Part shown: piece after piece, positions 1 to 64,000 of the stretch | Layout: each line of letters starts with the position of its first letter | Numbering within the stretch: the stretch's first letter is position 1 | Program-made: the position numbers and the translations under genes | The notes under the pieces: model-generated | What the model was told of the DNA's origin: nothing | Databases searched by the model: none | Seen by the model: only the letters and a program-made list of their open reading frames with translations | Origin: an uncultured Actinomycetota bacterium | Lineage (GTDB): Bacteria; Actinomycetota; Actinomycetes; CAVWCF01 | Assembly (NCBI GenBank): GCA_963697565.1 | Contig: CAVOOM010000008.1 | Coordinates: 218,329 to 282,328, forward strand | Reading direction: 5' to 3' | Length of the DNA stretch: 64,000 nt

Positions 1-2021
1 CCGAGGCCCTGCGCGGACCGGTGTGCGTGCTCGCGGGCGCCGGCACCGGCAAGACCCGGGCGCTGACCCACCGGATCGCCCACGGGGTCTTGGCCGGCGA
101 GTACGCCCCCGGCCAGGTGCTGCCGGTGACCTTCTCGGTGCGCGCGGCCGGCGAGCTGCGCGACCGGCTGCGCACGCTAGGGGTCGGGGGGGTGCGTGCC
201 CGCACCTTCCACTCGGCCGCCCTCGCCCAGCTGAGGTACTTCTGGCCCCGCCACATCGGCGGCGAGCCGCCCCGGGTCGAGCCCAGCAAGGCCGCGCAGG
301 TGGTCACCGCCCTGGCCCGCCGCCGGATCGGCTCCGACCCGTCGCTGGTCCGCGACGTCTCCGGCGAGATCGAGTGGGCCAAGGTCAGCCAGATCACGCC
401 GGACTCCTACGCCGAGCAGGTCGCGGCGCTCGGCCGGGTTCCCGCCCCCAGCCTGGCCCCCGCCGAGATCGCGCGGGTCTACGCCGCGTACGAGGAGGTC
501 AAGCGCGACCGCGGAGTGCTCGACTTCGAGGACTGCCTGCTGCTGGCGGTCGGCATCCTCGACGAGCAGCCCGACGCGGCCCGCCAGGTGCGCGCCCAGT
601 ACCGCCACCTCGTGGTCGACGAGTTCCAGGACGTCAGCCCGCTGCAGCAGCGGCTGCTCGACCTCTGGCTCGGTGACCGCGACGACGTGTGCGTCGTCGG
701 AGACGCGAGCCAGACGATCTACTCCTTCGCCGGCGCGACCCCCCGCTTCCTGCTCGACTTCGAGTCCCGCTACCCGAGCGCCACCGTGGTGCGCCTGCAC
801 CGCGACTACCGCTCGACCCCGCAGGTGGTCGGGCTCGCCAACGCCGTGCTGGCGCCGGCCTCCGGCGCGGCCGCCCGCGCGCGGGTCACCCTGGTCGGCC
901 AGCGTCCGCCGGGACCGCAGCCGGTGCTGGCCGGCCACGCCGACGAGGCCGCCGAGGCGGCCTGGGTCGCCCAGCGGGTCAAGGCCCTGGCCACCCAGGG
1001 CGTGCCGCTGCGCGAGATCGCCGTGCTGTACCGCCTCAACGCCCAGTCCGAGGTGTACGAGGAGGCGCTCGCCGAGGCGGCGGTGCCCTATGTCGTGCGG
1101 GGCGGCCAGCGCTTCTTCGACCGGCCCGAGGTGCGCCAGGCGGTGACGCTGCTGCGTGGATCGGCCCGGGCGGGGGAGGGCGCGGGGGTGGCGCTGCCCG
1201 AGCAGGCGCGGGAGGTGCTGACCGTCGCGGGCTGGACCGCGCAGCCGCCGGCGGGCTCGGGCGCCGCGCGCGAGCGCTGGGAGTCGCTCGCGGCCCTCGC
1301 CGCGCTGGCCGAGGCGGTCGCCGCCGGCGACCCGCAGGCCGGGCTGACCGAACTCGTCGCCGAGCTCGACGAGCGGGCCTCCGCCCAGCACGCGCCCACG
1401 GCCGACGGCGTGACGCTGTCCACGATCCACGCGGCCAAGGGGCTGGAGTGGGACGCCGTCTTCGCGGTCGGTCTCATTGACGGGACGCTGCCGCTCGTCT
1501 TCGCCACCACCCCTGAGCAGATCGAGGAGGAGCGGCGCCTGCTCTACGTCGCCGTCACCCGAGCGCGTGAGCACCTCGCCGTGTCCTGGGGCCGCCGGCG
1601 GTCCGCTGGCGGGCGCGAACGGGCCCCCTCGCGATTCCTCGAGCCGCTCGGCCAAGGGGCGGCTGAGTCGCCGGCCGGGCGGGGCCGCGCCGCGAAGGGG
1701 CCGCGCGCGCCCACCGTCGTCCCGCGCTGCCGGGGCTGCGGGGCCGGGCTGACCGGCGGAGCCCAGCGCAAGCGAGGCCGCTGCGACCGGTGCCCACCCA
1801 CGTACGACGAGGCCCTGCTCGCCGGTCTCAAGGCGTGGCGCCTTGAGACCGCCAAGGCCGCGGCGGTGCCCGCGTACGTGGTCTTCACCGACGCCACCCT
1901 TGAGGCGATCGCCGAGCTGCGGCCCAAGACCCGAGCCGAGCTGGCGGGCGTCGGCGGCGTGGGCTCGGCCAAGCTGGAGCGCTACGCCGACGACGTCTTG
2001 CGGTTGGTCTCCGGCGAGTAG
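1..2021 (+). CDS. uvrD2: ATP-dependent DNA helicase UvrD2, 5' end outside window; SF1 helicase core, tetracysteine motif and C-terminal HRDC domain
   Basis: Reading frame open to window edge; Walker A GAGTGKT near start; CRGCG..CDRC tetra-Cys linker; HRDC-like tail (AWRLETAKAAAVPAYVVFTDATL); whiB7 adjacent as in M. tuberculosis Rv3198c/Rv3197A. Confidence 0.85.
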   Translation, partial: EALRGPVCVLAGAGTGKTRALTHRIAHGVLAGEYAPGQVLPVTFSVRAAGELRDRLRTLGVGGVRARTFHSAALAQLRYFWPRHIGGEPPRVEPSKAAQVVTALARRRIGSDPSLVRDVSGEIEWAKVSQITPDSYAEQVAALGRVPAPSLAPAEIARVYAAYEEVKRDRGVLDFEDCLLLAVGILDEQPDAARQVRAQYRHLVVDEFQDVSPLQQRLLDLWLGDRDDVCVVGDASQTIYSFAGATPRFLLDFESRYPSATVVRLHRDYRSTPQVVGLANAVLAPASGAAARARVTLVGQRPPGPQPVLAGHADEAAEAAWVAQRVKALATQGVPLREIAVLYRLNAQSEVYEEALAEAAVPYVVRGGQRFFDRPEVRQAVTLLRGSARAGEGAGVALPEQAREVLTVAGWTAQPPAGSGAARERWESLAALAALAEAVAAGDPQAGLTELVAELDERASAQHAPTADGVTLSTIHAAKGLEWDAVFAVGLIDGTLPLVFATTPEQIEEERRLLYVAVTRAREHLAVSWGRRRSAGGRERAPSRFLEPLGQGAAESPAGRGRAAKGPRAPTVVPRCRGCGAGLTGGAQRKRGRCDRCPPTYDEALLAGLKAWRLETAKAAAVPAYVVFTDATLEAIAELRPKTRAELAGVGGVGSAKLERYADDVLRLVSGE

Positions 2022-2136
2022 CCGCCCGTAATCCTGTTGCGCGTCTCGGTGCGCGCACCGTACGTTCGTCCGCAGGCGCCCGGCAGCGGGCGCGGTGACG
2101 TCCCTCGGGCGCCGCCCAAGCCGACCGGAGGTGAGC

Positions 2137-2229
2137 ATGGTGAAGACCACGACGCAGGCCGTCGCGCAGACCGCCGTGCCCGCGGGCCCGGCTGCCCTCG
2201 CGCCGTGCGAGCCTGGAGCCTTCGGCTGA
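2137..2229 (+). CDS. whiB7 leader uORF, 30 codons (MVKTTTQAVAQTAVPAGPAALAPCEPGAFG)
   Basis: ATG 7 nt after GGAGGT; lies in the 310-nt leader between the uvrD2 stop and whiB7; followed by a GC-rich hairpin, matching the known uORF/attenuator architecture of whiB7 leaders. Confidence 0.5.
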   Translation: MVKTTTQAVAQTAVPAGPAALAPCEPGAFG

Positions 2230-2252
2230 GCTGACGCTCGGCGCCGAACTCC

Positions 2253-2284
2253 AGGCCGCGGCCCCCTTGGGGACCGCGGCCTTT
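2253..2284 (+). terminator. GC-rich hairpin (aggccgcggccccc ttgg ggaccgcggcct) with short T run; putative attenuator in whiB7 leader
   Basis: ~11-bp stem with 4-nt loop immediately downstream of the uORF stop, 48 nt upstream of the whiB7 start. Confidence 0.4.
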
Positions 2285-2331
2285 GCGCGTCCCGCCCGCC
2301 TTTCCCCACACCGCACCGGGAGGTGCCCGTC

Positions 2332-2640
2332 ATGTCCGTTGCCATGTCCGTCGTGCTGGACCTGCCTGACATCGCTCAGGCGGCCTGCCGGACCGCCGAT
2401 CCGGAGGTCTTCTTCCCGCAGACCCCCGCCGGTGTGCAGTACGCCAAGTCGCTCTGCCAGGGCTGCCCGATCCGCGTCGAGTGCCTGGCCGGCGCCGTCG
2501 GGCGCCAGGAGCCGTGGGGGGTCTGGGGCGGGGAGTGGTTCGAGCGCGGCCAGGTCGTCGCGGCCAAGCGTCCCCGCGGCCGCCCCCGCAAGGAGGCATC
2601 CGCCCGTTGGGGGCTCGCGGAGGCTAGCGTCGGCGCGTGA
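2332..2640 (+). CDS. whiB7: WhiB7-family transcriptional activator (WhiB-like 4Cys Fe-S protein with C-terminal AT-hook)
   Basis: Cys pattern C..CxxC..C; EPWGVWGGEWF motif; C-terminal KRPRGRPRK AT-hook; GGGAGG 8 nt before ATG 2332 (ORF track shows an upstream GTG at 2323). Confidence 0.9.
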   Translation: MSVAMSVVLDLPDIAQAACRTADPEVFFPQTPAGVQYAKSLCQGCPIRVECLAGAVGRQEPWGVWGGEWFERGQVVAAKRPRGRPRKEASARWGLAEASVGA

Positions 2641-4145
2641 CCCCTGCGGGCGCCGAGGCGCCTTCCGCCGCCGACCTGTCCCGAGCCGTCGACGTCCTGC
2701 GCGCCGAGGCGCTGGCGGCGATCGTCGATCTGGTGGCCTGGCCCGAGCGCGACGGCTCGGGCCGGGTCGAGGCCGTGGTCGTCGCCAACCACGCCGGGAG
2801 CAGCCGGCTGCGCGTCGGGGCCCCTCATGAGGTGCTCGACGGGCGGGACCCGGTGGCCGACACCGACCCGCTGCGGTTCGCCACGTACGAGGAGGTCGTC
2901 GCCGACCCCTCGCCGCCCAACGAGCGCAACGCCTACCCGCTGCCCGCCGAGCGGCTGTCGTCGCTGTTCTCCGAGGCGCGGGCCCCGGACCTCGCGGTCG
3001 TGCACTCCCCGCGGCACTACTTCGCCGACCGCGGCGGCCACCTCGGCGAGCACGGGTCGCTGGACGTCATCCAGTCGCGGGCCCCCCTGCTGCTGTCCGG
3101 GTACGGCGTGGGCCAGCGCGGCATCCTGGCGGCCCATGCCCGCACCGTTGACGTGGGGCCCACCCTGGCCGCCTGCAGCGGCGTGCCGACCGAGGCGCTG
3201 GCCGGACTCGACGGCCGGGTCTTGTCGGAGTACGTGGATGCCGGGGCCCGCCACGTCGTGGGGATCCTGTGGGACGGCGCCCCCAGCGCCGACCTGCTGC
3301 ACCACGCGGGCACCGGACTGCTGCCCAACGTCGCGCGGCTGCTGGAGCGCGGGCTCGCCCTGCAGGGCGGGGCGGTCGCGGAGTTCCCCAGCATCACCCT
3401 GTGCAACCACACCTCGCTGCTGACGGGCCTCGGCCCGGGCCGGCACGGGGTGATCGGCAACGTGTTCTACGACCGGGCGGCCGGGGCGGTCGTCGTCCCG
3501 AACGACGCCAGCACCTGGCACCGCAGCGCCGACTGGTTCCGCGACGAGGTGGTGACGGTCTTCGAGCAGGTGGCCCGCCACCGTCCTGGCGCGATCACCG
3601 CGAGCATCGACGAGCCGGTCGACCGCGGGGCCACCCACTCCACGATGGGGCTCATCCGGGCGGGCGAGCAGACCGCGGGCCGGGACGTGGGCGGGGCCAA
3701 GGCCTTGGCGGCCCAGCTGCCAAGCCCGCTGGAGTCCCCGTACGCCACCCGCGAGTTCGTGGTGGCCGACGCCGACTACGCCTGGAACAGCCAGATCGAC
3801 GACGCCGGGCTGGCCCAGGCGCTCGGCCTGTGGGAGCGCGCGGACTCCGCGCCCGCGCTCACCTGGTGGAGCCACATCGTCACCGACGCCGGCCACCACG
3901 CGGGCGGGCCGCGCTCGCCCATCGCGGTCGCCTCGCTCATCGACGCCGACCGCCGCCTCGGGGTCTTCCTGGACCACCTCGAGGCGATCGGCCTGCTCGA
4001 CGAGACGACCGTCCTGCTCACGGCCGACCACGGTTTCGAGGGCGCCGACCCCGGCTGCACCGGTGACTGGGTGCCGGCCCTTGAGGCGGCGGGGGTCGCG
4101 GTGCAGGACCACGGCCCGGGCTTCCTCTACCTGGGCGCGCCGTGA
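2637..4145 (+). CDS. Alkaline-phosphatase-superfamily nucleotide pyrophosphatase/phosphodiesterase (NPP/type I phosphodiesterase family)
   Basis: GILWDGAPSADLL, NHTSLLTGLGPGRHGVIGN and LTADHGFEG motifs typical of NPP-family enzymes; GTG start overlaps the whiB7 stop (GTGA). Confidence 0.75.
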   Translation: MTPAGAEAPSAADLSRAVDVLRAEALAAIVDLVAWPERDGSGRVEAVVVANHAGSSRLRVGAPHEVLDGRDPVADTDPLRFATYEEVVADPSPPNERNAYPLPAERLSSLFSEARAPDLAVVHSPRHYFADRGGHLGEHGSLDVIQSRAPLLLSGYGVGQRGILAAHARTVDVGPTLAACSGVPTEALAGLDGRVLSEYVDAGARHVVGILWDGAPSADLLHHAGTGLLPNVARLLERGLALQGGAVAEFPSITLCNHTSLLTGLGPGRHGVIGNVFYDRAAGAVVVPNDASTWHRSADWFRDEVVTVFEQVARHRPGAITASIDEPVDRGATHSTMGLIRAGEQTAGRDVGGAKALAAQLPSPLESPYATREFVVADADYAWNSQIDDAGLAQALGLWERADSAPALTWWSHIVTDAGHHAGGPRSPIAVASLIDADRRLGVFLDHLEAIGLLDETTVLLTADHGFEGADPGCTGDWVPALEAAGVAVQDHGPGFLYLGAP

Positions 4146-4300
4146 CGGCCTGCGCCTGGTGCGGCGCCGTGGCGCCGGAGCAGCCGCCGCTCACCTGGAC
4201 GTACTCGGTGGAGTCCGGCCGGGCGCTGTGGTACTGCGACCGGTGCGCCCGCGACCACCTGCGCGCCATCGAGGGGAAACTCGACTCGGAGTACTTCTGA
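4142..4300 (+). CDS. Small zinc-ribbon protein (52 aa; CAWCG...CDRC), not in the supplied ORF track
   Basis: GTG start overlapping the phosphodiesterase stop (GTGA), open to TGA at 4298-4300; two CxxC pairs; protein-like composition in a high-GC frame. Confidence 0.45.
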   Translation: MTACAWCGAVAPEQPPLTWTYSVESGRALWYCDRCARDHLRAIEGKLDSEYF

Positions 4301-4307
4301 CGGTCGG

Positions 4308-5621
4308 CTACTCGTCGGCGAAGCCGGGGAGCCAGCGCTCCATCTCGGGGCGCGTCGACACCTCCGCCTCAAGCTGGCAGAGCACCCCGATCCCGCCCAT
4401 CCAGACCCGGTGGATCAGCACGTACGACGGGGGCAGGTTGAGCTTGAGGGCCAGCGAGAAGCCCTCCCGGCGCGGATCGCTGATCCGGGCGGCCTCGGCG
4501 CGCAGCCAGGCGCGGCTGAAGGTGAACGAGTCGTGGCGGGCGGGTTCGACGAAGGGGTCGAGGTAGTCCAGCAGCTCTTGGGCGTCAAGGCGCATCGTCG
4601 GCTTGACGAAGCCCTCGTCCCGCAGCCCGTCGAGCACCGAGTCCGCGCGGCCGTCGAGCGCGATGGCAAGCAGCCGCCCGATCGAGGTCGGCAGCCCCTC
4701 GGGCAGCCGGTTGACCGCGCCGTAGTCGAGGACGCCGAGCCGACCGTCCGGGGTGATCCGGAAGTTGCCGGGGTGCGGGTCGGCGTGCAGCAGCGACGCC
4801 TGGGCGGGTCCGGCGAACATGAAGCGCAGGTAGAGCTGGCCCGCGAGGTCGCGCTCCTCCTTGGTGCCCTCGACGATGACACCCGACAGCGGCCGGCCCT
4901 CCAGCCACTCGGAGACCAGCACCGTGGCGGTTCCGTGCACCGGTTCGGGGATGGCGAAGTCCGGGCTGCCGCGGAAGGCGTCGGCGAACGCCTGCTGCGC
5001 CTCGGCCTCGAGGGAGTAGTCCAGCTCTTCGACGATCCGCTCGCGCAGCTCGGCCGTGATCGCGCGGACGTCGAGGCCGGGGACGAGGCCGCCGAAGACG
5101 CGGGCCAGCCGCCCGACCTGGACGAGGTCGGACATCAGGGCCTCGCCGGCGCCGGGGTACTGGATCTTGACGGCCACCGGACGCCCGTCCGCCCACACGG
5201 CGCGGTGCACCTGGCCGATCGAGGCCGCGGCCGCTGGGGTGTCGTCGAAGGACTCGAACCTCGACCGCCAGCGCCGCCCGAGCTGCTCGGCCAGCACCGC
5301 GTGGACCTCGCGGGCGGGCAGCGGCGGGGCGGCCTCCTGCAGGCGGGTCAGCGTGACGCGGTACGGCTCGGCCATCTCCTCCGGCAGGGCCGCCTCCAGG
5401 ATCGACATCGCCTGGCCGACCTTCATGGCGCCGCCCTTGAGCTCGCCGAGGACCGCGAACAACTGCTCGGCGGTGCGCTGCTGCAGCTCGGCGGCGACCG
5501 CCTCGGCGGGCTTGCCGCCGATCCGCTTGCCCAGGCCCAGCGCGGTCCGCCCGGCGTACCCCAACGGGAGCGTCGCGAGCTTGGCGGAGCGCGCCACCGC
5601 CTTGCGCGGCAGGTCGGTCAT
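4308..5621 (-). CDS. ABC1/UbiB-family atypical protein kinase (Rv3197-like)
   Basis: 437-aa ORF; AASIGQVHRA, VAVKIQYPG and HADPHPGN motifs of the ABC1 kinase family; syntenic neighbour of whiB7. Confidence 0.85.
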   Translation of the reverse strand: MTDLPRKAVARSAKLATLPLGYAGRTALGLGKRIGGKPAEAVAAELQQRTAEQLFAVLGELKGGAMKVGQAMSILEAALPEEMAEPYRVTLTRLQEAAPPLPAREVHAVLAEQLGRRWRSRFESFDDTPAAAASIGQVHRAVWADGRPVAVKIQYPGAGEALMSDLVQVGRLARVFGGLVPGLDVRAITAELRERIVEELDYSLEAEAQQAFADAFRGSPDFAIPEPVHGTATVLVSEWLEGRPLSGVIVEGTKEERDLAGQLYLRFMFAGPAQASLLHADPHPGNFRITPDGRLGVLDYGAVNRLPEGLPTSIGRLLAIALDGRADSVLDGLRDEGFVKPTMRLDAQELLDYLDPFVEPARHDSFTFSRAWLRAEAARISDPRREGFSLALKLNLPPSYVLIHRVWMGGIGVLCQLEAEVSTRPEMERWLPGFADE

Positions 5622-5652
5622 GGCCGGCTGGCCGATCGGGGCGGAGAAGGGG

Positions 5653-6744
5653 TCACCCGGCCATTGTCAGGGCGCCGCGGTCCCATTGGCACCCGCAGGA
5701 GCCATGGGGTTGCCACGACAGGCGCTGGGGGAGGCCCCCCGGCAGCCGCAGGACCAGCCCGCGGCCGGCGAGCTCGGCGCGGCCGCCGAGCGCGGTGGCG
5801 TCGAGGTGGTCCAGCGCCGCGAGCGCGGCGTGGGCCGCGGCGGCGGCGGCCAGGGCCCCGTCCACTCCGGGATCCCCGGTGGGCGGCGCCGCCGTGAGCT
5901 GGGCGGCGACGGACGGCCACGCCGGGTCGCGGTCGCGCCGGTGGGCGTCGACGCAGCGCAGGCAGGCGGTCCGTCCGGGCAGCACGAGCGGCCCGATCCA
6001 GGCCGTGGCATCGAGCACCTGCAGCGGAAGATGCGGGATCCCGGCCCGGACCAGCTCATCGGCGGCGTCCGAGGTGCCGCGGTCGGTGAGCAGGACGAGG
6101 TCGGGGTCGCCGGAGAGGTCGCGCCGGGTGCGCGGCGCGTGCCGGCGGTACGCCGCGATCGCGGCCTCGGCGCGGGGCTGGCCCACGTGCTCAAGCGAGA
6201 GGCCGCCGGCGCCGACGTCGACGCCCCGGGTCTCCCGGCCGTCGCAGACCCGCACCGCCCCCACCCCGGCGGCGGCCAGCAGGCCGGCCAGCGCCGCCCC
6301 CGCCCGCCCCGCCCCCCGCACCTCGACACGGGCCGCCGACCGCGCGGCGGCGACGGCGACGGCGACCCCGCGACCGGGCCGGACGAAGGAGGCGGCGGCG
6401 AGGTCGGGCGCGAGCCGATCGCGGTCGGCCCGGGCGATCGCCCGCAAGGCCGCGGCGTCGACCGCGGCGTCATCGAGCACCCCCGCGTCGTCGAGGACGT
6501 CGAGGAGCCGCTCGGCCTCGGCCGCCGACCAGCCGCGCTCGCGGGCGGCCGCGATGAAGCCGTCTCGGTCGGTCGAGCCGTCGAGCCGCCCGAGCAGCAC
6601 CGTGGCATCGGGGGACATGCCGGCCAGCACCCGCGCGCGGGCGGGGTCGGCCCCGATCTGCAGGGTGGCCGGGTCGCGCCACGCGCGGCGCAGCGCCTTG
6701 AGGATCGGGCGGCGGATGACCGGATGGGCGCGGGCGGCGGGCAT
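5653..6744 (-). CDS. ThiF/MoeB-like (E1-type) nucleotide-binding domain protein with CxxC motif
   Basis: Gly-rich Rossmann motif GAGRAGAALAGLLAAAGVGAVRVCD and CLRC; start taken at MPAARAH (ATG 6744); the track's 623-aa ORF extends upstream in an R/G-rich junk frame overlapping the M20 gene. Confidence 0.5.
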   Translation of the reverse strand: MPAARAHPVIRRPILKALRRAWRDPATLQIGADPARARVLAGMSPDATVLLGRLDGSTDRDGFIAAARERGWSAAEAERLLDVLDDAGVLDDAAVDAAALRAIARADRDRLAPDLAAASFVRPGRGVAVAVAAARSAARVEVRGAGRAGAALAGLLAAAGVGAVRVCDGRETRGVDVGAGGLSLEHVGQPRAEAAIAAYRRHAPRTRRDLSGDPDLVLLTDRGTSDAADELVRAGIPHLPLQVLDATAWIGPLVLPGRTACLRCVDAHRRDRDPAWPSVAAQLTAAPPTGDPGVDGALAAAAAAHAALAALDHLDATALGGRAELAGRGLVLRLPGGLPQRLSWQPHGSCGCQWDRGALTMAG

Positions 6745-6803
6745 GCGGCCACGGTGCCCGCCCGCCCCTGTGGATCGCTGGCGCGATCCCCAGCCCGCAC
6801 CTG

Positions 6804-8153
6804 CTAGGAGGCCGCGCCGCACCAGCCCACGGCCAGCAGGGCGAGGGCCCGGGCGCAGCGCGCGACGTCGGCCAGGGCCACCGACTCGTCGGGCGCGTGG
6901 GCCTCGGCCGAGTCTCCCGGCCCGTACTGCACCGTCGGGATCCCGCCGATGCCCGTGAGCAGCCGCAGATCGGAGCCGTACGGCGCGCCCAGCGCCACCG
7001 GCGCCGCGCCGCCGGCGTCCTGGTGCGCCGACGCGAGCGCCGCGAGCAAGGGGTGCTGGGGATCCGTGCGGCCCGACGCGAACTGCCCGCCCCACCACTC
7101 GACCTCGACGGGATGGGCGGCCAGCCACGGGTCCCCCGCGCACGCCGCGGCGACAGCCGCCTCGAAGGCCGTCCGCGCCTCGTCCACGGGCTCGCCGAGC
7201 GCGACCCCGTACCGGCCCTCGGCGACCAGCAGGTCGGGCACGCTGCTGGCCCAATCGCCGGCCGACACGCGCCCGACCGACAGGGGGTAGGCCAGCGGCC
7301 AGCTGGCCAGCAGCGGGTCGACCGAGGCGTTGCGGCGCTCCTCCAGGGCGCGTAGGGCCGCCAGCACCGTCGGGAGGTGGTCGAGGACGCTCACCCCCTC
7401 CGTGCGGCGGGACGCATGCGTGCTGCTGCCCCGCAGGGTCAGCCGAAACGTGAGGGCGCCGGCGTTGGCCGCCACGAGGTCGAGCCCGGTGGGCTCGGGA
7501 ATCACGCAGCCGTCGGCCCGCCACCCGCGCCGCAGCACCCCGTACGTGCCGAGCCCGCCGTCCTCCTCGCCGACCACGGGCGCCAGCAGGATGTCTCCGG
7601 CCAACCGGGCCCCCGACCGGGCCGCCGCGGACACGGCGGCCACCGCGAGGCAGGCGGCGGCCAGGCCGCCCTTCATGTCGCAGGCCCCCCGGCCGACCAG
7701 CCGGCGCTCGTCGCCGGTCCCGCGGTACGTCGGCGTGAACGGCGGCGAGGTCCAGGCGCGGGGGTCACCGACGGGGACCACGTCGGTATGCGCGTTCAGG
7801 AGCAGGGAGCGCCCGCCGCCAGACCCCGGCAGCCGCGCGACCACGCCCCAGGCCTCGGTGCGGGCGACCTCGCTGCCGGGGAACCCGGGCTCGGCGGCGA
7901 GGCCCGCGAGGTCGAGCGGCCAGCGGTCCACCTCGAGGCCGAGGTCGTCGAGGCGCTCGGCGAGCACGTGCTGGATGTCGGATTCCGCCGGCGTCCCCCC
8001 GACGCTGGGGATCGCCACCAGCGAGGCGAGCAGGTCGTCCAGGCCGGGCAGCAGCCGCGCGAGGGCCGCCTCGACCGCGGCGCGGGGGTCGGTCACCCGG
8101 CGATCCTGCCGCACCGCGTGGGTCGGCGGGCCGGTTCGCGGGGACCCGGACAT
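6804..8153 (-). CDS. M20-family metallopeptidase (ArgE/DapE/succinyl-diaminopimelate desuccinylase-like)
   Basis: NAHTDVVP, GRGACDMKGG and EEDGG motifs; start uncertain (8168, 8153 or an internal GTG). Confidence 0.8.
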   Translation of the reverse strand: MSGSPRTGPPTHAVRQDRRVTDPRAAVEAALARLLPGLDDLLASLVAIPSVGGTPAESDIQHVLAERLDDLGLEVDRWPLDLAGLAAEPGFPGSEVARTEAWGVVARLPGSGGGRSLLLNAHTDVVPVGDPRAWTSPPFTPTYRGTGDERRLVGRGACDMKGGLAAACLAVAAVSAAARSGARLAGDILLAPVVGEEDGGLGTYGVLRRGWRADGCVIPEPTGLDLVAANAGALTFRLTLRGSSTHASRRTEGVSVLDHLPTVLAALRALEERRNASVDPLLASWPLAYPLSVGRVSAGDWASSVPDLLVAEGRYGVALGEPVDEARTAFEAAVAAACAGDPWLAAHPVEVEWWGGQFASGRTDPQHPLLAALASAHQDAGGAAPVALGAPYGSDLRLLTGIGGIPTVQYGPGDSAEAHAPDESVALADVARCARALALLAVGWCGAAS

Positions 8154-8223
8154 GGGTGAGGGCGGCACCCCTGATGGGGTGCCGCCCTCGTCGTCCCTGC
8201 GGGCCGAAACAGCCGGGGCTGGT

Positions 8224-8382
8224 TCAGGCCTTGCCGAGGATGCGGTTGACGGTGGTGCCGCAGACCGGGCAGGTGCCCTTGGCCATCCGGCGCCCAGAGT
8301 CGCTCACCTTGACCTCGCCGGTGAACTCCCGCTTCGCCTTGCACTTCACGCAGTACGCCTCGCCGGTGTAGCTCTCAGCCAT
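8224..8382 (-). CDS. Small zinc-ribbon protein (52 aa; CVKCK...CPVCG)
   Basis: GGGGAGG 6 nt upstream of ATG 8382; two CxxC pairs; the C-terminal part of an 89-aa track ORF whose N-terminus is junk. Confidence 0.5.
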   Translation of the reverse strand: MAESYTGEAYCVKCKAKREFTGEVKVSDSGRRMAKGTCPVCGTTVNRILGKA

Positions 8383-8686
8383 CGAGGGCCTCCCCTGTCG
8401 AACGGTCATCTGATGGTGCTGCCGCCGGAGGTGCTCTGGCTGCGGGGCGAACCATACGCGAGTCGCGGGCGCAATGGCGGGAGGTGGCCTCACTCACGCG
8501 GGTCGGGCCGTACGCGGGGCACGCCGGCCCGGGACGAGACGAGGCCCCCAGGGCGCACGCCCGGGTCGTCCGACTTCCCCTTTCGGACGACCCCGGCGAG
8601 TTCTCCCGGGGGCCTCGGTGCGGTCGTGAACCTAGGCGGGCACTCGGGGGGCGCGTCAAGCCAACCGGCCGAATCCGACGCCCAGC

Positions 8687-8826
8687 CTGTGGACAAGCCT
8701 GGGGACAGGCTGGGGACCGCGCCGGGGGAGCCTGTGGACCCGAGTCCCGATTCTGGGGATGCCGCTGTGGACAACTCGGTGCGTAACGCTCTGACCTGCG
8801 GCTTTGCTCTCCCAGGATGTGGACGA
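8687..8826. promoter_or_regulatory. Phased array of CTG(T/G)GGAC(A/C) repeats, including two perfect actinobacterial DnaA-box 9-mers (TGTGGACAA = reverse complement of TTGTCCACA)
   Basis: Copies begin at 8687, 8699, 8710, 8732, 8753 (partial), 8765 and 8817; spacings are multiples of ~11 bp; located in the 547-bp divergent intergenic region. Confidence 0.4.
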
Positions 8827-8929
8827 AAAATACTTCGCGGGGGTGAACGGCCGGCGGCCCGACGGTGACCGATTGATGCACCGGGCCGCGGCGCGGCCGG
8901 TTGTCGGGGCCCGGCGGTAGCGTCCGCGC

Positions 8930-9544
8930 ATGGCCAGCCCGATCCCCGACTCCGCCGAAGCGGGCGCCGCGCCCGAGGTCGAGGTGCGGCGCTCCGCGCG
9001 CCGCCGCAAGACCGTGTCGGCCTACCGCTCCGGCGACCGGGTGGTGGTGCTCATCCCGGCCCGGATGAGCCGGGCCGAGGAGGCCCACTGGGTCGAGACC
9101 ATGGTGGCGCGGCTCGCGGCCAAGGCCACCCGCACGGCCCCCAGCGACGCCCGGCTGCTGGCGCGGGCCCGGCTGCTGGCGCGCACCCACCTCGCCGTGG
9201 ACGGCCAGGTCGCGGAGCCGGCCTCGGTGCGGTGGGCGGCCAACCAGGCGCAGCGGTGGGGCTCGTGCACGCCCGCCGACCGCTCGATCCGGGTCTCCGC
9301 GCGCCTGCAGGCCATGCCGGACTACGTGCTCGACTACGTCCTCGTGCACGAGCTCGCGCACCTGCAGGAGGCCAATCACGGCCCCGCCTTCTGGGCCCTC
9401 GTGGCGCGCTTTCCCGGCACCGAGCGCGCCCGTGGCTTCCTCGACGGCTACGCGCTGGCCGAGGGCCGGCCATCGGCGGGGCCTGGTTCCTCCCCGGAGC
9501 CAGAGGCAGACGACCTCGACGACGGTGGGGACTGGCTGTTCTAG
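8930..9544 (+). CDS. YgjP/DUF45 (M48/WLM-like) metal-dependent hydrolase
   Basis: HELAHLQEANHGPAFWAL zinc-binding motif near the C-terminus; 204 aa. Confidence 0.75.
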   Translation: MASPIPDSAEAGAAPEVEVRRSARRRKTVSAYRSGDRVVVLIPARMSRAEEAHWVETMVARLAAKATRTAPSDARLLARARLLARTHLAVDGQVAEPASVRWAANQAQRWGSCTPADRSIRVSARLQAMPDYVLDYVLVHELAHLQEANHGPAFWALVARFPGTERARGFLDGYALAEGRPSAGPGSSPEPEADDLDDGGDWLF

Positions 9545-10119
9545 CCGACCTCCGCGCGCCGACGCAGCGCGGCGGACACCAGCCGCCGCACCGAGTCGTC
9601 GCTGTCCGCAGGCAGCGCGTCGGCGGGGTACCACGCCAAGGCGATCGACTCCTCGGACAACCGCTCGACGGCCCCGCTCGGAGCGATCGCCGCGTACTGC
9701 ACGTCGAGGTGGATGCGCTCGGGCTCGGCGGGCCCGGCGCAGCGCACCGGGTGGGCATCGAGGCGCACCGGCCCGCCCGCGAGAAGCACCAGGCCCTCGA
9801 CGCCGGACTCCTCCCGCGCCTCCCGCAGCGCGGCCCCCGACAGCGACCCGTCAGCGGCCTCCAGGTGGCCGCCCATCTGCAGCCAGCGCCCGACCTTGCG
9901 GTGCAGGCCGAGCAGCACCCGCTCGCCGTCGGACGACAGCACGAGCGCCGAGGCGGTCAGGTGCTCGGGCCGGCCGGAGCGGTCGACCGCGTCCGGTCGG
10001 GCGCGCAGCACCGCGCAGTAGCGCTCCCGCAGCACGCCCTGCGCCTCATCGGGCGCCGCCCAGGAGGAGAGGGCGGCGAGGGCGTCTTGATGGGCGGCCG
10101 TCGGCGGCGGGTCGATCAC
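9541..10119 (-). CDS. NUDIX hydrolase
   Basis: Nudix box GGHLEAADGSLSGAALREAREESGVEG; GTG start overlaps the stop of the upstream DUF2342 frame (GTGA); the track merges it into a 627-aa ORF. Confidence 0.75.
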   Translation of the reverse strand: MIDPPPTAAHQDALAALSSWAAPDEAQGVLRERYCAVLRARPDAVDRSGRPEHLTASALVLSSDGERVLLGLHRKVGRWLQMGGHLEAADGSLSGAALREAREESGVEGLVLLAGGPVRLDAHPVRCAGPAEPERIHLDVQYAAIAPSGAVERLSEESIALAWYPADALPADSDDSVRRLVSAALRRRAEVG

Positions 10120-11424
10120 AGATCGTCGAGGCCGGACAGGTCGTCTGGGATCTCGAGGCCGGCGACCTCGTCGTCCACCGAGGCCCGCCGCGCGACGTAC
10201 GCGGCCGGCTCGGCGAGGTCGGCGGGACCGGGCAGTCCCAACGGGTTCTCCCAGACCAGGTCGCGGCCGTCGGATCCCATGCGCGTCGGTGAGCTGCCGC
10301 CAGATGTCGGCGGCCTCGCGCATCCGGCGCGGCCTCAGCTGCAAGCCGACCAGCGCCGCGAACGCCGCCTCGGCGGGGCCGCCCGCCGCCCGTCGCCGGC
10401 GCGCGGTCTCGGCCAGCGCGACGGCGTGGGGGAGCGTCGGGGTGGCGGCGGCCTCGACCACGACATCGACCCAGCCCTCGACCAGCGCGAGCAGCGTCTC
10501 CAGCCGCTCGAGGGCCGCCGACTGCGCAGGGGTGTCGGCGGGCTCGAACAGCCCCGACTCCAGGGCTCCCTGGATCGAGGCGGGGTCGTTGGGGTCGATC
10601 GAGCCCATCCGCTCGCGCAGGGTGTCGGCGTCGAAGGTGATGCCGGCGGCGTAGGCACCTACGGCGTCGAGCAGCGCGCCGCGCAGCCAGGGCACATGCG
10701 CGAACAACCGCTGGTGGGCGCACTCGCGCAGGGCGAGGTGCAGGCGCACCTCGTCTTCGGGAATGCCCAGGCCCTCGGCGTACGAGCGGATGTTGACGGG
10801 GACGAGCACCGCCTTGCCCTCCGGGCCGAGGGGCAGGCCGATGTCGGTGGAGCCGACCACCTCGCCGGCCAGCTGGCCGAGCGCCTGCCCGGCCTGCGCG
10901 CCCACCATGGCGCCGCCGAGCTGCTGGAACATCCCGAGCATCGGGCCGGCCATGGCCTGCGCCTCGGCGGGGAGGGCGCTCGTCGAGGCCTCGGCCATCC
11001 GCGCGGCGAGCGGCTCGATCAGCCCCTTCCACACCGGCAGCGTGCCCTCCACCCACTCGGCTCGGCTCCAGGCGAGGGCCGCGGAGGTCCCCGCCGGGAG
11101 AGCGGTCACCGGGTCCAGCCAGACCTCCGCCAGTCGGACGGCCTCGTCGACCGCCTCGCGCTCGGTGCGCAGCACCGACGCGTCGCCCCGCGCGGCCACG
11201 GCCTGCCGTGCGGTGTCATGGGCCAGCTGCCAGTTGACCGGCCCCTCGCCGCCCGACTGCAGCATCCGGCCGACCTGCTCCAGCATCGCGCCCAGGTTGG
11301 CGGCATTGAGGTCGGCGGGTCCGAAGCCGAAGGCGGCGAACGGGTTGTCGCCGCCCGCTCCGCCGTCGCCGGGCTCGTCGGGGTCGTCGGAGGGCATTGC
11401 GAAGCCGAACGGCTGATCGCTCAC
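10116..11424 (-). pseudogene. DUF2342-family putative zinc-dependent hydrolase (Rv3195-like); apparent +1 frameshift near 10275
   Basis: N-terminal ~380 aa conserved in one frame; the C-terminal 55 aa (RDLVWENPLGLPG...EIPDDLSGLDDL*) continue in another frame ending at 10116; junction catGGGatcc; could be a sequencing error. Confidence 0.6.
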
Positions 11425-11541
11425 GTGGGGGCTCCTGGGGCCAAGATGGGCCCGTGCGCTTCACGGGCTTGTGCGACGGGGGGTACGCCCCCACCGTAAC
11501 GATGGCGCGCCCCTTGGCTGTTCCGCGAGCGGCCCGCAGCC

Positions 11542-12654
11542 ATGGCTGAGCCGGCCAAGCGCGTCCGCCGCGCGCCGAGGGGCGGCGACGGCCGCCCCGT
11601 GGTGGCCGTGGTCGGCGCCGCGAGCGGTCCGGGCGCGCTGCTTGCGCGCCGCCTCGCGGCTGGCCAGGACTACCGCTCCGTGGTCGCGATCGACGCCGTC
11701 CGGCCGAAGGGGGCGAAGGGGGCGCAGGATGAGGCCGACCGGCTGACCTGGCGGACGGCCCGGATCGACCACCCGGACGTCGTCCAGACACTCAGCGGGG
11801 TCGATGTGGTGGTGCACCTGCCCGGCTGGGCGCCGCCCTTCGCTCCCCACGTGGACGGCCGGTCCGCCGGGGCTGCCGCGCGGGCGGTGCTGACCGCGGC
11901 GGCCGCGCAGGGGGTGGGCCGGGCGGTGGTGGTGACGAGCGCGGTTGTCTTCGGCGCGCGGGCCGACAATCCCCTGCCGCTCGCAGACGACAGCCCGCTG
12001 CGGGCGACCCGCGAGGCCCCTGACGTCGCCGACCTGCTGGATGTCGAGGATGTGGCGGCGCAGGCCGCCATCACGCTCCCCGGGATGCGCGTGCATGTCC
12101 TGCGTCCGGCGCTGCTGGCGGGCCCGGGGCTCGACGACCCGCTGCTGCGCTACCTCGCCGCGCCGCGGCTGCTCGCCGTCCGCGACGGATGCACGGCCTG
12201 GCAGTGGTGCCACCTCGACGACCTGCTCTCCGCGGTCGAGCTCGCGGCCGCCGGCGGTCTGGACGCCCCTGCCGCGGCGGTCGCCTGCGACGGCTGGCTG
12301 GACCGCCCCGCGCTTGAGGCGGCGATCGGGCGGCGCTTCCTGGAGGTGCCCGCGGCAGCCGCCTTCGGCGCGGCCGAGCGGCTCGAGCGGCTCGGCCTGA
12401 CAGCGGCGCCGGCCAGCCAGCTGCAGTACGCGCTCTACCCCTGGGCGAGCGCGTGCGACCGACTGCGTGCCGAAGGCTGGCGGCCGGTGCACACCAACGC
12501 CGACGTCTTGGCCGAGGTGCTCGCCGCCCACCGCGCGGGCGGGCTCGACGGGCGCTCGGCCGCGCTCGGCGCGGCGGGGGCCGCCGGCGCCACGGCCGCC
12601 GTGCTCGGCGCCGCGGTCGCCGTTCGCCGCGCGCGCCGCCGCCGGCTGGGCTGA
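11542..12654 (+). CDS. NAD(P)-binding epimerase/dehydratase-like (Rossmann-fold) protein with Ala-rich hydrophobic C-terminus
   Basis: VVAVVGAASGPGALLARRL glycine-rich motif and VVVTSAVVFG; 370 aa. Confidence 0.6.
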   Translation: MAEPAKRVRRAPRGGDGRPVVAVVGAASGPGALLARRLAAGQDYRSVVAIDAVRPKGAKGAQDEADRLTWRTARIDHPDVVQTLSGVDVVVHLPGWAPPFAPHVDGRSAGAAARAVLTAAAAQGVGRAVVVTSAVVFGARADNPLPLADDSPLRATREAPDVADLLDVEDVAAQAAITLPGMRVHVLRPALLAGPGLDDPLLRYLAAPRLLAVRDGCTAWQWCHLDDLLSAVELAAAGGLDAPAAAVACDGWLDRPALEAAIGRRFLEVPAAAAFGAAERLERLGLTAAPASQLQYALYPWASACDRLRAEGWRPVHTNADVLAEVLAAHRAGGLDGRSAALGAAGAAGATAAVLGAAVAVRRARRRRLG

Positions 12655-12673
12655 CCGGCCTAGGCTGATCGCT

Positions 12674-12889
12674 GTGGACGCACTGGTCTGGCTGCTGATC
12701 CCGGTGGCGGCCTTTGTGCTCGCGCTGCTCTGGCTCAAGATCGCCCACCGCACGCGCCCGCCCGCGGGCACCGACGAGACTGTGGACGCGCACGACCGCT
12801 TCCGGCAGGCGATGGAGAGAGAGACCGGCATCGAGCCGTCGTCGCCCAGCGCCCCAGAAGACCCGGCCGACCCGGACCCGGAGCGCTGA
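12674..12889 (+). CDS. Putative small membrane protein (one TM helix, acidic C-terminus)
   Basis: GTG start; LVWLLIPVAAFVLALLWL hydrophobic helix; low confidence because the frame is otherwise junk upstream. Confidence 0.3.
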   Translation: MDALVWLLIPVAAFVLALLWLKIAHRTRPPAGTDETVDAHDRFRQAMERETGIEPSSPSAPEDPADPDPER

Positions 12890-12897
12890 GCACTCTC

Positions 12898-13953
12898 GTG
12901 TCGCGTCGGGTCGCGGTCCAGGTGACCGCTGGAATCGTGCTGGTGGCGCTGGTCGCTGTCGGAGCCTGGCTGCCGATGCCGTACGTGTCGCTGTCGCCGG
13001 GTCCGGTGTTCGACACCCTCGGTGAGCAGAACGGCGAGCCGCTCATCCTGATCGAGGGCACCACGACGTACCCCACGGACGGTCGGCTGGACCTCACGAC
13101 GGTGTCCGAGAGCGGTGGCCCGCGCAGCCGGCTGGGGCTGCTGGAGGCGGTCAAGGACTGGGTGGACCCCGACGCGGTGGTCGTGCCCGAGCGGACGCTG
13201 TACACGGGCCAGGAGACCGCCGAGGAGGTCGAGCAGCGCAACGCCGAGGACATGGAGCTGTCTCAGGAGAACGCCGTCACCGCCGCGATGAACCAGCTCG
13301 GGATCGCCACGACCACCGAGGTCGTGGTGCGCTCGATCGCGCAAGAGGCCCCGGCGCTCGGCAAGCTCCAGGCGGGCGACGTGATCCTCGCCGTAGATGG
13401 CACCCCGGTGACGTCCGCGGTGCAGTCCCGTGACCTGATCCGCGCGCGGGCCCCCGGGCAGGACGTCTCGATCAAGGTCCGGCGCGAGACCGCCGATGGC
13501 TCCGAAGAGCTTGACGAGGTCGTGACAACCGAGCCCTCGCCAGCCGATCCGGCCATCGCCTACATCGGGATCGTCCCGGGCGAGGTGCAGGTGCCGCCGT
13601 TCGAGGTGGCCCTCAGCCTGGACCGCGTCGGCGGCCCCAGCGCCGGGCTGATGTTCGCCCTGGGCATCGTGGACAAGCTCACCGCCGAGCAAGAGAACGG
13701 CGGCAAGCACGTCGCCGGCACGGGCACCATCGACGCCGACGGCACGGTCGGCCCGATCGGCGGCATCCAGCAGAAGCTGCGGGGAGCGCGGGACGCCGGC
13801 GCGACGGTGTTCCTGGTCCCCACGGAGAACTGCGAGGACGCCGCGGGGGCGGGCGTCGACGGACTGCGGCTTGTGCGTGTGACCACGCTGTCCGACGCGC
13901 TGACGGGGATGGCCGCAGTGGTCTCCGGCGGCGAGGCGCCCACCTGCGGCTGA
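12898..13953 (+). CDS. PDZ-domain / Lon-protease C-terminal-domain protein (Rv3194c-like)
   Basis: N-terminal TM helix, PDZ segment (GDVILAVDGTPV), and S16-like region with GPSAGLMFALGI. Confidence 0.8.
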   Translation: MSRRVAVQVTAGIVLVALVAVGAWLPMPYVSLSPGPVFDTLGEQNGEPLILIEGTTTYPTDGRLDLTTVSESGGPRSRLGLLEAVKDWVDPDAVVVPERTLYTGQETAEEVEQRNAEDMELSQENAVTAAMNQLGIATTTEVVVRSIAQEAPALGKLQAGDVILAVDGTPVTSAVQSRDLIRARAPGQDVSIKVRRETADGSEELDEVVTTEPSPADPAIAYIGIVPGEVQVPPFEVALSLDRVGGPSAGLMFALGIVDKLTAEQENGGKHVAGTGTIDADGTVGPIGGIQQKLRGARDAGATVFLVPTENCEDAAGAGVDGLRLVRVTTLSDALTGMAAVVSGGEAPTCG

Positions 13954-14006
13954 GCCGTGACCTCCCGGGTGCGGCGTTGAGCGGCGGTCCGGGTTAGGTT
14001 GAAGCG

Positions 14007-16901
14007 GTGAGTTTCGCGAACCCCCCCGAAGGTGGACCCGCCGGACCCCGCCCCGTGGCGACCAAGCCAGGACGCGGACGAGCTCTGCTGCCGACCCTGG
14101 TGGTGCTCGGCGCGCTCGCCATCGCCTTCCTGCTCTTCGCCGGGTTCTACACCGAGTGGCGCTGGTTCCAGTCCATCGACTTCGAGGGCGTCTACACGAC
14201 GACCCTGCTGGTGAGGGGCGGGCTGTTCGCGGGCTTCGGGCTGCTGATGGCGGCCGCAGTCGCGGCGAACATGGTGGTCGCGTACCGGATGCGACCGCCG
14301 TTCCGCGCGGCGTCGGCCGAGCAGGCGAGCCTGGAGCGCTACCGGATGGCCCTCGAGCCGTCCAAGCGCGCCGCCGTCGTCGTCTCCGCCTCGCTGCTCG
14401 GGCTCTTCGCGGGCGGCTCCGCCGCCGCCGAGTGGCGCACCTTCCTGCTGTGGCGCAACGCCAGGGAGTTCGGCGAGACCGACGCGCAGTTCGGGCGCGA
14501 TCTCGGCTTCTTCATCTTCGAGCTGCCGTGGCTTCGGTTCTTGGTGTCCTTCGGCTTCGCGGTCGTGATCCTGTCGCTCATCGCCGCGGTGGTCACCCAC
14601 TACCTCTACGGCGGGATCCGGCTGCAGACGCCGGGGCACCGCACCACGCCCTCCGCCACGGCGCACATCAGCGTGCTGCTCGGCGTCTTCATGCTGCTGA
14701 AGGCAGCCGGCTACTGGCTCGACCGCTACGAGCTCGCGGTCCAGGACGGCCGGCTGCTCACCGGGCTGCAGTACACCGACGCCCAGGCCCTGCTTCCGGC
14801 CAAGAACATCCTGGTCGTGATCGCGCTCGTGTGCGCCGCGCTCTTCTTCATCAACGTGTTCCGCCGCACCTGGTCGCTGCCCATCATCGGCGCGGGGCTG
14901 CTCCTGCTCTCATCGTTCGCCATCGGCATCGTCTACCCCGCGATCGTCCAGCAGTTCCAGGTCCGCCCGGCCGAGCCGGCCCGCGAATCCCCGTACATCC
15001 AGCGCAACATCGAGGCCACCCGCTCTGCGTACGGCCTCGACGACGTGCAGGTCACCGACTACAACGCCAAGCCGGCGCCGGCCGAGTCCGATCTGCAGGC
15101 CGCACTGAGCACGACCGAGAACATCCGGCTGCTCGACCCCGCCTTGATCAGCCCGACCTACCGGCAGCTGCAGCAGATCCGCGGCTTCTACGGCTTCCCG
15201 GACTCCCTCGACATCGACCGGTACGAGATCGACGGCCGGGTCCGCGACTCGGTGGTCGCGGTCCGCGAGCTCGACGAGGTGCCCGAGGGCCAGCAGAACT
15301 GGGCCAACCTGCGCCTGGTCTACACCCACGGGTTCGGCTTCGTGGGCGCGTATGGCAACACCGCCCGGGCCGACGGAAGCCCGGATTTCTTCGAGGCGGA
15401 CATCCCCCCGGAGGGGCCGCTGGGGATCGAGCAGCCGCGGATCTACTTCGGCGAGAAGTCGCCGTTCTACTCGATCGTCGGCTCGCAGCAACTCGAGCTC
15501 GACTTCCCCGACGACTCCAGCCCGACCGGCCAGCGCGACTACAGCTACACCGGCAAGGGCGGCGTGCAGATCAGCAACCTGTTCGACCGGCTGGTCTTCG
15601 CGACGAAGTTCCAAGAGGGCAACATCCTGCTGTCCGACCTGATCGACTCGGACTCGCGGATCATGTGGGACCGGCAGCCGCGCGAGCGGGTCCAGAAGGC
15701 CGCGCCGTGGCTCACGGTGGACGGCGACCCCTACCCGACGGTCGTCGACGGCCGGGTGGTCTGGATCGTGGACGCCTACACGACCAGCAACCAGTACCCG
15801 TACTCCCAGCGCACGACGCTCGGCGAGGTCACCACCGACGCGCTCACCGTGACGACCCAGAGCGTGCTGGCGCAGCGGCCCGACCCGGTCAACTACATCC
15901 GCAACTCGGTCAAGGCCACCGTCGACGCCTACGACGGCACGGTGACGCTCTACGAGTGGGACCGCAACGACCCGATGCTCAAGGCCTGGCGCGGGGCCTT
16001 CCCCGACGCGGTCCAGCCGTACGAGGAGATCTCGCCTGAGCTGATGCAGCACCTGCGCTACCCCGAGGACCTGTTCAAGGTGCAGCGCGAGATCCTCTCC
16101 CAGTACCACGTGCAGGACCCGGCGGCGTTCTACGGCGGCCAGGACTTCTGGAAGGTCCCCGAGGACCCGACCAAGCGGGCGGCCCGCGCGGCGCAGCCGC
16201 CGTACTACCTCACCCTTGCCATGCCCGGCCAGAGCCAGGCGTCCTTCTCGCTGACGACGACGTTCGCGCCCGCCAAGCGCGAGACGTTGGCGGCGTTCAT
16301 GGCGGTCAACGCCCAGCCCGGAGAGGACTTCGGTACGATCCGGGTGCTGCAGTTGCCGCGCTCGACGACGATTCCGGGGCCGGGGCAGGTGCAGAACAAC
16401 TTCGAGTCCGACCCCGATGTGTCCAGCCAGCTGTCGTTGTTGAGACGTGGCGGGTCGGACGTCGAGCTCGGCAACCTGCTCACGCTGCCCGTCGCCGGGG
16501 GCCTGCTGTACGTCGAGCCGGTCTACGTGCGCGCGGCGCAGGGCGAGTCGTTCCCGCTGCTGCGCAAGGTGCTGGCGTCGTACGGCAATGAGATCGCCTT
16601 CGAGAACACCATCGAGGAGGCGCTCAGCGCGCTGTTCCGCGGCGACGGGTCGACGACCCCGCCGCCGACGGACCCGGGCACGCCGACCGAGCCGCCAGCC
16701 GGTGGCGATGCGCTCACCCAGGCGCTCGCCGACGCACAGCAGGCGCTCACCGATTCGGAGGCCGCGCTCAAGGCGGGGGACTTCGCCGCCTACGGCGAGG
16801 CGCAGCAGCGGTTGGCCGACGCGATCTCGCGTGCGGCGGCCGCCGCCGGCGGCGAGGTGTCGCCCTCGCCTTCGCCGACCCCGTCGGCTCCGAGCGCCTG
16901 A
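14007..16901 (+). CDS. UPF0182-family large integral membrane protein (Rv3193c-like)
   Basis: 964-aa ORF; multiple N-terminal TM helices and a long extracytoplasmic domain; conserved synteny. Confidence 0.85.
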   Translation: MSFANPPEGGPAGPRPVATKPGRGRALLPTLVVLGALAIAFLLFAGFYTEWRWFQSIDFEGVYTTTLLVRGGLFAGFGLLMAAAVAANMVVAYRMRPPFRAASAEQASLERYRMALEPSKRAAVVVSASLLGLFAGGSAAAEWRTFLLWRNAREFGETDAQFGRDLGFFIFELPWLRFLVSFGFAVVILSLIAAVVTHYLYGGIRLQTPGHRTTPSATAHISVLLGVFMLLKAAGYWLDRYELAVQDGRLLTGLQYTDAQALLPAKNILVVIALVCAALFFINVFRRTWSLPIIGAGLLLLSSFAIGIVYPAIVQQFQVRPAEPARESPYIQRNIEATRSAYGLDDVQVTDYNAKPAPAESDLQAALSTTENIRLLDPALISPTYRQLQQIRGFYGFPDSLDIDRYEIDGRVRDSVVAVRELDEVPEGQQNWANLRLVYTHGFGFVGAYGNTARADGSPDFFEADIPPEGPLGIEQPRIYFGEKSPFYSIVGSQQLELDFPDDSSPTGQRDYSYTGKGGVQISNLFDRLVFATKFQEGNILLSDLIDSDSRIMWDRQPRERVQKAAPWLTVDGDPYPTVVDGRVVWIVDAYTTSNQYPYSQRTTLGEVTTDALTVTTQSVLAQRPDPVNYIRNSVKATVDAYDGTVTLYEWDRNDPMLKAWRGAFPDAVQPYEEISPELMQHLRYPEDLFKVQREILSQYHVQDPAAFYGGQDFWKVPEDPTKRAARAAQPPYYLTLAMPGQSQASFSLTTTFAPAKRETLAAFMAVNAQPGEDFGTIRVLQLPRSTTIPGPGQVQNNFESDPDVSSQLSLLRRGGSDVELGNLLTLPVAGGLLYVEPVYVRAAQGESFPLLRKVLASYGNEIAFENTIEEALSALFRGDGSTTPPPTDPGTPTEPPAGGDALTQALADAQQALTDSEAALKAGDFAAYGEAQQRLADAISRAAAAAGGEVSPSPSPTPSAPSA

Positions 16902-16936
16902 CCCGGCCAGGGGAGTGATCCACTAGCCTCCGGCCC

Positions 16937-18620
16937 ATGGCTTTCTCGTTGGTGCCCGCGTCCCTGCGCGGCTACGACAAGACCTGGCTGGCCCGCGACG
17001 TCATCGCGGGGCTGACCCTGTCGGCGGTCGCGATCCCCGAGGTGATGGGCTACTCGTCCATCGCCCAGATGCCGATCGTCACGGGCCTGTACACCGTGAT
17101 CTTCCCGACCATGGTGTTCGCGCTGTTCTGCTCGTCGCGGCTGCTGGTCGTGGGGGCCGACTCGGCCACCGCCGCGGTGATGGCGGCGGGGTTGACCGGC
17201 CTGGGGGTCGCCGGGCTCACCCCGGAGTCGCCCGAGTGGGTCGCGTACGCGAGCCTGACCGCCCTGGTCACAGCGGCTCTGCTCGTGATCGCCCGGGTGC
17301 TCAAGCTGGGCTTCATCGGCGACTTCCTGAGCGCCTCGGTGCTGATCGGCTTCCTCACCGGCGTGGGCGTACAGGTGCTCACCGGGCAGCTGCCCGAGAT
17401 GCTGGGCATCCCCAAGGGCAAGGGCAACTGGCTGCAGCAGCAGTGGGAGCTGCTCACCTCGCTGAGCAGCATCCAGTGGGCGACGTTCGGCTTCTCCGTC
17501 GCGACCCTGGTGATCATCGTCGGCTTGAAGAAGCTCGCCCCCGTGGTGCCCGGCGCCCTGGTCGCGGTGGCCCTGCTCACCGGCGCTGTCCGCCGTGCTC
17601 GACTCGTCCGCCAGCGGCGTGGCCGTGGTGGGCTCGGTGCCGAAGGGCTTCCCGCCGATCGGCCTGCCGCAGGGCATCGAGTGGTCCGACGCGGTCACGG
17701 TGATCCCCATCGCCGTCGGGTGCCTGGTGCTGATCCTCGCCCAGAGCGCGGCGACCTCGCGATCCTTCGCCATGAAGACGGGCAGCCGCGTCGACGTGAA
17801 CAAGGACATCGTCGGCCTGGGCGGCGCCAACCTGGCGGCCGGCCTGTCCGGCACGTTCGTGGTCAACGGCAGCCCCACCAAGACGAAGATCCTGTACGAC
17901 CTGAAGGGCCGCACCCAGGTGGCCAACCTGACCATGGCCGGCGTCGTCCTCATCTTCACCGTCTTCGCGACCGGCCTGCTCGCCACCATGCCGAAGGCCG
18001 TGCTGGCCTCGATCGTCTTCCTGATCGGCGTCGGCCTGGTCGACCTCGTGGGCATGAAGTACCTCATGCGGCACAGCCGCGTGGAGTTCCTGGTCGCGCT
18101 CGCGACCGCCGTCACCGTCTGCGTGGTCGGGGTCACCCAGGGCATCGTGCTGGCGATCGTGCTGTCGCTTCTCGACCTGATCCGCCGCCAGTACAAGCCG
18201 GCCGACTACGTCTTGACGCAGGACGGCGACGGCGAGCCCGCCTACCAGCGGGCGACCCCCGGGGCGCAGAGCCTGCCGGGGCTGGTGGTGTACCGCTTCG
18301 ACGCCGAGCTCTTCTACGCCAACGCCAACCGGTTCGTGGACGACGTGGAGGCGGTGATCCTCGCCGCCCCCGATCCGGTCCGATGGCTGGCCATCGACTG
18401 CGCGTCCATGGCCGACATCGACTACTCCGCGAGCATGTCGCTGCGGGGGCTGATCGACTTCGCCCACGCACGCAACGTGGAGGTGCATCTGGTGCGCCCG
18501 GACACCCGCTTCACGGACAGCCTCAAGGCCTTCGACCTCGTCGACGAGATCCGCGGCGACCGCGTGCACGCGACCCTGGAAGAGGTCTTCAACGCCTTCC
18601 GCGCTGCTCCCGCGACCTAA
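16937..18620 (+). pseudogene. SulP-family sulfate/anion permease with C-terminal STAS domain; apparent frameshift near 17585-17595
   Basis: N-terminal frame (16937) degenerates after ...ALLTGAV; the rest continues in the 17595 frame (LSAVLDSSASGVAVVGSVPKG ... STAS); could be a sequencing error. Confidence 0.7.
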
Positions 18621-18711
18621 GCGACCAGCCGGCGGTGAGGATCGAACTATCAACTATGCGCGTCCGGATTTGGATCCTGCGCCGCGCGTGACGTACCCTG
18701 AGACCTACCGA

Positions 18712-18788
18712 CGCGGGGTGGAGCAGCTCGGTAGCTCGCTGGGCTCATAACCCAGAGGTCGCAGGTTCAAATCCTGCCCCCGCTACCA
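18712..18788 (+). tRNA. Initiator tRNA-fMet (anticodon CAT)
   Basis: Near-identical to bacterial initiator tRNA (CGCGGGGTGGAGCAGC...GGGCTCATAACCC...CCCCGCTACCA); 1:72 mismatch (C1:U72); three consecutive G:C pairs in the anticodon stem; encoded CCA. Confidence 0.9.
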
Positions 18789-19030
18789 ACGTTTATGCAG
18801 GTCAGGGCCATGATCATTGATCATGGCCCTGTTCCTTGTGGGCAGAATGTCGGCAAGCCTGCCGACACCGGACACCGTCGAGGTCGGGTTGACAGCGGTT
18901 GGCCCGACGTTGGCGGACGTGCGGAGACGCTCGTGGACCTCGGATCTCCCCTCGCGGTGCGTTGCGTTGTTTGACCTCTGGGTCGGAAACCCGGAGGTCG
19001 GGAAGTCAATCCGGATCAGCCGGGACGTGT
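18789..19030. repeat. R-arm repeat, copy 1: hairpin CAGGGCCATGATCA-TT-GATCATGGCCCTG, GCAGAATGTCGGCA(agcc)TGCCGACA motif and ~180 bp more; ~80% identical to 20688-20930
   Basis: Direct alignment of the two downstream-of-tRNA segments. Confidence 0.65.
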
Positions 19031-19036
19031 CAGGTC

Positions 19037-20180
19037 TCAGTCGGTGATGAGCGCTTCGGCCCACCAGGCCGGTGGTTCGGGGACGGGCGCCATGGGCGGT
19101 CCTGTCACCTTCGTCGGACCCAGGACGGGCCAGGCGGCCGGGTCGATGGTCGACTGTCGAGTGACGATGGCGTCGGCGCTGATGTCGAAGGTGGTGAGGT
19201 CCTGGGCGATGGTGACCGGCCCCTCGTACTGGCGTGCGCATGTCGGCGTAGGCCGGGCCAACGACCTGGTGGTCGACGGCGAGGTGCCACATCACCGACA
19301 TCCGTGCACCCGCGCGGGCGAACACCTTGCCCGCCATCGTGGGACTGGTGTGGGCGCCGTTGACGACCTGCTCGGCGAAGCCCACGGGAACGCCCGCCTT
19401 CTGGGCGAACACTGCGGGTGAGGGAAACGTCTCGTGGACGAGCAGGTCCGCGCCGTCGCAGGCGTCCACCAGTGGGCGGCAGGGGCGGGTGTCTCCGGAG
19501 AACACCACGCTGCGACCGTTGAAGTCCAGGCGGTAGCCGACCGAGCCGTTGAGGATGTGGATGACCGGGAACGAGGAGACCCGCACGCCGTTGCGGTCAT
19601 AGACCATCGCTGTCCGGTCCCAGGGCACCTCGGTGACCTCGGTGTGAGCCCCGGACTGGCCGGGGTGCCCGCGCAGCGACTGCCATGTCCCAGGCGTGCG
19701 CCGCCTCGAGGTGCTCGGTGTAGGAGCGGGTTCCCAGCTCTGGTGTCTCCCCGGCGGGTCCCCAGACCTCGACCGGGTCGCGTCGACCGGCCTTGGCCAG
19801 GCTCCACACAGGGTCGGCATGTCGCCGACGTGGTCGGCGTGCAGGTGGGTCAGGAACACCTTCGTCGTGGCCGTCACCGGCAGAGCCAGCCCGTTGTAGT
19901 TGGCCAGGGCACCGGACCCGAGGTCGAAGAAGAACAGGTCCCGCTCGGGGTTGCCGACCTCGATCAGCAGCGACGCCGACGCCTGGCTCGACTTCACGAA
20001 CGGGTCACCCGACCCCAGGACCGTGACCCGGATCTCGCCATCTCGCACCGGCTCCGCCGACGGCGTCAGGACCGGCGTCACCGAGCCGGACGGCGTCCCC
20101 ACCACCGGGGTCGTCGTCAACGGCGCGCCGCCCTCGTACGCAAGCTCCGTCAGCTCGGTGATCTCCGTAGTCACGGCCAC
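19037..20180 (-). pseudogene. MBL-fold metallo-hydrolase (HxHxDH: LTHLHADHVGD) interrupted by at least 3 frameshifts
   Basis: Protein-like segments alternate between frames (20180-19810, 19809-19690, 19650-19262, 19261-19037); junk R/P-rich stretches lie between them. Confidence 0.65.
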
Positions 20181-20486
20181 GCTCCTCTGTGTCAGGCCTG
20201 CATCCCGATCTTTGCACCCGCGGCAGTCGTGGTTCCCACCGGCGCGGGCGAGGTCAGATCAGCCGTGGAAGTCCCTTGGCGGCCAGGTCGACGCCGAAGA
20301 CCAGGAGCAGCACCGCCGTTACCGCGTTGGTGTGGACAGCCAACCAGTGCTTGAGTTCGCCGAGGTGGCTCCTGGCCCGCACGCCGGCGGTGCTTCAGCA
20401 AGCCGTGGACACCGGTCGGGTACAGGCCCAGACCGGAGTACGAGCGCTGTTCGACGAGCGCGCTGAGGGGCCGGCGCGGTCAACAT

Positions 20487-20930
20487 CACATGTCGGCAGA
20501 ATGTCGGCATCACGTGCCCGGACACCGGTGGACTCGAGGCGACCTTTGCGGCCGCGGATGGGCCTGTGACCTGCGACGACAAGCGTTCCACCGCTGTCCT
20601 GCGCCGTCCACGACTGCTCGTTGGCGTTGGATGCTTCGGCGGCTCATAACCCAGAGGTCGCAGGTTCAAATCCTGCCCCCGCTACCAACGTTTATGCAGG
20701 TCAGGGCCATGATCATCGATCATGGCCCTGATTGCGTGTTGGCAGAATGTCGGCAGGCCTGCCGACACGGGGGACCGTCAAGGTGGCGCCGACGCCGGTT
20801 TGCTCGACGCTGGTGGACGTGCCGAGACGCTCGTGGACGACACATCCGCACAGGCGGTGCGTTACGCCGTTTGACCTCTGGGTCGAAGACCCAGGAGTCG
20901 CCGAAGGTGGTCGCTCACGGCGTTAACCGT
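20487..20930. repeat. Composite module, copy 2: L-arm (20487-20640), 47-nt 3' remnant of tRNA-fMet (20641-20687) and R-arm (20688-20930)
   Basis: Remnant identical to tRNA positions 29-76 (GGCTCATAACCCAGAGGTCGCAGGTTCAAATCCTGCCCCCGCTACCA); flanking arms homologous to 18789-19030 and 23657-23808. Confidence 0.7.
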
Positions 20931-20968
20931 CGCGGTGACCTGTCGTGACGGCCGCCGCGACGACTGCG

Positions 20969-23335
20969 CTACTGGCGGGCCAGATGTGCTCGTAGCTCGG
21001 CTTCGGGGTCGACGATCAGTTCCCCGCTGACGTCGACGACCACCTGCTCGAGGCGGCCGGTGAACTTGAACGGGCTCGGGTACGCCGGGGTCACCGGGGA
21101 CCCCGGGTTGTGGCCGCAGCTGACGCCGCCGGGGTTGAACATGAACGGCGTGGTGTAGGGGGCGTCGGCGGTGGCGACCAGTGAACCGTCGACGTACAGC
21201 TGGAGCCGTCCGGGGGCGCCCCGGCCGTGCGGCAGGTCGGCCGCGCCGGTGGGCTCGAACTCGAAGCGGAGCTCGTGGCGCCCGGCCGGGAGCGGGTCGG
21301 GCGAGGAGACGGTGAACCGCTCCCGCGCAACGTAGTTGTGGACGTAGTGCAGCCGGCCGTCCTTGACATACAGCGAGTAGCCACCTGCGGCCGTCCCCTG
21401 GCAGAACAGGACGCCCTCGGCGCCCCCCTCCGGGATGTCCACGGTCGCGCTGATGCTGTGCGGACGGTTGTGCAGGCGTGGGGCAGCGAAGTTGGGGATC
21501 GACTGGGTGCCCGGCCGGTACGTGTACTGGTTCCGCGGCAACGCGACATGCGGCTTCTCGACGGTCATCCGGGCCAGGCCGCTGCCATCGACTGGCATGA
21601 CCTGGTACTTGCCGGCCTCGACATACCAAGTCCCGATCAGCTCGATGAGCTTCTCGCGGTTCTCGGTGGCGAGATTGTGGTTCTCCGCCGGGTCCTCGTC
21701 GATGTGGTACAGCTCCCAGCCGGTGGCGTCGAGCTTCGTCAACGTCTCGGCCGAGATGGGGTTGCCGAAGCCGGTACCGGCCTCGGTGAACGACGGTCCC
21801 GGCCACGGGCAGACAGCACGCCAGCCGTCCTTGTAGATGGCCCGGTGGCCCAGCATCTCGAAGTACTGGGTGTGGTGCCGGCTGGGCGCCGCCGGGTCGT
21901 CGAGCGCGTGGGCGAAGCTGACGCCCTGGATCGGCGACTGCGTGACGCCACGGATCGCCGTCGGCGGCTCCACGCCGAGCAGGTCGAGGACCGTCGGCAC
22001 CATGTCGATGATGTGGGCGTACTGCGAGCGCACCTCGCCGCGCGCCTTGACACCGGCCGGCCAGGACACGATGAACGGGTCGCTGGAGCCGCCGCGGTAC
22101 GTCTCGCGCTTCCAGCGCCGGAACGGCGTGTTGCCGGCGAATGTCCAGCCCCACGGGTAGTGGTTGAAGTGCTCGGGGCCGCCGATCTTGTCGATGACGG
22201 CCAGGCTCTCCTCGAGCGTCTCCTGGGCGTTGTTGAAGAACTGCGCCTCGTTGGTCGTTCCTCCCGGGCCGCCTTCGGCGCTGGCACCGTTGTCGCTGAT
22301 AACCATGACGATCGTGTTGTCGAGGATGCCCTGCTCGCGCAGGAAATCGAGCAGCCGGCCAAGGTGGTGGTCGGTATGGCTGAGGAACCCCGCGAACACC
22401 TCCATCATGCGCGCGTAGAGCCTCCGCGCCTCCGGCGACAGGGACTCCCACTCCGGCACGTCCGGGTCGTGGCGGGACAGCTCGGCGTCGGCCGGCAGGA
22501 TGCCCAGCTCCTTCTGCCGGGCGAACACCTTCTCCCGGTAGGCATCCCAGCCGTCGTCGAACTGGCCGGCGTACCGGTCGGCCCACTCCTTGGGCACGTG
22601 GTGCGGGGCGTGGGTCGCCCCGAAGCACAGGTGCAGGTAGAACGGCTTGGCGGGATCGATCTGGCGCAGGTCGGTGATGAACTCGATCGACTTGTCGACG
22701 AGGTCCTCGGTCAGGTGGTAGCCCTCCTCCGGTGTCCGGGGCGGCTCGACCGGGTGGTTGTCATACACCAGCTCGGGGTACCACTGGCTGGTGTCGCCGC
22801 CAAGAAACCCGTAGAAGCGCTGGAAGCCGCGTCCCAGCGGCCACCGGTCGTACGGGCCGGCGGCGGTCTCATAGACGCTCGGCGTCAGGTGCCACTTGCC
22901 AACCATGTACGTGCCGTAGCCCTGCTCGACCAGCATCTCCGACAGCATGCCGTTCTCGAACGGCATGATGCCGTTGTAGCCCGGGTAGCCGGTGGCGAAC
23001 TCGGTGATGCATGCCATGCCGTTGCTGTGATGGTTGCGCCCCGTCACGATGCACGACCGGCTCGGCGAGCACAGCGCCGTCGTGTGCATGTTCGAAAACC
23101 GTAGCCCGCCCGCCGCAAGCGCATCGAAGTTCGGCGTCTGGATCGGGCTCCCGTAGCACCCCAGTTGGCCGAAACCCGTGTCGTCCAACACCACGAACAA
23201 CACGTTCGGCGCATCCGCGCGAGCTCGCGTTGGCGCCGGCCACGCCGGAGACGACTCCTCCGCCGTACGACCGATCACACCCGGAAACGGCCGACCCGAG
23301 TCGTACTCAACGACCGCCATCGCAAGCCTCCGCAT
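20969..23335 (-). CDS. Arylsulfatase (formylglycine-dependent sulfatase family) with C-terminal extension
   Basis: LFVVLDDTGFGQLGCYG and the sulfatase signature CSPSRS...GRNHH; 788 aa, intact. Confidence 0.85.
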   Translation of the reverse strand: MRRLAMAVVEYDSGRPFPGVIGRTAEESSPAWPAPTRARADAPNVLFVVLDDTGFGQLGCYGSPIQTPNFDALAAGGLRFSNMHTTALCSPSRSCIVTGRNHHSNGMACITEFATGYPGYNGIMPFENGMLSEMLVEQGYGTYMVGKWHLTPSVYETAAGPYDRWPLGRGFQRFYGFLGGDTSQWYPELVYDNHPVEPPRTPEEGYHLTEDLVDKSIEFITDLRQIDPAKPFYLHLCFGATHAPHHVPKEWADRYAGQFDDGWDAYREKVFARQKELGILPADAELSRHDPDVPEWESLSPEARRLYARMMEVFAGFLSHTDHHLGRLLDFLREQGILDNTIVMVISDNGASAEGGPGGTTNEAQFFNNAQETLEESLAVIDKIGGPEHFNHYPWGWTFAGNTPFRRWKRETYRGGSSDPFIVSWPAGVKARGEVRSQYAHIIDMVPTVLDLLGVEPPTAIRGVTQSPIQGVSFAHALDDPAAPSRHHTQYFEMLGHRAIYKDGWRAVCPWPGPSFTEAGTGFGNPISAETLTKLDATGWELYHIDEDPAENHNLATENREKLIELIGTWYVEAGKYQVMPVDGSGLARMTVEKPHVALPRNQYTYRPGTQSIPNFAAPRLHNRPHSISATVDIPEGGAEGVLFCQGTAAGGYSLYVKDGRLHYVHNYVARERFTVSSPDPLPAGRHELRFEFEPTGAADLPHGRGAPGRLQLYVDGSLVATADAPYTTPFMFNPGGVSCGHNPGSPVTPAYPSPFKFTGRLEQVVVDVSGELIVDPEAELRAHLARQ

Positions 23336-23656
23336 CCGCTGGTCAACAGGGCGGTCAGCCCCGACTCGAACCCGACCACGGGCCCAGTCCCACGGTCAAG
23401 GGGCCCAGGTCCGCCCCGAGTGCGAAGCCCCGATGCCAGGCTGACCGTCAAGACCGCTCTGGTAGTTCCGACCCTGATGCGGGCGGCTCACGACCCACGC
23501 CGTCGCACACCTGATTACGCCTCTCGTGATGGCAAGTCGATCGCCGGGGCCCGCGACTCCGCGTCGACGGGCTTCGTCTGCGGGACGTCCACCGGCGTCG
23601 CCGGCGGTCTGGCGAGGCCGCGTCGAGCGAAGAAGTCAGCCGGGAAGCAGGGTCGC

Positions 23657-23855
23657 CATGTCGGCCGAATGTCGGCAACACACGCCCGGACATGGCTGGA
23701 CGTCAGGCGACGGCGGCGGGCCCCGGTGGGTCTGTGACCTGCGAAGACGCTTCGTCCAGCGGTGTCCGGCACCGTCCGGGACTGCGCGCTGGCGTCGGAT
23801 GTTTCGGCGGCTCATAACCCAGAGGTCGCAGGTTCAAATCCTGCCCCCGCTACCA
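23657..23855. repeat. L-arm (copy 3) plus 47-nt 3' remnant of tRNA-fMet (23809-23855); no R-arm follows
   Basis: L-arm ~80% identical to 20487-20640, including the ATGTCGGCCGAATGTCGGCA motif; sequence after the remnant is unrelated. Confidence 0.65.
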
Positions 23856-24345
23856 GGCAAGTGCAGGTCAGAGGCTTGATCACCGATCTTGGTGGTCGAG
23901 CCTCTGATCGTTTGACCGCACCTTGACCGCAAGCCACCGAACCAGAACCGCGTGGACGGTGGTGGACGACGGTGGCGCAGATCCGCCGTCCTGCGGCAGC
24001 AAGCGTCTGGTTGCGAGACGGGCCCCGCTAACGAGGTGTAAGGGGCTGCCGAGTCCCGCGGCGCTCGACGAACCCACGCTCCCCGACTGTGGGGGTCATG
24101 AGTTTGGTGCCTTTCAAGGGATGCACCAGCTGCATCGCGCCCGCCGCGGGCGTGGATCTCAGCCTCTCGCTGTCAGACCCCGGGGGAAGGATGAAGTCGT
24201 TGAGAGTGGGGGTCCGGTGATGGTCATGCTTCCAGCGCCTGTGCCACTCCTATTGCCTATCGCTTGACAGCAATTTGAGCATCCACTCTGCTGGACTCAA
24301 CTGGACGCGGCGGCAACGCCTGGGTTGGGGCTACCGAGCCCGAGG

Positions 24346-25065
24346 TCAGGAGGTCTCCTGGATCTCCTGCCACACTTGCGCCTTGAACTCCTCGCGCCCC
24401 GAGCCGGCCTCGTACTTGTCGTACCGGTCCTTACTCTTGAGGTAGAAGTCCTGGTGGTACTCCTCGGCCTCGAAGAACGTGGTGAACGGCAGGACGGACG
24501 TGGCGATCGGCTGCTCGAACACGCCGGCTTCGGCCAGTGCGTCCTTGGACGACTGGGCCGCGGCCCGCTGCTCCTCGTCGCGGACGAATATGGCAGTGGT
24601 GTACGGCAAGCCACGATCGACGAACTGGCCGCCAGGATCGGTGGGGTCGATTGCCCGCCAGAACACGTCGAGCAGCTCGGAGTAGGTGATGACGGCGGGG
24701 TCGTAGTAGACCTGAACTGCCTCCCGGTGGCCCGTGCGCCCGGTGTAGACCTCCTGGTACGTCGGGTTCACCTCGGGGCCGCCGGCGTACCCGCTGATCG
24801 CATTGCTGACGCCGGCAGTCTCCTGGAAGACGGACTCGACGCACCAGAAGCACCCACCGGCGAAGGTCGCCACTGCGGCGCCGGGGGGCGTCGACTCCCG
24901 AACGATCACTGCCGGCTGCGGCAGCCGCTCGGGAACCGCGGCGAGTTCGGACGCTCCGGGCTCGGCGCGGCAGCCGGCGACGAGGGCCAGGATCAGGCCG
25001 GCCACCAGCGCGACGAGCGCCAGTCGCGGGTCAGCCCGATACGGCGTTCCCTGGGTCTTCTGCAC
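24346..25065 (-). CDS. msrA: Peptide methionine sulfoxide reductase MsrA, probable lipoprotein
   Basis: Signal peptide with lipobox (LVAGC); GGCFWC active-site motif; 239 aa. Confidence 0.85.
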   Translation of the reverse strand: MQKTQGTPYRADPRLALVALVAGLILALVAGCRAEPGASELAAVPERLPQPAVIVRESTPPGAAVATFAGGCFWCVESVFQETAGVSNAISGYAGGPEVNPTYQEVYTGRTGHREAVQVYYDPAVITYSELLDVFWRAIDPTDPGGQFVDRGLPYTTAIFVRDEEQRAAAQSSKDALAEAGVFEQPIATSVLPFTTFFEAEEYHQDFYLKSKDRYDKYEAGSGREEFKAQVWQEIQETS

Positions 25066-25398
25066 ACCTCAGTGTCCTCCGCCTGGCCGGGACCGGCGAC
25101 CCAAGGTCCGGTCCTCCCAACAATGGTGTAGCCCAGGCCGGCGATCGAGGACCGAGCCATGCAGGTCCAGCTGGCGCTGGCCAGCGCGGGTCAGCGCCGT
25201 GCACCATCGATACCGGACCGGCTGCTCGCCGCCGCAGCCGAGCTGACCCGTCCTGCGTTCCCCGGAGTGGGGGCCGTTCGGCCTAGCGCGACGGCCTTCC
25301 CACGGTGTGGACTGTGACTAGTCGCCCCGGCCTGGGCGAGATCGTCCGGCACGGGCCCCGAGGCGGACGATGGCTTGACGAGCGGAGCGAGGTAGGGC

Positions 25399-26490
25399 AT
25401 GAGCGGACTGCTCCTGACCGGGTTCCCCGGCTTCCTGGGGTCGGCGCTGCTGCCGAAGATCCTGGCCCGACGCAAGGGCGCCCACGCGGTGTGCCTCGTT
25501 CAGGGGCACTGGGTGGAGCTCGCCGCCGAGCGCCTGGCCGACCTTGAGGTCGCCCACCCGCACATCGCGGGCCGGGTCTCGCTGGTCGAGGGCGACGTCA
25601 CGGTGCCCGGGCTCGGCATCGACTACGTCGACCGCGGCCGGATCGCCGACGTCACCGAAGTCTGGCACCTGGCGGCCGTTTACGACCTCGCGGTGCCCGA
25701 GAGCGTCGCCCGGCGCGTGAACGTCGAGGGCACTGGGCACGTCCTCGAGTTCTGCCTGGGCGCGCGGCGCTTCCACCGCCTGCAGTACGTCAGCACCTGC
25801 TACGTGAGCGGCGACCACCACGGCGAGTTCGGGGAGGACGACCTCGACCTCGGCCAGGAGTTCCTCAACCACTACGAGTCCACCAAGTTCGAGGCGGAGG
25901 TCCTCGTCCGCCGTGCGATGAAGGCCGGGCTGCCGGCCACGATCTACCGGCCCGGGATCGTCGTCGGTGACTCCCGCACCGGAGAGACGCAGAAGTACGA
26001 CGGCCCGTACATGTACGCCACCTACATGAGCCGGCTGCCCCGGGTGGCGCTCATCCCCGGCGTCGGAGACTTCGACGTGGTGCGGGCCGGGCTCGTGCCG
26101 CGCGACTACGTCCTCGACGCCATGGACGTGCTCTCGGTGATGGACAAGTCCGAGGGCCGCACCTACGCCCTGACCGACCCGAACCCGCCCACCACGGGCG
26201 AGGTCGTGCAGATCCTGGCCGACTACCTCCACCGCAAGCCCATCAGGGTTCCCCTGCCGCTCGGCCTGACCCGGGCGGTGGTGGCCCACGTGCCCGGGCT
26301 GGAGAAGGTGCTCGGCCTGCCGGCCGAGGCGCTGGACTACCTGGCGGCGCAGACCACGTACTCGACGACGAACGCCGTCGCCGACCTCGAGGGCACCGGG
26401 GTGGAGTGCCCGCCGTTCTCCGAGTACGCCGAGCGGCTGCTGGACTACATGGGCGCCCACCCCGAGCACGGCGCATCGGCCATGACATGA
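25399..26490 (+). CDS. Stand-alone thioester-reductase / fatty-acyl-CoA-reductase-like NAD(P)-binding protein (NAD_binding_4, 'male sterility' domain)
   Basis: LLTGFPGFLGSALL Rossmann motif, YVSTCYVSG and catalytic YxxxK region (YESTK); GAGGTAGGG SD before ATG 25399. Confidence 0.8.
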   Translation: MSGLLLTGFPGFLGSALLPKILARRKGAHAVCLVQGHWVELAAERLADLEVAHPHIAGRVSLVEGDVTVPGLGIDYVDRGRIADVTEVWHLAAVYDLAVPESVARRVNVEGTGHVLEFCLGARRFHRLQYVSTCYVSGDHHGEFGEDDLDLGQEFLNHYESTKFEAEVLVRRAMKAGLPATIYRPGIVVGDSRTGETQKYDGPYMYATYMSRLPRVALIPGVGDFDVVRAGLVPRDYVLDAMDVLSVMDKSEGRTYALTDPNPPTTGEVVQILADYLHRKPIRVPLPLGLTRAVVAHVPGLEKVLGLPAEALDYLAAQTTYSTTNAVADLEGTGVECPPFSEYAERLLDYMGAHPEHGASAMT

Positions 26491-26524
26491 CCGACGCGCA
26501 TCCCAGCGAGCGAAGGAGCCAAGG

Positions 26525-28591
26525 GTGGACCGCGACAAGCCCTGCGTGATCGTCAACGTGAGCCTGGCCGGCTCCGACCGCGACTACGACGTGAACGTGT
26601 CGTTCCTGGATCGCGACTTCCACCTGCGCAGGATCGGCACCAACGGCGACGTCAAGGCCGCCCAGGAGCTCGTCGCGAAGTGGGCCGACGAGGCCGACGC
26701 CATCGCGGTGACCGGGATCCGCGAGGCGCGGGCCATCGGGCTGTACGACGGCGACCTGGTGGCCGTGGAGAAGGTGAAGAAGGCCACCCGGATGATCCCG
26801 GTCACCGACGGCCAGGCCCTCGACGACGTGCTCCAGGAGTGGTCGGTCCGGCACGTGAACACCCTCATGCCGGGCTACTTCACGAACGCGCGCGTCGCCG
26901 TCCTGGGCGGCAGCAACCACAGCGGGACCATTCGCATCCTTCGCGAGTACACCGAGAACTTCGAGTTCGCCGACCTCGCGCTGCGGGTCGACCTGCCCAA
27001 GCGCGCGGCCTCGGTCCCGCTCGGCGGCATGCTGGCCGACGCGGTGATGTGGCCGGCGCGCCGGCTGCCGAAGTCCCTCACCTCCCGGGTCAAGGGCCCC
27101 GGGCGCGGCGTCAGCTCGGCGCTCACCCGCCGCGCGGTGGACGACTGCCACGTCATCGTCGCGACCTTCGAGGAGCTCGACGCCTTCGGCGTGGACGACC
27201 TGCGCGGCAAGACGGTGGTCTCCGCGGGCATCTCCGACGCGCGCCTGGCCGAGCTGGCGGCCAAGGACGTCGACATGGTGCTGGACTCCACGCCGCAGCC
27301 GTTCGACGTCACGGTCAACGCCGCCGTGCTCGAGGCCATGATGGTCGCGGCCTCGTCCAGCCCGCTCGGACGGCTCACCAACGACGACCTGCTCGACATG
27401 GTGGTCTCCGCCGGCCTGGAGCCCCGGCTGCTCTACCCGAACGGCTACCGCCGGCGGAGCCGGTTCGCCTTCGTCATCCACCCGTTGTCCCAGAGCTACC
27501 TCACCAAGGTGGAGCCGCTGCGATCCATCGAGAAGTACGCGCCGAGCCTTGTGATGGACGGCGTGGAGAAGGTCGTCGCCTACATGCCGCCGATGATGTA
27601 CAGCCGGGTCACCGGAATCCAGTCCACCACCGGTGACGAGGCCGAGGGCTGGCTCATCACGGTCGGGGGCACCCCCAAGGAGCTCATGGCGCACAGCCCG
27701 GAGTTCACGTACGACCGGCTGCTCGACGCCGCCGAGCAGGCCAAGCGGCTGGGAGCCCAGGTGATGGGCCTCGGCGCGTTCACGAAGGTCGTCGGCGACG
27801 CCGGCGTCACCGTGGCCAAGCGCGCCCCGCTGCCGATCACCACCGGCAACAGCTACAGCGCGTCGGGGGCCCTCTGGGCGGCGCACGAGGCGATGGACCG
27901 GCTGGGGCTGGCCGAGCGCGACGAGCACGGCCGCATCGCCGGCAAGGTGATGGTCGTCGGCGCCACGGGGGCGATCGGATCCGTGTGCGCCCGGCTGCTG
28001 GCGCTGGCCAGCGATGACCTGTACCTGATCTCGCCGGAGACCGCGAAGCTGCTCGCGCTGAAGGGCGAGTTGGAGAAGGAGACCCCGCGCGCGACCATCC
28101 ACATCGCCGCGACGCCCGGGGATTTCCTGCCGGAGATGGACATGATCGTCACCGCCACTTCGGGCGCGGGCAAGAAGGTGCTCGACATCATGGCCGTCAA
28201 GCCGGGGTGCGTGATCACCGATGTGGCCCGGCCGCTGGACCTGTCCGCCGAGGACGTGGCGAAGCGCCCCGACGTGTTGGTCATCGAGTCCGGCGAGATC
28301 GAGCTGCCGGGTGACGTCCACATGAAGAACATCGGGCTGCCCCCGGGGGTCGCCTACGCGTGCCTGGCCGAGACCGTCGTCCTGGCGCTGGAGGGCCGCT
28401 ACGAGACGTTCACCATCGGACGCAACATCGAGTGGGAGAAGGTCAAGGAGATCTACAAGCTGGGCCTCAAGCACGGCATGAAGCTGGCCGCCATCGCCGG
28501 CGTGAACGGCTTCTACACCGACGAGGACCTCGCCCGGATCCGCGAGCTGGCGCTGGCGCGGCGGGCGGAGGCGGCGGGCAAGGCCGGCTGA
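26525..28591 (+). CDS. Fusion protein: unrecognised ~330-aa N-terminal domain plus C-terminal acyl-ACP reductase (cyanobacterial AAR, aldehyde-forming) family domain
   Basis: C-terminal half aligns with AAR motifs (FAFVIHPLS, GLGAFTKVV, PITTGNSYSA, MVVGATGAIGSVCARLL, ETVVLALEGRYETFTIGRNIEWEKV); GAAGGAG SD before GTG 26525; intact 688-aa ORF. Confidence 0.75.
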   Translation: MDRDKPCVIVNVSLAGSDRDYDVNVSFLDRDFHLRRIGTNGDVKAAQELVAKWADEADAIAVTGIREARAIGLYDGDLVAVEKVKKATRMIPVTDGQALDDVLQEWSVRHVNTLMPGYFTNARVAVLGGSNHSGTIRILREYTENFEFADLALRVDLPKRAASVPLGGMLADAVMWPARRLPKSLTSRVKGPGRGVSSALTRRAVDDCHVIVATFEELDAFGVDDLRGKTVVSAGISDARLAELAAKDVDMVLDSTPQPFDVTVNAAVLEAMMVAASSSPLGRLTNDDLLDMVVSAGLEPRLLYPNGYRRRSRFAFVIHPLSQSYLTKVEPLRSIEKYAPSLVMDGVEKVVAYMPPMMYSRVTGIQSTTGDEAEGWLITVGGTPKELMAHSPEFTYDRLLDAAEQAKRLGAQVMGLGAFTKVVGDAGVTVAKRAPLPITTGNSYSASGALWAAHEAMDRLGLAERDEHGRIAGKVMVVGATGAIGSVCARLLALASDDLYLISPETAKLLALKGELEKETPRATIHIAATPGDFLPEMDMIVTATSGAGKKVLDIMAVKPGCVITDVARPLDLSAEDVAKRPDVLVIESGEIELPGDVHMKNIGLPPGVAYACLAETVVLALEGRYETFTIGRNIEWEKVKEIYKLGLKHGMKLAAIAGVNGFYTDEDLARIRELALARRAEAAGKAG

Positions 28592-28902
28592 GCGGGGTCG
28601 ACCGCCTACCGGCGCAGCTCGACGCGGTGCGGCGGTCGGCATCATCGAAGAGCGCCCGCTGGGTGAGGCGCGCCGCTGCGCGGCGATGTCGGCAAGGGGG
28701 CGCATGGTGAGGTTTGCCGCCGTCATCGCGCCGCTGACCACCATGCCGCCGACGGGGACCACGACCTGCGGCACCGGCTCGATGACGCCCAGGATGAGGA
28801 GCACGCCCACCGTGGTCGCCGTCCCGGTGCCCACGGCCACCCACGCGATGGAGCGGCCCCGCGGGAGCTCCTTGCACCGCCCGGCTGCTACGAACCCGGA
28901 GA

Positions 28903-29316
28903 TCACCACCATCCCGCCGACGCCGATCCCCCTCCCTCGAGGCCGATGCTGGGCAGCGCGACGCGCTCCAGCAGGAGTCGGGCCCCGGCGTCGTCGAGGT
29001 CGGGACGCGCCAGCCGGACGTCCTCGCCGACCGTCGGGGTGAGCATCGTTGGGTGCTGCGCCACCAGCCCGACCCTGCGCCGCAGCGCGTGGACGTCGTA
29101 CGAGGCGAGCGGCTGGCCGTCGACGCGGATGGTGCCGTCAGTCGGCTCTGGAAAGCGGTCGAGCATCCGCAGGAAGGTCGACTTGCCCGATCGGCTGGCG
29201 CCGAGGACGGCGGTGGTGCAGGCCCGGTGGATTTGATCGCTCACGCCATCGAGGATGCGATGGCCGTCCCGTTCCCGGACGAAGCCATCGAGGCCGAACG
29301 CCTCGGCCAGGGCCAT
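28903..29316 (-). pseudogene. ABC transporter ATP-binding protein, N-terminal fragment only (Walker A GASRSGKST, Q-loop); signature and Walker B regions missing
   Basis: 137-aa ORF ends just before where LSGGQ should be; the downstream overlapping ORF (start 28912) may be a decayed permease. Confidence 0.45.
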
Positions 29317-29376
29317 CGGCCCATGATGTCAGTAGCGGGCCTGCCGACCCGACGATCGCGTCATAGGGTGCTGGCC

Positions 29377-31024
29377 ATGAGCGAAGACCAGACCGCCGGC
29401 AGTACGGCCCCTCCCGAGGCGAGCAAGGCCGCGGGCGGCGTGCGCGGCGCGGGCACGGTTGAAGGGGTGTTCAGCCAGGCGGTCGCTGACCGTCCGGAGG
29501 CCGTGCGGCAGCAGATCGCCAAGGCGGCGGCGCAGAAGGTGGTCCCGCACCCGACCCTTGAGGAGCGGCTGCGCAAGGGCCGGGTCGCTCGGGCGGAGAC
29601 CCCGCGGGAGGAGTTGTCGGCCTGGCAGCCGCCCGCAGACCGGGCCGATCCGGTGGCGATGCTCGAGGGCCAGGAGACCTCTCGGGTGCAGGAACTCGTG
29701 CCGGTGCGGCACGCGCGGATGGCGACCAGCGCGTTCGCGTTCTACCGGGGGGCGGCGCTGCTGATGGCCGCTGACCTCGCGGTGATGCCGCGCACCGAAG
29801 CTCGAGGTGCAGCTGTGCGGCGACGCGCACCTGTCGAACTTCGGCCTCTTCGCCGCCCCGGACCGTTCGGTGATCTTCGACGTGAACGACTTCGACGAGA
29901 CCAACCCAGGTCCGTTCGAGTGGGATGTCAAGCGGCTGGCGACGTCGTTCGTCCTGGCGGCCCGCGACAACGGGCTTCCGGCGAAGGTCGGGCTGGCCGC
30001 AGCCGAGGCCGCCGCGGCCTCCTACCGGGAGTCGATGGCGGCCTTCGCGGGCAAGGGCGAGTTGGAGATCTGGTACGACCGCATCGACGCGGCCGGGCTC
30101 GTCTCCTCCGTGCGGGCGCTGCCCAGCAGCAAGGGCAAGCTGGGGGCGAAGGAGCAGGCCAAGGTGGAGGCGACCATGCAGGGGGCCGTGGCCAAGGCCC
30201 GGCTCCGCGACGCCTGGTCGGCGATCGCGAAGATCACCGAGGTGGTGGACGGCCACCGCCGGTTCCGCGACCAGCCGCCGCTGCTGACCCGCCTCGAGCT
30301 CAGCCACGAGGCCGCGGTCCTGGTGAACGCGGTGTATCGGGAGTACCGGGCCACGCTCCAGGATGACCGGCAGGAGCTGCTGAAGCGCTACGAGATCATC
30401 GACATGGGCCACAAGGTGGTCGGGGTCGGCAGCGTGGGCCTGCTGGCGTTCGTGCTGCTGCTGCGCGGCCGCGACGAGGACGACCTCATCGTGCTGCAGG
30501 TCAAGCAGGCGCAGGCCTCAGTGCTGGAGGCCTACACCCGCAAGTCGGCGTTCACCAAGCACGGCCACCGGGTGGTCACCGGACAGCGGTTGATGCAGGC
30601 GGCGAGCGACTCGTTCCTCGGCTGGATCGACGGACCGGGCGGGCGCAGCTTCTACGTGCGGCAGCTCAGGGATATGAAGTGGTCGCCGGATCCCGCGTCG
30701 CTCAACGAGGAGCGGCTGCCCCGCTACGCGCTGCTGTGCGGTCTCACGCTCGCCCGGGCGCACGCCCGGTCCGGCGACGCGGTTGCGATCTCGGCGTACC
30801 TCGGGTCGGGCAAGTCGTTCGACCGGGCCATCCGGGAGTTCGCCGAGACCTACGCCAATCAGTCTGAGCAGGACTACGCGGCGTTCATGGCGGCCATCAC
30901 CGACGGCCGGCTCGGCGCGCACGAGGATGCCGCCGGCGCCGAGGGCATCGCGGCCGCCCAGCAGGTCGCGACGCCCACCCCGAAGCCCAAGCGCGCCGCC
31001 AAGAAGGCCCCCGCCGCGACCTGA
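29377..31024 (+). pseudogene. DUF2252-domain protein; apparent frameshift near 29790
   Basis: N-terminal 138 aa (..VPVRHARMATSAFAFYRGAALLMAADLAVMPRT) in one frame; the remainder (VQLCGDAHLSNFG...) in the 29807 frame; could be a sequencing error. Confidence 0.65.
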
Positions 31025-31045
31025 CGCGCCGCGACGGCCCCGTCC

Positions 31046-31930
31046 CTAGAAGGGGGTCGGGACGCGGCGCAGCGGCAGGCCCGGCTCCACGTAACCGCGG
31101 GCGCTCGGCCTGCGCGGCATCTTCACGTCCTGCGGGGGCAGCGGGGTGTACGGGATCTGGCTCAGCAGGTGGCTGATGATGTTGAGCCGGCCGCGCTTCT
31201 TGTCGTCGTTGTCGGCGACGAACCACGGTGCCCACTCGGTGTCGGTGGCGGCCAGCATCGCGTCGCGCGCCCTGCAGTAGTCGAAGTGGCGGCTGTACGA
31301 CTTCAGGTCGGTGGGGGACAGCTTCCAGATCTTGCGGGGATCCTCGATCCGGTTGCCGAGCCGGCGGGTCTGCTCGTCGACGCTGACGTTCAGCCAGTAC
31401 TTGATCAGGATGATCCCGTTGTCGACCATCGCCTTCTCCACCGCGGGCGCCTGCTCGAGGAACCTCGCGGTCTGCTCCGGGGTGCAGTAGCCCATGACCG
31501 GCTCCACGCCGGCGCGGTTGTACCAACTGCGGTCGAAGATCGCGACCTCGCCGGCCGCCGGGAAGTGCGCGATGTAGCGCTGGACGTACATCTGCGACTT
31601 CTCGCGCTCGGTCGGCGCCGGCAGCGCGATGTGCTTGAACACCCGCGGGCTCGTCCGCTCGGTGATCCGCCGGATCGTGCCGCCCTTGCCCGCCGAGTCC
31701 AGGCCCTCGAACACGATGCAGATCTTCGCCCCGGTGGCCTTGACCCACTCCTGCATGGCCACCAGCTCGCCCTGCAGGCGGCGCATCTCCGCCTCGTACT
31801 CCCTGGTTTTCATCTTCGGCGCGGGGCCGGAGCCGACGTCCAGCATCTCCGCCGCCGGCACCGCGACGTCCGCGGCGGCCGGGACGGCCGACTTGCCGTG
31901 CTTCTTGGCCTTCTTCGACTTCTTGCCCAT
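31046..31930 (-). CDS. ppk2: Polyphosphate kinase 2 (PPK2) family protein
   Basis: Walker A-like FEGLDSAGKGG; WYNRAG and lid-region motifs characteristic of PPK2. Confidence 0.85.
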   Translation of the reverse strand: MGKKSKKAKKHGKSAVPAAADVAVPAAEMLDVGSGPAPKMKTREYEAEMRRLQGELVAMQEWVKATGAKICIVFEGLDSAGKGGTIRRITERTSPRVFKHIALPAPTEREKSQMYVQRYIAHFPAAGEVAIFDRSWYNRAGVEPVMGYCTPEQTARFLEQAPAVEKAMVDNGIILIKYWLNVSVDEQTRRLGNRIEDPRKIWKLSPTDLKSYSRHFDYCRARDAMLAATDTEWAPWFVADNDDKKRGRLNIISHLLSQIPYTPLPPQDVKMPRRPSARGYVEPGLPLRRVPTPF

Positions 31931-31996
31931 CAGTTCCAGCCCCTTGCCTGTCTGCGCGGCGTGCGTCTCCTGCCGACCCTAGCGGCGGCAGGAGGG

Positions 31997-32701
31997 CTAG
32001 GGGGACAGCCGTTCGAGCACCCAGCCGGACGCGTCATCCATCGCGGCGAGCCGCTCCGCGTTCGCCAACCGGTAGCGGAGGCGGTCGTGGAGGCGGTGCG
32101 GCCGCCCCTGCCAGAACTCGACGGAGGTCGGGTGCACGACGAAGCCGCCCCACCGCTCGGGCATCGGCACCTCCCCGTCGGGGTGGGCGGCCGTCAGCGC
32201 CGCGACGGCCGCGTCGAGGGCGGCGCGGGACGCCAGGACGGCCGACTGCGTGGACGCCGCCGCCGCGGCCCGGCTGTCCGGGGGCCGCGACTCGAAGTAG
32301 AGACGGGCCTCGCCGCGGCCGACCTCCTCGACGTCTCCGAGCACGACGACCTGCCGCTGGAGCGCCAGCCACGGGAACACCAGCGAGGCGCGCGGGTTGC
32401 CGGCCAGGTCAAGCCCCTTGCGGGAGGCCCGGTCGGAGTAGCAGGTGAACCCGCGCGGCCCGACGTCCTTGAGCAAGACGGTGCGAGCCGACGGCTCTCC
32501 GTCGGCGCTGGCGGTCGCCAGCGTCATCGCGTTCGGCTCGATCACCCCCCCGTTGATCGCGTCGGCGAGCCACCGCCAGAACTGCGTGAGCGGGTCCGCG
32601 GCCAGGTCCGACTCGTTGAGGGCGGGCGCGTCATAGGGCAGCCGCATGCCCGCGAGCGGGGCGGCCGGGCCGCCGGTGGTGGGTTCCGGACCCGGGCTCA
32701 T
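31997..32701 (-). CDS. pdxH: Pyridoxamine 5'-phosphate oxidase
   Basis: PNP oxidase motifs (LATASADGEPSARTVLLK, FVVHPTSVEFWQGRPHRLHDR); start chosen at the internal ATG with a GAGG 9 nt upstream; a longer 252-aa ORF is possible. Confidence 0.8.
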   Translation of the reverse strand: MSPGPEPTTGGPAAPLAGMRLPYDAPALNESDLAADPLTQFWRWLADAINGGVIEPNAMTLATASADGEPSARTVLLKDVGPRGFTCYSDRASRKGLDLAGNPRASLVFPWLALQRQVVVLGDVEEVGRGEARLYFESRPPDSRAAAAASTQSAVLASRAALDAAVAALTAAHPDGEVPMPERWGGFVVHPTSVEFWQGRPHRLHDRLRYRLANAERLAAMDDASGWVLERLSP

Positions 32702-32840
32702 GGCGATCATCCTCGCAGGGCGCCGAAGCGCCCGCGTGCGGGCTCTTAGGTCCACCGGGACGGGACGATGGACTCATGACCGCGGGAGTGAGAGTCGTAG
32801 GCTGGCTTCCACGTACTCCCTGATCGCTACGGACAGGCCC

Positions 32841-35800
32841 ATGACCGCTCAGCAGCCCACGTACCCAGGTCTCCCCACCGTCATCAGCGGCAACGGCGCC
32901 GTCGCCCACGTCATGAGCCACGTGTGCGGCGGCGTCATCGGCTACCCCATCACGCCCTCGACGGAGATCTCCGAGCTGTACGAGGCGGTGCGCGCCGAGG
33001 GCGGCGTCAACGTGTGGGGCAAGCACCCGTTCTTCTTCGAGCCCGAGGGCGAGCACTCGGCCCAGAGCGGCGCCCTGGGCGCGGCGCTGACCGGGGGGCA
33101 GTTCATCTCCAACGCGTCCTCCAGCCAGGGGATCCTCTACGCGATGGAGTCGCACTACGTCACGGTCGGCAAGAAGATCGGCGGCTTCGTGCTCCAGGTC
33201 GCCGCCCGGGTGGTCTCCAAGCACTCCCTGAACGTCATGGCCGGCCACGACGACGTGTACGCCCTGCTGTCGGCGGGCTACACGATCCTGTTCGGGTCCA
33301 ACCCCCAGGAGGCGGCCGACCTGGCGGCGATCGCCTACCGCACGTCTGCGCTGTCGCTGATCCCGGTGACCAACGCCATGGACGGCTTCTCCACCAGCCA
33401 CATGCTCAGCGAGGCCCTGCTGCCCGAGCCCGAGCTGCTGCGCGACTACCTCGGCGACCCGGCCGGCCGGATCAAGGCCCCGACGGTCGCCCAGGAGCTG
33501 CTCTTCGGCGCCAAGGGGCGGGTCTTCCAGCTGCAGGCCTACCTCGACCGCCACCGCGACGACTTCCGGCCGCAGGACCTCGAGGCGCTGACGGCCCACC
33601 TCGACGCCCAGGCGGAGCGGGTCGAGGGCGACAGCGCCGGCGACCTGGTCGGCGAGACGCTGGCGTGGGTGCCCGAGGAGCTGCGCGGGCCAGTGGCGCC
33701 GGCAGTGGGTGAACGCCCTGGAGAAGGGCACCCGCCAGCTGGTGCCCGCGCTGATCGACGTCAACAACCCCGGGCTCACCGGCCCGGTCCAGAACCAGCC
33801 CGACTTCCAGGCCGGGGCGGTCGACCACCGCACCCACTTCGCGAGCGCCGTCCCCGCGCTGGTGCGCCAGGCGATGGACGAGTACTCCACGCTCACCGGC
33901 CGCACGTACGCCCCGCTCCTCACGTACGACTGCGACGACGCCGACTACATCATGGTCGGGCTCGGCTCGATCACCGACGACGTGCGCGCCGTGCATCCCG
34001 CACCTGCGCGCGCGCGGCCTCAAGGTCGGCGTGGTCTCCGTCAAGCTGCTGCAGCCCTTCCCCGAGGCCGAGCTCGTCGAGGCGCTCGCGGGGGCCAAGG
34101 CCGTCACCGTCCTCGAGCGCTCGGACCAGACGGCGCTGACCAGCCTGGTGACGTCGGCGCTCTTCAAGGCCGCCGCGAACGCCGAGAGCCCGCAGCACGA
34201 CGCACATCCCGGCGCTGGACTCCGTCCCGCGCCTGACCACGGCGATCTTCGGCCTCGGCGGCCACGACGTGCAGCCGCGCCACATCATCGCCGCGTACCA
34301 GCACATGGTCGACGGGGCGAGCGCCCCGCTGATCTACCTGGGGTCGCAGTTCTTCTCCAAGGACCCCGCCCCGCACATGGCCGAGATCCAGGCCCGGCTG
34401 CGCGAGGCGTACCCGGAGACCGAGCTGATGGCCCTGGAGACCGAGCCCAACCCGGTGCTGCTGCCGCCCTCGGCGATGCGCATCCGCTTCCACTCCGTGG
34501 GCGGCTACGGCACGATCGCGACCGGCAAGCTGCTCACCGACATCCTCGCCGGCGTCCTCGGGATGCACTCGAAGTCCGCGCCGAAGTACGGCTCGGAGAA
34601 GAGCGGCGCGCCGACCAACTACTACATCACCCTCAGCCCCGAGCCGGTGCTCCTCACCAACGCCGAGCTCGAGGACGTCGAGATCGTCATCTCGCCGGAC
34701 CACAAGTCGTTCATCCACACCGACCCGCTCAAGGGGCTGGTCGAGGGCGGCACCTTCATCCTGCAGACCGACCTCTCCCCGCAGGAGGTCTGGCGCGAGC
34801 TGCCGCGGTACGCCCGCCGGACCATCCGCAAGAAGCGCATCCACTTCCTGGTCGTCGACGCCTTCAGCGTGGCCAAGCGGCACGCCCCGTCGCCCGACCT
34901 CGAGCTGCGGATGATGGGCATCGCGTTCATCGGCGCGGTGGTGGGGCACGTCGACCGGGTGGCCCAGGGCGCCTCCGTCGAGGCGATCCACGACAAGGTC
35001 GCGCGCCCAGATCGCCAAGAAGTTCGGCGGCAAGGGCGACGCCGTGGTCGAGGGCAACATGGCCGTCATCCGCGAGGGCATGGAGGCGGCGACGGTCGTC
35101 GACTACGACACCCCTGAGTTCGTCGCGATCGACGAGGACACCGCGCCGGCGCACACGCTGCGCAGCGTCGCGCTCTCCGCGTCGATGTGCACGACCCCGA
35201 GCACGTCCAGCGCGAGCGCGCTGTTCGACCCCGCGTACTACGAGGACCTGGTGGCCCGGCCGTTCCGCGAGGGCACCATCGGCGAGTCGCCGGTGCTGCC
35301 GGGCGCCGGCCTGTTCATGCCCCCCGGCACGTCGGCCGGCAAGGACAAGGGCCTCTTCCGGCTCACCGTGCCTGAGTTCCACTACGACGTGTGCACCGGC
35401 TGCATGGAGTGCGCCCTGGTCTGCCCCGACGCGGCCATCCCCAACACCGTGCACGAGATCCACGACCTGCTGCTGGCCGCGATCAAGGAGATCGACGTCA
35501 GCGAGCCGCAGCGCGAGGCGCTGCGCGCGCACGTGTACGCCCTCGCCGAGCGGGTCCGCGAGGCCTACCGGCAGGACAAGGCCGCCCGCCCCTTCCACGA
35601 GGTGGTGGCCGAGGCCGCCACGACCCTGGACCGCCGACCAGCCCACGCTGGCCCGCAACCTGGACACCCTCGTCGCCACGCTCGGCGAACTACCCGGTCG
35701 CCCGCACCCGCCCGTTCTTCGACTCGCTGGAGAACGACGTGCCGGGCACGGGCGCGCTCTTCGCGGCCACCATCGACCCGTGGAAGTGCACCGGCTGCCT

Positions 35801-37850
35801 GGAGTGCATCGAGGTCTGCGGACCCGGCGCCCTCACGCCGCTCGACCAGGACGCCGACGTCCTCGAGACGCTGCAGGACCGCTTCGAGTTCATGACGACG
35901 CTGCCGAACACCCCCAAGCGCTTCACCGAGGGGTCGACCGGGCCCGACGGCGACCTGAAGCGGCTGATGCTCGACCACCCCAACTTCTACGCGACCGCCG
36001 GGGGGCACGGCGGCTGCCGCGGCTGCGGCGAGGTCACCGCGATCCGCCTCGTCATGGCGACGAGCCACGCCCTGGGCGACGTGCGCCGCCGGACGCACCT
36101 GCGCGAGCTGGAGGCGCTCGTGGCCCGGCTGCAGGAGAAGCCGAGGCGGTCGGCGCGGCCGACCCCGAGCGGCGCGCGCGGATCGCCTCGATCATCGCGA
36201 CCCTGGAGACGCGCCTCTACCTGTACGAGGGCGGTCCCACCGGCAACGGCCCGGCGTCCACGGTCATCGCCAACGCCACCGGCTGCAGCAGCGTCTACGC
36301 CTCGACGATGCCGTTCAACGCCTACCTCGACCCGTGGGTGAACAGCCTGTTCCAGGACACCCAGCCGCTGGCCAAGGGGATCTTCGAGGGCATCTCGGCC
36401 CAGGTCGTCGCCGATGTGCGCGCCCTGCGCCTCGCCCAGCTCGAGCTGGCCGACGCGTACGACCCGGCCGTCCACGACCGGGAGCTCACGGACGCTGTCG
36501 TGGGAGGAGTTCACCTCGGCGGAGCTCGATCTGCTGCCCACGGTGCTGACCATCGGGGGCGACGGCGCCAGCTACGACATCGGCTTCGGCGCGATGTCGC
36601 GCGTGCTGGCCAGTGACACGCCGATCAAGGTCCTGGTCCTGAACTCGGGCGCCTACTCCAACACCGGCGGCCAGGCCTCGACGTCGAGCTACACCGGCCA
36701 GGACTCCGACCTGTCCCGCTTCGGCGGGTCCCACCACGGCAAGCACGAGGCGCGCAAGGAGCTCGGCCTGCTGGCCTCGTTCCACCCGCACGTGTTCGCC
36801 TGCGCCACCAGCACGGCGATGCACGGGCACTTCCTGCAGAGCACGATGCGGATGATCGAGTACCCCGCGCCCGCGGTGATGGACGTCTACACGCCGTGCG
36901 GCAGCGAGCACGGCATCTCCGAGTCCTCCTCCAACGCGCGGGCGCGGCTGGCCGTCGAGAGCCGGATGCACCCGCTCTTCGTCCACGACCCGCGCCGCGG
37001 CTCGACGCTGCACGACTGGTTCACGCTCGAGGGCAACCCCGACATCGACAAGACGTGGACGTCCAGCACGCTGGAGTACCTCGACGACGACGGCCAGCTC
37101 CAGCTGCTGAAGACGCCGCTGACGCCGGCGGAGTTCGCCCTCGGCGAGGTGCGGTTCAAGAAGCAGTTCCGCCGGCTGGCCCCCGATCTTGAGGCGACCG
37201 CCCTCCCGATCGACGAGTACGTCGAGCTGCCGCTGCCGGACCGCGAGGGGCGGATCCCGTTCGTCTACGCGACCGATCACGACCGGCGCCTCATCAAGGT
37301 CGCCTGCTCGGACTCGATCGTCGCCCTCGTCGAGGACCGGCGGCGCTACTGGCAGACGCTGCAGTACCTCTCCGGCGTCCACGAGGCCCAGCTGACCGCG
37401 CTGCACCGCTCGGACTTCGAGGCGCTGAAGTCGCAGTACGACGAGGCCATGCAGCAGCGGGAGAGCTCGCTGGACGACTTCGCGCGCGCCATGTCCGAGC
37501 TCGCGACGTCGAGCAAGGCCCCGGCCGGCCTCGGCGGAGGAGCCCTGGCCGGCTTGTCGACCGCCCCCGCGGCGAGTGCGGCGGCCCCTGCCCCCGCGGC
37601 GTCGGGCGTCGGCGTGGCCGACGCGCCGGTCTGGCTCGACCCCGTCGACGTGCCGCTGTGCAACGACTGCGGGACGTGCTACCAGGAGCTCCCGCACTTC
37701 TTCGAGAAGGCCACCCTGATCATCGGCGGCGAGGCCCGCCAGGTCGCCCAGATGGTGCCGGGCGCCGCTGACACCGTGGAGGTCACGCCGGAGATCCAGA
37801 AGCGGATCGACCGGGTCCGCGCCAACTGCGACGCGGAGATCATCCGATGA
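32841..37850 (+). pseudogene. Pyruvate:ferredoxin (flavodoxin) oxidoreductase, nifJ/PFOR type, ~1670 aa, broken by at least 8 frameshifts
   Basis: Conserved PFOR segments occupy nine successive ORF-track frames (32646, 33709, 34031, 34269, 35044, 35391, 36414...); 4Fe-4S motifs (CTGCMECALVCP, CTGCLECIEVCG) and a TPP domain (GGDGASYDIGFGAM); frame order 0,1,2,0,1,2,0,2,0. Confidence 0.75.
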
Positions 37851-37956
37851 CGCTCCGGAGCCCGAGCAGACCGCCGAGCAGCCCTCGGGGCCGGAGGCCC
37901 TGGCCCGCTACCTCGAGGCGAGCAGCACGCTGGAGAGCAGCCGCGCGCAGGTCGAG

Positions 37957-40707
37957 GTGCTGGAGCACTCCGAGCCGGTCGAGTCGTTCAACCACCAGCT
38001 GGACCTGCTCAAGCGACGGCTGCTGAGCGAGCCGCGGGCCTTCCGCGAGCTCTTCATCTCCGACGGCATGGCGGCGGTGGCCTGGGAGTTCCAGCAGCCG
38101 GAGCTCGGCCCCGAGTTCGTTCAGACGCTGTGGTCGATGCTGTCTCGGGGCGACGACAGCAGCACGGTGCTCATGCGCTTCCTGTGGGACCTGCCGCTGG
38201 GGATGAAGCGCAAGTTCATCCGGGGCATCGACGAGCACCTCTCCGACCGCTACCCGATGTTCGCGGGCCTGTCGGTGGACTGGCCGTCGCAGAACGGGAT
38301 CCCGCCGTACATCCGCGAGGCCGACTCGCGGGCGCACGACTTCGGGCTGGTCAACCAGGGGTACCTCGGCTACATGGGCATCGGCTACACCGCGCGGGAC
38401 GTGGACCTGTTCGTGTGGCTCGAGGTGATGCGCGACAAGCAGTGCGAGGAGAAGCCGTGCGAGCTCGGCGTGTTCCTCGCCGAGCACCGCGAGCCCAAGG
38501 GCGGCTGCCCGGTCTCGATCCACATCCCGCAGGTGATCGACCTGATCGGCAAGGGCCGCTTCCGCGACGCGCTGGAGCTGATGGAGGGCAGCAACCCGCT
38601 GCCCGACGTCACCGGCCGCGTGTGCCCGCAGGAGCTGCAGTGCCAAGGGGTCTGCCTGCAGAAGCTGCCCATCGCGATCGGCCAGCTGGAGTGGTTCCTG
38701 CCCGAGCGCGAGAAGCTCGTCAACCCCGAGGGCGACGCCGCGCGGTTCGCCGGCGTGCGCGACCCCTGGGAGGCCGCGGCCAAGCCGCCGGTGGCCATCG
38801 TCGGCTCGGGCCCCTCCGGGCTCATCAACGCCTACCTGCTGTCGGCCGAGGGCTTCCCGGTGACGGTGTTCGAGGCGTTCCACTCGCTTGGGGGGGTGCT
38901 GCGCTACGGCATCCCGGAGTTCCGGCTGCCCAATGAGCTCATCGACGACGTGGTCGCCAAGATCCGGCTGCTCGGCGGCAAGTTCGTCGAGAACTTCGTC
39001 GTCGGCAAGACTGCGACCCTGCAGGACCTGCGCGACGCCGGCTTCTGGCGCATCTTCGTGGGCACCGGCGCCGGGCTGCCGAGGTTCATGAACGTCCCCG
39101 GCGAGCACCTGCTCAACGTGATGTCCGCCAACGAGTTCCTCACCCGCGTCAACCTGATGCAGGGCCTGCGGCCGGACTACGAGACGCCGCTGCCCGAGAC
39201 CGAGGGCAAGCAGGTGCTCGTCATCGGCGGCGGCAACACCGCCATGGACGCCGCCCGCACGGCCCACCGCCTGGGCGGCCACGTCACGATCGTCTACCGC
39301 CGCACCCAGAGCGAGATGCCGGCCCGCGTCGAGGAGCTGCACCACGCCCTGGAGGAGGGCATCGCGCTGAAGGTGCTGCGCTCGCCGTCGGAGTTCCTCG
39401 GCGACCAGCAGACCGGCTTCGTCACGGCCGCCACGCTCGAGGTGATGGAGCTGGGCGAGCCCGACGCGTCCGGACGCCGCCGGCCGATGGCCACCGGCGA
39501 GCACCGAGGTCATGCACGCGGACCTCGTGATCATGGCCCTGGGCAACGACGCCAACCCGATCATCAAGGACTCCGAGCCCCGCCTCCACACCTCCAAGTG
39601 GGGCACCATCGACCTCGACCACCGCGGGTCGCAGGAGACGACGCTGGCCGGGGTCTACACGGGCGGCGACGCAGCCCGCGGCGGGTCGACGGCCATCCTC
39701 GCCGCCGGCGACGGCCAGGCCGCGGCCCGCGAGATCCTCGGCGCGGTCGACCTGGCGCCGGCCGACATCCAGGCCAGGGTCGAGCGGGCCCGCGAGTACT
39801 CCGACCTCGCGGCCGCCCCGCAGACGATCCTCGCCAAGAGCGAGCTCAGCGACGGCATCGACGAGTTCACGGTGCACTCGCCGCTCGATCGCGCGCGCCG
39901 CGCGGGCCGGGCAGTTCGTCCGCGTGCTGCCGCGACCCGACGGCGAGCTGATCCCGCTGACGCTGGCCGACTGGGACGCCGACGCCGGAACCATCAGCCT
40001 GGTCGTCCAGGGCGTGGGCACCAGCAGCATCGAGATCAACCAGATGTCGGTGGGCGAGGCCTTCACCGGCATCGCCGGCCCGCTCGGGCGGCCCAGCGAC
40101 GTCCACCGCCACGACGAGGGCAGCACGGTCGTCTTCACGGCCGGCGGACTCGGCCTGCCGCCCGCCTTCCCGATCATCAGGGAGCACCTGGCGGCCGGCA
40201 ACCACGTCACGCTTGGTGTCCGGCTTCCGCAGCCGCGACCTGATGTTCTGGACCGGGCCGGACGAGCGGGTGGGTCTGCTGCAGGCCGAGTACGGCGACC
40301 GGCTGGACGTCGTCTACACGACCAACGACGGGTCGTACGGCGTGCCGGGGTTCGTGACCGGGCCCCTGGAGGAGATGCTCGAGGCGAACCGTCGCGGCGA
40401 GGGGCGCACGGTCGCCGAGGTCGTGACGATCGGCCCGCCGCTGATGATGCGGGCGGTCAGCGACCTGAGCGTGCGGTACGACGTGCCCTGTGTCGCGAGC
40501 CTGAACTCCATCATGGTCGACGCCACCGGGATGTGCGGCGCGTGCATGGTGCCCGTCGTCATCGATGGCGCGATGGTGCGCAAGCACGCCTGCATCGACG
40601 GGCCCGAGATCGACTCGCACATCATCGACTGGGACAAGTTCCTGCCCCGGTTCGGGCAGTTCCGCGCGCAGGAGCAGCAGAGCCTCGCCGAGCACGGGCT
40701 CGGCTGA
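37957..40707 (+). pseudogene. Fused oxidoreductase: ~170-aa N-terminal extension, GltD-like FAD/NAD(P) domain with 4Fe-4S (NfnB/SudA-like) and PyrK-like FAD plus 2Fe-2S domain (NfnA-like); 3 apparent frameshifts
   Basis: GltD/DPD-type motifs (CPVSIHIP, GRVCPQE.QCQGVC, VAIVGSGPSGL, VIGGGNTAMD); linker runs directly into the PyrK-like domain (AGQFVRVLP ... CGACMVPV) with no stop; frame switches at ~39505, ~39887 and ~40212. Confidence 0.6.
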
Positions 40708-40750
40708 ACCCCGCCTGATCTCGGCCGCGCCCGGCGGAGGCCGGGAGCGC

Positions 40751-40894
40751 TCACGACTCCGTGAGCGTGTCCTCCATCAGGTCGATGAGGGCCCAGAAGC
40801 GCACCTCGTCATCAGGGGTCGGGGGGGTCCGTTCGCTGGTCGCCGGCCCGGTGTCCTCAGGCCGATCCAGGTGCTGGAGCGTCGAGGTGTTCAT
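40751..40894 (-). CDS. Possible small ORF (47 aa; MNTSTLQHLDRPEDTG...DDEVRFWALIDLMEDTLTES)
   Basis: ATG-initiated, protein-like composition, but no clear RBS; below the track length cut-off. Confidence 0.2.
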   Translation of the reverse strand: MNTSTLQHLDRPEDTGPATSERTPPTPDDEVRFWALIDLMEDTLTES

Positions 40895-40940
40895 GGGGCC
40901 ACGCTAGGCCCGATCGGTGGGCCCGGGCATGTGGCGAAAG

Positions 40941-42360
40941 TCACATCTCCAGTGAGATGAAGTCGACCTTGTCGCGGACCCCGCAGTCGGGGCAGCACCA
41001 GGTGTCCGGGATCTGCGACCAGGGCGTTCCGGGTGCGAAGCCCTCGCGCTCGTCGCCGACCGACTCGACGTAGACATAGCCGCAGCCGGGGCAGCGGCCC
41101 CCGCGGGCCGGCCCTTCGGGCACGGTGCCGACGGAGGCCGCGGGATGGGCCGATCGCCGGGCGCGGCGAACGGGCGGGGCCGGGTATCGGGCCAGCAGCC
41201 TCGCGCGCTTGCGAGGGGAGAGGTTCGCCCGCGAGACGTCCCCTTGGTAGTGGGCCAGGACGCGCGGATCCATGACCCTGCGCCACCACGCGGGCACCAG
41301 CGCGATCGAGGATCATCCCGGCGTAACCGGTCGGCAGCTGCGGGGCGTCCTCGTAGTCCCGCAGCGCCTGGTAGCGGCGCGTGGGGTTGGCGTGGTGGTC
41401 GCTGTGCCGCTGCAGGTGGTAGAGCAGCACATTGGTGGCGATGTTGTTGGCGTTCCAGCTGTGGGTGGGCTCCACCCGCTCGTACCGCTCCTTGCCGGGA
41501 GCCCCGACCCGCTGGCGGAGCATGCCGTAGTGCTCGAGGTAGTTGACGAGCTCGAGCAGCGTGAAGCCCAGCACCGCCTGGAGCGCGAGGTACGGCAGGA
41601 TCCCGACGCCAAGCCAGGCGACCAGGGCGGCCCACAGCGCGGCGGAGAGCAGCCACGCGTTGAGCACGTCGTTGTCGAGGCGGAACGGCCCCTGCTGCCG
41701 GCGCGCGTAGCGGCGCTTCTCCAGGCGCCAGGCGCTGCGCAGCGAGCCGAAGACCGTGCGGGGCCAGAACGCGTAGAAGCTCTCGCCCATGCGGCTGCTC
41801 GCCGGGTCCTCCGGCGTGGCCACCCGCACGTGGTGGCCGCGGTTGTGCTCGATGTAGAAGTGGCCGTAGCAGCTCGGGGCCAGCGCGATCTTGGCCATCC
41901 AGCGCTCGACGGGCTCGCGCTTGTGCCCGAGCTCGTGCGCGGTGTTGATGCCGATGCCGGAGAGGAAGCCCATCGTCACCGCCAGGCCCACCTTGTCGGC
42001 GGTGGACAGGTCGCCGTTCGCGATCACCCAGAAGGCCGCGACCAGCCCGGCGTACTGCAGAGGCAGGAACAAGTAGGTGATCCAGCGGTAGTACCGGTCG
42101 GCCTCGAGCGCCGCGATCACCTCGTCGGGGGGGTTGGAGCGGTCGACTCCGACCAGCAGGTCCACCACCGGCACGATCCCCAGGACCACGAGCGGCCCGA
42201 TCCACAACCAGCCGCTCCAGCCGGTCCAGGCGTGGCCGCCGACCGCGACGAAGGCGAGCGCGGGCATCACGAGGCCGATCAGCCACAGGTAGCGCTTGCG
42301 GTCCCGCCACTCGGTGGTGGACGTCGGGGCAGGCCCGGTGCCGTCGGTCATGTTGGTCAT
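40941..42360 (-). pseudogene. alkB: Alkane 1-monooxygenase AlkB fused to a C-terminal rubredoxin domain (AlkW-type fusion); apparent frameshift near 41295
   Basis: His boxes HELGHK, EHNRGHH and LQRHSDHH; the conserved AlkB tail WRRVMDPRVLAHY continues without a stop into rubredoxin (CPGCGYVY...CPDCG); junction ctcGatcgcg; GGAGGG SD before ATG 42360. Confidence 0.75.
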
Positions 42361-42387
42361 CAGTCGCCCTCCGCCGCGCCCGCCCCG

Positions 42388-42450
42388 CCTGCTTGACAAA
42401 AGGTAGCGGCCTTGTCAAGCGGTTGACAACAACGCATCCGCTGTCAAGTG
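42388..42450. promoter_or_regulatory. Two tandem 7-N12-7 palindromic operators (TTGACAA-N12-TTGTCAA and TTGACAA-N12-TGTCAAG) in the 83-bp region upstream of alkB
   Basis: Half-sites at 42393, 42412, 42423 and 42442; probable regulator binding sites and promoter overlap. Confidence 0.45.
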
Positions 42451-43277
42451 AGCGAAGGCGGGCCGGCGGCGACGACGCGGCGCATCTCTTCGGGCGTCCC
42501 GCGGAACCAGCCGATCGTCTCGACCCACCAGGTGAGGCCGGCGTCGGCGTACTCGCGCAGGGGGGCGTACGCAGGTGTCGAGCCCTCGATGGCGACGTCC
42601 AGGGGCGGCAGCGCGGGGTCCCGGTGCGCACGGGCGTAGTCGACGGCCTCGGCGAGGACCTCGGGCGCCACGGTCTGCGGGACCGAGGTCCCCCGGAAGG
42701 TCGGGAAGACCCCCTCGAAGCGCGCGGCGCGGCGGAAGGCCGGGCGGGCGGGCCAGGTGCCGGCCACCCAGATCGGGATCCGGGGCTGCTGCAGGGGGGT
42801 GGGCCGAAAGCCCGTCGTGGTGTGCGCGCGGTAGTGCTCCCCATCGTGCGCGACCGGCTCGCCGGTCCACAGCGCGGTGACCACCTCGAGGGCCTCGTCG
42901 AGCATCCGGCCCCGGGTCACCCGGTCGCCGGGGTCGCCGAAGGAGGCGAACTCCTCCTCGTCATGCGAGCCGAGCCCAACTCCGACGATCAGCCGACCTC
43001 TGGAGAGCCGGTCGAGCGCCACCGTCTCGCGGGCGACCTTGGCCGGGCGGCGCCGAGCCAGCGGGGTGACCATCGCGCCGAGGCGCACCCGCTCGGTGGC
43101 CAGCGCCATCGCGGCCAGCGCGATCTGCGGGTCGGTGGCCGGCTCGCCGTACCGGCTGAGGTGGTCCCAGCAGAAGACCCCGTCCCAGCCGGACCGCTCC
43201 GCGAGGCTGGCGAGTTCCGCCAGCACTCGGGGGTCGGCGTACTCGCCGAGATTGGGGATGCCCACGGCGAAGCGCAC
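42444..43277 (-). CDS. Luciferase-like monooxygenase (LLM) class, probably F420-dependent oxidoreductase
   Basis: LLM-fold sequence; TIM-barrel oxidoreductase family common in actinobacteria; GTG start. Confidence 0.7.
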   Translation of the reverse strand: MRFAVGIPNLGEYADPRVLAELASLAERSGWDGVFCWDHLSRYGEPATDPQIALAAMALATERVRLGAMVTPLARRRPAKVARETVALDRLSRGRLIVGVGLGSHDEEEFASFGDPGDRVTRGRMLDEALEVVTALWTGEPVAHDGEHYRAHTTTGFRPTPLQQPRIPIWVAGTWPARPAFRRAARFEGVFPTFRGTSVPQTVAPEVLAEAVDYARAHRDPALPPLDVAIEGSTPAYAPLREYADAGLTWWVETIGWFRGTPEEMRRVVAAGPPSLT

Positions 43278-43318
43278 AGGGGCAGGCTAGACCCGCCTGG
43301 GGCGGCGCCGTTCGGCCA

Positions 43319-44143
43319 TCACACGCCCAGGCCGCCCTTGGCGACGGACTCGAACCATCGGTGCGGCAGCACGCGCTTGGCCACCAACGCGACCCGGTCT
43401 CGCCTCGGCCCCACCGAGATGCGGCGGCGGGGCCGCGCGGCGTCGAGCTGCCCGGCGATGGCCTTGGCCGCGGCGGCGGGGTCAGCCCCTGCCTGCTCGT
43501 CGCGCTCCATAACCTCGATGGCGTGCGCGAGGGCCGCGGAGTACGGCCCGCTGGGCGCCGCGGCCAGGCGTCGGCCGGCGGTGAACTCGGTACGGAAGTT
43601 GCCCGGTTGGACCAGCGTCACCCCCACGTCGAACGGCGCCACCTCGTAGGCCAGGGCCTCGGCCCATCCCTCCAGAGCGAACTTGCTGGCGCTGTAGTAC
43701 GCCTGGAAGGGGATGGCGACCTGCCCGCCGATGCTGCTCACCAGCACGATGCGCGCTCCTCGCGCTCGCAGGTGGGGAAGGGCTTCGGTGGTGACCCGGA
43801 CGGCCCCCCAGAAGTTCGTCTCGAACTGGGCCCTGGCCTCGGCCAGCGTCGTTGTCTCGACGGGACCGGCCAACCCCCAGCCGGCCGCCAGGACCAGCGC
43901 GTCGATGCCGCCGTGGTCGGCGACGATCCCCTGCACGCCGGCGCGGACCGATTCGTCGCTGTCGACGTCCATCACCAACCCGCCCCATCCCTTCCCGGCG
44001 GTGCCTCTGCGGCTGGCGCCGACGACGGTCCACTCGTGCGCCGCGAGCAGGTCGGCGGTCGCCCGCCCCAATCCGGCCGAGGCCCCTGTGATCAGGGCCA
44101 CGGGGCGTGCGTCGCCCGCCGCTCGCCCCTGTCGCTGGTTCAT
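43319..44143 (-). CDS. Short-chain dehydrogenase/reductase (SDR) family oxidoreductase
   Basis: ALITGASAGLGRA cofactor motif; catalytic YxxxK (YSASK); start ATG 44143 overlaps the stop of the upstream gene (ATGA). Confidence 0.8.
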   Translation of the reverse strand: MNQRQGRAAGDARPVALITGASAGLGRATADLLAAHEWTVVGASRRGTAGKGWGGLVMDVDSDESVRAGVQGIVADHGGIDALVLAAGWGLAGPVETTTLAEARAQFETNFWGAVRVTTEALPHLRARGARIVLVSSIGGQVAIPFQAYYSASKFALEGWAEALAYEVAPFDVGVTLVQPGNFRTEFTAGRRLAAAPSGPYSAALAHAIEVMERDEQAGADPAAAAKAIAGQLDAARPRRRISVGPRRDRVALVAKRVLPHRWFESVAKGGLGV

Positions 44144-44520
44144 GCGCGCCCGCGCAGGCGTTCGACCAGGCGCCGGTCCCGCTTCGTGGGCCGGCCCGAG
44201 CCGCGCTCGCGCACGACCGGGGCGGGCCGGTCCTCCTTGGGCGGGGGAGGGGGTGTCCGGTCCTCGTACTGCTGGGCCGCGACGGTGGCGCTTGCGCGCT
44301 TGTCGATCAGCCCGGTCACCACGACGATGCGCTCGCCGCCGGGGGTGTACGCCCGGACGGTGTCGCCCGGGCGGACCGGGTGCGACGGCTTCACCCCGGC
44401 GCCGTTGACCTTGACGTGCCCCGCCTTGCAGGCGGCGCTCGCCGCCGATCGCGTGCGGTAGAGCCGGATCGCCCAGGTCCACGCGTCCACCCGGACGCTC
44501 GTGGTCGGCTGCTGGGTCAT
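44140..44520 (-). CDS. S4-domain RNA-binding protein (Hsp15/HslR-like)
   Basis: S4 domain VRVDAWTWAIRLYRTRSAASAACKAGHVKVNG; basic C-terminal tail; start position uncertain (44520 or 44586). Confidence 0.6.
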   Translation of the reverse strand: MTQQPTTSVRVDAWTWAIRLYRTRSAASAACKAGHVKVNGAGVKPSHPVRPGDTVRAYTPGGERIVVVTGLIDKRASATVAAQQYEDRTPPPPPKEDRPAPVVRERGSGRPTKRDRRLVERLRGRA

Positions 44521-44584
44521 CCCCGCAGGGTAGGCGCCAGCGGGTTCCCCCGCGCGGGTGACCTCGATCAAGTAGACATAGCCC

Positions 44585-45862
44585 ATGCAGAAGTCTCGGG
44601 GTAGGTCCATCGCTGCGGTCATCTGCGTCGTCTTGGCGGCGCTGCTGACCATTCCGGCCGCGCTCGCATTCTGGGGGCAGCGCACGCTCACCGACACCCA
44701 GCGCTATCTGGACACGGTCGGCCCGCTGGTCAACTCCCCGCAGGTGCAGGACGCCGTCGCGACCAAGGTGACCAATGCGATCCAGCAGCAGGTCGACGTT
44801 GAGGAACTCATCAACGAGGCGTTCGCCGGCGTGATCACCGACCGGCCGCGGCTGCAGCTGCTGGTCGGGCCCATCTCCGGCGCCGTCAACGGGCTGATCG
44901 AGCGCCAGGTCCGCGAGTTCGTGGCGTCGGACGCCTTCGCTGACATCTGGATCACCGTCAACACCAAGGCGCAGCAAGGGTTCGTGCGACTCCTTGAGGG
45001 GGAAGACGGGGGGGCGATCTCGCTGCAGGGCGATGAGGTCGTCCTCGATCTCTCCGAGGTCATCGACGTGGTCAAGGAGCGCCTGGTGGCGCGCGGTCTG
45101 ACCGTCGTGGAGAACCTGCCCATCCCCGACATCGACAAGCAGATCGTGCTGCTCGAGGCGCCTGGCTTGAGGCAGGCGCGCACGATCTACGCGTTCGCCA
45201 ACCCGGTTGCCAAGTGGCTCCTGCCCGTCGTGGCGGCTCTCTACTTCGCGGCGTTCCTGCTGTGGCGGCGGCGCCCGCCGATGGCCGTGGCCATCGGGAT
45301 CCTGCTCGTGGCCAACATGCTGGTGCTGGCCTTGATGCTGTCGATCGGCCGGCAGCTGTTCGTCAACGAGCTGGCCGGGACGGTCTTCGGCCCGGCGAGC
45401 ACGGTGTTCTACGACACGTTGCTGGCCTACCTCGAACGGGGCTGGCAGGTCTTCATCTGGATCGGGCTGTTCCTCGTGGCCGCCGGGTGGTTCGCCGGGG
45501 CGAACCGCTCCGGGACGGCCTTCCGCACAACGGTCGCCGGCGCGCTTGAGAACGCCGGTGCGGCCGTCGGTGACGGACCGGTGGGCAACGCCGGACGGTG
45601 GGTCCGGGCCAACGCCGGTTGGGTGCGGGTGGCCGTCGGGGTGTTGGTCGTCCTCGTGCTGCTCTGGGGCAACGACGTCTCGTTCGCGCGGCTCTTCTGG
45701 TCAACGCTGCTGCTGGTGGCGCTCCTTGCGATCGTGCAGGTGCTGGTCGGGGCCGGCGGCGGGACGGACTCCTCCGCCGTCGAGCCGGCGGCCGACGACG
45801 AGGCTCCCGCTGCCGAGGCTCAGCAGGTCGCCGTGGAGGCGGGCGGCCCGCCCGCGGAGTAG
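44585..45862 (+). CDS. Integral membrane protein of unknown function
   Basis: N-terminal TM helix, large loop, then 4-5 C-terminal TM helices; 425 aa, intact. Confidence 0.6.
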   Translation: MQKSRGRSIAAVICVVLAALLTIPAALAFWGQRTLTDTQRYLDTVGPLVNSPQVQDAVATKVTNAIQQQVDVEELINEAFAGVITDRPRLQLLVGPISGAVNGLIERQVREFVASDAFADIWITVNTKAQQGFVRLLEGEDGGAISLQGDEVVLDLSEVIDVVKERLVARGLTVVENLPIPDIDKQIVLLEAPGLRQARTIYAFANPVAKWLLPVVAALYFAAFLLWRRRPPMAVAIGILLVANMLVLALMLSIGRQLFVNELAGTVFGPASTVFYDTLLAYLERGWQVFIWIGLFLVAAGWFAGANRSGTAFRTTVAGALENAGAAVGDGPVGNAGRWVRANAGWVRVAVGVLVVLVLLWGNDVSFARLFWSTLLLVALLAIVQVLVGAGGGTDSSAVEPAADDEAPAAEAQQVAVEAGGPPAE

Positions 45863-45868
45863 ATCGCC

Positions 45869-47313
45869 ATGGACAGGCAGCCGCGGCTGGCGGCGTTCGA
45901 TGCGGTGATGTACGGCATCGAGGGCGATCCCGTTCTGCGCTCGGTGATCATCGCGCTGCTGGTTCTCGACCGCGAGCCCGACCGCGAGTTGGCGATCGAC
46001 CGGATCGAGCGGATGACCCTGGCTGTGCCGAAGTTCCGCCAGCGGGTCTCCGGCAGCTCGTGGTCGCCGACCCCGCCGCGATGGGAGACCGACCCCAACT
46101 TCGATCTGTCGTACCACCTGCGGTGGCACCGGGCGCCCGTCGAGGACGGCACCCTGCGGCCGGCGCTGACCACCGCCCGGCGGATGGCCGAGCAGGACTT
46201 CGACCGGGCGAGGCCGCTGTGGGAGCTGACGCTGGTCTCCGGGCTCCCCGAAGGCAAGGCCGCCGTGGTGCTGAAGATCCACCACGCGATCACCGACGGC
46301 ATGGGCGCCCTTCAGCTCGCGGCCGCGCTCTTCGATCTGGAACGCTCGCCAGACCCGGTGGCCACCGCCGAAACCGAAGGCGCCCAAGGCCGGGCAGCTC
46401 GACCCGCTCTCAAGGGTCTTCCAGGGCATCCAGTACGAGTCGAGCTCGCTGTTGCGGGGGGTGACGGCGGTGGCGACGGCGACGCCGGGCCTGGCGTACC
46501 GGGCGATCCGGCATCCCCAGGCGTCGGCCGGGGAGGCCCTGGGGTTCGCCGGCTCCACGACCCGGGTGCTCGCGCCGGCCTCCAAGCCGCTGAGCCCGAT
46601 CATGACCGGCCGCTCGCTCTCGTCCCACCTGGACTATGTCGAGGTCGCCGTTCGCGGACCTGCGGGCGGCTGCCAAGAGCAAGGGGCCACCGTCAACGAC
46701 GCCTACGTCACCATCGTCATGGGCGCCTTGGGCCGCTACCACGGCGAGCACGGGGTCGTCGTCGACAGCCTGCGGGTCAACATGCCCATCAACGTGCGCC
46801 CGGCCGGGGATGCGAGCGCCGGCGGCAACGCATGGGTGCCCGCGCGCTTCCCGGTGCCCGTCGGCGGGGCCGACCCGGCTGTCAGATGCGACGGTCGGGC
46901 CGCTCCTGCGCCAGGCCCGCGACGAGCCGGCCCTCGCCCTGAGCCAGCCCGTCTACCAGGTGCTCGCCCGGCTGCCCCGGCCGGTGGCGACGGCACTGGC
47001 CGGCGGGCTGATGAAGGGCACCGACTTCGCGGCCACCAACGTGCCCGGCCCGCCCATCCCGGTCTACTTCGCCGGCGCCCAGGTGGAGCGGCTCATGCCG
47101 TTCGCCCCGAAGGGCGGGGCGGCGGTCAACTTCGCGCTGTTCACCTACGACGGCATCGCCCAGATCGCAGTCAACCTGGACCTCGCCGCGATCCCGGACC
47201 CCGAGGTGTTCATGGGCTGCCTGCGCGCGGCGTGTGATGACGTACTGGCGCTGGGCCGTACCCCCGCCGCCCCGAAACGCAAGGCCAGGAGGGCCCCGGC
47301 CCGTCGCGACTAG
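45869..47313 (+). pseudogene. Wax ester synthase / diacylglycerol acyltransferase (WS/DGAT); at least 4 apparent frameshifts
   Basis: HHAITDG active-site motif; conserved segments alternate among frames 45869, 46452 and 46636 and back. Confidence 0.7.
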
Positions 47314-48197
47314 GCCATCGAGGCCGCGTAGATGCTCGCGATCGACGCGTCGAGGGCGGCGTCGAACTCGGCTTGGGTCTGCTGGGCGGTGAGCCCCTCG
47401 GTGAGGGCCCGGGAGAAGCTCGCGACCACGCCCTGGTTGCGCGCCAGCCGGGCGTTGGCGTCCGCCCGCGTGTAGCCGCCGGACAGGGCCACGACGCGCA
47501 GCACGCGCGGGTGGTCCACCAGCTCGGAGTAGAAGCCGTCGCGCTCCGGCAGGGTGAGCTTCAGCATGATGTGCTGGTCGGCGGAGAGGCGCTCGACCTC
47601 GGCCAGCAGCGCCTCCTTGAGCAGGTCCTCGGCGGCCGCCTTCTCGGGGCTGTGGATGTCGATCTCGGGCTCGATGATCGGCACGAGGCCGGCGCCGAGG
47701 ATCTGGCGGCCCACCTCGAACTGCTGGCCTACGACGGCCTCGACCCCGGCCGGGTTGGCCAGCTTGATCACCGAGCGCATCTTGGTGCCGAACAGGCCAT
47801 GGGCGATCGCCCGCGCCAGCAGGTTGTCGAGGTCGGGGATCGGCTGCATCACCTGGGCGCCATCGGCCTCGTCAGCGAGGCCCTTGTCGACCTTGAGGAA
47901 CGCAACGATCGCCTTGTCCTGCCAGAGGTACTCCGCTGAGCCCTTGCCCTCGATCTGCCGGTCCATCGTCCGCTCGAAGAGGATCGCCCCCAGGATGCGT
48001 TCACCGGTGAAGACCGGGCTGGTGATGATCCGCGTGCGCATGGCGTGGATGAGTTCGTACATCTCCGCCTCGCCGGAGTAGGCGGTCTCGTCGAGGCCGT
48101 ACAGCCGCAGCGCCTTCGGGGTGCTGCCGCCGCTCTGGTCGAGGGCCGCTATGAATCCCTTCCCGGCCTTCACCTTCTGGAACTGCTTGGTGTTCAC
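47310..48197 (-). CDS. Class I fructose-bisphosphate aldolase
   Basis: 295-aa ORF with class I FBA conserved regions (IAALDQSGGSTPKAL, Schiff-base lysine region VIKLANPAG). Confidence 0.8.
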   Translation of the reverse strand: MNTKQFQKVKAGKGFIAALDQSGGSTPKALRLYGLDETAYSGEAEMYELIHAMRTRIITSPVFTGERILGAILFERTMDRQIEGKGSAEYLWQDKAIVAFLKVDKGLADEADGAQVMQPIPDLDNLLARAIAHGLFGTKMRSVIKLANPAGVEAVVGQQFEVGRQILGAGLVPIIEPEIDIHSPEKAAAEDLLKEALLAEVERLSADQHIMLKLTLPERDGFYSELVDHPRVLRVVALSGGYTRADANARLARNQGVVASFSRALTEGLTAQQTQAEFDAALDASIASIYAASMA

Positions 48198-48284
48198 GGG
48201 GTGCTCCCCTCATGAGGGATGTGCTGCCGGCGCACCAGGTCGCCGCTTCCATTCTGCCCCGTTTCGGCGCCCGTGCGCCGTCGG

Positions 48285-49367
48285 TCAGCCGCGGTGGGGG
48301 TAGACCTCCAGCTCGGTGGCCTTGAGGCTCAGCCAGACCGCGCTGCCAGGTGCGAGCGCGAGTTCGGCCACTGCGGCGGGGGTCACATCGACGAGGGCAG
48401 ACGGTCGGCCGGCCAGGTCGAGCCGGACCCGGTCGGCGAGCAGGGTCATGCCCGCGACGACGGCCGGCCAGGTGTTGCGGGCGCTGGTGCCCTCGGGGCG
48501 GTTCACGCTGACGACGATGGCCGACGGACGTACGGCCACCAGCACGTCGCCGTGCTGGTTCAGGTCGGGCGCGGTGAACGCCCCTCCGTGGGCGAGGGCG
48601 ACCTGGGCGCCGTCGGCGGTCCCGGCGTACAGGTTCAGGCCCACCAACTTGGCCACGTAGTCGGTCGCCGGGCGGCGCGCTACTTCCGCGGGTGCGCCAT
48701 CCTGGGCGATCCGGCCGTCCTCGAGCACGAGCAGCCGGTCGGCCAGCACCAGGGCATCTAGCGGGTCGTGGGTGACGAGCAGCACTGGGCCGGCGAAGTC
48801 GGCCAGGTGCCGCTTCAGCTCGGCTTGCACGTCCAGCCGGGTGCGGGCGTCCAACGCAGCGAGCGGCTCGTCCAGCAGCAGCAGGGTGGGCCGGGCCGCC
48901 AGGGCGCGCGCGAGGGCGACCCGCTGGGCCTGGCCGCCGGACAGGTCGGCCGGCTTGCGCCCGGCCAGTCCGGCCAGGTCGAGGCGGTCGAGCCACTGGC
49001 CGGCGTCGGCCGCGGCCTGGTGGCGCCGGACGCCGTGGGCGCGGGCCGAGAAGGCCACGTTGTCCCGAACGCTCAGGTGGGGAAACAGCCGGTAGTCCTG
49101 GAACACGAAGCCCACGGGGCGTTGGGCAGCCTCGACGAAGACCCCCTCGTCGGCGTCGTCGACCACCCGCCCATCGAGGCTGATCCGGCCGGACGCCACC
49201 GGGATGAGGCCGGCCAGAGCGCTCAGCAGCGTCGACTTCCCGGCGCCGTTCGGCCCCAAGACGGCGAGCACCTCTCCGGGGCCGACGGCGAAGGACACAG
49301 CCAGGGTGAAGCCGTCGCGGCGCACCAGCGCGTCAACGGCGAGGCCGCCCGCGAGCGCAGGGGTCAC
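48285..49367 (-). CDS. modC: Molybdate ABC transporter ATP-binding protein with C-terminal TOBE domain
   Basis: Walker A GPNGAGKST, signature LSGGQAQRV, Walker B LLLDEP; C-terminal Mop/TOBE region; GTG start overlaps the modB stop (GTGA). Confidence 0.8.
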   Translation of the reverse strand: MTPALAGGLAVDALVRRDGFTLAVSFAVGPGEVLAVLGPNGAGKSTLLSALAGLIPVASGRISLDGRVVDDADEGVFVEAAQRPVGFVFQDYRLFPHLSVRDNVAFSARAHGVRRHQAAADAGQWLDRLDLAGLAGRKPADLSGGQAQRVALARALAARPTLLLLDEPLAALDARTRLDVQAELKRHLADFAGPVLLVTHDPLDALVLADRLLVLEDGRIAQDGAPAEVARRPATDYVAKLVGLNLYAGTADGAQVALAHGGAFTAPDLNQHGDVLVAVRPSAIVVSVNRPEGTSARNTWPAVVAGMTLLADRVRLDLAGRPSALVDVTPAAVAELALAPGSAVWLSLKATELEVYPHRG

Positions 49368-50251
49368 GCGGTCGCACCGCCACGCAGCCAGCGGTCGCGG
49401 AGGCCCACCAGGACGGCGACCGATGCGAGCAGCAGCACCAGGCTCAGCGCGATCGCCGCCTCCGGATCGGTCTCGAGGGCGTAGTACACGGCGATCGGCA
49501 TGGTCTCGGTGCGTCCCGGGAAGGAGCCGGCAAAGGTGATTGTCGCGCCGAACTCGCCGAGCGCGCGCGCCCAGCACAGGACGGCCCCGGCGGCGAGGGA
49601 GGGCGCCACCAATGGGAGCGTGACACGGCGGAACACCGTCATGCGGGAGGCCCCGAGGGTGGCGGCGGCCTCTTCGAATCCTTGGTCGGCCGAGCGCAGC
49701 GCCCCCTCGACGGCGATCACCAGGAACGGCATCGCGACGAAGGTCTCGGCCATCACCACGGCAGCAGGGGAGAACGGGATGGTCACTCCGAACCACGCGT
49801 CGAGGTACTGGCCGATGAAGCCGTTACGGCCGAAGGCCAGCAGCAGGGCGACTCCTCCCACCACGGGGGGCAGGACCAGGGGAAGGGTCACCAGGGCGCG
49901 GACGAGGCGCAATCCGGGGAAGGCCGTCCGCGCGAGCAGCCACGCAAGCGGCACCCCGATGGCCACCGCGATCAGGGTCGCGGACGCCGACGTCCACAAG
50001 GACAGCCGGAGCGCCTGGGCGACCGCGGGTTCGCTCAGGATCGACATGAGCCGACCCCACGGGGCCCGGGCGACGAGCCCGGCCAGAGGCAGCACGAGGA
50101 ACGCCACCGCCACCAGGGCAGGCACCAGCAGCGGGGCCGGGGTCGACCGGGGCCCGCCCCCCTCAGCCAGGCGTCGCTCGCGTTCGCGGCTGCTGATCCG
50201 CGGCGTGGACCGCTGGTCGGGCGTGGTCAGCGGCTGAGCGGAGCCGGTCAC
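49364..50251 (-). CDS. modB: Molybdate ABC transporter permease
   Basis: CysT/ModB-family permease with the EAA-like loop (EEAAATLGASRMTVFRRVTLP). Confidence 0.85.
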   Translation of the reverse strand: MTGSAQPLTTPDQRSTPRISSRERERRLAEGGGPRSTPAPLLVPALVAVAFLVLPLAGLVARAPWGRLMSILSEPAVAQALRLSLWTSASATLIAVAIGVPLAWLLARTAFPGLRLVRALVTLPLVLPPVVGGVALLLAFGRNGFIGQYLDAWFGVTIPFSPAAVVMAETFVAMPFLVIAVEGALRSADQGFEEAAATLGASRMTVFRRVTLPLVAPSLAAGAVLCWARALGEFGATITFAGSFPGRTETMPIAVYYALETDPEAAIALSLVLLLASVAVLVGLRDRWLRGGATA

Positions 50252-51043
50252 GGGCTCTCGAACCCGGCGGCCGAGAGCACACTTCGGCCGGCAGGGGACA
50301 GCACAAAGGCGATGAAGGCCCCTGCCGCCGGCGCGTTGCCGGAGTCGGTCAGCGCCGCGATCGGGTAGGTGGTCGAGGCGTTGATCGCGGCGGGGATCTC
50401 GATGCCCTTCACGGTGGAGCCCGCGGCGCGCACATCGGTCACGTACACCACTCCCGCGTCGACCTCGTTGAGCACGACCTTGCTCAGCACCGACTTCACG
50501 TCCGGCTCGAGGGTGACCGGGTTGACCGTGACCCCGGCGTTGCCGAAGACCTTCTGGGCGGTCGACCCGCAGGGCACCTGCGGCTGGCAGAGGGCGGTGG
50601 TGACCGAGGCGCTCGCCAGGGACTCCACCCCGGTCACGTTGCCAGGGTTGTCCGGCGGCACGGCAATAGCCATCGAGTTGACGGCGAACACGGTCGGATC
50701 GGCGGCGGCGCCGGCCTCGACCATCTGCTGCATGGTCGCCTGGCTGGCCGAGGCGAAGACGTCAGCAGGGGCGCCGGAGATGATCTGGGTGGCCAGCGCC
50801 GAGGAGGCAGCGAAGCTGAAGGCGACCGTGGCGCCCGGGTTGGCGTCCTCGAACTGCTCGCCGAGCCGGGTGAACGACTCGGTCAGCGAGGCCGCGGCGA
50901 AGACCGTGATCGATCCGGTGAACGGCTCGGACGCCGAGCCGCCGGAAGGGGACGGGGAGGCGGAGCTCGTCAGCCGACCCGCAGCCGGCCAACGCGGCCG
51001 CGATGAACCCGGCCGCGATCAAGGCGGCACTGGTACGGGGCAT
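50248..51043 (-). pseudogene. modA: Molybdate-binding periplasmic lipoprotein ModA; apparent frameshift just after the lipobox (~50975)
   Basis: Signal peptide with lipobox (AALAGCGS) in one frame; the mature ModA domain (SASEPFTGSITVFAAASL...) in the +1 frame. Confidence 0.7.
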
Positions 51044-51070
51044 CCGCACTCCTGTTCAGGCTCGCCGCGA

Positions 51071-51481
51071 TCAGCGGCGCTTCGGGATCTCGACCGACAC
51101 GTTCGTCGCCTTCACCGCGGCGACGGCGAGAACCCCGGGCTCCAGACCGAGCTCATCGGCCGCCTCCCGGCTCAGCAGGGACACGAAGCGATGCGGCCCG
51201 GCCTGGATCTCCACCTGGGCCATCACGGTGTCTCGCACGACGCGCGTCACGAGGCCGGTGAACCGGTTGCGCACGGAGTGCGCCACGACGGGTCCGCCCT
51301 CAAGGGGGTCGGCCGACGCGGCGAGTTCCTGGGCGAACCGGGCGAGCGCCACGCCGTCGATGGCCAGCCGGCCGGAACCATCGGTGGTGGTCTCAACCCG
51401 CCCGCTGTCAGCCCACCGCCGGATCGTGTCGTCGCTCACGCCCAGCAGGTCGGCGGCCTGTCGGATCCGGTACCTCGGCAT
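51071..51481 (-). CDS. MerR/excisionase-type HTH plus TOBE (Mop) domain molybdate-responsive regulator
   Basis: N-terminal HTH (ADLLGVSDDTIRRWADSG); C-terminal TOBE domain (SVRNRFTGLVTRVV...VEIQAG); directly upstream of modABC. Confidence 0.7.
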   Translation of the reverse strand: MPRYRIRQAADLLGVSDDTIRRWADSGRVETTTDGSGRLAIDGVALARFAQELAASADPLEGGPVVAHSVRNRFTGLVTRVVRDTVMAQVEIQAGPHRFVSLLSREAADELGLEPGVLAVAAVKATNVSVEIPKRR

Positions 51482-51603
51482 GGCGTCACCGTATCCGCAG
51501 AATCGGCAATGTAGCTGCCATTCGGGGGCGAATGCCGCTTGAACGGCCTCAGGTAGCCGTGAACGCGTCCGCGTGGACCGCGGGAGGATCGGTCGGCGGG
51601 AGG

Positions 51604-53295
51604 TCAGTGGCGGGACACGATCCCGGCGAGGGCCGCGTCGTCGGGCAGCGTCCCGTACTCGTGGCCGCGATCGGGGCCGAGCCGCGCCTCGATGAACGCC
51701 TCGCTGACCGGCGTGGGGGAGAAGCGGGCGAGCAGAGCCGCCTGCAGGGCGAGCGCCATCGACTCGACCACCGACCGCGCGCGGCGCTCGGCGGACCCCG
51801 GGTCCGCGGCGGCCAGCTCACGCACGTCGCGGCCGACCCGGTCGAGGTGCCCGTCGAGGATCGGGTGGTGCCCGCGGGAACGCTCCACCACGGCGCGGAA
51901 CGCTTCGACCGACTCGGGCTCGCGGCGCATCGCGCGCAGCATGTCGAGGGCGATCACGTTGCCGGAGCCCTCCCACACCGCCATCACCGGCTGCTCGCGG
52001 TAGCGCATTGCGAGCGGGAACTCCTCGGTGTAGCCGTTGCCGCCCAGGCACTCCATGGCCTCGTACGCGTGCTGGGGCCCGCGCTTGCAGATCCAGTACT
52101 TAGCCACCGGGGTGGCCAGCCGGCGGAAGGCGTGCTCCTCGTCACTGGCGTCGACGTCGTACGCCCGGGCCAGCCGGATCGCGGTGACCGTCGCGGCCTC
52201 GGACTCCAGGGCGAGGTCGGCGAGCACGTTCGCCATCGCCGGCTGGTCGACCAGCACCCGGCCGAACGCGGAGCGGTGGCGCGCGTGCCAGGCGGCCTCT
52301 GCCACCGCCTGGCGCATCCCCGCGGCCGAGCCGAGGACGCAGTCAAGACGGGTACGCGCGACCATCTCGATGATGGTGCGCACGCCGCGCCCGGGCTCGC
52401 CGACCATCGTGGCGACGGTGCCGTCGAACTCGATCTCCGACGAGGCGTTCGCCCGGTTGCCCAACTTGTCCTTGAGCCGCTGGATCCGAAAGACGTTGCG
52501 CGTGCCGTCGGGCAGGACGCGGGGGACCAGGAAGCAGGAGAGCCCCTCGCCGCCTCGTCCTTGCGCTTGCGCCAGGACGAGGAAGGCGTCCGACATCGGC
52601 GCGGAGCAGAACCACTTGTGCCCGGTCATGCGGTAGTCGGCGCCTGGCCCGCCCGGTCCCGTCGGCACGGCGACCGTGGTGTTCGCCCGGACGTCCGAGC
52701 CGCCCTGCTTCTCGGTCATCGCCATCCCGAAGATGGCCGAGGCCTTGCCCGGCGTGTCGAGCGCCGGGTCGTACGCGCGCGAGAACGCGCGGGGCAGCCA
52801 GGCCTCGGCCAGGTCGGGCTGCACCTGCAGGGACGGCACGACGGCGTGCGTCATCGAGATGGGGCAGGCATGCCCGGGCTCGATCTGCGCGAACAGCATG
52901 AAGACCGCGGCGCGCGCGACGTTGGCTCCCGGGCGCGGCTCGGCCCAGGCCGCGGTGTGGGCGCCGCGCTCCACGGCCGCGCCCATGATCCGGTGGTACG
53001 ACGGGTGGTACTCGACCTGGTCGATCCGGTGGCCCCAACGGTCGGTCGTCTGCAGCGTCGGGGTGAGGGTGTTGGCGATCGCCGCGTCGCGCTGGAACGA
53101 CGCGCTGCCCACGAGCGCGCCGATCTCGGTCAGCTCGGATTGGGCCCACCCGGCGCCATGGCGGTCGACCGCCTCGACCAGAACGGGGTTCACCGCGTAC
53201 TCATTGAGGTCCACGCGCGGCGGCGCCTGGTTGACCACCTCGTGGGTGAGGTGCGGAGAGGGAAGGGCCGTCCCCTCGGGGCCTTCGGCGGTCAT
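51604..53295 (-). CDS. AidB-like acyl-CoA dehydrogenase family protein
   Basis: ACAD fold with AidB-type N- and C-terminal extensions (..FGMAMTEKQGGSDV..YEAMECLGGNGYTEE..). Confidence 0.8.
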   Translation of the reverse strand: MTAEGPEGTALPSPHLTHEVVNQAPPRVDLNEYAVNPVLVEAVDRHGAGWAQSELTEIGALVGSASFQRDAAIANTLTPTLQTTDRWGHRIDQVEYHPSYHRIMGAAVERGAHTAAWAEPRPGANVARAAVFMLFAQIEPGHACPISMTHAVVPSLQVQPDLAEAWLPRAFSRAYDPALDTPGKASAIFGMAMTEKQGGSDVRANTTVAVPTGPGGPGADYRMTGHKWFCSAPMSDAFLVLAQAQGRGGEGLSCFLVPRVLPDGTRNVFRIQRLKDKLGNRANASSEIEFDGTVATMVGEPGRGVRTIIEMVARTRLDCVLGSAAGMRQAVAEAAWHARHRSAFGRVLVDQPAMANVLADLALESEAATVTAIRLARAYDVDASDEEHAFRRLATPVAKYWICKRGPQHAYEAMECLGGNGYTEEFPLAMRYREQPVMAVWEGSGNVIALDMLRAMRREPESVEAFRAVVERSRGHHPILDGHLDRVGRDVRELAAADPGSAERRARSVVESMALALQAALLARFSPTPVSEAFIEARLGPDRGHEYGTLPDDAALAGIVSRH

Positions 53296-53479
53296 GGCGA
53301 CGCCCTTCGCTCGGCGGTCTGCCCGCCCATTATCCAAGGTCCGCGGCCAGCGGGCGCCCGTGCTGTTGGGTCTCGTGCGAACGGAGCCGAGGTGGCTTTG
53401 GTCACGGGTATCCAGCAGCGTGCGGGGCTAGCCTGAAGTCGAGGGCGCGCAACACGCTCCCCATGAGAAGGGAAGTGCC

Positions 53480-53887
53480 ATGAGTGAGACCAGGCCGAGC
53501 GGCTGGGCTGTGGGCCTGACCGCGTTCGCCGGCTTCATGATGCTGCTCGTCGGGTTCTTCCAGGCGATCGCAGGCTTCGCCGCCCTGCTCGAGGGCAAGG
53601 TCTACGTCGTCGGGCAGGAGTACATCTTCACGTACGACGCCACGACCTGGGGTTGGATCCACCTCATCCTCGGCGTCGTCCTCATCCTGGCGGGCCTCGG
53701 CGTCCTGCGCGGCGGGGTGGTCGGGCGGACGATCGCGGTGATCATCGTCGGGATCAGCGCGATCGCGAACTTCATCTTCCTGCTGGGCTGGAACCAGCCC
53801 TTCTGGTCGATCCTGATCATCGTGCTCGACGTGGCGATCATCTGGGCGTTGACCGTGCACGGGCGTGACATCACCGTGGATTCCTGA
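53480..53887 (+). CDS. Small integral membrane protein (4 TM helices), unknown function
   Basis: 135 aa with four hydrophobic helices; typical conserved actinobacterial membrane protein. Confidence 0.6.
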   Translation: MSETRPSGWAVGLTAFAGFMMLLVGFFQAIAGFAALLEGKVYVVGQEYIFTYDATTWGWIHLILGVVLILAGLGVLRGGVVGRTIAVIIVGISAIANFIFLLGWNQPFWSILIIVLDVAIIWALTVHGRDITVDS

Positions 53888-53939
53888 ACGGCGACAGCCT
53901 GAGCCCGACCGGGCTCTGAGCACGGCCTTGCGGGGCGCC

Positions 53940-55133
53940 TCACGATCGCGTGGGGCGCCCCGCAAGCGCGAGGGCCAGCGCGAGCCGGCTCTGCGGGTCC
54001 TGCAGCACCCCTCCGAACAACTCGGCCAGCCGGGCGAGCCGATAGCTCACCGTCTGCGGGTGGACGGTGAGCGCCGCGGCCACCTGGGCCCGTTCGCCGT
54101 GGTGGGCCAGCCACGCCGCCAGGGTCTCCTCCAGGACGGCCCGTCGAGCTGGCGGCACCGATTCCAGTGGGGCCAGCACCTGACGGGCCAGATCGTCGAG
54201 CAGGGTCGGATCGGCGTGCACGACCAGCTCGGCCAAGTGGTCGGCGGCGGCCACCAGGCCGCCGTCGGGAAGGACGCCCTGCAGGGCGAGCCGGCGCACG
54301 GCGCGGGCGTGGGCCAACGACAGCGGCGCCTGCCCAGGCGCCCGGGTGGTGCCGAGGTAGACCGCCGTCGCGCCGAACCGCCCGGCCAGCGAGGCGGCGA
54401 GCCCCGGTAGGGCGGGCTCGGCGATGAGCGCCAGCAGGTCGGTGCCCTTCGGCAGGATGAGCACCTCGGGGTCGGCCTTGGCCGCCGCCGGCGGCACGTC
54501 CCCGCCGCCCGGCAGGTTGACCAGGGCCACCGTGAGCCGCTCGGGGATCGGCCACGCGGCGTCCTCGGCGAGCCGGCGCACGCGGGGGAGGGCGCTCGCG
54601 GCGTCCCCGTCGATCAGGGCCTCGGCCAGCCGCGAGCGCAGGACGTCGCGGTAGCCCGCGTCGGCGGCCTGCCGGCGGGCGAACCCGGAGGCGCTCGCGG
54701 CCGAGAGCTCATCGATGTAGACGAAGATCGCCTCGGCGAGCAAGACCAGCTGGTCCGTCCCCACGCCGCCGCGCACGGCGGCGGCGGCGAGGTCGGCCCA
54801 CGTGACGCGGGCCCCGATCCGGTAGGCGGCCAGCAGGGTGTCGAGGGAGCGGCCCTGGGCGCCCTCGCCCTCGCCGAGGGTCTCGTACACATGCCGGGCC
54901 CGGGAATCGAGGGCCGGGCGGTCGGTGCCCATCAGGTCGAGCAGCCGGTTGAGCGCGATCTCGACGCCGCGGCGGACGGTCCGGCCGAGGTCGCCGTCCA
55001 GCCCGGCCCGGAAGGCGGGCAGCTCGCGGTCGATCGCCGCGATGGAGCCGTCGATGGCGGCGGGCAGCGCCGGCCGAAGCAGCGTGGCGACGCCCGGCTG
55101 GAGCCCCGACCACGGGCGCAGCGCCTCGGCCAT
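53940..55133 (-). CDS. PucR/CdaR-family transcriptional regulator
   Basis: C-terminal PucR HTH (HPQTVSYRLARLAELFG); AAGGAGG SD before ATG 55133; the track ORF extends further in a junk frame. Confidence 0.75.
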   Translation of the reverse strand: MAEALRPWSGLQPGVATLLRPALPAAIDGSIAAIDRELPAFRAGLDGDLGRTVRRGVEIALNRLLDLMGTDRPALDSRARHVYETLGEGEGAQGRSLDTLLAAYRIGARVTWADLAAAAVRGGVGTDQLVLLAEAIFVYIDELSAASASGFARRQAADAGYRDVLRSRLAEALIDGDAASALPRVRRLAEDAAWPIPERLTVALVNLPGGGDVPPAAAKADPEVLILPKGTDLLALIAEPALPGLAASLAGRFGATAVYLGTTRAPGQAPLSLAHARAVRRLALQGVLPDGGLVAAADHLAELVVHADPTLLDDLARQVLAPLESVPPARRAVLEETLAAWLAHHGERAQVAAALTVHPQTVSYRLARLAELFGGVLQDPQSRLALALALAGRPTRS

Positions 55134-55230
55134 CGTGCCTCCTTCTTGTCTTCCAGTGACAAAGAACGTGCCCGGAGTCTGGCGTGTCAAGCCTAGCCAC
55201 TCGGTGCTCTTGTCCCCGAGACTAGAGGCC

Positions 55231-56718
55231 GTGACCGAGAGCGCCTTCGCGCAGACCCCCAGCCCCGCCCTGTCGGGCCCGTTGCCCCCCAGCGTCATCC
55301 AGGGCGGGATGGGGGTCGCCATCTCGGGCTGGGAGCTCGCCCGCGCCGTGTCTCGCACCGGCCAGCTGGGGGTCGTGTCGGGGACGGCCCTGGAGATCGT
55401 CTGCGCCCGGCGGCTGCAGCTGGGCGACCCGGGCGGGGACGTCCGCCGGGCCTTGGCGCACTTCCCGGTCCCGCGGGTGGCCGAGTGGATCCTGGCCGCG
55501 TACTTCGTCGAGGGCGGCAAGCCCGAGGCCGACCTGTTCAAGGCGGTCCCGCGGTTCACCCTGCAGCCGGCCGACCGGCTGCAGGAGCTCACGGTGGCGG
55601 CCAACTTCGTCGAGGTCTGGCTCGCCAAGGAGGGCCACGACGGGCCAGTCGGCATCAACTACCTGCGCAAGATCGAGCTGCCGCTGATCTTCGCGCTGTA
55701 CGGGGCGATGCTGGCCGGGGTCGACTACGTGCTCATGGGCGCCGGCAACCCCGGCGAGCTGCCCGAGCTGCTCCGCGCACTCGAGCGCCAGGACGACGTG
55801 TCCCTGTCGGTCCGGGTGCAGGGGTCGCGCTCGACCGACGGCGACACCGCGGTGCACTTCAGCCCGCTCGGCCTGCTCGGCCCGCTGCCCGCGCCGCGCC
55901 GACCCCGGGCGCTGGCGATCATCGCCTCGCTCGACCTCGCGGCCGGTTTGGCGGGGAGCCCGGCGGCCTGCCCGGACGGCTTCATCATCGAGGGCCCGAG
56001 CGCGGGCGGCCACAACGCGCCGCCCCGCGGACCCCGGCGCACCGACGAGGCCGGCCAGCCGATCTACGACGAGCGGGACGCGGTGGACCCGCGCGACGTG
56101 GTGGCGCTCGGCCTGCCCGTGTGGCTGGCCGGGTCGTACGGCAGCCCGGAGGGGCTCCAGCGGGCGCGGTCGGTGGGCGCGGCCGGGGTCCAGGTGGGAA
56201 CCGCGTTCGCGCTCTGCGAGGAGTCGGGGCTGGCGCCCGACCTCAAGCAGCGGGTGCTCGGCCAGGCGCTGGCCGGCGACCTCGAGGTGCTCAGCGACTG
56301 GCGGCTGTCGCCGACCGGCTTCCCCTTCCGGGTCCTGCAGATGGCCGGCACGCTGTCGGATCCCGAGACCTACGAGGCCCGCCAACCGGTGTGCGACCTC
56401 GGGGCACTGCGGTCGCCCTTCGTCAAGGAGGACGGCTCGATCGGCTACCGCTGCCCGGCGGAGCCGGCCGACGCGTACACCCGGATCAAGGGCGGACGCG
56501 AGCAGAACATGGAGGGCCGCCGCTGCCTGTGCAACGCGCTGATGGCCTCGGCCGGGCTGCCGCAGACCAGGCCCAACGGCTATGTCGAGCCGCCGCTGGT
56601 CACCGCCGGCAGCGACTTCAGCGGCGTCGTCCACCTCGCGCAGGGCTGGGCGCCCGGCGAGGCGTCGTACCCGGCCAGCGAGGTCATCGACTACCTGCTG
56701 GCCGGCCCGGTGGGCTGA
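55231..56718 (+). CDS. Nitronate monooxygenase (NMO / 2-nitropropane dioxygenase-like FMN TIM-barrel) family protein
   Basis: VIQGGMGVAISGWELARAV FMN-binding N-terminus; GTG start chosen; 495 aa. Confidence 0.7.
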   Translation: MTESAFAQTPSPALSGPLPPSVIQGGMGVAISGWELARAVSRTGQLGVVSGTALEIVCARRLQLGDPGGDVRRALAHFPVPRVAEWILAAYFVEGGKPEADLFKAVPRFTLQPADRLQELTVAANFVEVWLAKEGHDGPVGINYLRKIELPLIFALYGAMLAGVDYVLMGAGNPGELPELLRALERQDDVSLSVRVQGSRSTDGDTAVHFSPLGLLGPLPAPRRPRALAIIASLDLAAGLAGSPAACPDGFIIEGPSAGGHNAPPRGPRRTDEAGQPIYDERDAVDPRDVVALGLPVWLAGSYGSPEGLQRARSVGAAGVQVGTAFALCEESGLAPDLKQRVLGQALAGDLEVLSDWRLSPTGFPFRVLQMAGTLSDPETYEARQPVCDLGALRSPFVKEDGSIGYRCPAEPADAYTRIKGGREQNMEGRRCLCNALMASAGLPQTRPNGYVEPPLVTAGSDFSGVVHLAQGWAPGEASYPASEVIDYLLAGPVG

Positions 56719-56719
56719 G

Positions 56720-56771
56720 TCGCAGCACCGACTCGCAGCACCGACTCGCAGCACCGACTCGCAGCACCGCG
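56720..56771. repeat. Tandem repeat, 4 x 13 bp (TCGCAGCACCGAC), filling the gap between two convergent stop codons
   Basis: tga-gTCGCAGCACCGAC TCGCAGCACCGAC TCGCAGCACCGAC TCGCAGCACCGCG-tca. Confidence 0.85.
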
Positions 56772-57794
56772 TCACAGCGCCGCGGCCAGGGCGGCGAGCG
56801 TCGCCTCGCTGGTGTACGCCGGCCGCCAGCCGAGTTCGCGCTTGGCCTTGGCGGTGTCCATCAGGACCGAGGTGCGGAAGGCGTGCAGCCACTCGGCGAA
56901 GGAGGGGACGTAGGGCAGGCGTGTCAGTGCTTGCGAGGCGGCCCGGACCGAGGCCTGCGGGACCCGCACCGACCGCGCTCCGAGCGCATGCGCGATCTCG
57001 GTGAGCGACACGTCCCCGTCGCCTGCCAGGTTGTACGTGCCCGGTGCGCCGCGACCGGCGGTGGCCGCGGCCACGGCGGCGGCGACATCGTCGTGGTGGA
57101 CCAGCTGCACCCGCACCCCTGGATCCGGCAGCGTCGGCCGCAGGCCGGGGATCGCCCGCGCCGTGCTGGTCAGGATGGGCGGCAGGCTCCGGCCCAGGCG
57201 GGTCCAGGGCATGCGGTTCCAGGGCATGCGGTTCCAGGGCATCGAGTCCGCGAGCGTCGTGGCGCGGGGCCCGGCGACGATGCACGGCCGCAGCACGTAG
57301 ACGTCGACCCCTGAGCCAGCCGTCGACCCGGCGATCAGCGCCTCGCACTCGGCCTTCTGCATGGAGTAGTAGTGCTCGCTCGAGCCGCGCGCCGGCACGT
57401 CCTCGGTGAGGGGGCTCGGATTGTCGGCGTGGTAGCCGTACGCCGCGACCGACGAGGTATAGACGAGGCGCCGCGGCCGTGGGGCCGCGACGGTGGCCTC
57501 GACCACGTGGCTGGTGCCCGTCACATTGACCCGACGGGCGGCCGCGCGGGAACCCATGATCAGGAAGGCCAGGTGGACGACCACGTCGGCGTCGGCGACC
57601 AGGGCCTCGACGGCATCGCGGTCGAGGACGTCGCCCTGCCGGTACTCGGTCTTGGCCCATCCGCTGGCGGCCGGGTCGAAGGGCCGCCGGGCCATGCCCA
57701 GGATCCGGTCGACTCCCGGTTCGCGCTCCAGGGCCTCGATCGCCGGCCGGCCGATCGCGCCGGTCGGGCCCGTCACCGCCACGGTGATCCCCAT
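56772..57794 (-). CDS. NAD-dependent epimerase/dehydratase family protein
   Basis: VAVTGPTGAIGRPAIEAL Rossmann motif; YxxxK (YSMQK); contains an in-frame MPWNR tandem repeat. Confidence 0.75.
   Translation of the reverse strand: MGITVAVTGPTGAIGRPAIEALEREPGVDRILGMARRPFDPAASGWAKTEYRQGDVLDRDAVEALVADADVVVHLAFLIMGSRAAARRVNVTGTSHVVEATVAAPRPRRLVYTSSVAAYGYHADNPSPLTEDVPARGSSEHYYSMQKAECEALIAGSTAGSGVDVYVLRPCIVAGPRATTLADSMPWNRMPWNRMPWTRLGRSLPPILTSTARAIPGLRPTLPDPGVRVQLVHHDDVAAAVAAATAGRGAPGTYNLAGDGDVSLTEIAHALGARSVRVPQASVRAASQALTRLPYVPSFAEWLHAFRTSVLMDTAKAKRELGWRPAYTSEATLAALAAAL
57203..57247. repeat. Intragenic tandem repeat, 3 x 15 bp (TCCAGGGCATGCGGT), encoding MPWNRMPWNRMPWT in the minus-strand epimerase gene
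   Basis: Direct reading of the sequence; the third copy is diverged. Confidence 0.8.
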
Positions 57795-57883
57795 CACGGC
57801 CGACCCTAGCCGCAGGGGCGAGCGGGCCCCTGTCAACGCCGCGTGCCATAAGCCCCTCCCGCCAGCCCTCCCCGGCCCGAAGA

Positions 57884-58363
57884 ATGATCACGAGCCCGAG
57901 ACATGCGGGAGTGACCGTGCCGACTGTGCGCGACTTCCTCGAGCGGCTGCGTCCGAGCGGGACGCCGGGTGCCGCCTCGCTGTCGGGCGTGCCGGCGGAC
58001 CGCGTCGGCGAGCGCTCGGCCGAGCTTGAGCCGGTGCTCGCCCGGCTGTCGGACGTGCAGGCCGAGGCGGCCCGGATCCGGCAGGCGGCGAGCGTCGCGG
58101 CCGAGGCACGGGTCGCGGCCGCGGCCGAGCGGGCCCGCGCCCTGGTCTCCTCGGCCCGCCGGTCCTCGGAGGCGGAGCGCCGCGACGCCGCCGCCCAGGC
58201 CCGAGCCCAGGCGGAGGCGGAGACCCGCGAGCGGCTGGCCGACGCGGCGCGCGAGGCGGCGTCCGTGGCCGACGTCGCCGCGGCGCGCGAGGCCGAGTTC
58301 GTCGCCCGGGTGCTCGCGGAGGCCCGCGCCGAGGCGGCGCAGCTGCTGGCGGGGTCGCCGTGA
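57884..58363 (+). CDS. Ala/Arg/Glu-rich coiled-coil protein; possible V/A-ATPase peripheral-stalk subunit (G/H-like)
   Basis: Entirely coiled-coil composition; first gene of the ATPase gene string; stop overlaps the next start. Confidence 0.35.
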   Translation: MITSPRHAGVTVPTVRDFLERLRPSGTPGAASLSGVPADRVGERSAELEPVLARLSDVQAEAARIRQAASVAAEARVAAAAERARALVSSARRSSEAERRDAAAQARAQAEAETRERLADAAREAASVADVAAAREAEFVARVLAEARAEAAQLLAGSP

Positions 58364-59281
58364 CCACCGCCTGGGTGGCCGCCAGCGTCCGGGCCCGCGC
58401 GATGGCGCGCCGACGCCTCGGCGCCTCGGCTGCGCGCGGCCTGGCTGCCCGGCCGGTCCTCGGCGAGGCCGTCGACGCGCTGGCCGCCACCCCGTATGGA
58501 CGCGAGGTCCGCCCCGGCCAGACCCTCGCGGAGGCCCAGCACGCCATCGCGGCCACGCTGTTGTGGCACCTGCGGGTCCTCGGCGGATGGGTGCCGCACG
58601 GCGATGCCCGGATCCTGCGGGTCCTGGCGGGGGGCTTCGAGGTCGCCAACACCGACGAGCGGCTTCGCGAGCTCGCCGGCTCCGAGGGCGAGGCTCCCTT
58701 CCGCGTCGGCAGCCTGGCCACGGCGTGGAACCGGATCGCGTCGGCGACCTCGGTCGCGCAGGTCCGGGAGGCCCTTTCGCGCTCGGCCTGGGGGGACCCC
58801 GGCGCCGACACCCCGGTGGCGGTGCATCTCGGCATGCGGTTGTCCTGGGCCGCGCGGGTCAGCTCGAGCGTCCCGGCCGCCAGCCCCTGGGCGGCCGGCG
58901 CGGCCGCGCTCCTGGTCGCCCGCGAGGTCACGGCGGCGGGACGGCGGCCAACGCCGGACGCGGTACGCCTGGCGGCTCCGCTGCTCGGCGCGGCGTGGGC
59001 CGACGCCCGCACGCTTCGCGAGCTTGCCGCAGCCCTTCCCGCCAGCGCCGCCTGGTCTCTCGACGCGGTCACCGACCCGGGGGAGCTGTGGCAGGCGGAG
59101 GCGGCGTGGTGGCGGCGGGTTGAGCGGGACGGCTTCGCCTTGCTGAGACGGCCCCTGACGTCCCCCGAGCCCGTCATCGGCTCGGTGGCCGTGCTGGCCG
59201 CTGACGGCTGGCGGGTGCGGGCAGCCCTGGAGGTGGCCGCGCGCGGCGGCGCCCTGCGGCCGAGCGCGCTGGAGGCCTTCG

Positions 59282-59295
<14 letters not shown>
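58360..59295 (+). CDS. Putative V/A-type ATPase subunit C (AC39/d family)
   Basis: 311-aa helical protein immediately upstream of the I subunit and translationally coupled; weak motif similarity only. Confidence 0.4.
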
Positions 59296-61113
<1,818 letters not shown>

Positions 61114-61114
61114 C

Positions 61115-61327
61115 ATGGGCCGCGTGGCCGCGATCGGCGAGGCCGTGCGCGTGCAGGGATTGGCGCTTGCGGGCGTGCTGGTGCTGCCCGGCGAGGAGCC
61201 GGCCGCCGTGCGGGCCAGCTGGGCCGCCCTGCCGTCCGACGTCGCGTTGGTCATGCTCACGCCGCTCGCGGCAGGCGCCCTCGGGGCGCAGCGCCTCACG
61301 CGCCTCACGGTGGTGATGCCGCCGTGA
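61115..61327 (+). CDS. atpF: V/A-type ATP synthase subunit F
   Basis: MGRVAAIGEAVRVQGLALAGV..VALVML pattern typical of F subunits; 70 aa. Confidence 0.6.
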   Translation: MGRVAAIGEAVRVQGLALAGVLVLPGEEPAAVRASWAALPSDVALVMLTPLAAGALGAQRLTRLTVVMPP

Positions 61328-61860
61328 CCGAGCACCCCCGGCCCCCCGCCGAGATCCGCACCGACCCGCTGGCGCCGCTGCGCGAGGCCCTGCTGTCGCG
61401 CGCCCGCGCCGACGCGGCGGCGACGCTGGCCGCGGCGGACACGTCCGTCGCGGGGACGATGGCCGACGCCCAGCAGCAGGTCGACACGATGCTGGCCGAG
61501 GCGCGGGACACCGGCCGGGCCGATGCCGCGGTCGTGCTCGCCGGCGAGCGGGCCCGCGCCGCGCGCACCGCGCGGGGCCTCGTCCTCGCGGCCCAGCGGG
61601 ACGCGTACGAGGCCATGCGCCGTCGGGCCCGGGACGCGGTGTCCGGGCTGCGCGGCGATCCGTTGTACCCCGCGCTGCTGGAGGCCCTGCGGCAGCGCGC
61701 CCGCGTTGACCTTGGCCCTGAGGCCGTCCTTCGCGAGCACCCGCGGGGCGGTGTCATCGGCGAGGGCGCCGGCCGGCGGGTGGAGTACACCCTGGACGAC
61801 CTGGCCGACGGAATCGTCGACCGGCTCGGCGCCGAGCTGGACGGGGTGTGGGCGCCGTGA
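61324..61860 (+). CDS. atpE: V/A-type ATP synthase subunit E
   Basis: N-terminal coiled coil, C-terminal globular domain (RRVEYTLDDLADGIVDRLGAEL); GTG start overlaps the atpF stop. Confidence 0.55.
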   Translation: MTEHPRPPAEIRTDPLAPLREALLSRARADAAATLAAADTSVAGTMADAQQQVDTMLAEARDTGRADAAVVLAGERARAARTARGLVLAAQRDAYEAMRRRARDAVSGLRGDPLYPALLEALRQRARVDLGPEAVLREHPRGGVIGEGAGRRVEYTLDDLADGIVDRLGAELDGVWAP

Positions 61861-63626
61861 GCGGCGCGGCGGGCGGCGACCGGGTGGCAGCCACCCCGGC
61901 GGGGCGGGTCGTCCGGGTGAACGGGCCGCTGGTCGAGGTCGAGGGCCTTCCGGGCGCGTCGATGGCCGAGGTCGTGGAGCTCGGTCCGCTGCGCCTCCTC
62001 GGCGAGCTGGTCGCCTTCGCGGGCCCGGTCGCGACCGCCCAGGCGTACGAGTACACCGGCGGCCTGAAGCCGGGAGACGAGGCCAGGCCGCGTGGAGAGC
62101 CGCTGTCGGCGCCCTTGGGCCCGGGGCTGCTGGGCGGCGTCTTCGACGGCCTGCTGCGCCCGCTGCTCGGCGCGGGCACCTGGCTGGTCCCGGGTGTCGA
62201 GGTGCCGGACGACCCGCGCACCTGGGCGTTCGAGCCGGAGGCCAAGGTCGGCGACCGGGTGGCGGGCGGTGAGGCGCTCGGGGGGGTCCGCGGGGCCGGG
62301 CCGCTGCGGCTGCGGTTGCTCGTGCCCCCCGGCGTCGAGGGCCCGGTCGACTCGATCGCCGAGGCGGGCGCGTACGCCTCCGACGCCACCCTCGCGGTCG
62401 TGGCCGGCCAGCCCGTGGCGATGACGCAGCGGTGGCCGGTGCGGAGCCCGCGGCCGTACGCCGCGCGGGTGGACGGCAGCGAGCCGCTGGTCACCGGGCA
62501 GCGGGTGCTCGACCTGCTCTACCCGGTCGCCCTCGGCAGCACCGCCGGGGTGCCCGGGGGGTTCGGGACCGGCAAGACGGTGCTGCTCCAGCAGATCGCC
62601 AAGTGGTGCGCCGCCGACGTCATCGTCTACGTGGGCTGCGGGGAGCGCGGCAACGAGATGGCCGACGTCGTCGCCGAGCTCGCGGAGTTGGTCGACCCGC
62701 GGACGGGCGGACGGCTGGCCGAGCGCACCGTCGTGGTGGCGAACACGTCCAACATGCCGATGATGGCCCGCGAGGCGAGCGTCTACACCGGCGTGACGGT
62801 GGCGGAGTACTTCCGGGACATGGGCCTGCACGCCGTGGTGATCGCCGACTCGACCTCGCGGTGGGCGGAGGCGCTGCGCGAGTTCGCGTCGCGGTCCGGC
62901 GCGCTGCCTGCCGAGGAGGGCTACCCGGCGAGCCTCGGCTCGGCGCTGGCCGCCTTCTACGAGCGGGCCGGCCATGTGCGCACCCTGGCGGGCGGGCTGG
63001 GGTCCGTCACGGTGATCGGCGCCGTCTCACCTCCGGGCGGGGACGTCACCGAGCCGGTCACCGCGAACACCGAGCGCTTCGTCCGCAGCGTCTGGTCTCT
63101 CGACCGCGAGCTGGCCTACGCCCGCCACTACCCGGCGGTGTCGTGGACGGCGTCGTTCTCCCGCGACGCGGGGCCGCTGGGCGCCTGGCACGCCGCGCGC
63201 GGCGACCCCGACTGGGCGCGCCGACGCGGACGGGTCCTCGGGCTGATCGCCGACGCCGACCGGTTGGCGGCGCTGGCCGACCTCGTCGGCGTGGGCTCGC
63301 TGCCAGGCGCCGAGCGGATGGTGCTGCTGGCCGGCCGGCTGCTGCGCGAGGCGGCGCTGCAGCAGAGCGCGCTGTCGGCCGCCGACGCGGTGTGCTCGCT
63401 GGAGAAGGGGGCCGCGCTCGTCGACGCGGTCCTCGTGGTCCTTGACCGGTGCCTGGCGTTGGTCGAGCGCGGCGTGCTTGCCTCGGACCTCGAGGACGTC
63501 GACTGGGGTCCGCTGGTGCGCGCGCGCGATGAGACCGAGTCCACCGACGTCGCGGGAGTCGAGTCCCGCCGCGACATCGTTCTGGCGGCGCTGGACGGGC
63601 TCGCCCCGGGGGAGGCCGCGCCATGA
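61848..63626 (+). CDS. atpA: V/A-type ATP synthase catalytic subunit A
   Basis: Walker A GGFGTGKTVLLQQIAKW, GERGNEMADVV and the non-homologous region characteristic of A subunits; 592 aa. Confidence 0.9.
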   Translation: MGAVSGAAGGDRVAATPAGRVVRVNGPLVEVEGLPGASMAEVVELGPLRLLGELVAFAGPVATAQAYEYTGGLKPGDEARPRGEPLSAPLGPGLLGGVFDGLLRPLLGAGTWLVPGVEVPDDPRTWAFEPEAKVGDRVAGGEALGGVRGAGPLRLRLLVPPGVEGPVDSIAEAGAYASDATLAVVAGQPVAMTQRWPVRSPRPYAARVDGSEPLVTGQRVLDLLYPVALGSTAGVPGGFGTGKTVLLQQIAKWCAADVIVYVGCGERGNEMADVVAELAELVDPRTGGRLAERTVVVANTSNMPMMAREASVYTGVTVAEYFRDMGLHAVVIADSTSRWAEALREFASRSGALPAEEGYPASLGSALAAFYERAGHVRTLAGGLGSVTVIGAVSPPGGDVTEPVTANTERFVRSVWSLDRELAYARHYPAVSWTASFSRDAGPLGAWHAARGDPDWARRRGRVLGLIADADRLAALADLVGVGSLPGAERMVLLAGRLLREAALQQSALSAADAVCSLEKGAALVDAVLVVLDRCLALVERGVLASDLEDVDWGPLVRARDETESTDVAGVESRRDIVLAALDGLAPGEAAP

Positions 63627-64000
63627 CCGGGTGGGGCGTCGTCGAGCACGGCGCGATCCGGGGCCTGCGCGGACCGCTGCTCGTCGTGGGGGAGGTCGGC
63701 GGCGTCGGCTGGGATGAGTACGTCACGGTCCGGATGGAGGGCGGGCCGGACCGCCACGGCGTCGTGCTTGGAGGTCGACCGGGACCTCGCGGTGGTCCAG
63801 GTGCTGGAGGGCACCGAGGGACTCGACCCGCGCCGGACCCGGGTCCGCTTCGCCGGCGCGCCGCTGCGTGTGCCGGTCGGCGAGGGGTGGCTGGGCCGGG
63901 TGTGCAGCGGCCGCGGGGTCCCGTTGGACGGCGGCCCGCCCGTGCTGGGCGCCGTCGACGCGCCGACCACTGGCGCCCCCCTGAACCCCCTGATGCGCGA
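63623..64000 (+). CDS. atpB: V/A-type ATP synthase subunit B, 3' end outside window; apparent +1 frameshift near 63770
   Basis: ATG overlaps the atpA stop (ATGA); the conserved B-subunit N-terminus continues in the +1 frame after cttGgag (RVPVGEGWLGRVCSGRGVPLDGGPP). Confidence 0.7.
   Translation, partial: MTGWGVVEHGAIRGLRGPLLVVGEVGGVGWDEYVTVRMEGGPDRHGVVLGGRPGPRGGPGAGGHRGTRPAPDPGPLRRRAAACAGRRGVAGPGVQRPRGPVGRRPARAGRRRRADHWRPPEPPDAR

Follow-up and report, generated by a model that had tools for sequence, protein, structure and literature searches.

Stacked integrase-less cassettes, probably mobilized in trans, at the 3′ part of an initiator tRNA-Met gene in an uncultured actinobacterium

The window, by which we mean the whole 64,000-nt stretch analyzed here, comes from an uncultured Actinomycetota bacterium. 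A single tRNA-Met(CAT) gene was called by ARAGORN (Rfam tRNA score, 63.6 bits). As read from the sequence, it has the hallmarks of an initiator (a C1/U72 mismatch and an anticodon stem closed by three G:C pairs), and it is 100% identical in seven related loci. The 47-nt segment at its 3′ end (GGCTCATAACCC...CTACCA) occurs in three exact copies (Table 1), where the number expected by chance is 0 (100 shuffles). A preliminary description of the locus, which reported an intact tRNA-fMet followed by two exact copies of its 47-nt 3′ end, was thus borne out by ARAGORN and by exact-match searching. The copies delimit two intervals, which we refer to as cassettes 1 and 2, each with the layout R-arm, cargo, L-arm. 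In the related loci, as in the window, the array is bounded by direct repeats that reproduce the 3′ part of the tRNA, and the tRNA is intact at one end. When the L-arm/core/R-arm junction was scanned with Rfam, the tRNA was the sole match.

Table 1. Features of the tRNA-Met locus in window coordinates; att designations are predictions
Feature	Position	Strand	Remarks
SulP sulfate permease gene	16937..18620	+	Chromosomal flank, outside the element
Intact initiator-type tRNA-Met(CAT)	18712..18788	+	attL; 5′ part chromosomal, 18742-18788 is the 47-nt core
R-arm of cassette 1 (P′-arm)	18789..19030	+	
Cargo 1: MBL-fold hydrolase (378-aa family)	19040..20186	-	Pfam Lactamase_B_2
L-arm of cassette 1 (P-arm)	20487..20640	+	95% identical to the L001 L-arm
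tRNA 3′ remnant 2	20641..20687	+	attR of cassette 1, attL of cassette 2; 47/47 against the tRNA
R-arm of cassette 2	20688..20930	+	Hairpin 20702-20731; palindromic site 20745-20767; invariant block 20869-20885
Cargo 2: intact Cys-type arylsulfatase	20969..23335	-	Pfam Sulfatase 1.3e-67; CSPSR motif
L-arm of cassette 2	23546..23808	+	Universal part 23657-23808; tandem sites 23657-23677
tRNA 3′ remnant 3	23809..23855	+	attR of cassette 2; 47/47 against the tRNA
Native-type flank (B′)	23856..23915	+	Hairpin CAGAGGC...GCCTCTG; without arm motifs
msrA	24346..25068	-	Chromosomal flank distal to the array; Pfam PMSR 3.1e-58

The two cargo genes are unrelated to each other. Pfam, tblastn, and motif evidence agree with their original description as a frameshifted MBL hydrolase gene and an intact 788-aa sulfatase gene. 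The former has at least three frameshifts relative to the intact orthologue in related locus L001 (the tblastn alignment is broken into segments in frames -3, -2, and -1), so cassette 1 may be decaying in this window. Homologues of the sulfatase (89-90% identical) are 783 aa long, and the true start is therefore probably at 23320. The sulfatase cassette is 96.1% identical at the nucleotide level to a cassette in L016.

The sulfate permease gene does lie immediately 5′ of the tRNA, as first described, but it is not intact. A frameshift is located near 17570-17619, intact SulP proteins are split between frames 2 and 3 in tblastn alignments, and the Pfam Sulfate_transp match is limited to the N-terminal part. 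The gene is also degraded in the closest relative, L043. Indel-type frameshifts occur in several genes of the window. On the other side of the array, the strong hairpin of the native-type flank resembles the one found directly 3′ of the tRNA in L043, which is cassette-free. The cargo had been suggested to form a sulfate-ester scavenging theme, which we grade as weak because the SulP gene is frameshifted and the cargo of related cassettes is diverse (chiefly genes for arsenic or copper resistance, regulatory proteins, and hydrolases). There is also an observation in favor of that theme: native, noncassette copies of this sulfatase have a radical-SAM maturase and SulP as neighbors, and SulP also adjoins one of the native MBL copies.

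R-arms are ~240 bp and L-arms 150-290 bp in length, and the L-arm, 47-nt tRNA core, and R-arm together make a junction of ~0.45-0.6 kb. Alignment upheld the earlier claim that both units share R-arms and L-arms of ~80% identity: core plus proximal R-arm (18742-18831 vs. 20641-20730) is 99% identical, the distal R-arm (18832-19000 vs. 20732-20900) 79%, and L-arm plus core (20489-20687 vs. 23657-23855) 82%. The R-arm of cassette 1 includes a terminator-like hairpin (18803-18831), a palindrome, TGTCGGCA-N4-TGCCGACA, within 18845-18867, and, at 18969-18985, an invariant block (GTTTGACCTCTGGGTCG) that repeats the core segment ACCCAGAGGTC in inverted orientation. Its L-arm has tandem sites (CATGTCGGCAGAATGTCGGCA, 20489-20509) 131 nt ahead of the core. 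Counted from the core start, the TGTCGGCA sites are invariant at -150/-139 (direct) and +107/+120 (direct and inverted), with the inverted copy of ACCCAGAGGTC at about +232. The motif blocks are unchanged in 9-13 arm copies, in which mean arm column identity is only 68-69%; the L-arm tandem sites are fixed at 131 nt from the core in 10/10 copies, and the left limit of identity falls at the same base in every copy. We regard the invariant motifs as putative recombinase binding sites. An upstream extension of ~110 nt in the L-arm of cassette 2 is also present in cassettes with other cargo (L031, L037, L042). The native tRNA flanks and the R-arm have a short string, GCAGGTCAG, in common, and the R-arm may thus have evolved from a native tRNA flank.

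Conserved untranslated regions of the cargo genes were considered as the source of the arms and rejected, because close homologues of the cargo genes occupy ordinary loci without arms; moreover, the same arms flank unrelated cargo. An IS or MITE, which would have short target-site duplications and terminal inverted repeats, was likewise rejected: no terminal inverted repeats relate the L-arm to the R-arm, and the ends are nonidentical arms that have the same orientation and flank a 47-nt direct repeat.

Using tRNA-independent patterns (an R-arm pattern to scan genomes and an L-arm pattern to scan metagenomes), we recovered the L-arm/core/R-arm layout in five Actinomycetota MAGs and six metagenome contigs. 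No fewer than 11 independent assemblies, produced by different projects, have this layout. Two more MAG loci, reached by protein look-ups, add R-arms. This is a previously undescribed cassette family in several uncultured soil actinobacteria. Arm copies adjoin the tRNA-iMet gene or its remnant, except for two incomplete R-arm copies, and in most of the related genomes an R-arm lies directly 3′ of the tRNA. In L049 and L050, the R-arm follows the tRNA, and no L-arm or remnant occurs within 4-10 kb. Cassettes are ~1.9-5 kb long and have one to seven cargo genes, whose orientation is not uniform and which can include their own regulators and upstream regions. Cassette order varies among genomes. 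The cargo encodes MBL, sulfatase, cupin, LuxR, ArsR/ArsC/ArsP, OsmC, and TetR proteins, as well as flavodoxin plus dienelactone hydrolase, a two-component system plus multicopper oxidase, and a P-type ATPase.

In the closest relative, L043, the flanks are ~93% identical to the window and the tRNA is without cassettes. The tRNA is directly followed by a native hairpin, and there are neither arms nor a remnant in the 1.17 kb from the tRNA to the contig end. The preliminary description had proposed looking in relatives for an empty site with the tRNA directly adjoining the msrA side. The cassette-free tRNA was found, but not the adjoining msrA side; beyond the hairpin is a YoeB/YefM module, with no match to that part of the window. 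In the array-bearing loci, the right ends (attR) adjoin differing, lineage-specific native flanks. An additional line of evidence is metagenome contig L037 (5,181 bp), which has an exact 127-nt terminal overlap. The resulting 5,054-bp unit comprises one L-arm/core/R-arm junction plus arsenic-resistance genes, has no recombinase ORF, and is 88% identical to a cassette integrated after the tRNA in L031. It is predicted to be either an excised circle or part of a chromosomal tandem of identical cassettes.

The initial statement that the window has no integrase, excisionase, or transposase agrees with a Pfam scan of ~50 window ORFs, none of which is an integrase, recombinase, or transposase. Phage_integrase, Recombinase, and Resolvase domains had no match in these ORFs or in any cassette, and unrelated DDE (rve) IS insertions in L001 and L013 were the only such genes found. 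No integrase, excisionase, or transfer-gene fragment occurs in ~15 cassettes from ~12 loci. Related genomes were read over 8-22 kb each. In five genomes, no integrase flanks the array within ~10 kb to the left or right, and the genes upstream of the tRNA are SulP or UPF0182. Pattern-limited searches of genomes, metagenomes, and viral, phage, and plasmid sequences also yielded no integrase-bearing relative. It should be noted that MAGs often miss plasmids and AICEs.

Serial integration at the 3′ end of the tRNA, as originally proposed, is supported by the multispecies family, the cassette-free site in L043, the native flanks at attR, and L037. Because the repeats are att-type footprints and the units, which belong to a family found across species, are without an integrase, mobilization in trans is the best reading, and it was among those put forward at the outset. 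The description of the units as degenerate does not hold as stated, given that they are compact and have no integrase remnants in ~15 copies. Overall, we consider it probable that the two window cassettes are integrase-less, CIME-like, and mobilized in trans, with the 3′ part of the initiator tRNA-Met gene as their specific target. As the recombinase was not found, the mechanism is one that we infer. In a circularized cassette, the L-arm, 47-nt core, and R-arm would make an attP-like module of ~0.5 kb. A recombinase encoded elsewhere, presumably a tyrosine integrase with an arm-binding domain, would recombine the cassette core with the tRNA or a resident remnant. The reaction would restore the intact tRNA and a terminator at attL (the R-arm hairpin taking the place of the tRNA’s own) and leave a 45-47-nt remnant at attR; repeated integration events would give rise to arrays. 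The cassettes are presumably still active in this genome.

The cassettes could instead be decayed CIMEs, or fossils of an integrase-carrying AICE, prophage, or island, and thus immobile scars that are vertically inherited. Both CIMEs and the tandem accretion of elements at tRNA genes have been well described (PMC5704250), and tycheposon islands gather degenerate elements and scattered partial tRNAs (bioRxiv 10.1101/2020.12.28.424599). The frameshifted MBL cargo fits this explanation, as do the truncated arms or remnants and IS insertions in some arrays (L013, L041/L042, L045 R2, L050) and the fact that an integrase was found for none of the copies. However, the cassettes surveyed all have the same compact arm-cargo-arm layout around different cargo, and none has a fragment of integrase, excisionase, or transfer genes. 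The arm motifs are invariant although the surrounding arm sequence has diverged by ~20-30%, most remnants still match the tRNA at 45-47 of 47 positions, L037, which has no integrase, assembles into a closed unit, and the cassettes are absent from L043. Thus, we consider decay unlikely.

Quite improbable, in our judgment, is that no dedicated recombinase is involved, and that circular or linear DNA entered by a RecA-dependent, Campbell-type crossover over ~290 bp (the 47-nt tRNA end plus the R-arm), with arrays rearranged by homologous recombination between arms. The failure to find an integrase is compatible with this, the R-arm that follows the tRNA in most related genomes would be a long homology target, and the two proximal window repeats are 99% identical over their first 90 nt. 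Furthermore, R-arms seem shuffled relative to cargo (the window R1 is 80% identical to that of L001, and the remainder of that cassette is 90-95% identical). Yet this explanation gives the L-arm no role, despite tandem sites at a fixed distance and a left edge of identity at one and the same base, and integration has also occurred beside native flanks that provide only 45-47 nt of homology. Tandem direct repeats could also have arisen if the tRNA-distal region had been duplicated in situ and its cargo then replaced, or through misassembly of a repeat, and the indel-type frameshifts in window genes suggest an error-prone assembly. The tandem amplification with cargo replacement that had been offered as an option is unsupported because the window cassettes, whose arms are ~80% alike mutually, more closely resemble counterparts in other genomes (90-96% identity). 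The recurrence of the layout in independent assemblies and the unrelated cargo genes also argue against duplication or artifact, which, given these cross-genome sequence comparisons, appears effectively refuted.

Mobilization in trans could be part of something broader, a possibility that we raise only tentatively: an integron-like, tRNA-anchored gene-capture system of uncultured soil Actinomycetota, in which an unlinked, dedicated recombinase would shuffle cassettes and capture single chromosomal genes. Integrase-less cassettes would enter and leave the initiator-tRNA gene via the 0.5-kb attP-type module, and new ones would form from single chromosomal genes cut almost exactly at ORF boundaries. 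A hint of such capture comes from the MBL gene of the L001 cassette: it is 96.7% identical to that of an ordinary locus (L051), and the match covers the ORF exactly and nothing beyond it.

Among known systems, AICEs (pSAM2, SLP1) and temperate actinophages have the same host phylum and the same type of target as the cassettes. Typically, their identity segment starts at the anticodon stem-loop and extends to the 3′ end, and the tRNA is regenerated; they are 10-50 kb in size, and besides int/xis they have genes for replication and for transfer or virions. The cassettes, in contrast, are small and without int/xis, and BLAST matches of their arms to phage and plasmid collections were confined to the tRNA part. 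Pseudo-SCC elements of staphylococcal SCC composite islands are recombinase-less cargo units with the same repeats as full elements, and are mobilized in trans. Like the cassettes, they form stacks at the 3′ end of a single conserved gene, but the host is staphylococcal, the target is rlmH rather than a tRNA, the recombinase is a serine Ccr, and there are no long conserved arms.

Integron cassettes are also small, often with one gene, carry diverse adaptive cargo without a recombinase of their own, and are stacked at one chromosomal site, and their free circle holds a single recombination site, as is predicted for the cassettes here. However, the integron attC is an imperfect palindrome of 60-140 nt that recombines as a folded single strand, whereas here the junction is a ~0.5-kb double-stranded, attP-type module around a tRNA core, and the cassettes differ further in that they can include regulators and upstream regions, in mixed orientation. 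With no intI/attI platform at the head of the array and no short attC at the junction, we rejected an integron. Tycheposons of Prochlorococcus integrate at tRNA genes, leave partial-tRNA repeats behind, carry nutrient- or stress-related cargo, and are pushed outward by successive integrations, all as in the cassettes. They encode a tyrosine or serine recombinase of their own, in many cases along with replication genes (bioRxiv 10.1101/2020.12.28.424599). Both modules are absent from every cassette, which led us to reject this class, and the cassettes differ also in their long conserved arms.

CIMEs are defined by retained attL and attR, missing integration and transfer genes, and an integrase that comes from another element (PMC5704250). 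Those of the Streptococcus ICESt1/ICESt3 type resemble the cassettes in having attL/attR derived from the 3′ end of the target gene, tandem arrays, no integration or transfer genes, and (presumably, in the case of the cassettes) an integrase supplied by another element. The window cassettes indeed have attL and attR without integration or transfer genes. By definition, CIMEs have decayed from a recognizable ICE or IME, and they have a known integrase-bearing relative; for the cassettes, no parent, integrase remnant, conjugation gene, or other ICE or IME gene remnant was found in any copy. What sets the cassettes apart from CIMEs is that they form a coherent, compact arm-cargo-arm family across several uncultured Actinomycetota.

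The array stands behind the only tRNA gene in the window, a tRNA-Met(CAT) (Rfam tRNA, 63.6 bits), which we assign to the initiator type (tRNA-iMet) because its sequence has a C1/U72 mismatch and three G:C pairs closing the anticodon stem. Its last 47 nt (the core) occur in three exact copies, a pattern seen in none of 100 shuffles, the two downstream copies being remnants 2 and 3. The first two copies are each followed immediately, on the 3' side, by a common R-arm (99% identity for the core and the first 43 nt of the arm, then 79% for a further 169 nt), and the last two are each preceded immediately, on the 5' side, by a common L-arm (82% identity including the core). The cargo of the first interval is an MBL-fold hydrolase gene, which can be aligned with an intact orthologue only by changing frame three or more times. 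That of the second is an intact sulfatase with a CSPSR motif; an exact look-up of this protein gave no match, and its true start is probably five codons downstream of the called one. The preliminary description was accurate on the repeats, arms, and cargo, as it was on the lack of an integrase or transposase: a Pfam scan of ~50 ORFs across the window found housekeeping genes (UvrD, UPF0182, msrA, PPK2, KOR, V-type ATPase) and no integrase, recombinase, or transposase. GC content was ruled out as a mark of foreign origin, given that the cassettes show no foreign signature when compared in this way. Far from the array, V/A-type ATPase subunit genes lie in a high-GC actinobacterial context, and a similar operon adjoins an MBL homologue at L055, a locus without arms.

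Coordinates of features in the window and at related loci (L-numbers, contigs or loci of other genomes and metagenomes)
Sequence	Feature	Position	Detail
Window	Region matched by the cassette-free relative L043	6743-17412	~93% identical
Window	SulP gene	16937-18620	two reading frames, split near 17570-17619
Window	tRNA-Met(CAT)	18712-18788	
Window	Core copy 1 (within the tRNA)	18742 (start)	
Window	Core copy 2 (remnant 2)	20641 (start)	
Window	Core copy 3 (remnant 3)	23809 (start)	
Window	R-arm-like blocks after the native-type hairpin	23910-23945	CGTTTGACC...TTGACCGCAAGCCACCGAAC
Window	DUF2252 gene	29053-31024	profile positions 1-40 in ORF 29053-30366; 39-392 in another frame, 29786-31024
Window	V/A-type ATPase subunit genes	59159-63626	V_ATPase_I, ATP-synt_ab
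L001	MBL gene in cassette	2803-3939	
L001	rve-type (IS481-like) transposase gene	4453-5763	directly after tRNA remnant
L001	Isolated hairpin	7914-7946	GGTCAGGGCCATGATCATCGATCATGGCCCTGA
L031	tRNA remnant	1851-1895	ends ...GCTAC, flank continues GG
L039	tRNA remnant	1052-1096	ends ...GCTAC, flank continues GG
L045	Second R-arm	16711-17066	
L047	Sulfatase homologue with SulP	6816-14990	
L051	MBL gene at ordinary locus	4754-5890	
L057	Native sulfatase locus	10001-15662	SulP and radical-SAM/SPASM maturase

Several searches indicate that the arms define a family linked to tRNA-iMet. Within the window, the 11-mer GAATGTCGGCA occurs four times, always in the arms. When one genome per GTDB species was scanned with a 19-base R-arm pattern that is free of tRNA sequence (GAATGTCGGCANNNNTGCCGACA), 36 loci were found; at five of these, all in Actinomycetota MAGs, the motif comes ~57 nt behind tRNA-iMet or behind a repeat of the tRNA's 3' end, and the remaining 31 are without the tRNA-iMet core and look like chance 19-base matches. 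A tRNA-independent L-arm pattern matched six metagenome contigs, and in five of these the L-arm runs directly into a tRNA-iMet 3' remnant (the sixth has only a partial L-arm, at the contig end). Protein-anchored look-ups added two loci, L049 and L050, with the R-arm directly behind the tRNA. Besides the window's own genome, arrays lie in the assemblies CAWFSE01, CAVQYR01, CAVSCR01, JANPBY01, and JBBRVU01 and in bins of ERZ25039462 and ERZ25039539. Every exact core copy tabulated is preceded by the tRNA 5' half or an L-arm ending TTCGGC, and followed by an R-arm or lineage-specific sequence. In plasmid and phage collections, BLAST with the arms as queries hit the tRNA segment alone. The match in Nocardia phage P3.1 was set aside as a tRNA-like sequence (86% identity over 76 of the tRNA's 77 nt), with no integrase annotated within 3 kb. 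In scans of viral contigs nothing matched the arm-plus-tRNA patterns, the L-arm/core junction, or the distal R-arm block, and the single match to the hairpin pattern (L048) is an unrelated phage terminator.

Alignment of 13 R-arms and 10 L-arms gave a mean column identity of 68-69%, with invariant blocks. The R-arm has a strong hairpin directly after the CCA (-32 to -34 kcal/mol, z about -5 to -7), a palindrome TGTCGGCA-N4-TGCCGACA at +107/+120 from the core start, and, at about +232, a block GTTTGACCTCTGGGTCG that repeats the core segment ACCCAGAGGTC in inverted orientation. The L-arm has a tandem CATGTCGGCAGAATGTCGGCA at -150/-139 relative to the core start, and in five cassettes with differing cargo it extends ~110-130 nt further upstream. 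The hexamer GTGGAC recurs in the arms and was dropped as a motif, being common genome-wide (1.2 per kb), and a known noncoding RNA was rejected after Rfam at a permissive threshold found the tRNA alone. Parts of the arms also occur separately: L001 has a hairpin 100% identical to that of the window R-arm at the 3' end of a small ORF, without a tRNA remnant or other arm sequence, and the second R-arm in the L045 array, which follows the 3' end of a PIN-like ORF, is without hairpin and remnant.

Cargo across the family is diverse, and comprises MBL hydrolase, sulfatase, cupin, LuxR and TetR regulators, ArsR/ArsC/ArsP sets, OsmC, flavodoxin with dienelactone hydrolase, a two-component system with multicopper oxidase, and a P-type ATPase. 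The arrays additionally contain toxin-antitoxin modules and IS insertions of the DDE type. No integrase or excisionase was found in any family cargo examined, and the array ends and hypothetical ORFs of L016, L045, L049, and L050 turned out to contain nothing but cargo genes, among them metal-resistance genes. At ordinary loci, which have neither arms nor tRNA remnants, there are homologues of the sulfatase (89-90% amino acid identity) and of the MBL protein (up to 97%). Because these contexts (L046, L047, L051-L055, L057) are armless, the possibility that the arms are UTRs of the sulfatase and MBL genes was rejected. The MBL genes of the L001 cassette and of the ordinary locus L051, where the gene adjoins a tmRNA gene, are 96.7% identical over exactly the 1,137-nt ORF; the match runs from start codon -2 to stop codon +1, and the sequences immediately outside are unrelated. 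This is a hint that the gene was transferred between the two settings with boundaries exact to the ORF. The L045 array includes HepT/MNT among other toxin-antitoxin modules, and L043 has YoeB/YefM right after its tRNA. The L001 transposase gene is followed on its far side by a repeat of 14 nt (TGCCCCCGCTACCA) and then a second R-arm, and in L013 the R-arm is broken, 80 nt past the tRNA, by a different IS of the rve/Mu type; cassette arrays seem to attract IS insertions.

A cassette-free tRNA is found in the metagenome contig L043, where the next element is a hairpin like that seen after remnant 3 of the window, and R-arm, L-arm, and remnant are all absent from the 1.17 kb that remain of the contig. 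Flanks at attR vary by lineage, being a CAGAGGC...GCCTCTG hairpin in the window, a AAGTCCCGGGACATC hairpin in L031 and L001, and a GC-rich intrinsic terminator in L039, as predicted by one element family integrating into different hosts. Cassette content and order also vary: in L031 the arsenic-resistance cassette comes next to the tRNA; in the window and L001 that place belongs to the MBL cassette, which is absent from the much closer L043; and the sulfatase cassette is last in the window and followed by another in L016. Because the L031 and L039 remnants stop short of a complete CCA, the original tRNA genes of these hosts may not have encoded it, the cassette-borne core having supplied it. 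In the window, the blocks after the native-type hairpin weakly resemble the R-arm blocks GTTTGACC and ATGTCGGCAAGCCTGCCGAC, and L043 has TGTTGGCAG in common with the R-arm at the equivalent place. Either the "native" flank may go back to an R-arm that decayed long ago, or a native flank may have given rise to the R-arm.

Only one of 12 contigs checked, L037 (5,181 bp, from JGI metagenome 3300032397), has an identical 127 nt at both ends. Exact terminal overlap of k-mer length usually signals, in de Bruijn assemblers, a tandem repeat or a circular molecule. The unit of 5,054 bp has one L-arm, core, and R-arm module together with arsenic-resistance, OsmC, and thioredoxin-like genes, has no recombinase ORF, and shares 88% identity with the integrated cassette of L031. 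Its structure is that predicted for a cassette after excision, or for a tandem of such units.

Some of the gene disruptions call for caution. The SulP gene beside the tRNA is split here, and in L043 it has deletions, with only a 130-aa fragment called; it is probably either a decaying gene in this lineage or a product of assembly indels. Given that SulP, DUF2252, and the MBL gene are all frameshifted, indel errors typical of long-read assemblies are suggested, and for this reason the MBL gene is likely, but not certainly, a pseudogene. The sulfate-scavenging theme proposed earlier is weak. Native sulfatase loci do have SulP as a neighbor (L057 with a maturase as well, L047 with a second sulfatase in its place), and in one case a native MBL copy adjoins SulP, so that a local functional link between cargo and SulP is possible but unproven; against it, SulP is disrupted in both genomes and the family cargo is not sulfur-centered. 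No maturase gene accompanies the sulfatase in the window cassette, so that the enzyme would have to be matured by the product of a gene outside it.

The simplest account is that a recombinase supplied in trans would recombine attP with attB in the 3' half of the tRNA gene, with crossover predicted in the anticodon stem-loop, the TGTCGGCA repeats as putative arm-type sites, and the R-arm hairpin restoring a terminator for the regenerated tRNA. A site-specific mechanism is favored over a homologous one because the left limit of identity falls at the same base in all core copies and native flanks offer homology of 45-47 nt only. The enzyme itself we infer, since no recombinase was found: viral contigs and phage and plasmid records gave tRNA-like matches only, and 8-22 kb of each related genome was read.

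Among the other explanations, tandem amplification, as entertained in the preliminary description, does not agree with the similarities observed. The arms of the window cassettes are only ~80% alike, whereas the MBL cassette is 90.2% identical to its L001 counterpart and the sulfatase cassette 96.1% to that in L016 (we make no claim of horizontal transfer from the latter figure, as the host of L016 may be closely related to the window organism). These values therefore point to separate family members rather than a local duplication, and in-situ duplication or artefact is effectively excluded. That the cassettes are classical decay products or fossils appears unlikely. RecA-mediated insertion via the core and a resident R-arm is more doubtful still, because the L-arm is conserved and would have no role in such a scheme. 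Trans-acting, site-specific recombination is the reading that we prefer.

Arrays of this kind are missed by island finders that require an integrase gene, and the invariant arm motifs now enable a direct search for them. The host group comprises poorly studied soil actinobacteria, and genes such as theirs, for arsenic and copper resistance, a sulfatase, hydrolases, and regulators, are the usual cargo in local adaptation.

Functionally, the closest known system is that of cis-mobilizable elements (CIMEs), which keep att sites, have no integration genes, and are mobilized by the integrase of another element (PMC5704250); unlike these, the cassettes have no recognizable ICE parent. They share tRNA-linked arrays with the tycheposons of Prochlorococcus (bioRxiv 10.1101/2020.12.28.424599) but have no element-borne recombinase or replication module. 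Integron cassettes have a similar lifestyle, and differ in that intI, attI, and attC are all lacking here. Because of these differences, the cassettes fall outside the definitions of all three classes. Cargo units that have no integrase and are mobilized in trans are known in two forms, integron cassettes and decay products of sporadic occurrence (CIMEs, pseudo-SCC). If our reading is true, a coherent family that pairs a long attP-type module with a classical tRNA attB would constitute a third route to cassette-style gene exchange.

Follow-up and report, generated by a model that had tools for sequence, protein, structure and literature searches.

The two genes at 25399–26490 (gene 1) and 26525–28591 (gene 2), which like all features given below lie on the plus strand of the window (the whole stretch of 64,000 nucleotides that was analysed), may make up a two-gene operon, conserved in Actinomycetes, that would encode two acyl-thioester/aldehyde reductases acting in series; we put the probability of this reading at about one half. 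The gene 2 protein most likely arose by internal tandem duplication and joins a live copy of the fold of cyanobacterial acyl-ACP reductase (AAR) to one that is catalytically dead. The pairing of the two genes is uncharacterised and widespread in bacteria, and no enzymology of any member of the gene 2 family was found in the literature.

Both reading frames are intact and strongly coding, and they run exactly as the preliminary description gave them. Gene 1 starts with ATG and encodes 363 residues; gene 2 starts with GTG and encodes 688. The strong Shine–Dalgarno sequence of gene 2, GAAGGAG (26512–26518), stands 6 nt upstream of its start codon, within the 34-nt gap that follows gene 1, as in a bicistronic layout. 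Third-position GC is 0.96 in gene 1 and 0.98 in gene 2, in DNA of about 70% GC, which marks both as real genes.

Gene 1 was described as a stand-alone reductase of the NAD_binding_4 family, and the profile searches bear this out. The Pfam model PF07993 spans the whole protein (E 2e-46; 158.7 bits against a cutoff of 20.1). Positions 4–353 of the 657 in the PRK07201 model NF005539, the N-terminal half of that model, are matched with 250 bits against a cutoff of 549, and TIGR01746 with 125 bits, under its cutoff of 213. The top match in the PDB is the reductase domain of MxaA (4u7w, E 3e-25), whose TGATGFLG and YAQSK align with the nucleotide-binding motif TGFPGFLG (aa 7–14; 25417–25440) and the catalytic motif Y159-E-S-T-K163 (25873–25887) of gene 1; upstream of the latter lies an STC triplet (aa 132–134; 25792–25800). 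The sequence places gene 1 among the extended SDRs of the terminal-reductase/FAR type, its TGxxGxxG and YxxxK motifs intact, features that it shares, together with NAD_binding_4, with MxaA (4U7W), PRK07201-type proteins, and Marinobacter FarA. Rhodococcus FcrA and the M. tuberculosis enzymes FCR1 and FCR2 (Rv3391, Rv1543) are presumably FARs of the PRK07201 type. Gene 1 stands without a carrier-protein or adenylation partner, and the classical SDR half at the C terminus of PRK07201 proteins is missing from it. Alcohol-forming FARs take a thioester to an alcohol in two reductive steps. The known bacterial routes have been listed (PMC11948995).

The C-terminal module of gene 2 (aa 313–688; 27461–28591) is predicted to be an active thioester reductase of the AAR/PigE type. 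The N-terminal thioester-reductase part of PigE (positions 1–358, model NF053554) matches aa 313–677 with E 9e-54 and 183 bits, where the whole-protein cutoff is 850 bits; the AAR model TIGR04058 gives E 6e-21 and 75 bits, where the equivalog cutoff is 450. Among PDB sequences the module matches 4ppm (E 3.8e-30) and AAR itself (6jzq, E 2e-16). A full-length AlphaFold2 model of gene 2 (pLDDT 83, pTM 0.83) matches AAR in Foldseek with E 8e-20, TM-scores of 0.72–0.75 normalised to AAR, and 24–26% identity; the terminal amidation domain (TAD) of carmabin is also a strong match for this module. Models of shikimate dehydrogenase and SDR reach at most 21 bits, so that no rival dehydrogenase family scores better, and the AAR-type assignment made earlier stands, with all the motifs quoted for it present, among them FAFVIHPLS (aa 314–322) and EGRYETFTIGRN (aa 623–634). 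Matches of this strength, for gene 1 as for this module, go far past what chance would give.

Every catalytic hallmark of this fold is kept. TTGNSYSA (aa 439–446; 27839–27862) supplies the Thr-Thr-Gly found at the junction in the AAR/TAD fold. GATGAIG (aa 479–485; 27959–27979), within VVGATGAIG, is the NAD(P)H-binding loop and corresponds to 162-GATGDIG-168 of AAR, and Cys613 of YACLAE (28361–28363) corresponds to the AAR nucleophile Cys294 of FACFAE (PMC7089970). All 120 close, 37 distant fused, and 31 split homologues keep the glycine loop unchanged, and the nucleophile position is Cys in 120/120, 37/37, and 31/31 of them. Arg189 and Tyr247 of AAR are not conserved in the alignment with the module, and cofactor preference and tunnel shape can therefore not be transferred to gene 2.

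In its relations to known enzymes gene 2 is placed by sequence outside the cyanobacterial AAR equivalog and nearer to the PigE-type reductase domain. The C-terminal module has in common with AAR (Synechococcus elongatus orf1594; PDB 6JZQ, 6JZU, 6JZY; TIGR04058) its fold, a GATGxIG loop, a TTGN motif, the catalytic Cys where the xACxAE helix starts, and a GRN motif. AAR, however, is a cyanobacterial protein of 341 residues, whereas gene 2 has 688, with a dead copy of the fold in front, and is found in heterotrophic Actinomycetes as well as in many other phyla; in place of the aldehyde-deformylating oxygenase that partners AAR, it has an SDR reductase partner and an association with wax ester synthase-type WS/DGAT genes. 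The reductase domain of PigE and TamH, of prodigiosin and tambjamine synthesis (NF053554; 4PPM sequence), is the best sequence match and shares DVARP, LAET, and GR motifs, but in those two proteins, which belong to a biosynthetic gene cluster, it is joined to a PLP aminotransferase, and in gene 2 to a degenerate paralogue with no aminotransferase. Since the substrate of PigE is a medium-chain β-substituted thioester, neither chain length nor carrier (ACP or CoA) can be assigned to gene 2. Glutamyl-tRNA reductase (GluTR, HemA), the second-best template for PigE (PMC8341465), is a distant relative in the Cys-dependent reductase superfamily that also forms an acyl-Cys intermediate; its match is limited to the NAD-binding region, it acts on a tRNA ester, and its domain layout and mode of dimerisation are different. 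The gene 2 family has thousands of database members spread over many phyla, and an AAR-type domain in an actinobacterium is no rarity.

The N-terminal module (aa 1–312; 26525–27460) had been called unrecognisable, and indeed its 312 residues find no sequence match in Pfam, NCBIfam, or the PDB. Structure and profile comparison (Foldseek, hhalign) nevertheless point most likely to a diverged tandem duplicate of the AAR fold, not a new one, which lacks both the nucleophile and the GxGxxG loop. PVTDG (aa 92–96; 26798–26812), with invariant Gly96, corresponds to the TTG junction in the active module. FEFAD (aa 146–150; 26960–26974) ends in an invariant Asp150, at the end of a strand aligned with Rossmann β2; every one of 120 close, 37 distant fused, and 30 split N-terminal proteins has Asp at this position. 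An insertion with invariant Pro182 follows (aa 151–195; 26975–27109), with pLDDT below 50 and no counterpart in the C-terminal module, where the hhalign alignment has a gap. Beyond it lies invariant Lys229, in GKT (27209–27211), and V268-L-E270 (27326–27334) stands in the alignment opposite the catalytic Cys-Leu-Ala of the C-terminal module. Because position 268, Val here, is Val, Thr, Ile, or Ala across the family, the N-terminal module has no nucleophile. The highest TM-score of the module is with carmabin CarI TAD (PDB 9E4S, 9E4U; TMq 0.51), a member of the AAR fold in which a Thr-Thr-Gly junction, whose role has been described, and a Cys are invariant and in which NADP and CoA are kept out by acidic residues at the ribose of the adenosine (bioRxiv 10.1101/2024.10.28.620694). 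Those acidic residues are reminiscent of Asp150, but TAD stands at the end of an NRPS, keeps its Cys, and dimerises through an N-terminal domain of its own, whereas the N-terminal module of gene 2 lacks the Cys and belongs to no NRPS.

The comparison set comprised 160 loci, 80 actinobacterial and 80 distant. Gene 2 is 62–95% identical across several actinobacterial orders, and its two-module architecture is kept in full-length homologues down to 26–57% identity. The gene pair is kept in about 75% of the 80 actinobacterial loci: by tblastn, 61 of 80 have a gene 1 homologue directly upstream of gene 2, and ORF clustering shows this adjacency in 57 of 77. The two modules are a single reading frame here, but in about 30 of the 80 distant loci they are separate adjacent genes of about 308 and 361 residues. 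In loci of Negativicutes type the split genes sit, by eye, among the housekeeping genes birA, coaX, dusB, greA, and lysS, with no lipid context. The stand-alone form of the N-terminal module in other phyla is named "quinate 5-dehydrogenase" by NCBI and is mislabelled.

For the proposed fatty aldehyde or alcohol module, the WS/DGAT and AlkB–rubredoxin genes of the window had been cited as supporting context. These lie 12–18 kb from the pair, are broken by frameshifts (WS/DGAT at about 45.9–47.3 kb, 17 kb away; AlkB–rubredoxin at about 40.9–42.4 kb), and show no synteny with the pair in relatives; as lipid context they are weak. The proposal itself, drawn from sequence, finds real support in the comparative context. 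WS/DGAT is the most frequent lipid neighbour; in 17 of 160 loci (12/80 actinobacterial, 5/80 distant) it adjoins the pair or a gene 2 homologue, often abutting on the same strand, in the order WS/DGAT–gene 1–gene 2 (L035, L036, L038, L041) or gene 2–WS/DGAT (L029, L049, L065, L111, L118). In L084 the gene 2 homologue is followed by a saccharopine-dehydrogenase-like gene, an epimerase-type SDR, a PlsC-type acyltransferase, and WS/DGAT. A patatin-like lipase gene lies directly downstream in 9 of the 160 loci, 8 have an aldehyde dehydrogenase gene close by, and SCP2 recurs with WS/DGAT, acyltransferase, and patatin. Most loci lack a WS/DGAT neighbour, and actinobacteria carry WS/DGAT in multiple copies.

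Several other explanations of these genes deserve consideration. The N-terminal 312 residues might be an independent ligand-binding or catalytic domain, either a two-lobe sensor of the periplasmic-binding-protein type or a genuine quinate 5-dehydrogenase, whose likeness to AAR would then be no more than generically Rossmann-like. The signals of duplication are weak: a profile HMM of the module finds nothing among PDB sequences, AAR included, TM-scores are about 0.45–0.5 (0.45–0.48 with AAR), and the hhalign probability between the two modules is only 27%. The lowest Foldseek E-values, 1e-6, belong to type-I sugar-binding proteins, and the retention of Gly96, Asp150, Lys229, Pro257, and Glu270 in the split proteins as well argues for a binding site. 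The TM-score with the binding proteins is only about 0.36, however, and quinate/shikimate dehydrogenase models do not match. The alignment of the two modules is colinear over 219 columns, motif on motif (P 6.5e-4), and its score of 35.2 is reached by none of 60 block-shuffled controls (19.0 ± 3.3; z about 4.9). Moreover, the module is always fused to an AAR-type module or directly upstream of one, as expected of a paralogous partner. An independent domain is therefore unlikely, and a degenerate copy of the AAR fold is preferred. There is only a very slight chance that the adjacency of genes 1 and 2 reflects conserved order alone, with the proteins serving separate pathways. Of the 80 actinobacterial loci, 19 have no gene 1 beside gene 2, and none of the 80 distant loci has it in its flanks. 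But the 34-nt spacing with its Shine–Dalgarno sequence is typical of co-translation, the pairing outlasts both a drop in gene 2 identity from 90% to 62% and the replacement of all other neighbours, and WS/DGAT lies directly upstream of gene 1 in the arrays noted above. In another lineage a second, non-orthologous extended SDR occupies the equivalent place after gene 2 homologues.

The pair might instead work in the oxidative, catabolic direction, gene 1 converting fatty alcohol to aldehyde and gene 2 carrying the aldehyde, by way of a thiohemiacetal at Cys613 and an acyl-enzyme, to acyl-CoA or acyl-ACP, in the degradation of wax esters, alkanes, or lipids, much as in acylating or semialdehyde dehydrogenases. 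Cys-thioester chemistry is reversible in principle. The lipase and aldehyde dehydrogenase neighbours, the AlkB-type hydroxylase within the window, and a weak Pfam match of gene 2 to Semialdhyde_dh, a family that works both ways, speak for this direction. We consider it doubtful, since the characterised relatives (AAR, the PigE reductase domain, and GluTR) are all reductive, the commonest lipid neighbour is an anabolic enzyme, a PlsC-type acyltransferase belongs to the L084 cluster, and the aldehyde dehydrogenase genes lie mostly on the opposite strand and are not contiguous with the pair. It is rather improbable that gene 2 reduces a specialised, non-fatty thioester, by analogy with the pyrrole alkaloids of PigE and TamH or the aminoacyl ester of GluTR, and that the pair belongs to specialised or cofactor metabolism. 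The higher score of the PigE domain than of AAR would fit, as would the match of hemA models to the split C-terminal protein (E 3e-15) and the genes hemE, protoporphyrinogen-oxidase-like, and chlorite-dismutase-like that flank the pair in one actinobacterial clade. But these heme genes are limited to that clade (about 10–12 loci), the genes that recur beside it are those for WS/DGAT, acyltransferase, SCP2, and patatin, and conservation across actinobacterial orders at the identities given above is unlike that of a biosynthetic-cluster enzyme. The only neighbour that is conserved is gene 1, not a gene for an aminotransferase, PKS, NRPS, or carrier protein.

The preferred reading is thus of two reductive steps in series. 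A ping-pong mechanism with an acyl-enzyme is established for AAR (PMC7089970), and reduction of a thioester to an aldehyde has been reported for the PigE reductase domain (PMC8341465). By homology, gene 2 would transfer the acyl group of acyl-ACP or acyl-CoA to Cys613, and reduction of this thioester by NAD(P)H would release the aldehyde, which gene 1 most likely reduces to the primary alcohol. The N-terminal module would be an obligate non-catalytic partner, half of a pseudo-dimer, and might have kept the ability to bind an adenine nucleotide or to serve as a docking site for a partner or substrate. The repeated occurrence of WS/DGAT, patatin-like lipase, and aldehyde dehydrogenase genes as neighbours makes fatty acyl chains the most likely substrates. 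The pair probably supplies fatty aldehyde or fatty alcohol, and the alcohol would most likely enter the synthesis of wax esters, a neutral lipid.

Both reading frames named in the preliminary description, gene 1 (25399–26490, + strand, ATG start, 363 aa) and gene 2 (26525–28591, + strand, GTG start, 688 aa), stand with coordinates and starts as called. Because third-position GC is 0.96 in gene 1 and 0.98 in gene 2, in DNA that is ~70% GC overall, they are taken to be genuine coding regions. The 34-nt gap between them holds, on the same strand, a Shine–Dalgarno sequence, GAAGGAG, 6 nt upstream of the gene 2 GTG. A divergent MsrA gene lies upstream and a convergent ABC-ATPase fragment (28903–29316) downstream; the pair is therefore a self-contained bicistron. 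MsrA was rejected as a member of the unit, since none of the 80 related loci has it. A scan of 24.9–29.1 kb found neither a sigma-70-like promoter nor an intrinsic terminator, a result that is uninformative for a high-GC actinobacterium.

Gene 1, thought from the start to be a reductase of the NAD_binding_4 family, is indeed spanned along its entire length by that Pfam domain (PF07993; E 2e-46, 158.7 bits against a gathering cutoff of 20.1). The TIGR01746 thioester-reductase model scores 125.5 bits, under its curated cutoff of 213, and NF005539 (PRK07201) scores 250.5 bits, below its cutoff of 549, through profile positions 4–353 of 657 only. The nearest solved structure by sequence is the terminal reductase domain of MxaA (4u7w, E 3e-25), and in the alignment with MxaA the nucleotide-binding motif TGxxGxxG (TGFPGFLG, residues 7–14) and the catalytic motif YxxxK (YESTK, residues 159–163) are both intact. 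Homologues of gene 1 are all stand-alone proteins of ~363 aa, named just "SDR family oxidoreductase" or "thioester reductase-like protein".

The C-terminal module of gene 2 (residues 313–688) is a reductase of the type represented by PigE and by the cyanobacterial acyl-ACP reductase (AAR). Residues 313–677 match positions 1–358 of NF053554 (PigE) with 183 bits (E 9e-54), and residues 352–653 match TIGR04058 (AAR) with 75.1 bits (E 6.2e-21); rival dehydrogenase families score no better, which upholds the AAR-type half proposed at the outset. A sequence search of the PDB with gene 2 likewise retrieved PigE (4ppm, E 3.8e-30) and AAR (6jzq, E 2e-16). When an AlphaFold2 model of the full-length protein (pLDDT 83, pTM 0.83) was used as the query of a structure search, AAR ranked first (E 8e-20, AAR-normalised TM 0.72–0.75, 24–26% identity) and the AAR-like terminal amidation domain (TAD) of carmabin synthetase second. 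GATGAIG at residues 479–485 aligns onto the AAR dinucleotide loop GATGDIG, and Cys613 (YACLAE) onto the AAR nucleophile Cys294 (FACFAE); the roles of loop and cysteine in AAR have been described (PMC7089970). Cys613 is kept in each of 188 homologues, comprising 120/120 close relatives, 37/37 distant fused proteins and 31/31 stand-alone C proteins.

The likeness to cyanobacterial AAR drawn in the first description holds for the fold, the equivalent catalytic cysteine and the GATGxIG loop, but does not extend to equivalog membership: the TIGR04058 score lies far below the cutoff of 449.7 bits, and PigE is the better match. Whereas PigE carries a C-terminal class III aminotransferase domain, gene 2 has none; only the reductase part of the PigE profile is matched, and the whole-protein cutoff of 850 bits is not reached. 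AAR is a single module of ~340 aa with an aldehyde-deformylating oxygenase (ADO) as partner, whereas the 688-aa product of gene 2 has two modules; no ferritin-like ADO was found among the Pfam-scanned ORFs of the window or among the conserved neighbours of the pair. In AAR, R189, R193 and R314 form a basic pocket that receives the NADPH or CoA phosphate. The equivalents in gene 2 are proline, lysine and the conserved R633, respectively, and AAR Y247 is replaced by alanine (DVARP). Because R189 and Y247 are replaced, the cofactor and carrier preference of AAR is not transferable to gene 2.

The N-terminal module (residues 1–312) was originally regarded as an unrecognised domain. It has no sequence match in Pfam, NCBIfam or the PDB, yet it is probably not a new fold but a diverged copy of the AAR fold. 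A profile HMM of the module retrieved nothing relevant from PDB sequences, and matches of this half to a T7 tail fibre and an alanine racemase (E ~0.1) were discounted as noise. HMMER, run exhaustively over 1.84 billion representatives, returned only 435 clusters, nearly all of them fragments or full-length proteins of ~680–740 aa that share the two-part architecture, at 25–57% identity. When a model of residues 1–310 (pLDDT 82) was searched against the PDB, the top TM-scores were those of the carmabin TAD (0.51) and AAR (0.45–0.48); TAD itself has the AAR fold, with a catalytic cysteine and, at the junction, an invariant Thr-Thr-Gly motif (bioRxiv 10.1101/2024.10.28.620694). The lowest E-values belonged to type-I periplasmic sugar-binding proteins; that fold was rejected, since the TM-score is only ~0.36 and the module is invariably linked to an AAR-type module.

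Comparison of the two halves with each other, profile against profile (hhalign, 23-sequence family alignment), gave one colinear alignment of 219 columns, N 43–300 against C-half 89–344, with a P-value of 6.5e-4 and a probability of 27%. It pairs PVTDG of the N module with PITTGNS of the C module, VAVLGGSNH with VVGATGAIG, FEFAD with LYLISP, HVIVAT with DMIVTATS and AAVLEA with YACLAE. The score of 35.2 exceeds those of all 60 controls in which the C-terminal half was shuffled in 12-column blocks (mean 19.0, sd 3.3, maximum 29.5). The catalytic cysteine is missing from the N module, where the aligned position is Val268 (V/T/I/A across the family), as is the GxGxxG loop, where LGGSNHS is found and G129 alone is conserved; invariant residues of its own are G96, D150, K229, P257 and E270. 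The alignments and the models lead us, at moderate confidence, to regard the N-terminal half as a copy of the AAR fold that arose by tandem duplication, diverged and became catalytically dead. D150 closes the strand that aligns with Rossmann β2, a position that binds the adenosine ribose in NAD-dependent enzymes, and residual nucleotide binding by the N module is thus possible. Of the most divergent full-length relatives, about half keep the two-module architecture but have G, T, E, S or A in place of the cysteine of the C module (the cases are the database homologues P0137, P0145, P0150, P0171, P0191 and P0238); both modules of these proteins would be without a nucleophile.

A scan of metagenome contigs with distant members of the gene 2 family yielded 80 loci with GC contents from 32 to 72%, and both halves were matched wherever the contig spans the entire gene. 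At ~30 of the 80 loci, several of them from human-gut samples, the N and C modules are adjacent separate genes of ~308 and ~361 aa. Fusion in some lineages and adjacency in others is a classic signature of obligate partners, and the two modules are probably such partners. NCBI records of Phascolarctobacterium give the stand-alone N proteins the name "quinate 5-dehydrogenase", but this is annotation only; neither the N module nor a stand-alone N protein has a Pfam or NCBIfam match, and a quinate/shikimate 5-dehydrogenase identity is not supported. At gut-type loci of 42–49% GC (L124–L143; for example L130, 4923–12562), the split genes sit inside a housekeeping array with the order, by eye, BirA, CoaX (type III pantothenate kinase), DusB (tRNA-dihydrouridine synthase), N, C, GreA and LysS. 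The surroundings of the split genes at these Negativicutes-like loci are not lipid-related. The distant homologues P0257 and P0267 end in a hydrophobic helix and P0181 in a Lys/Ala/Pro-rich tail of ~150 aa, and at one locus (L083, 2547–3735) the homologue P0210 has two phasin-domain genes behind it, of which the second also carries PHB_acc_N. The tails and the phasin neighbours are hints of membrane or lipid-granule association. The contigs that carry P0171, P0137 and P0210 are too short for gene context.

Among 80 actinomycete genome loci in which gene 2 homologues are 62 to 90% identical (Nocardioides, Marmoricola, Dermatophilaceae, Phycicoccus, Nanopelagicales, Jiangellales and Mycobacterium MAGs are included), a gene 1 homologue ends 30–70 bp ahead of gene 2 in 61/80 by tblastn and in 57/77 by ORF clustering. 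By clustering, gene 1 is the sole neighbour conserved across the actinobacterial loci. No gene 1 homologue was found beside the gene 2 relatives at any of the 80 distant loci. One of the distant lineages has another SDR, extended and epimerase-type, directly downstream (L084, L085, L099, L122 and L157). A 1095-aa homologue, P0151, was rejected as a natural fusion of genes 1 and 2; large parts of it resemble out-of-frame translation of high-GC DNA.

A WS/DGAT gene, with both Pfam domains confirmed, adjoins the pair at 12 of the 80 actinobacterial loci, often abutting it on the same strand; the order is WS/DGAT–gene 1–gene 2 in L035, L036, L038 and L041, and gene 2–WS/DGAT in L029, L049, L065 and L072. 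The binomial probability of 12/80 is ~5e-6 under a chance background of ~3% within 6 kb, a figure that is our own estimate from the typical actinobacterial copy number and is unmeasured. WS/DGAT also adjoins the gene 2 homologue at five of the 80 distant loci. The genes overlap by 4 bp in L111 and L118, an SCP2 lipid-carrier gene lies in between in L113, and L084 reads gene 2 homologue, saccharopine-dehydrogenase-like gene, epimerase-type SDR, PlsC-type acyltransferase, WS/DGAT.

AAR (PMC7089970) and the PigE reductase domain (PMC8341465) convert a thioester to an aldehyde. By analogy, the C module of gene 2 would take an acyl chain from acyl-ACP or acyl-CoA onto Cys613 and would reduce the acyl-cysteine with NAD(P)H to the aldehyde; gene 1 would then reduce the aldehyde to the alcohol, which WS/DGAT would use. 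The N module would be the non-catalytic half of a pseudo-dimer and may bind a nucleotide, or offer a docking site to gene 1, ACP or the product. Homology and the conservation of catalytic residues are observed directly, and the fatty-alcohol and WS/DGAT role is drawn from genomic association. An anabolic role of the pair in neutral-lipid synthesis is given a probability of about 0.5. The main rival has the pair working in the reverse, catabolic direction. Patatin-like lipase genes lie downstream of gene 2 at nine loci, mostly in the clade nearest the window, aldehyde dehydrogenase genes are close by at eight, and these neighbours, as well as AlkB, fit the catabolic direction, which we nonetheless judge unlikely.

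A wider reading of the anabolic role is offered tentatively. The dead AAR-fold paralogue and the live AAR-type reductase may together represent a broad, unrecognised class of obligate pseudo-heterodimeric acyl-thioester reductases, fused or encoded by two genes, spanning Actinomycetota, Negativicutes-like gut bacteria and many Gram-negative lineages. The class might provide a missing fatty aldehyde/alcohol route to wax esters, and perhaps to other lipids, with the dead module conferring nucleotide- or partner-dependent control or handing the product over to the SDR and WS/DGAT.

The window itself also encodes the WS/DGAT and the AlkB–rubredoxin fusion that the preliminary description cited as lipid context, but they add little. 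The WS/DGAT gene (approximately 45863–47313, + strand; PF06974 match at 46636–47313) is spread over three reading frames, one with the N-terminal part and its HHAITDG active-site motif, one with the middle and one with the C-terminal part; two frameshifts follow, and hence either a pseudogene or assembly indel errors. The AlkB-type alkane hydroxylase (40891–42399, − strand; PF00487; HELGH, HNRGH and HLQRH) breaks near 41300, going out of frame after GYAGMIL, and its continuation and the rubredoxin (~40955–41110, CPGC...CPDC, ending ISLEM and a stop) are in another frame, so that the fusion is readable only with one frameshift. Both genes exist, but they are frame-broken, lie 12–18 kb from the pair and are not syntenic in relatives. 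They were accordingly rejected as support for it, and the lipid argument rests on the comparative loci.

The window shows a GC step, with flanks (1–14000 and 54000–64000) at 75–79% and a central part (14000–54000) at 68–73%. This central 40 kb holds truncated or frame-broken genes, namely a sulfate permease (17595–18620, matching profile positions 214–380 only), the ABC ATPase fragment, WS/DGAT and AlkB; an island, decay of the region or an assembly artefact could each account for it. The + strand of 32646–40707 carries pieces of a 2-oxoacid:ferredoxin oxidoreductase (POR_N, POR, 4Fe-4S and TPP_enzyme_C), behind which come a protein whose domains are Fer4_20 and pyridine nucleotide-disulphide oxidoreductase and a small protein with a DHODB-type Fe-S domain; the cluster appears unrelated to the gene pair. 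A/V-type ATPase genes on the + strand (V_ATPase_I-like, 59282–60679; catalytic A subunit, 61848–63626) are uncommon for an actinobacterial-looking contig.

The gene 2 family is abundant, with 4550 matches at E <= 1e-5 among 8000 candidates scored, and nearly 8000 for a stand-alone N protein. Its members carry generic or wrong names, and the N module has no curated model. Searches of the accessible literature on COG5322, on "quinate 5-dehydrogenase" and on AAR homologues of actinobacteria or in connection with wax esters turned up no account of this family, whether experimental or bioinformatic; the "acyl-ACP reductase" TabE of Streptomyces was set aside as an unrelated enzyme of the ALDH family. 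In bacteria, the fatty alcohol of wax esters is known to come from Acr1, FarA/AcrB, PRK07201-type FcrA and the recently described HMGR-like FcrA (PMC11948995). Recent surveys of wax-ester precursor enzymes, which cover Acr1, FarA, AcrB and HMGR-like FcrA, include no enzyme of the gene 2 type. What is taken to be new is that a thioester reductase of the AAR/PigE type is combined with a tandem paralogue that is dead, has an SDR as partner and is associated with WS/DGAT.

These assignments correct two names that annotation has propagated, "predicted amino acid dehydrogenase" and "quinate 5-dehydrogenase". For oleochemical engineering, a naturally stabilised protein of two modules might perform better than cyanobacterial AAR, which is aggregation-prone. 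For enzyme evolution, the family would be a case of a catalytically dead duplicate long retained, fused or as a gene of its own. If the proposal is true, there is another route to fatty alcohols, of the AAR type but outside cyanobacteria, paired with an SDR and repeatedly encoded beside WS/DGAT, and it would explain the supply of alcohol in many soil and freshwater Actinomycetes.
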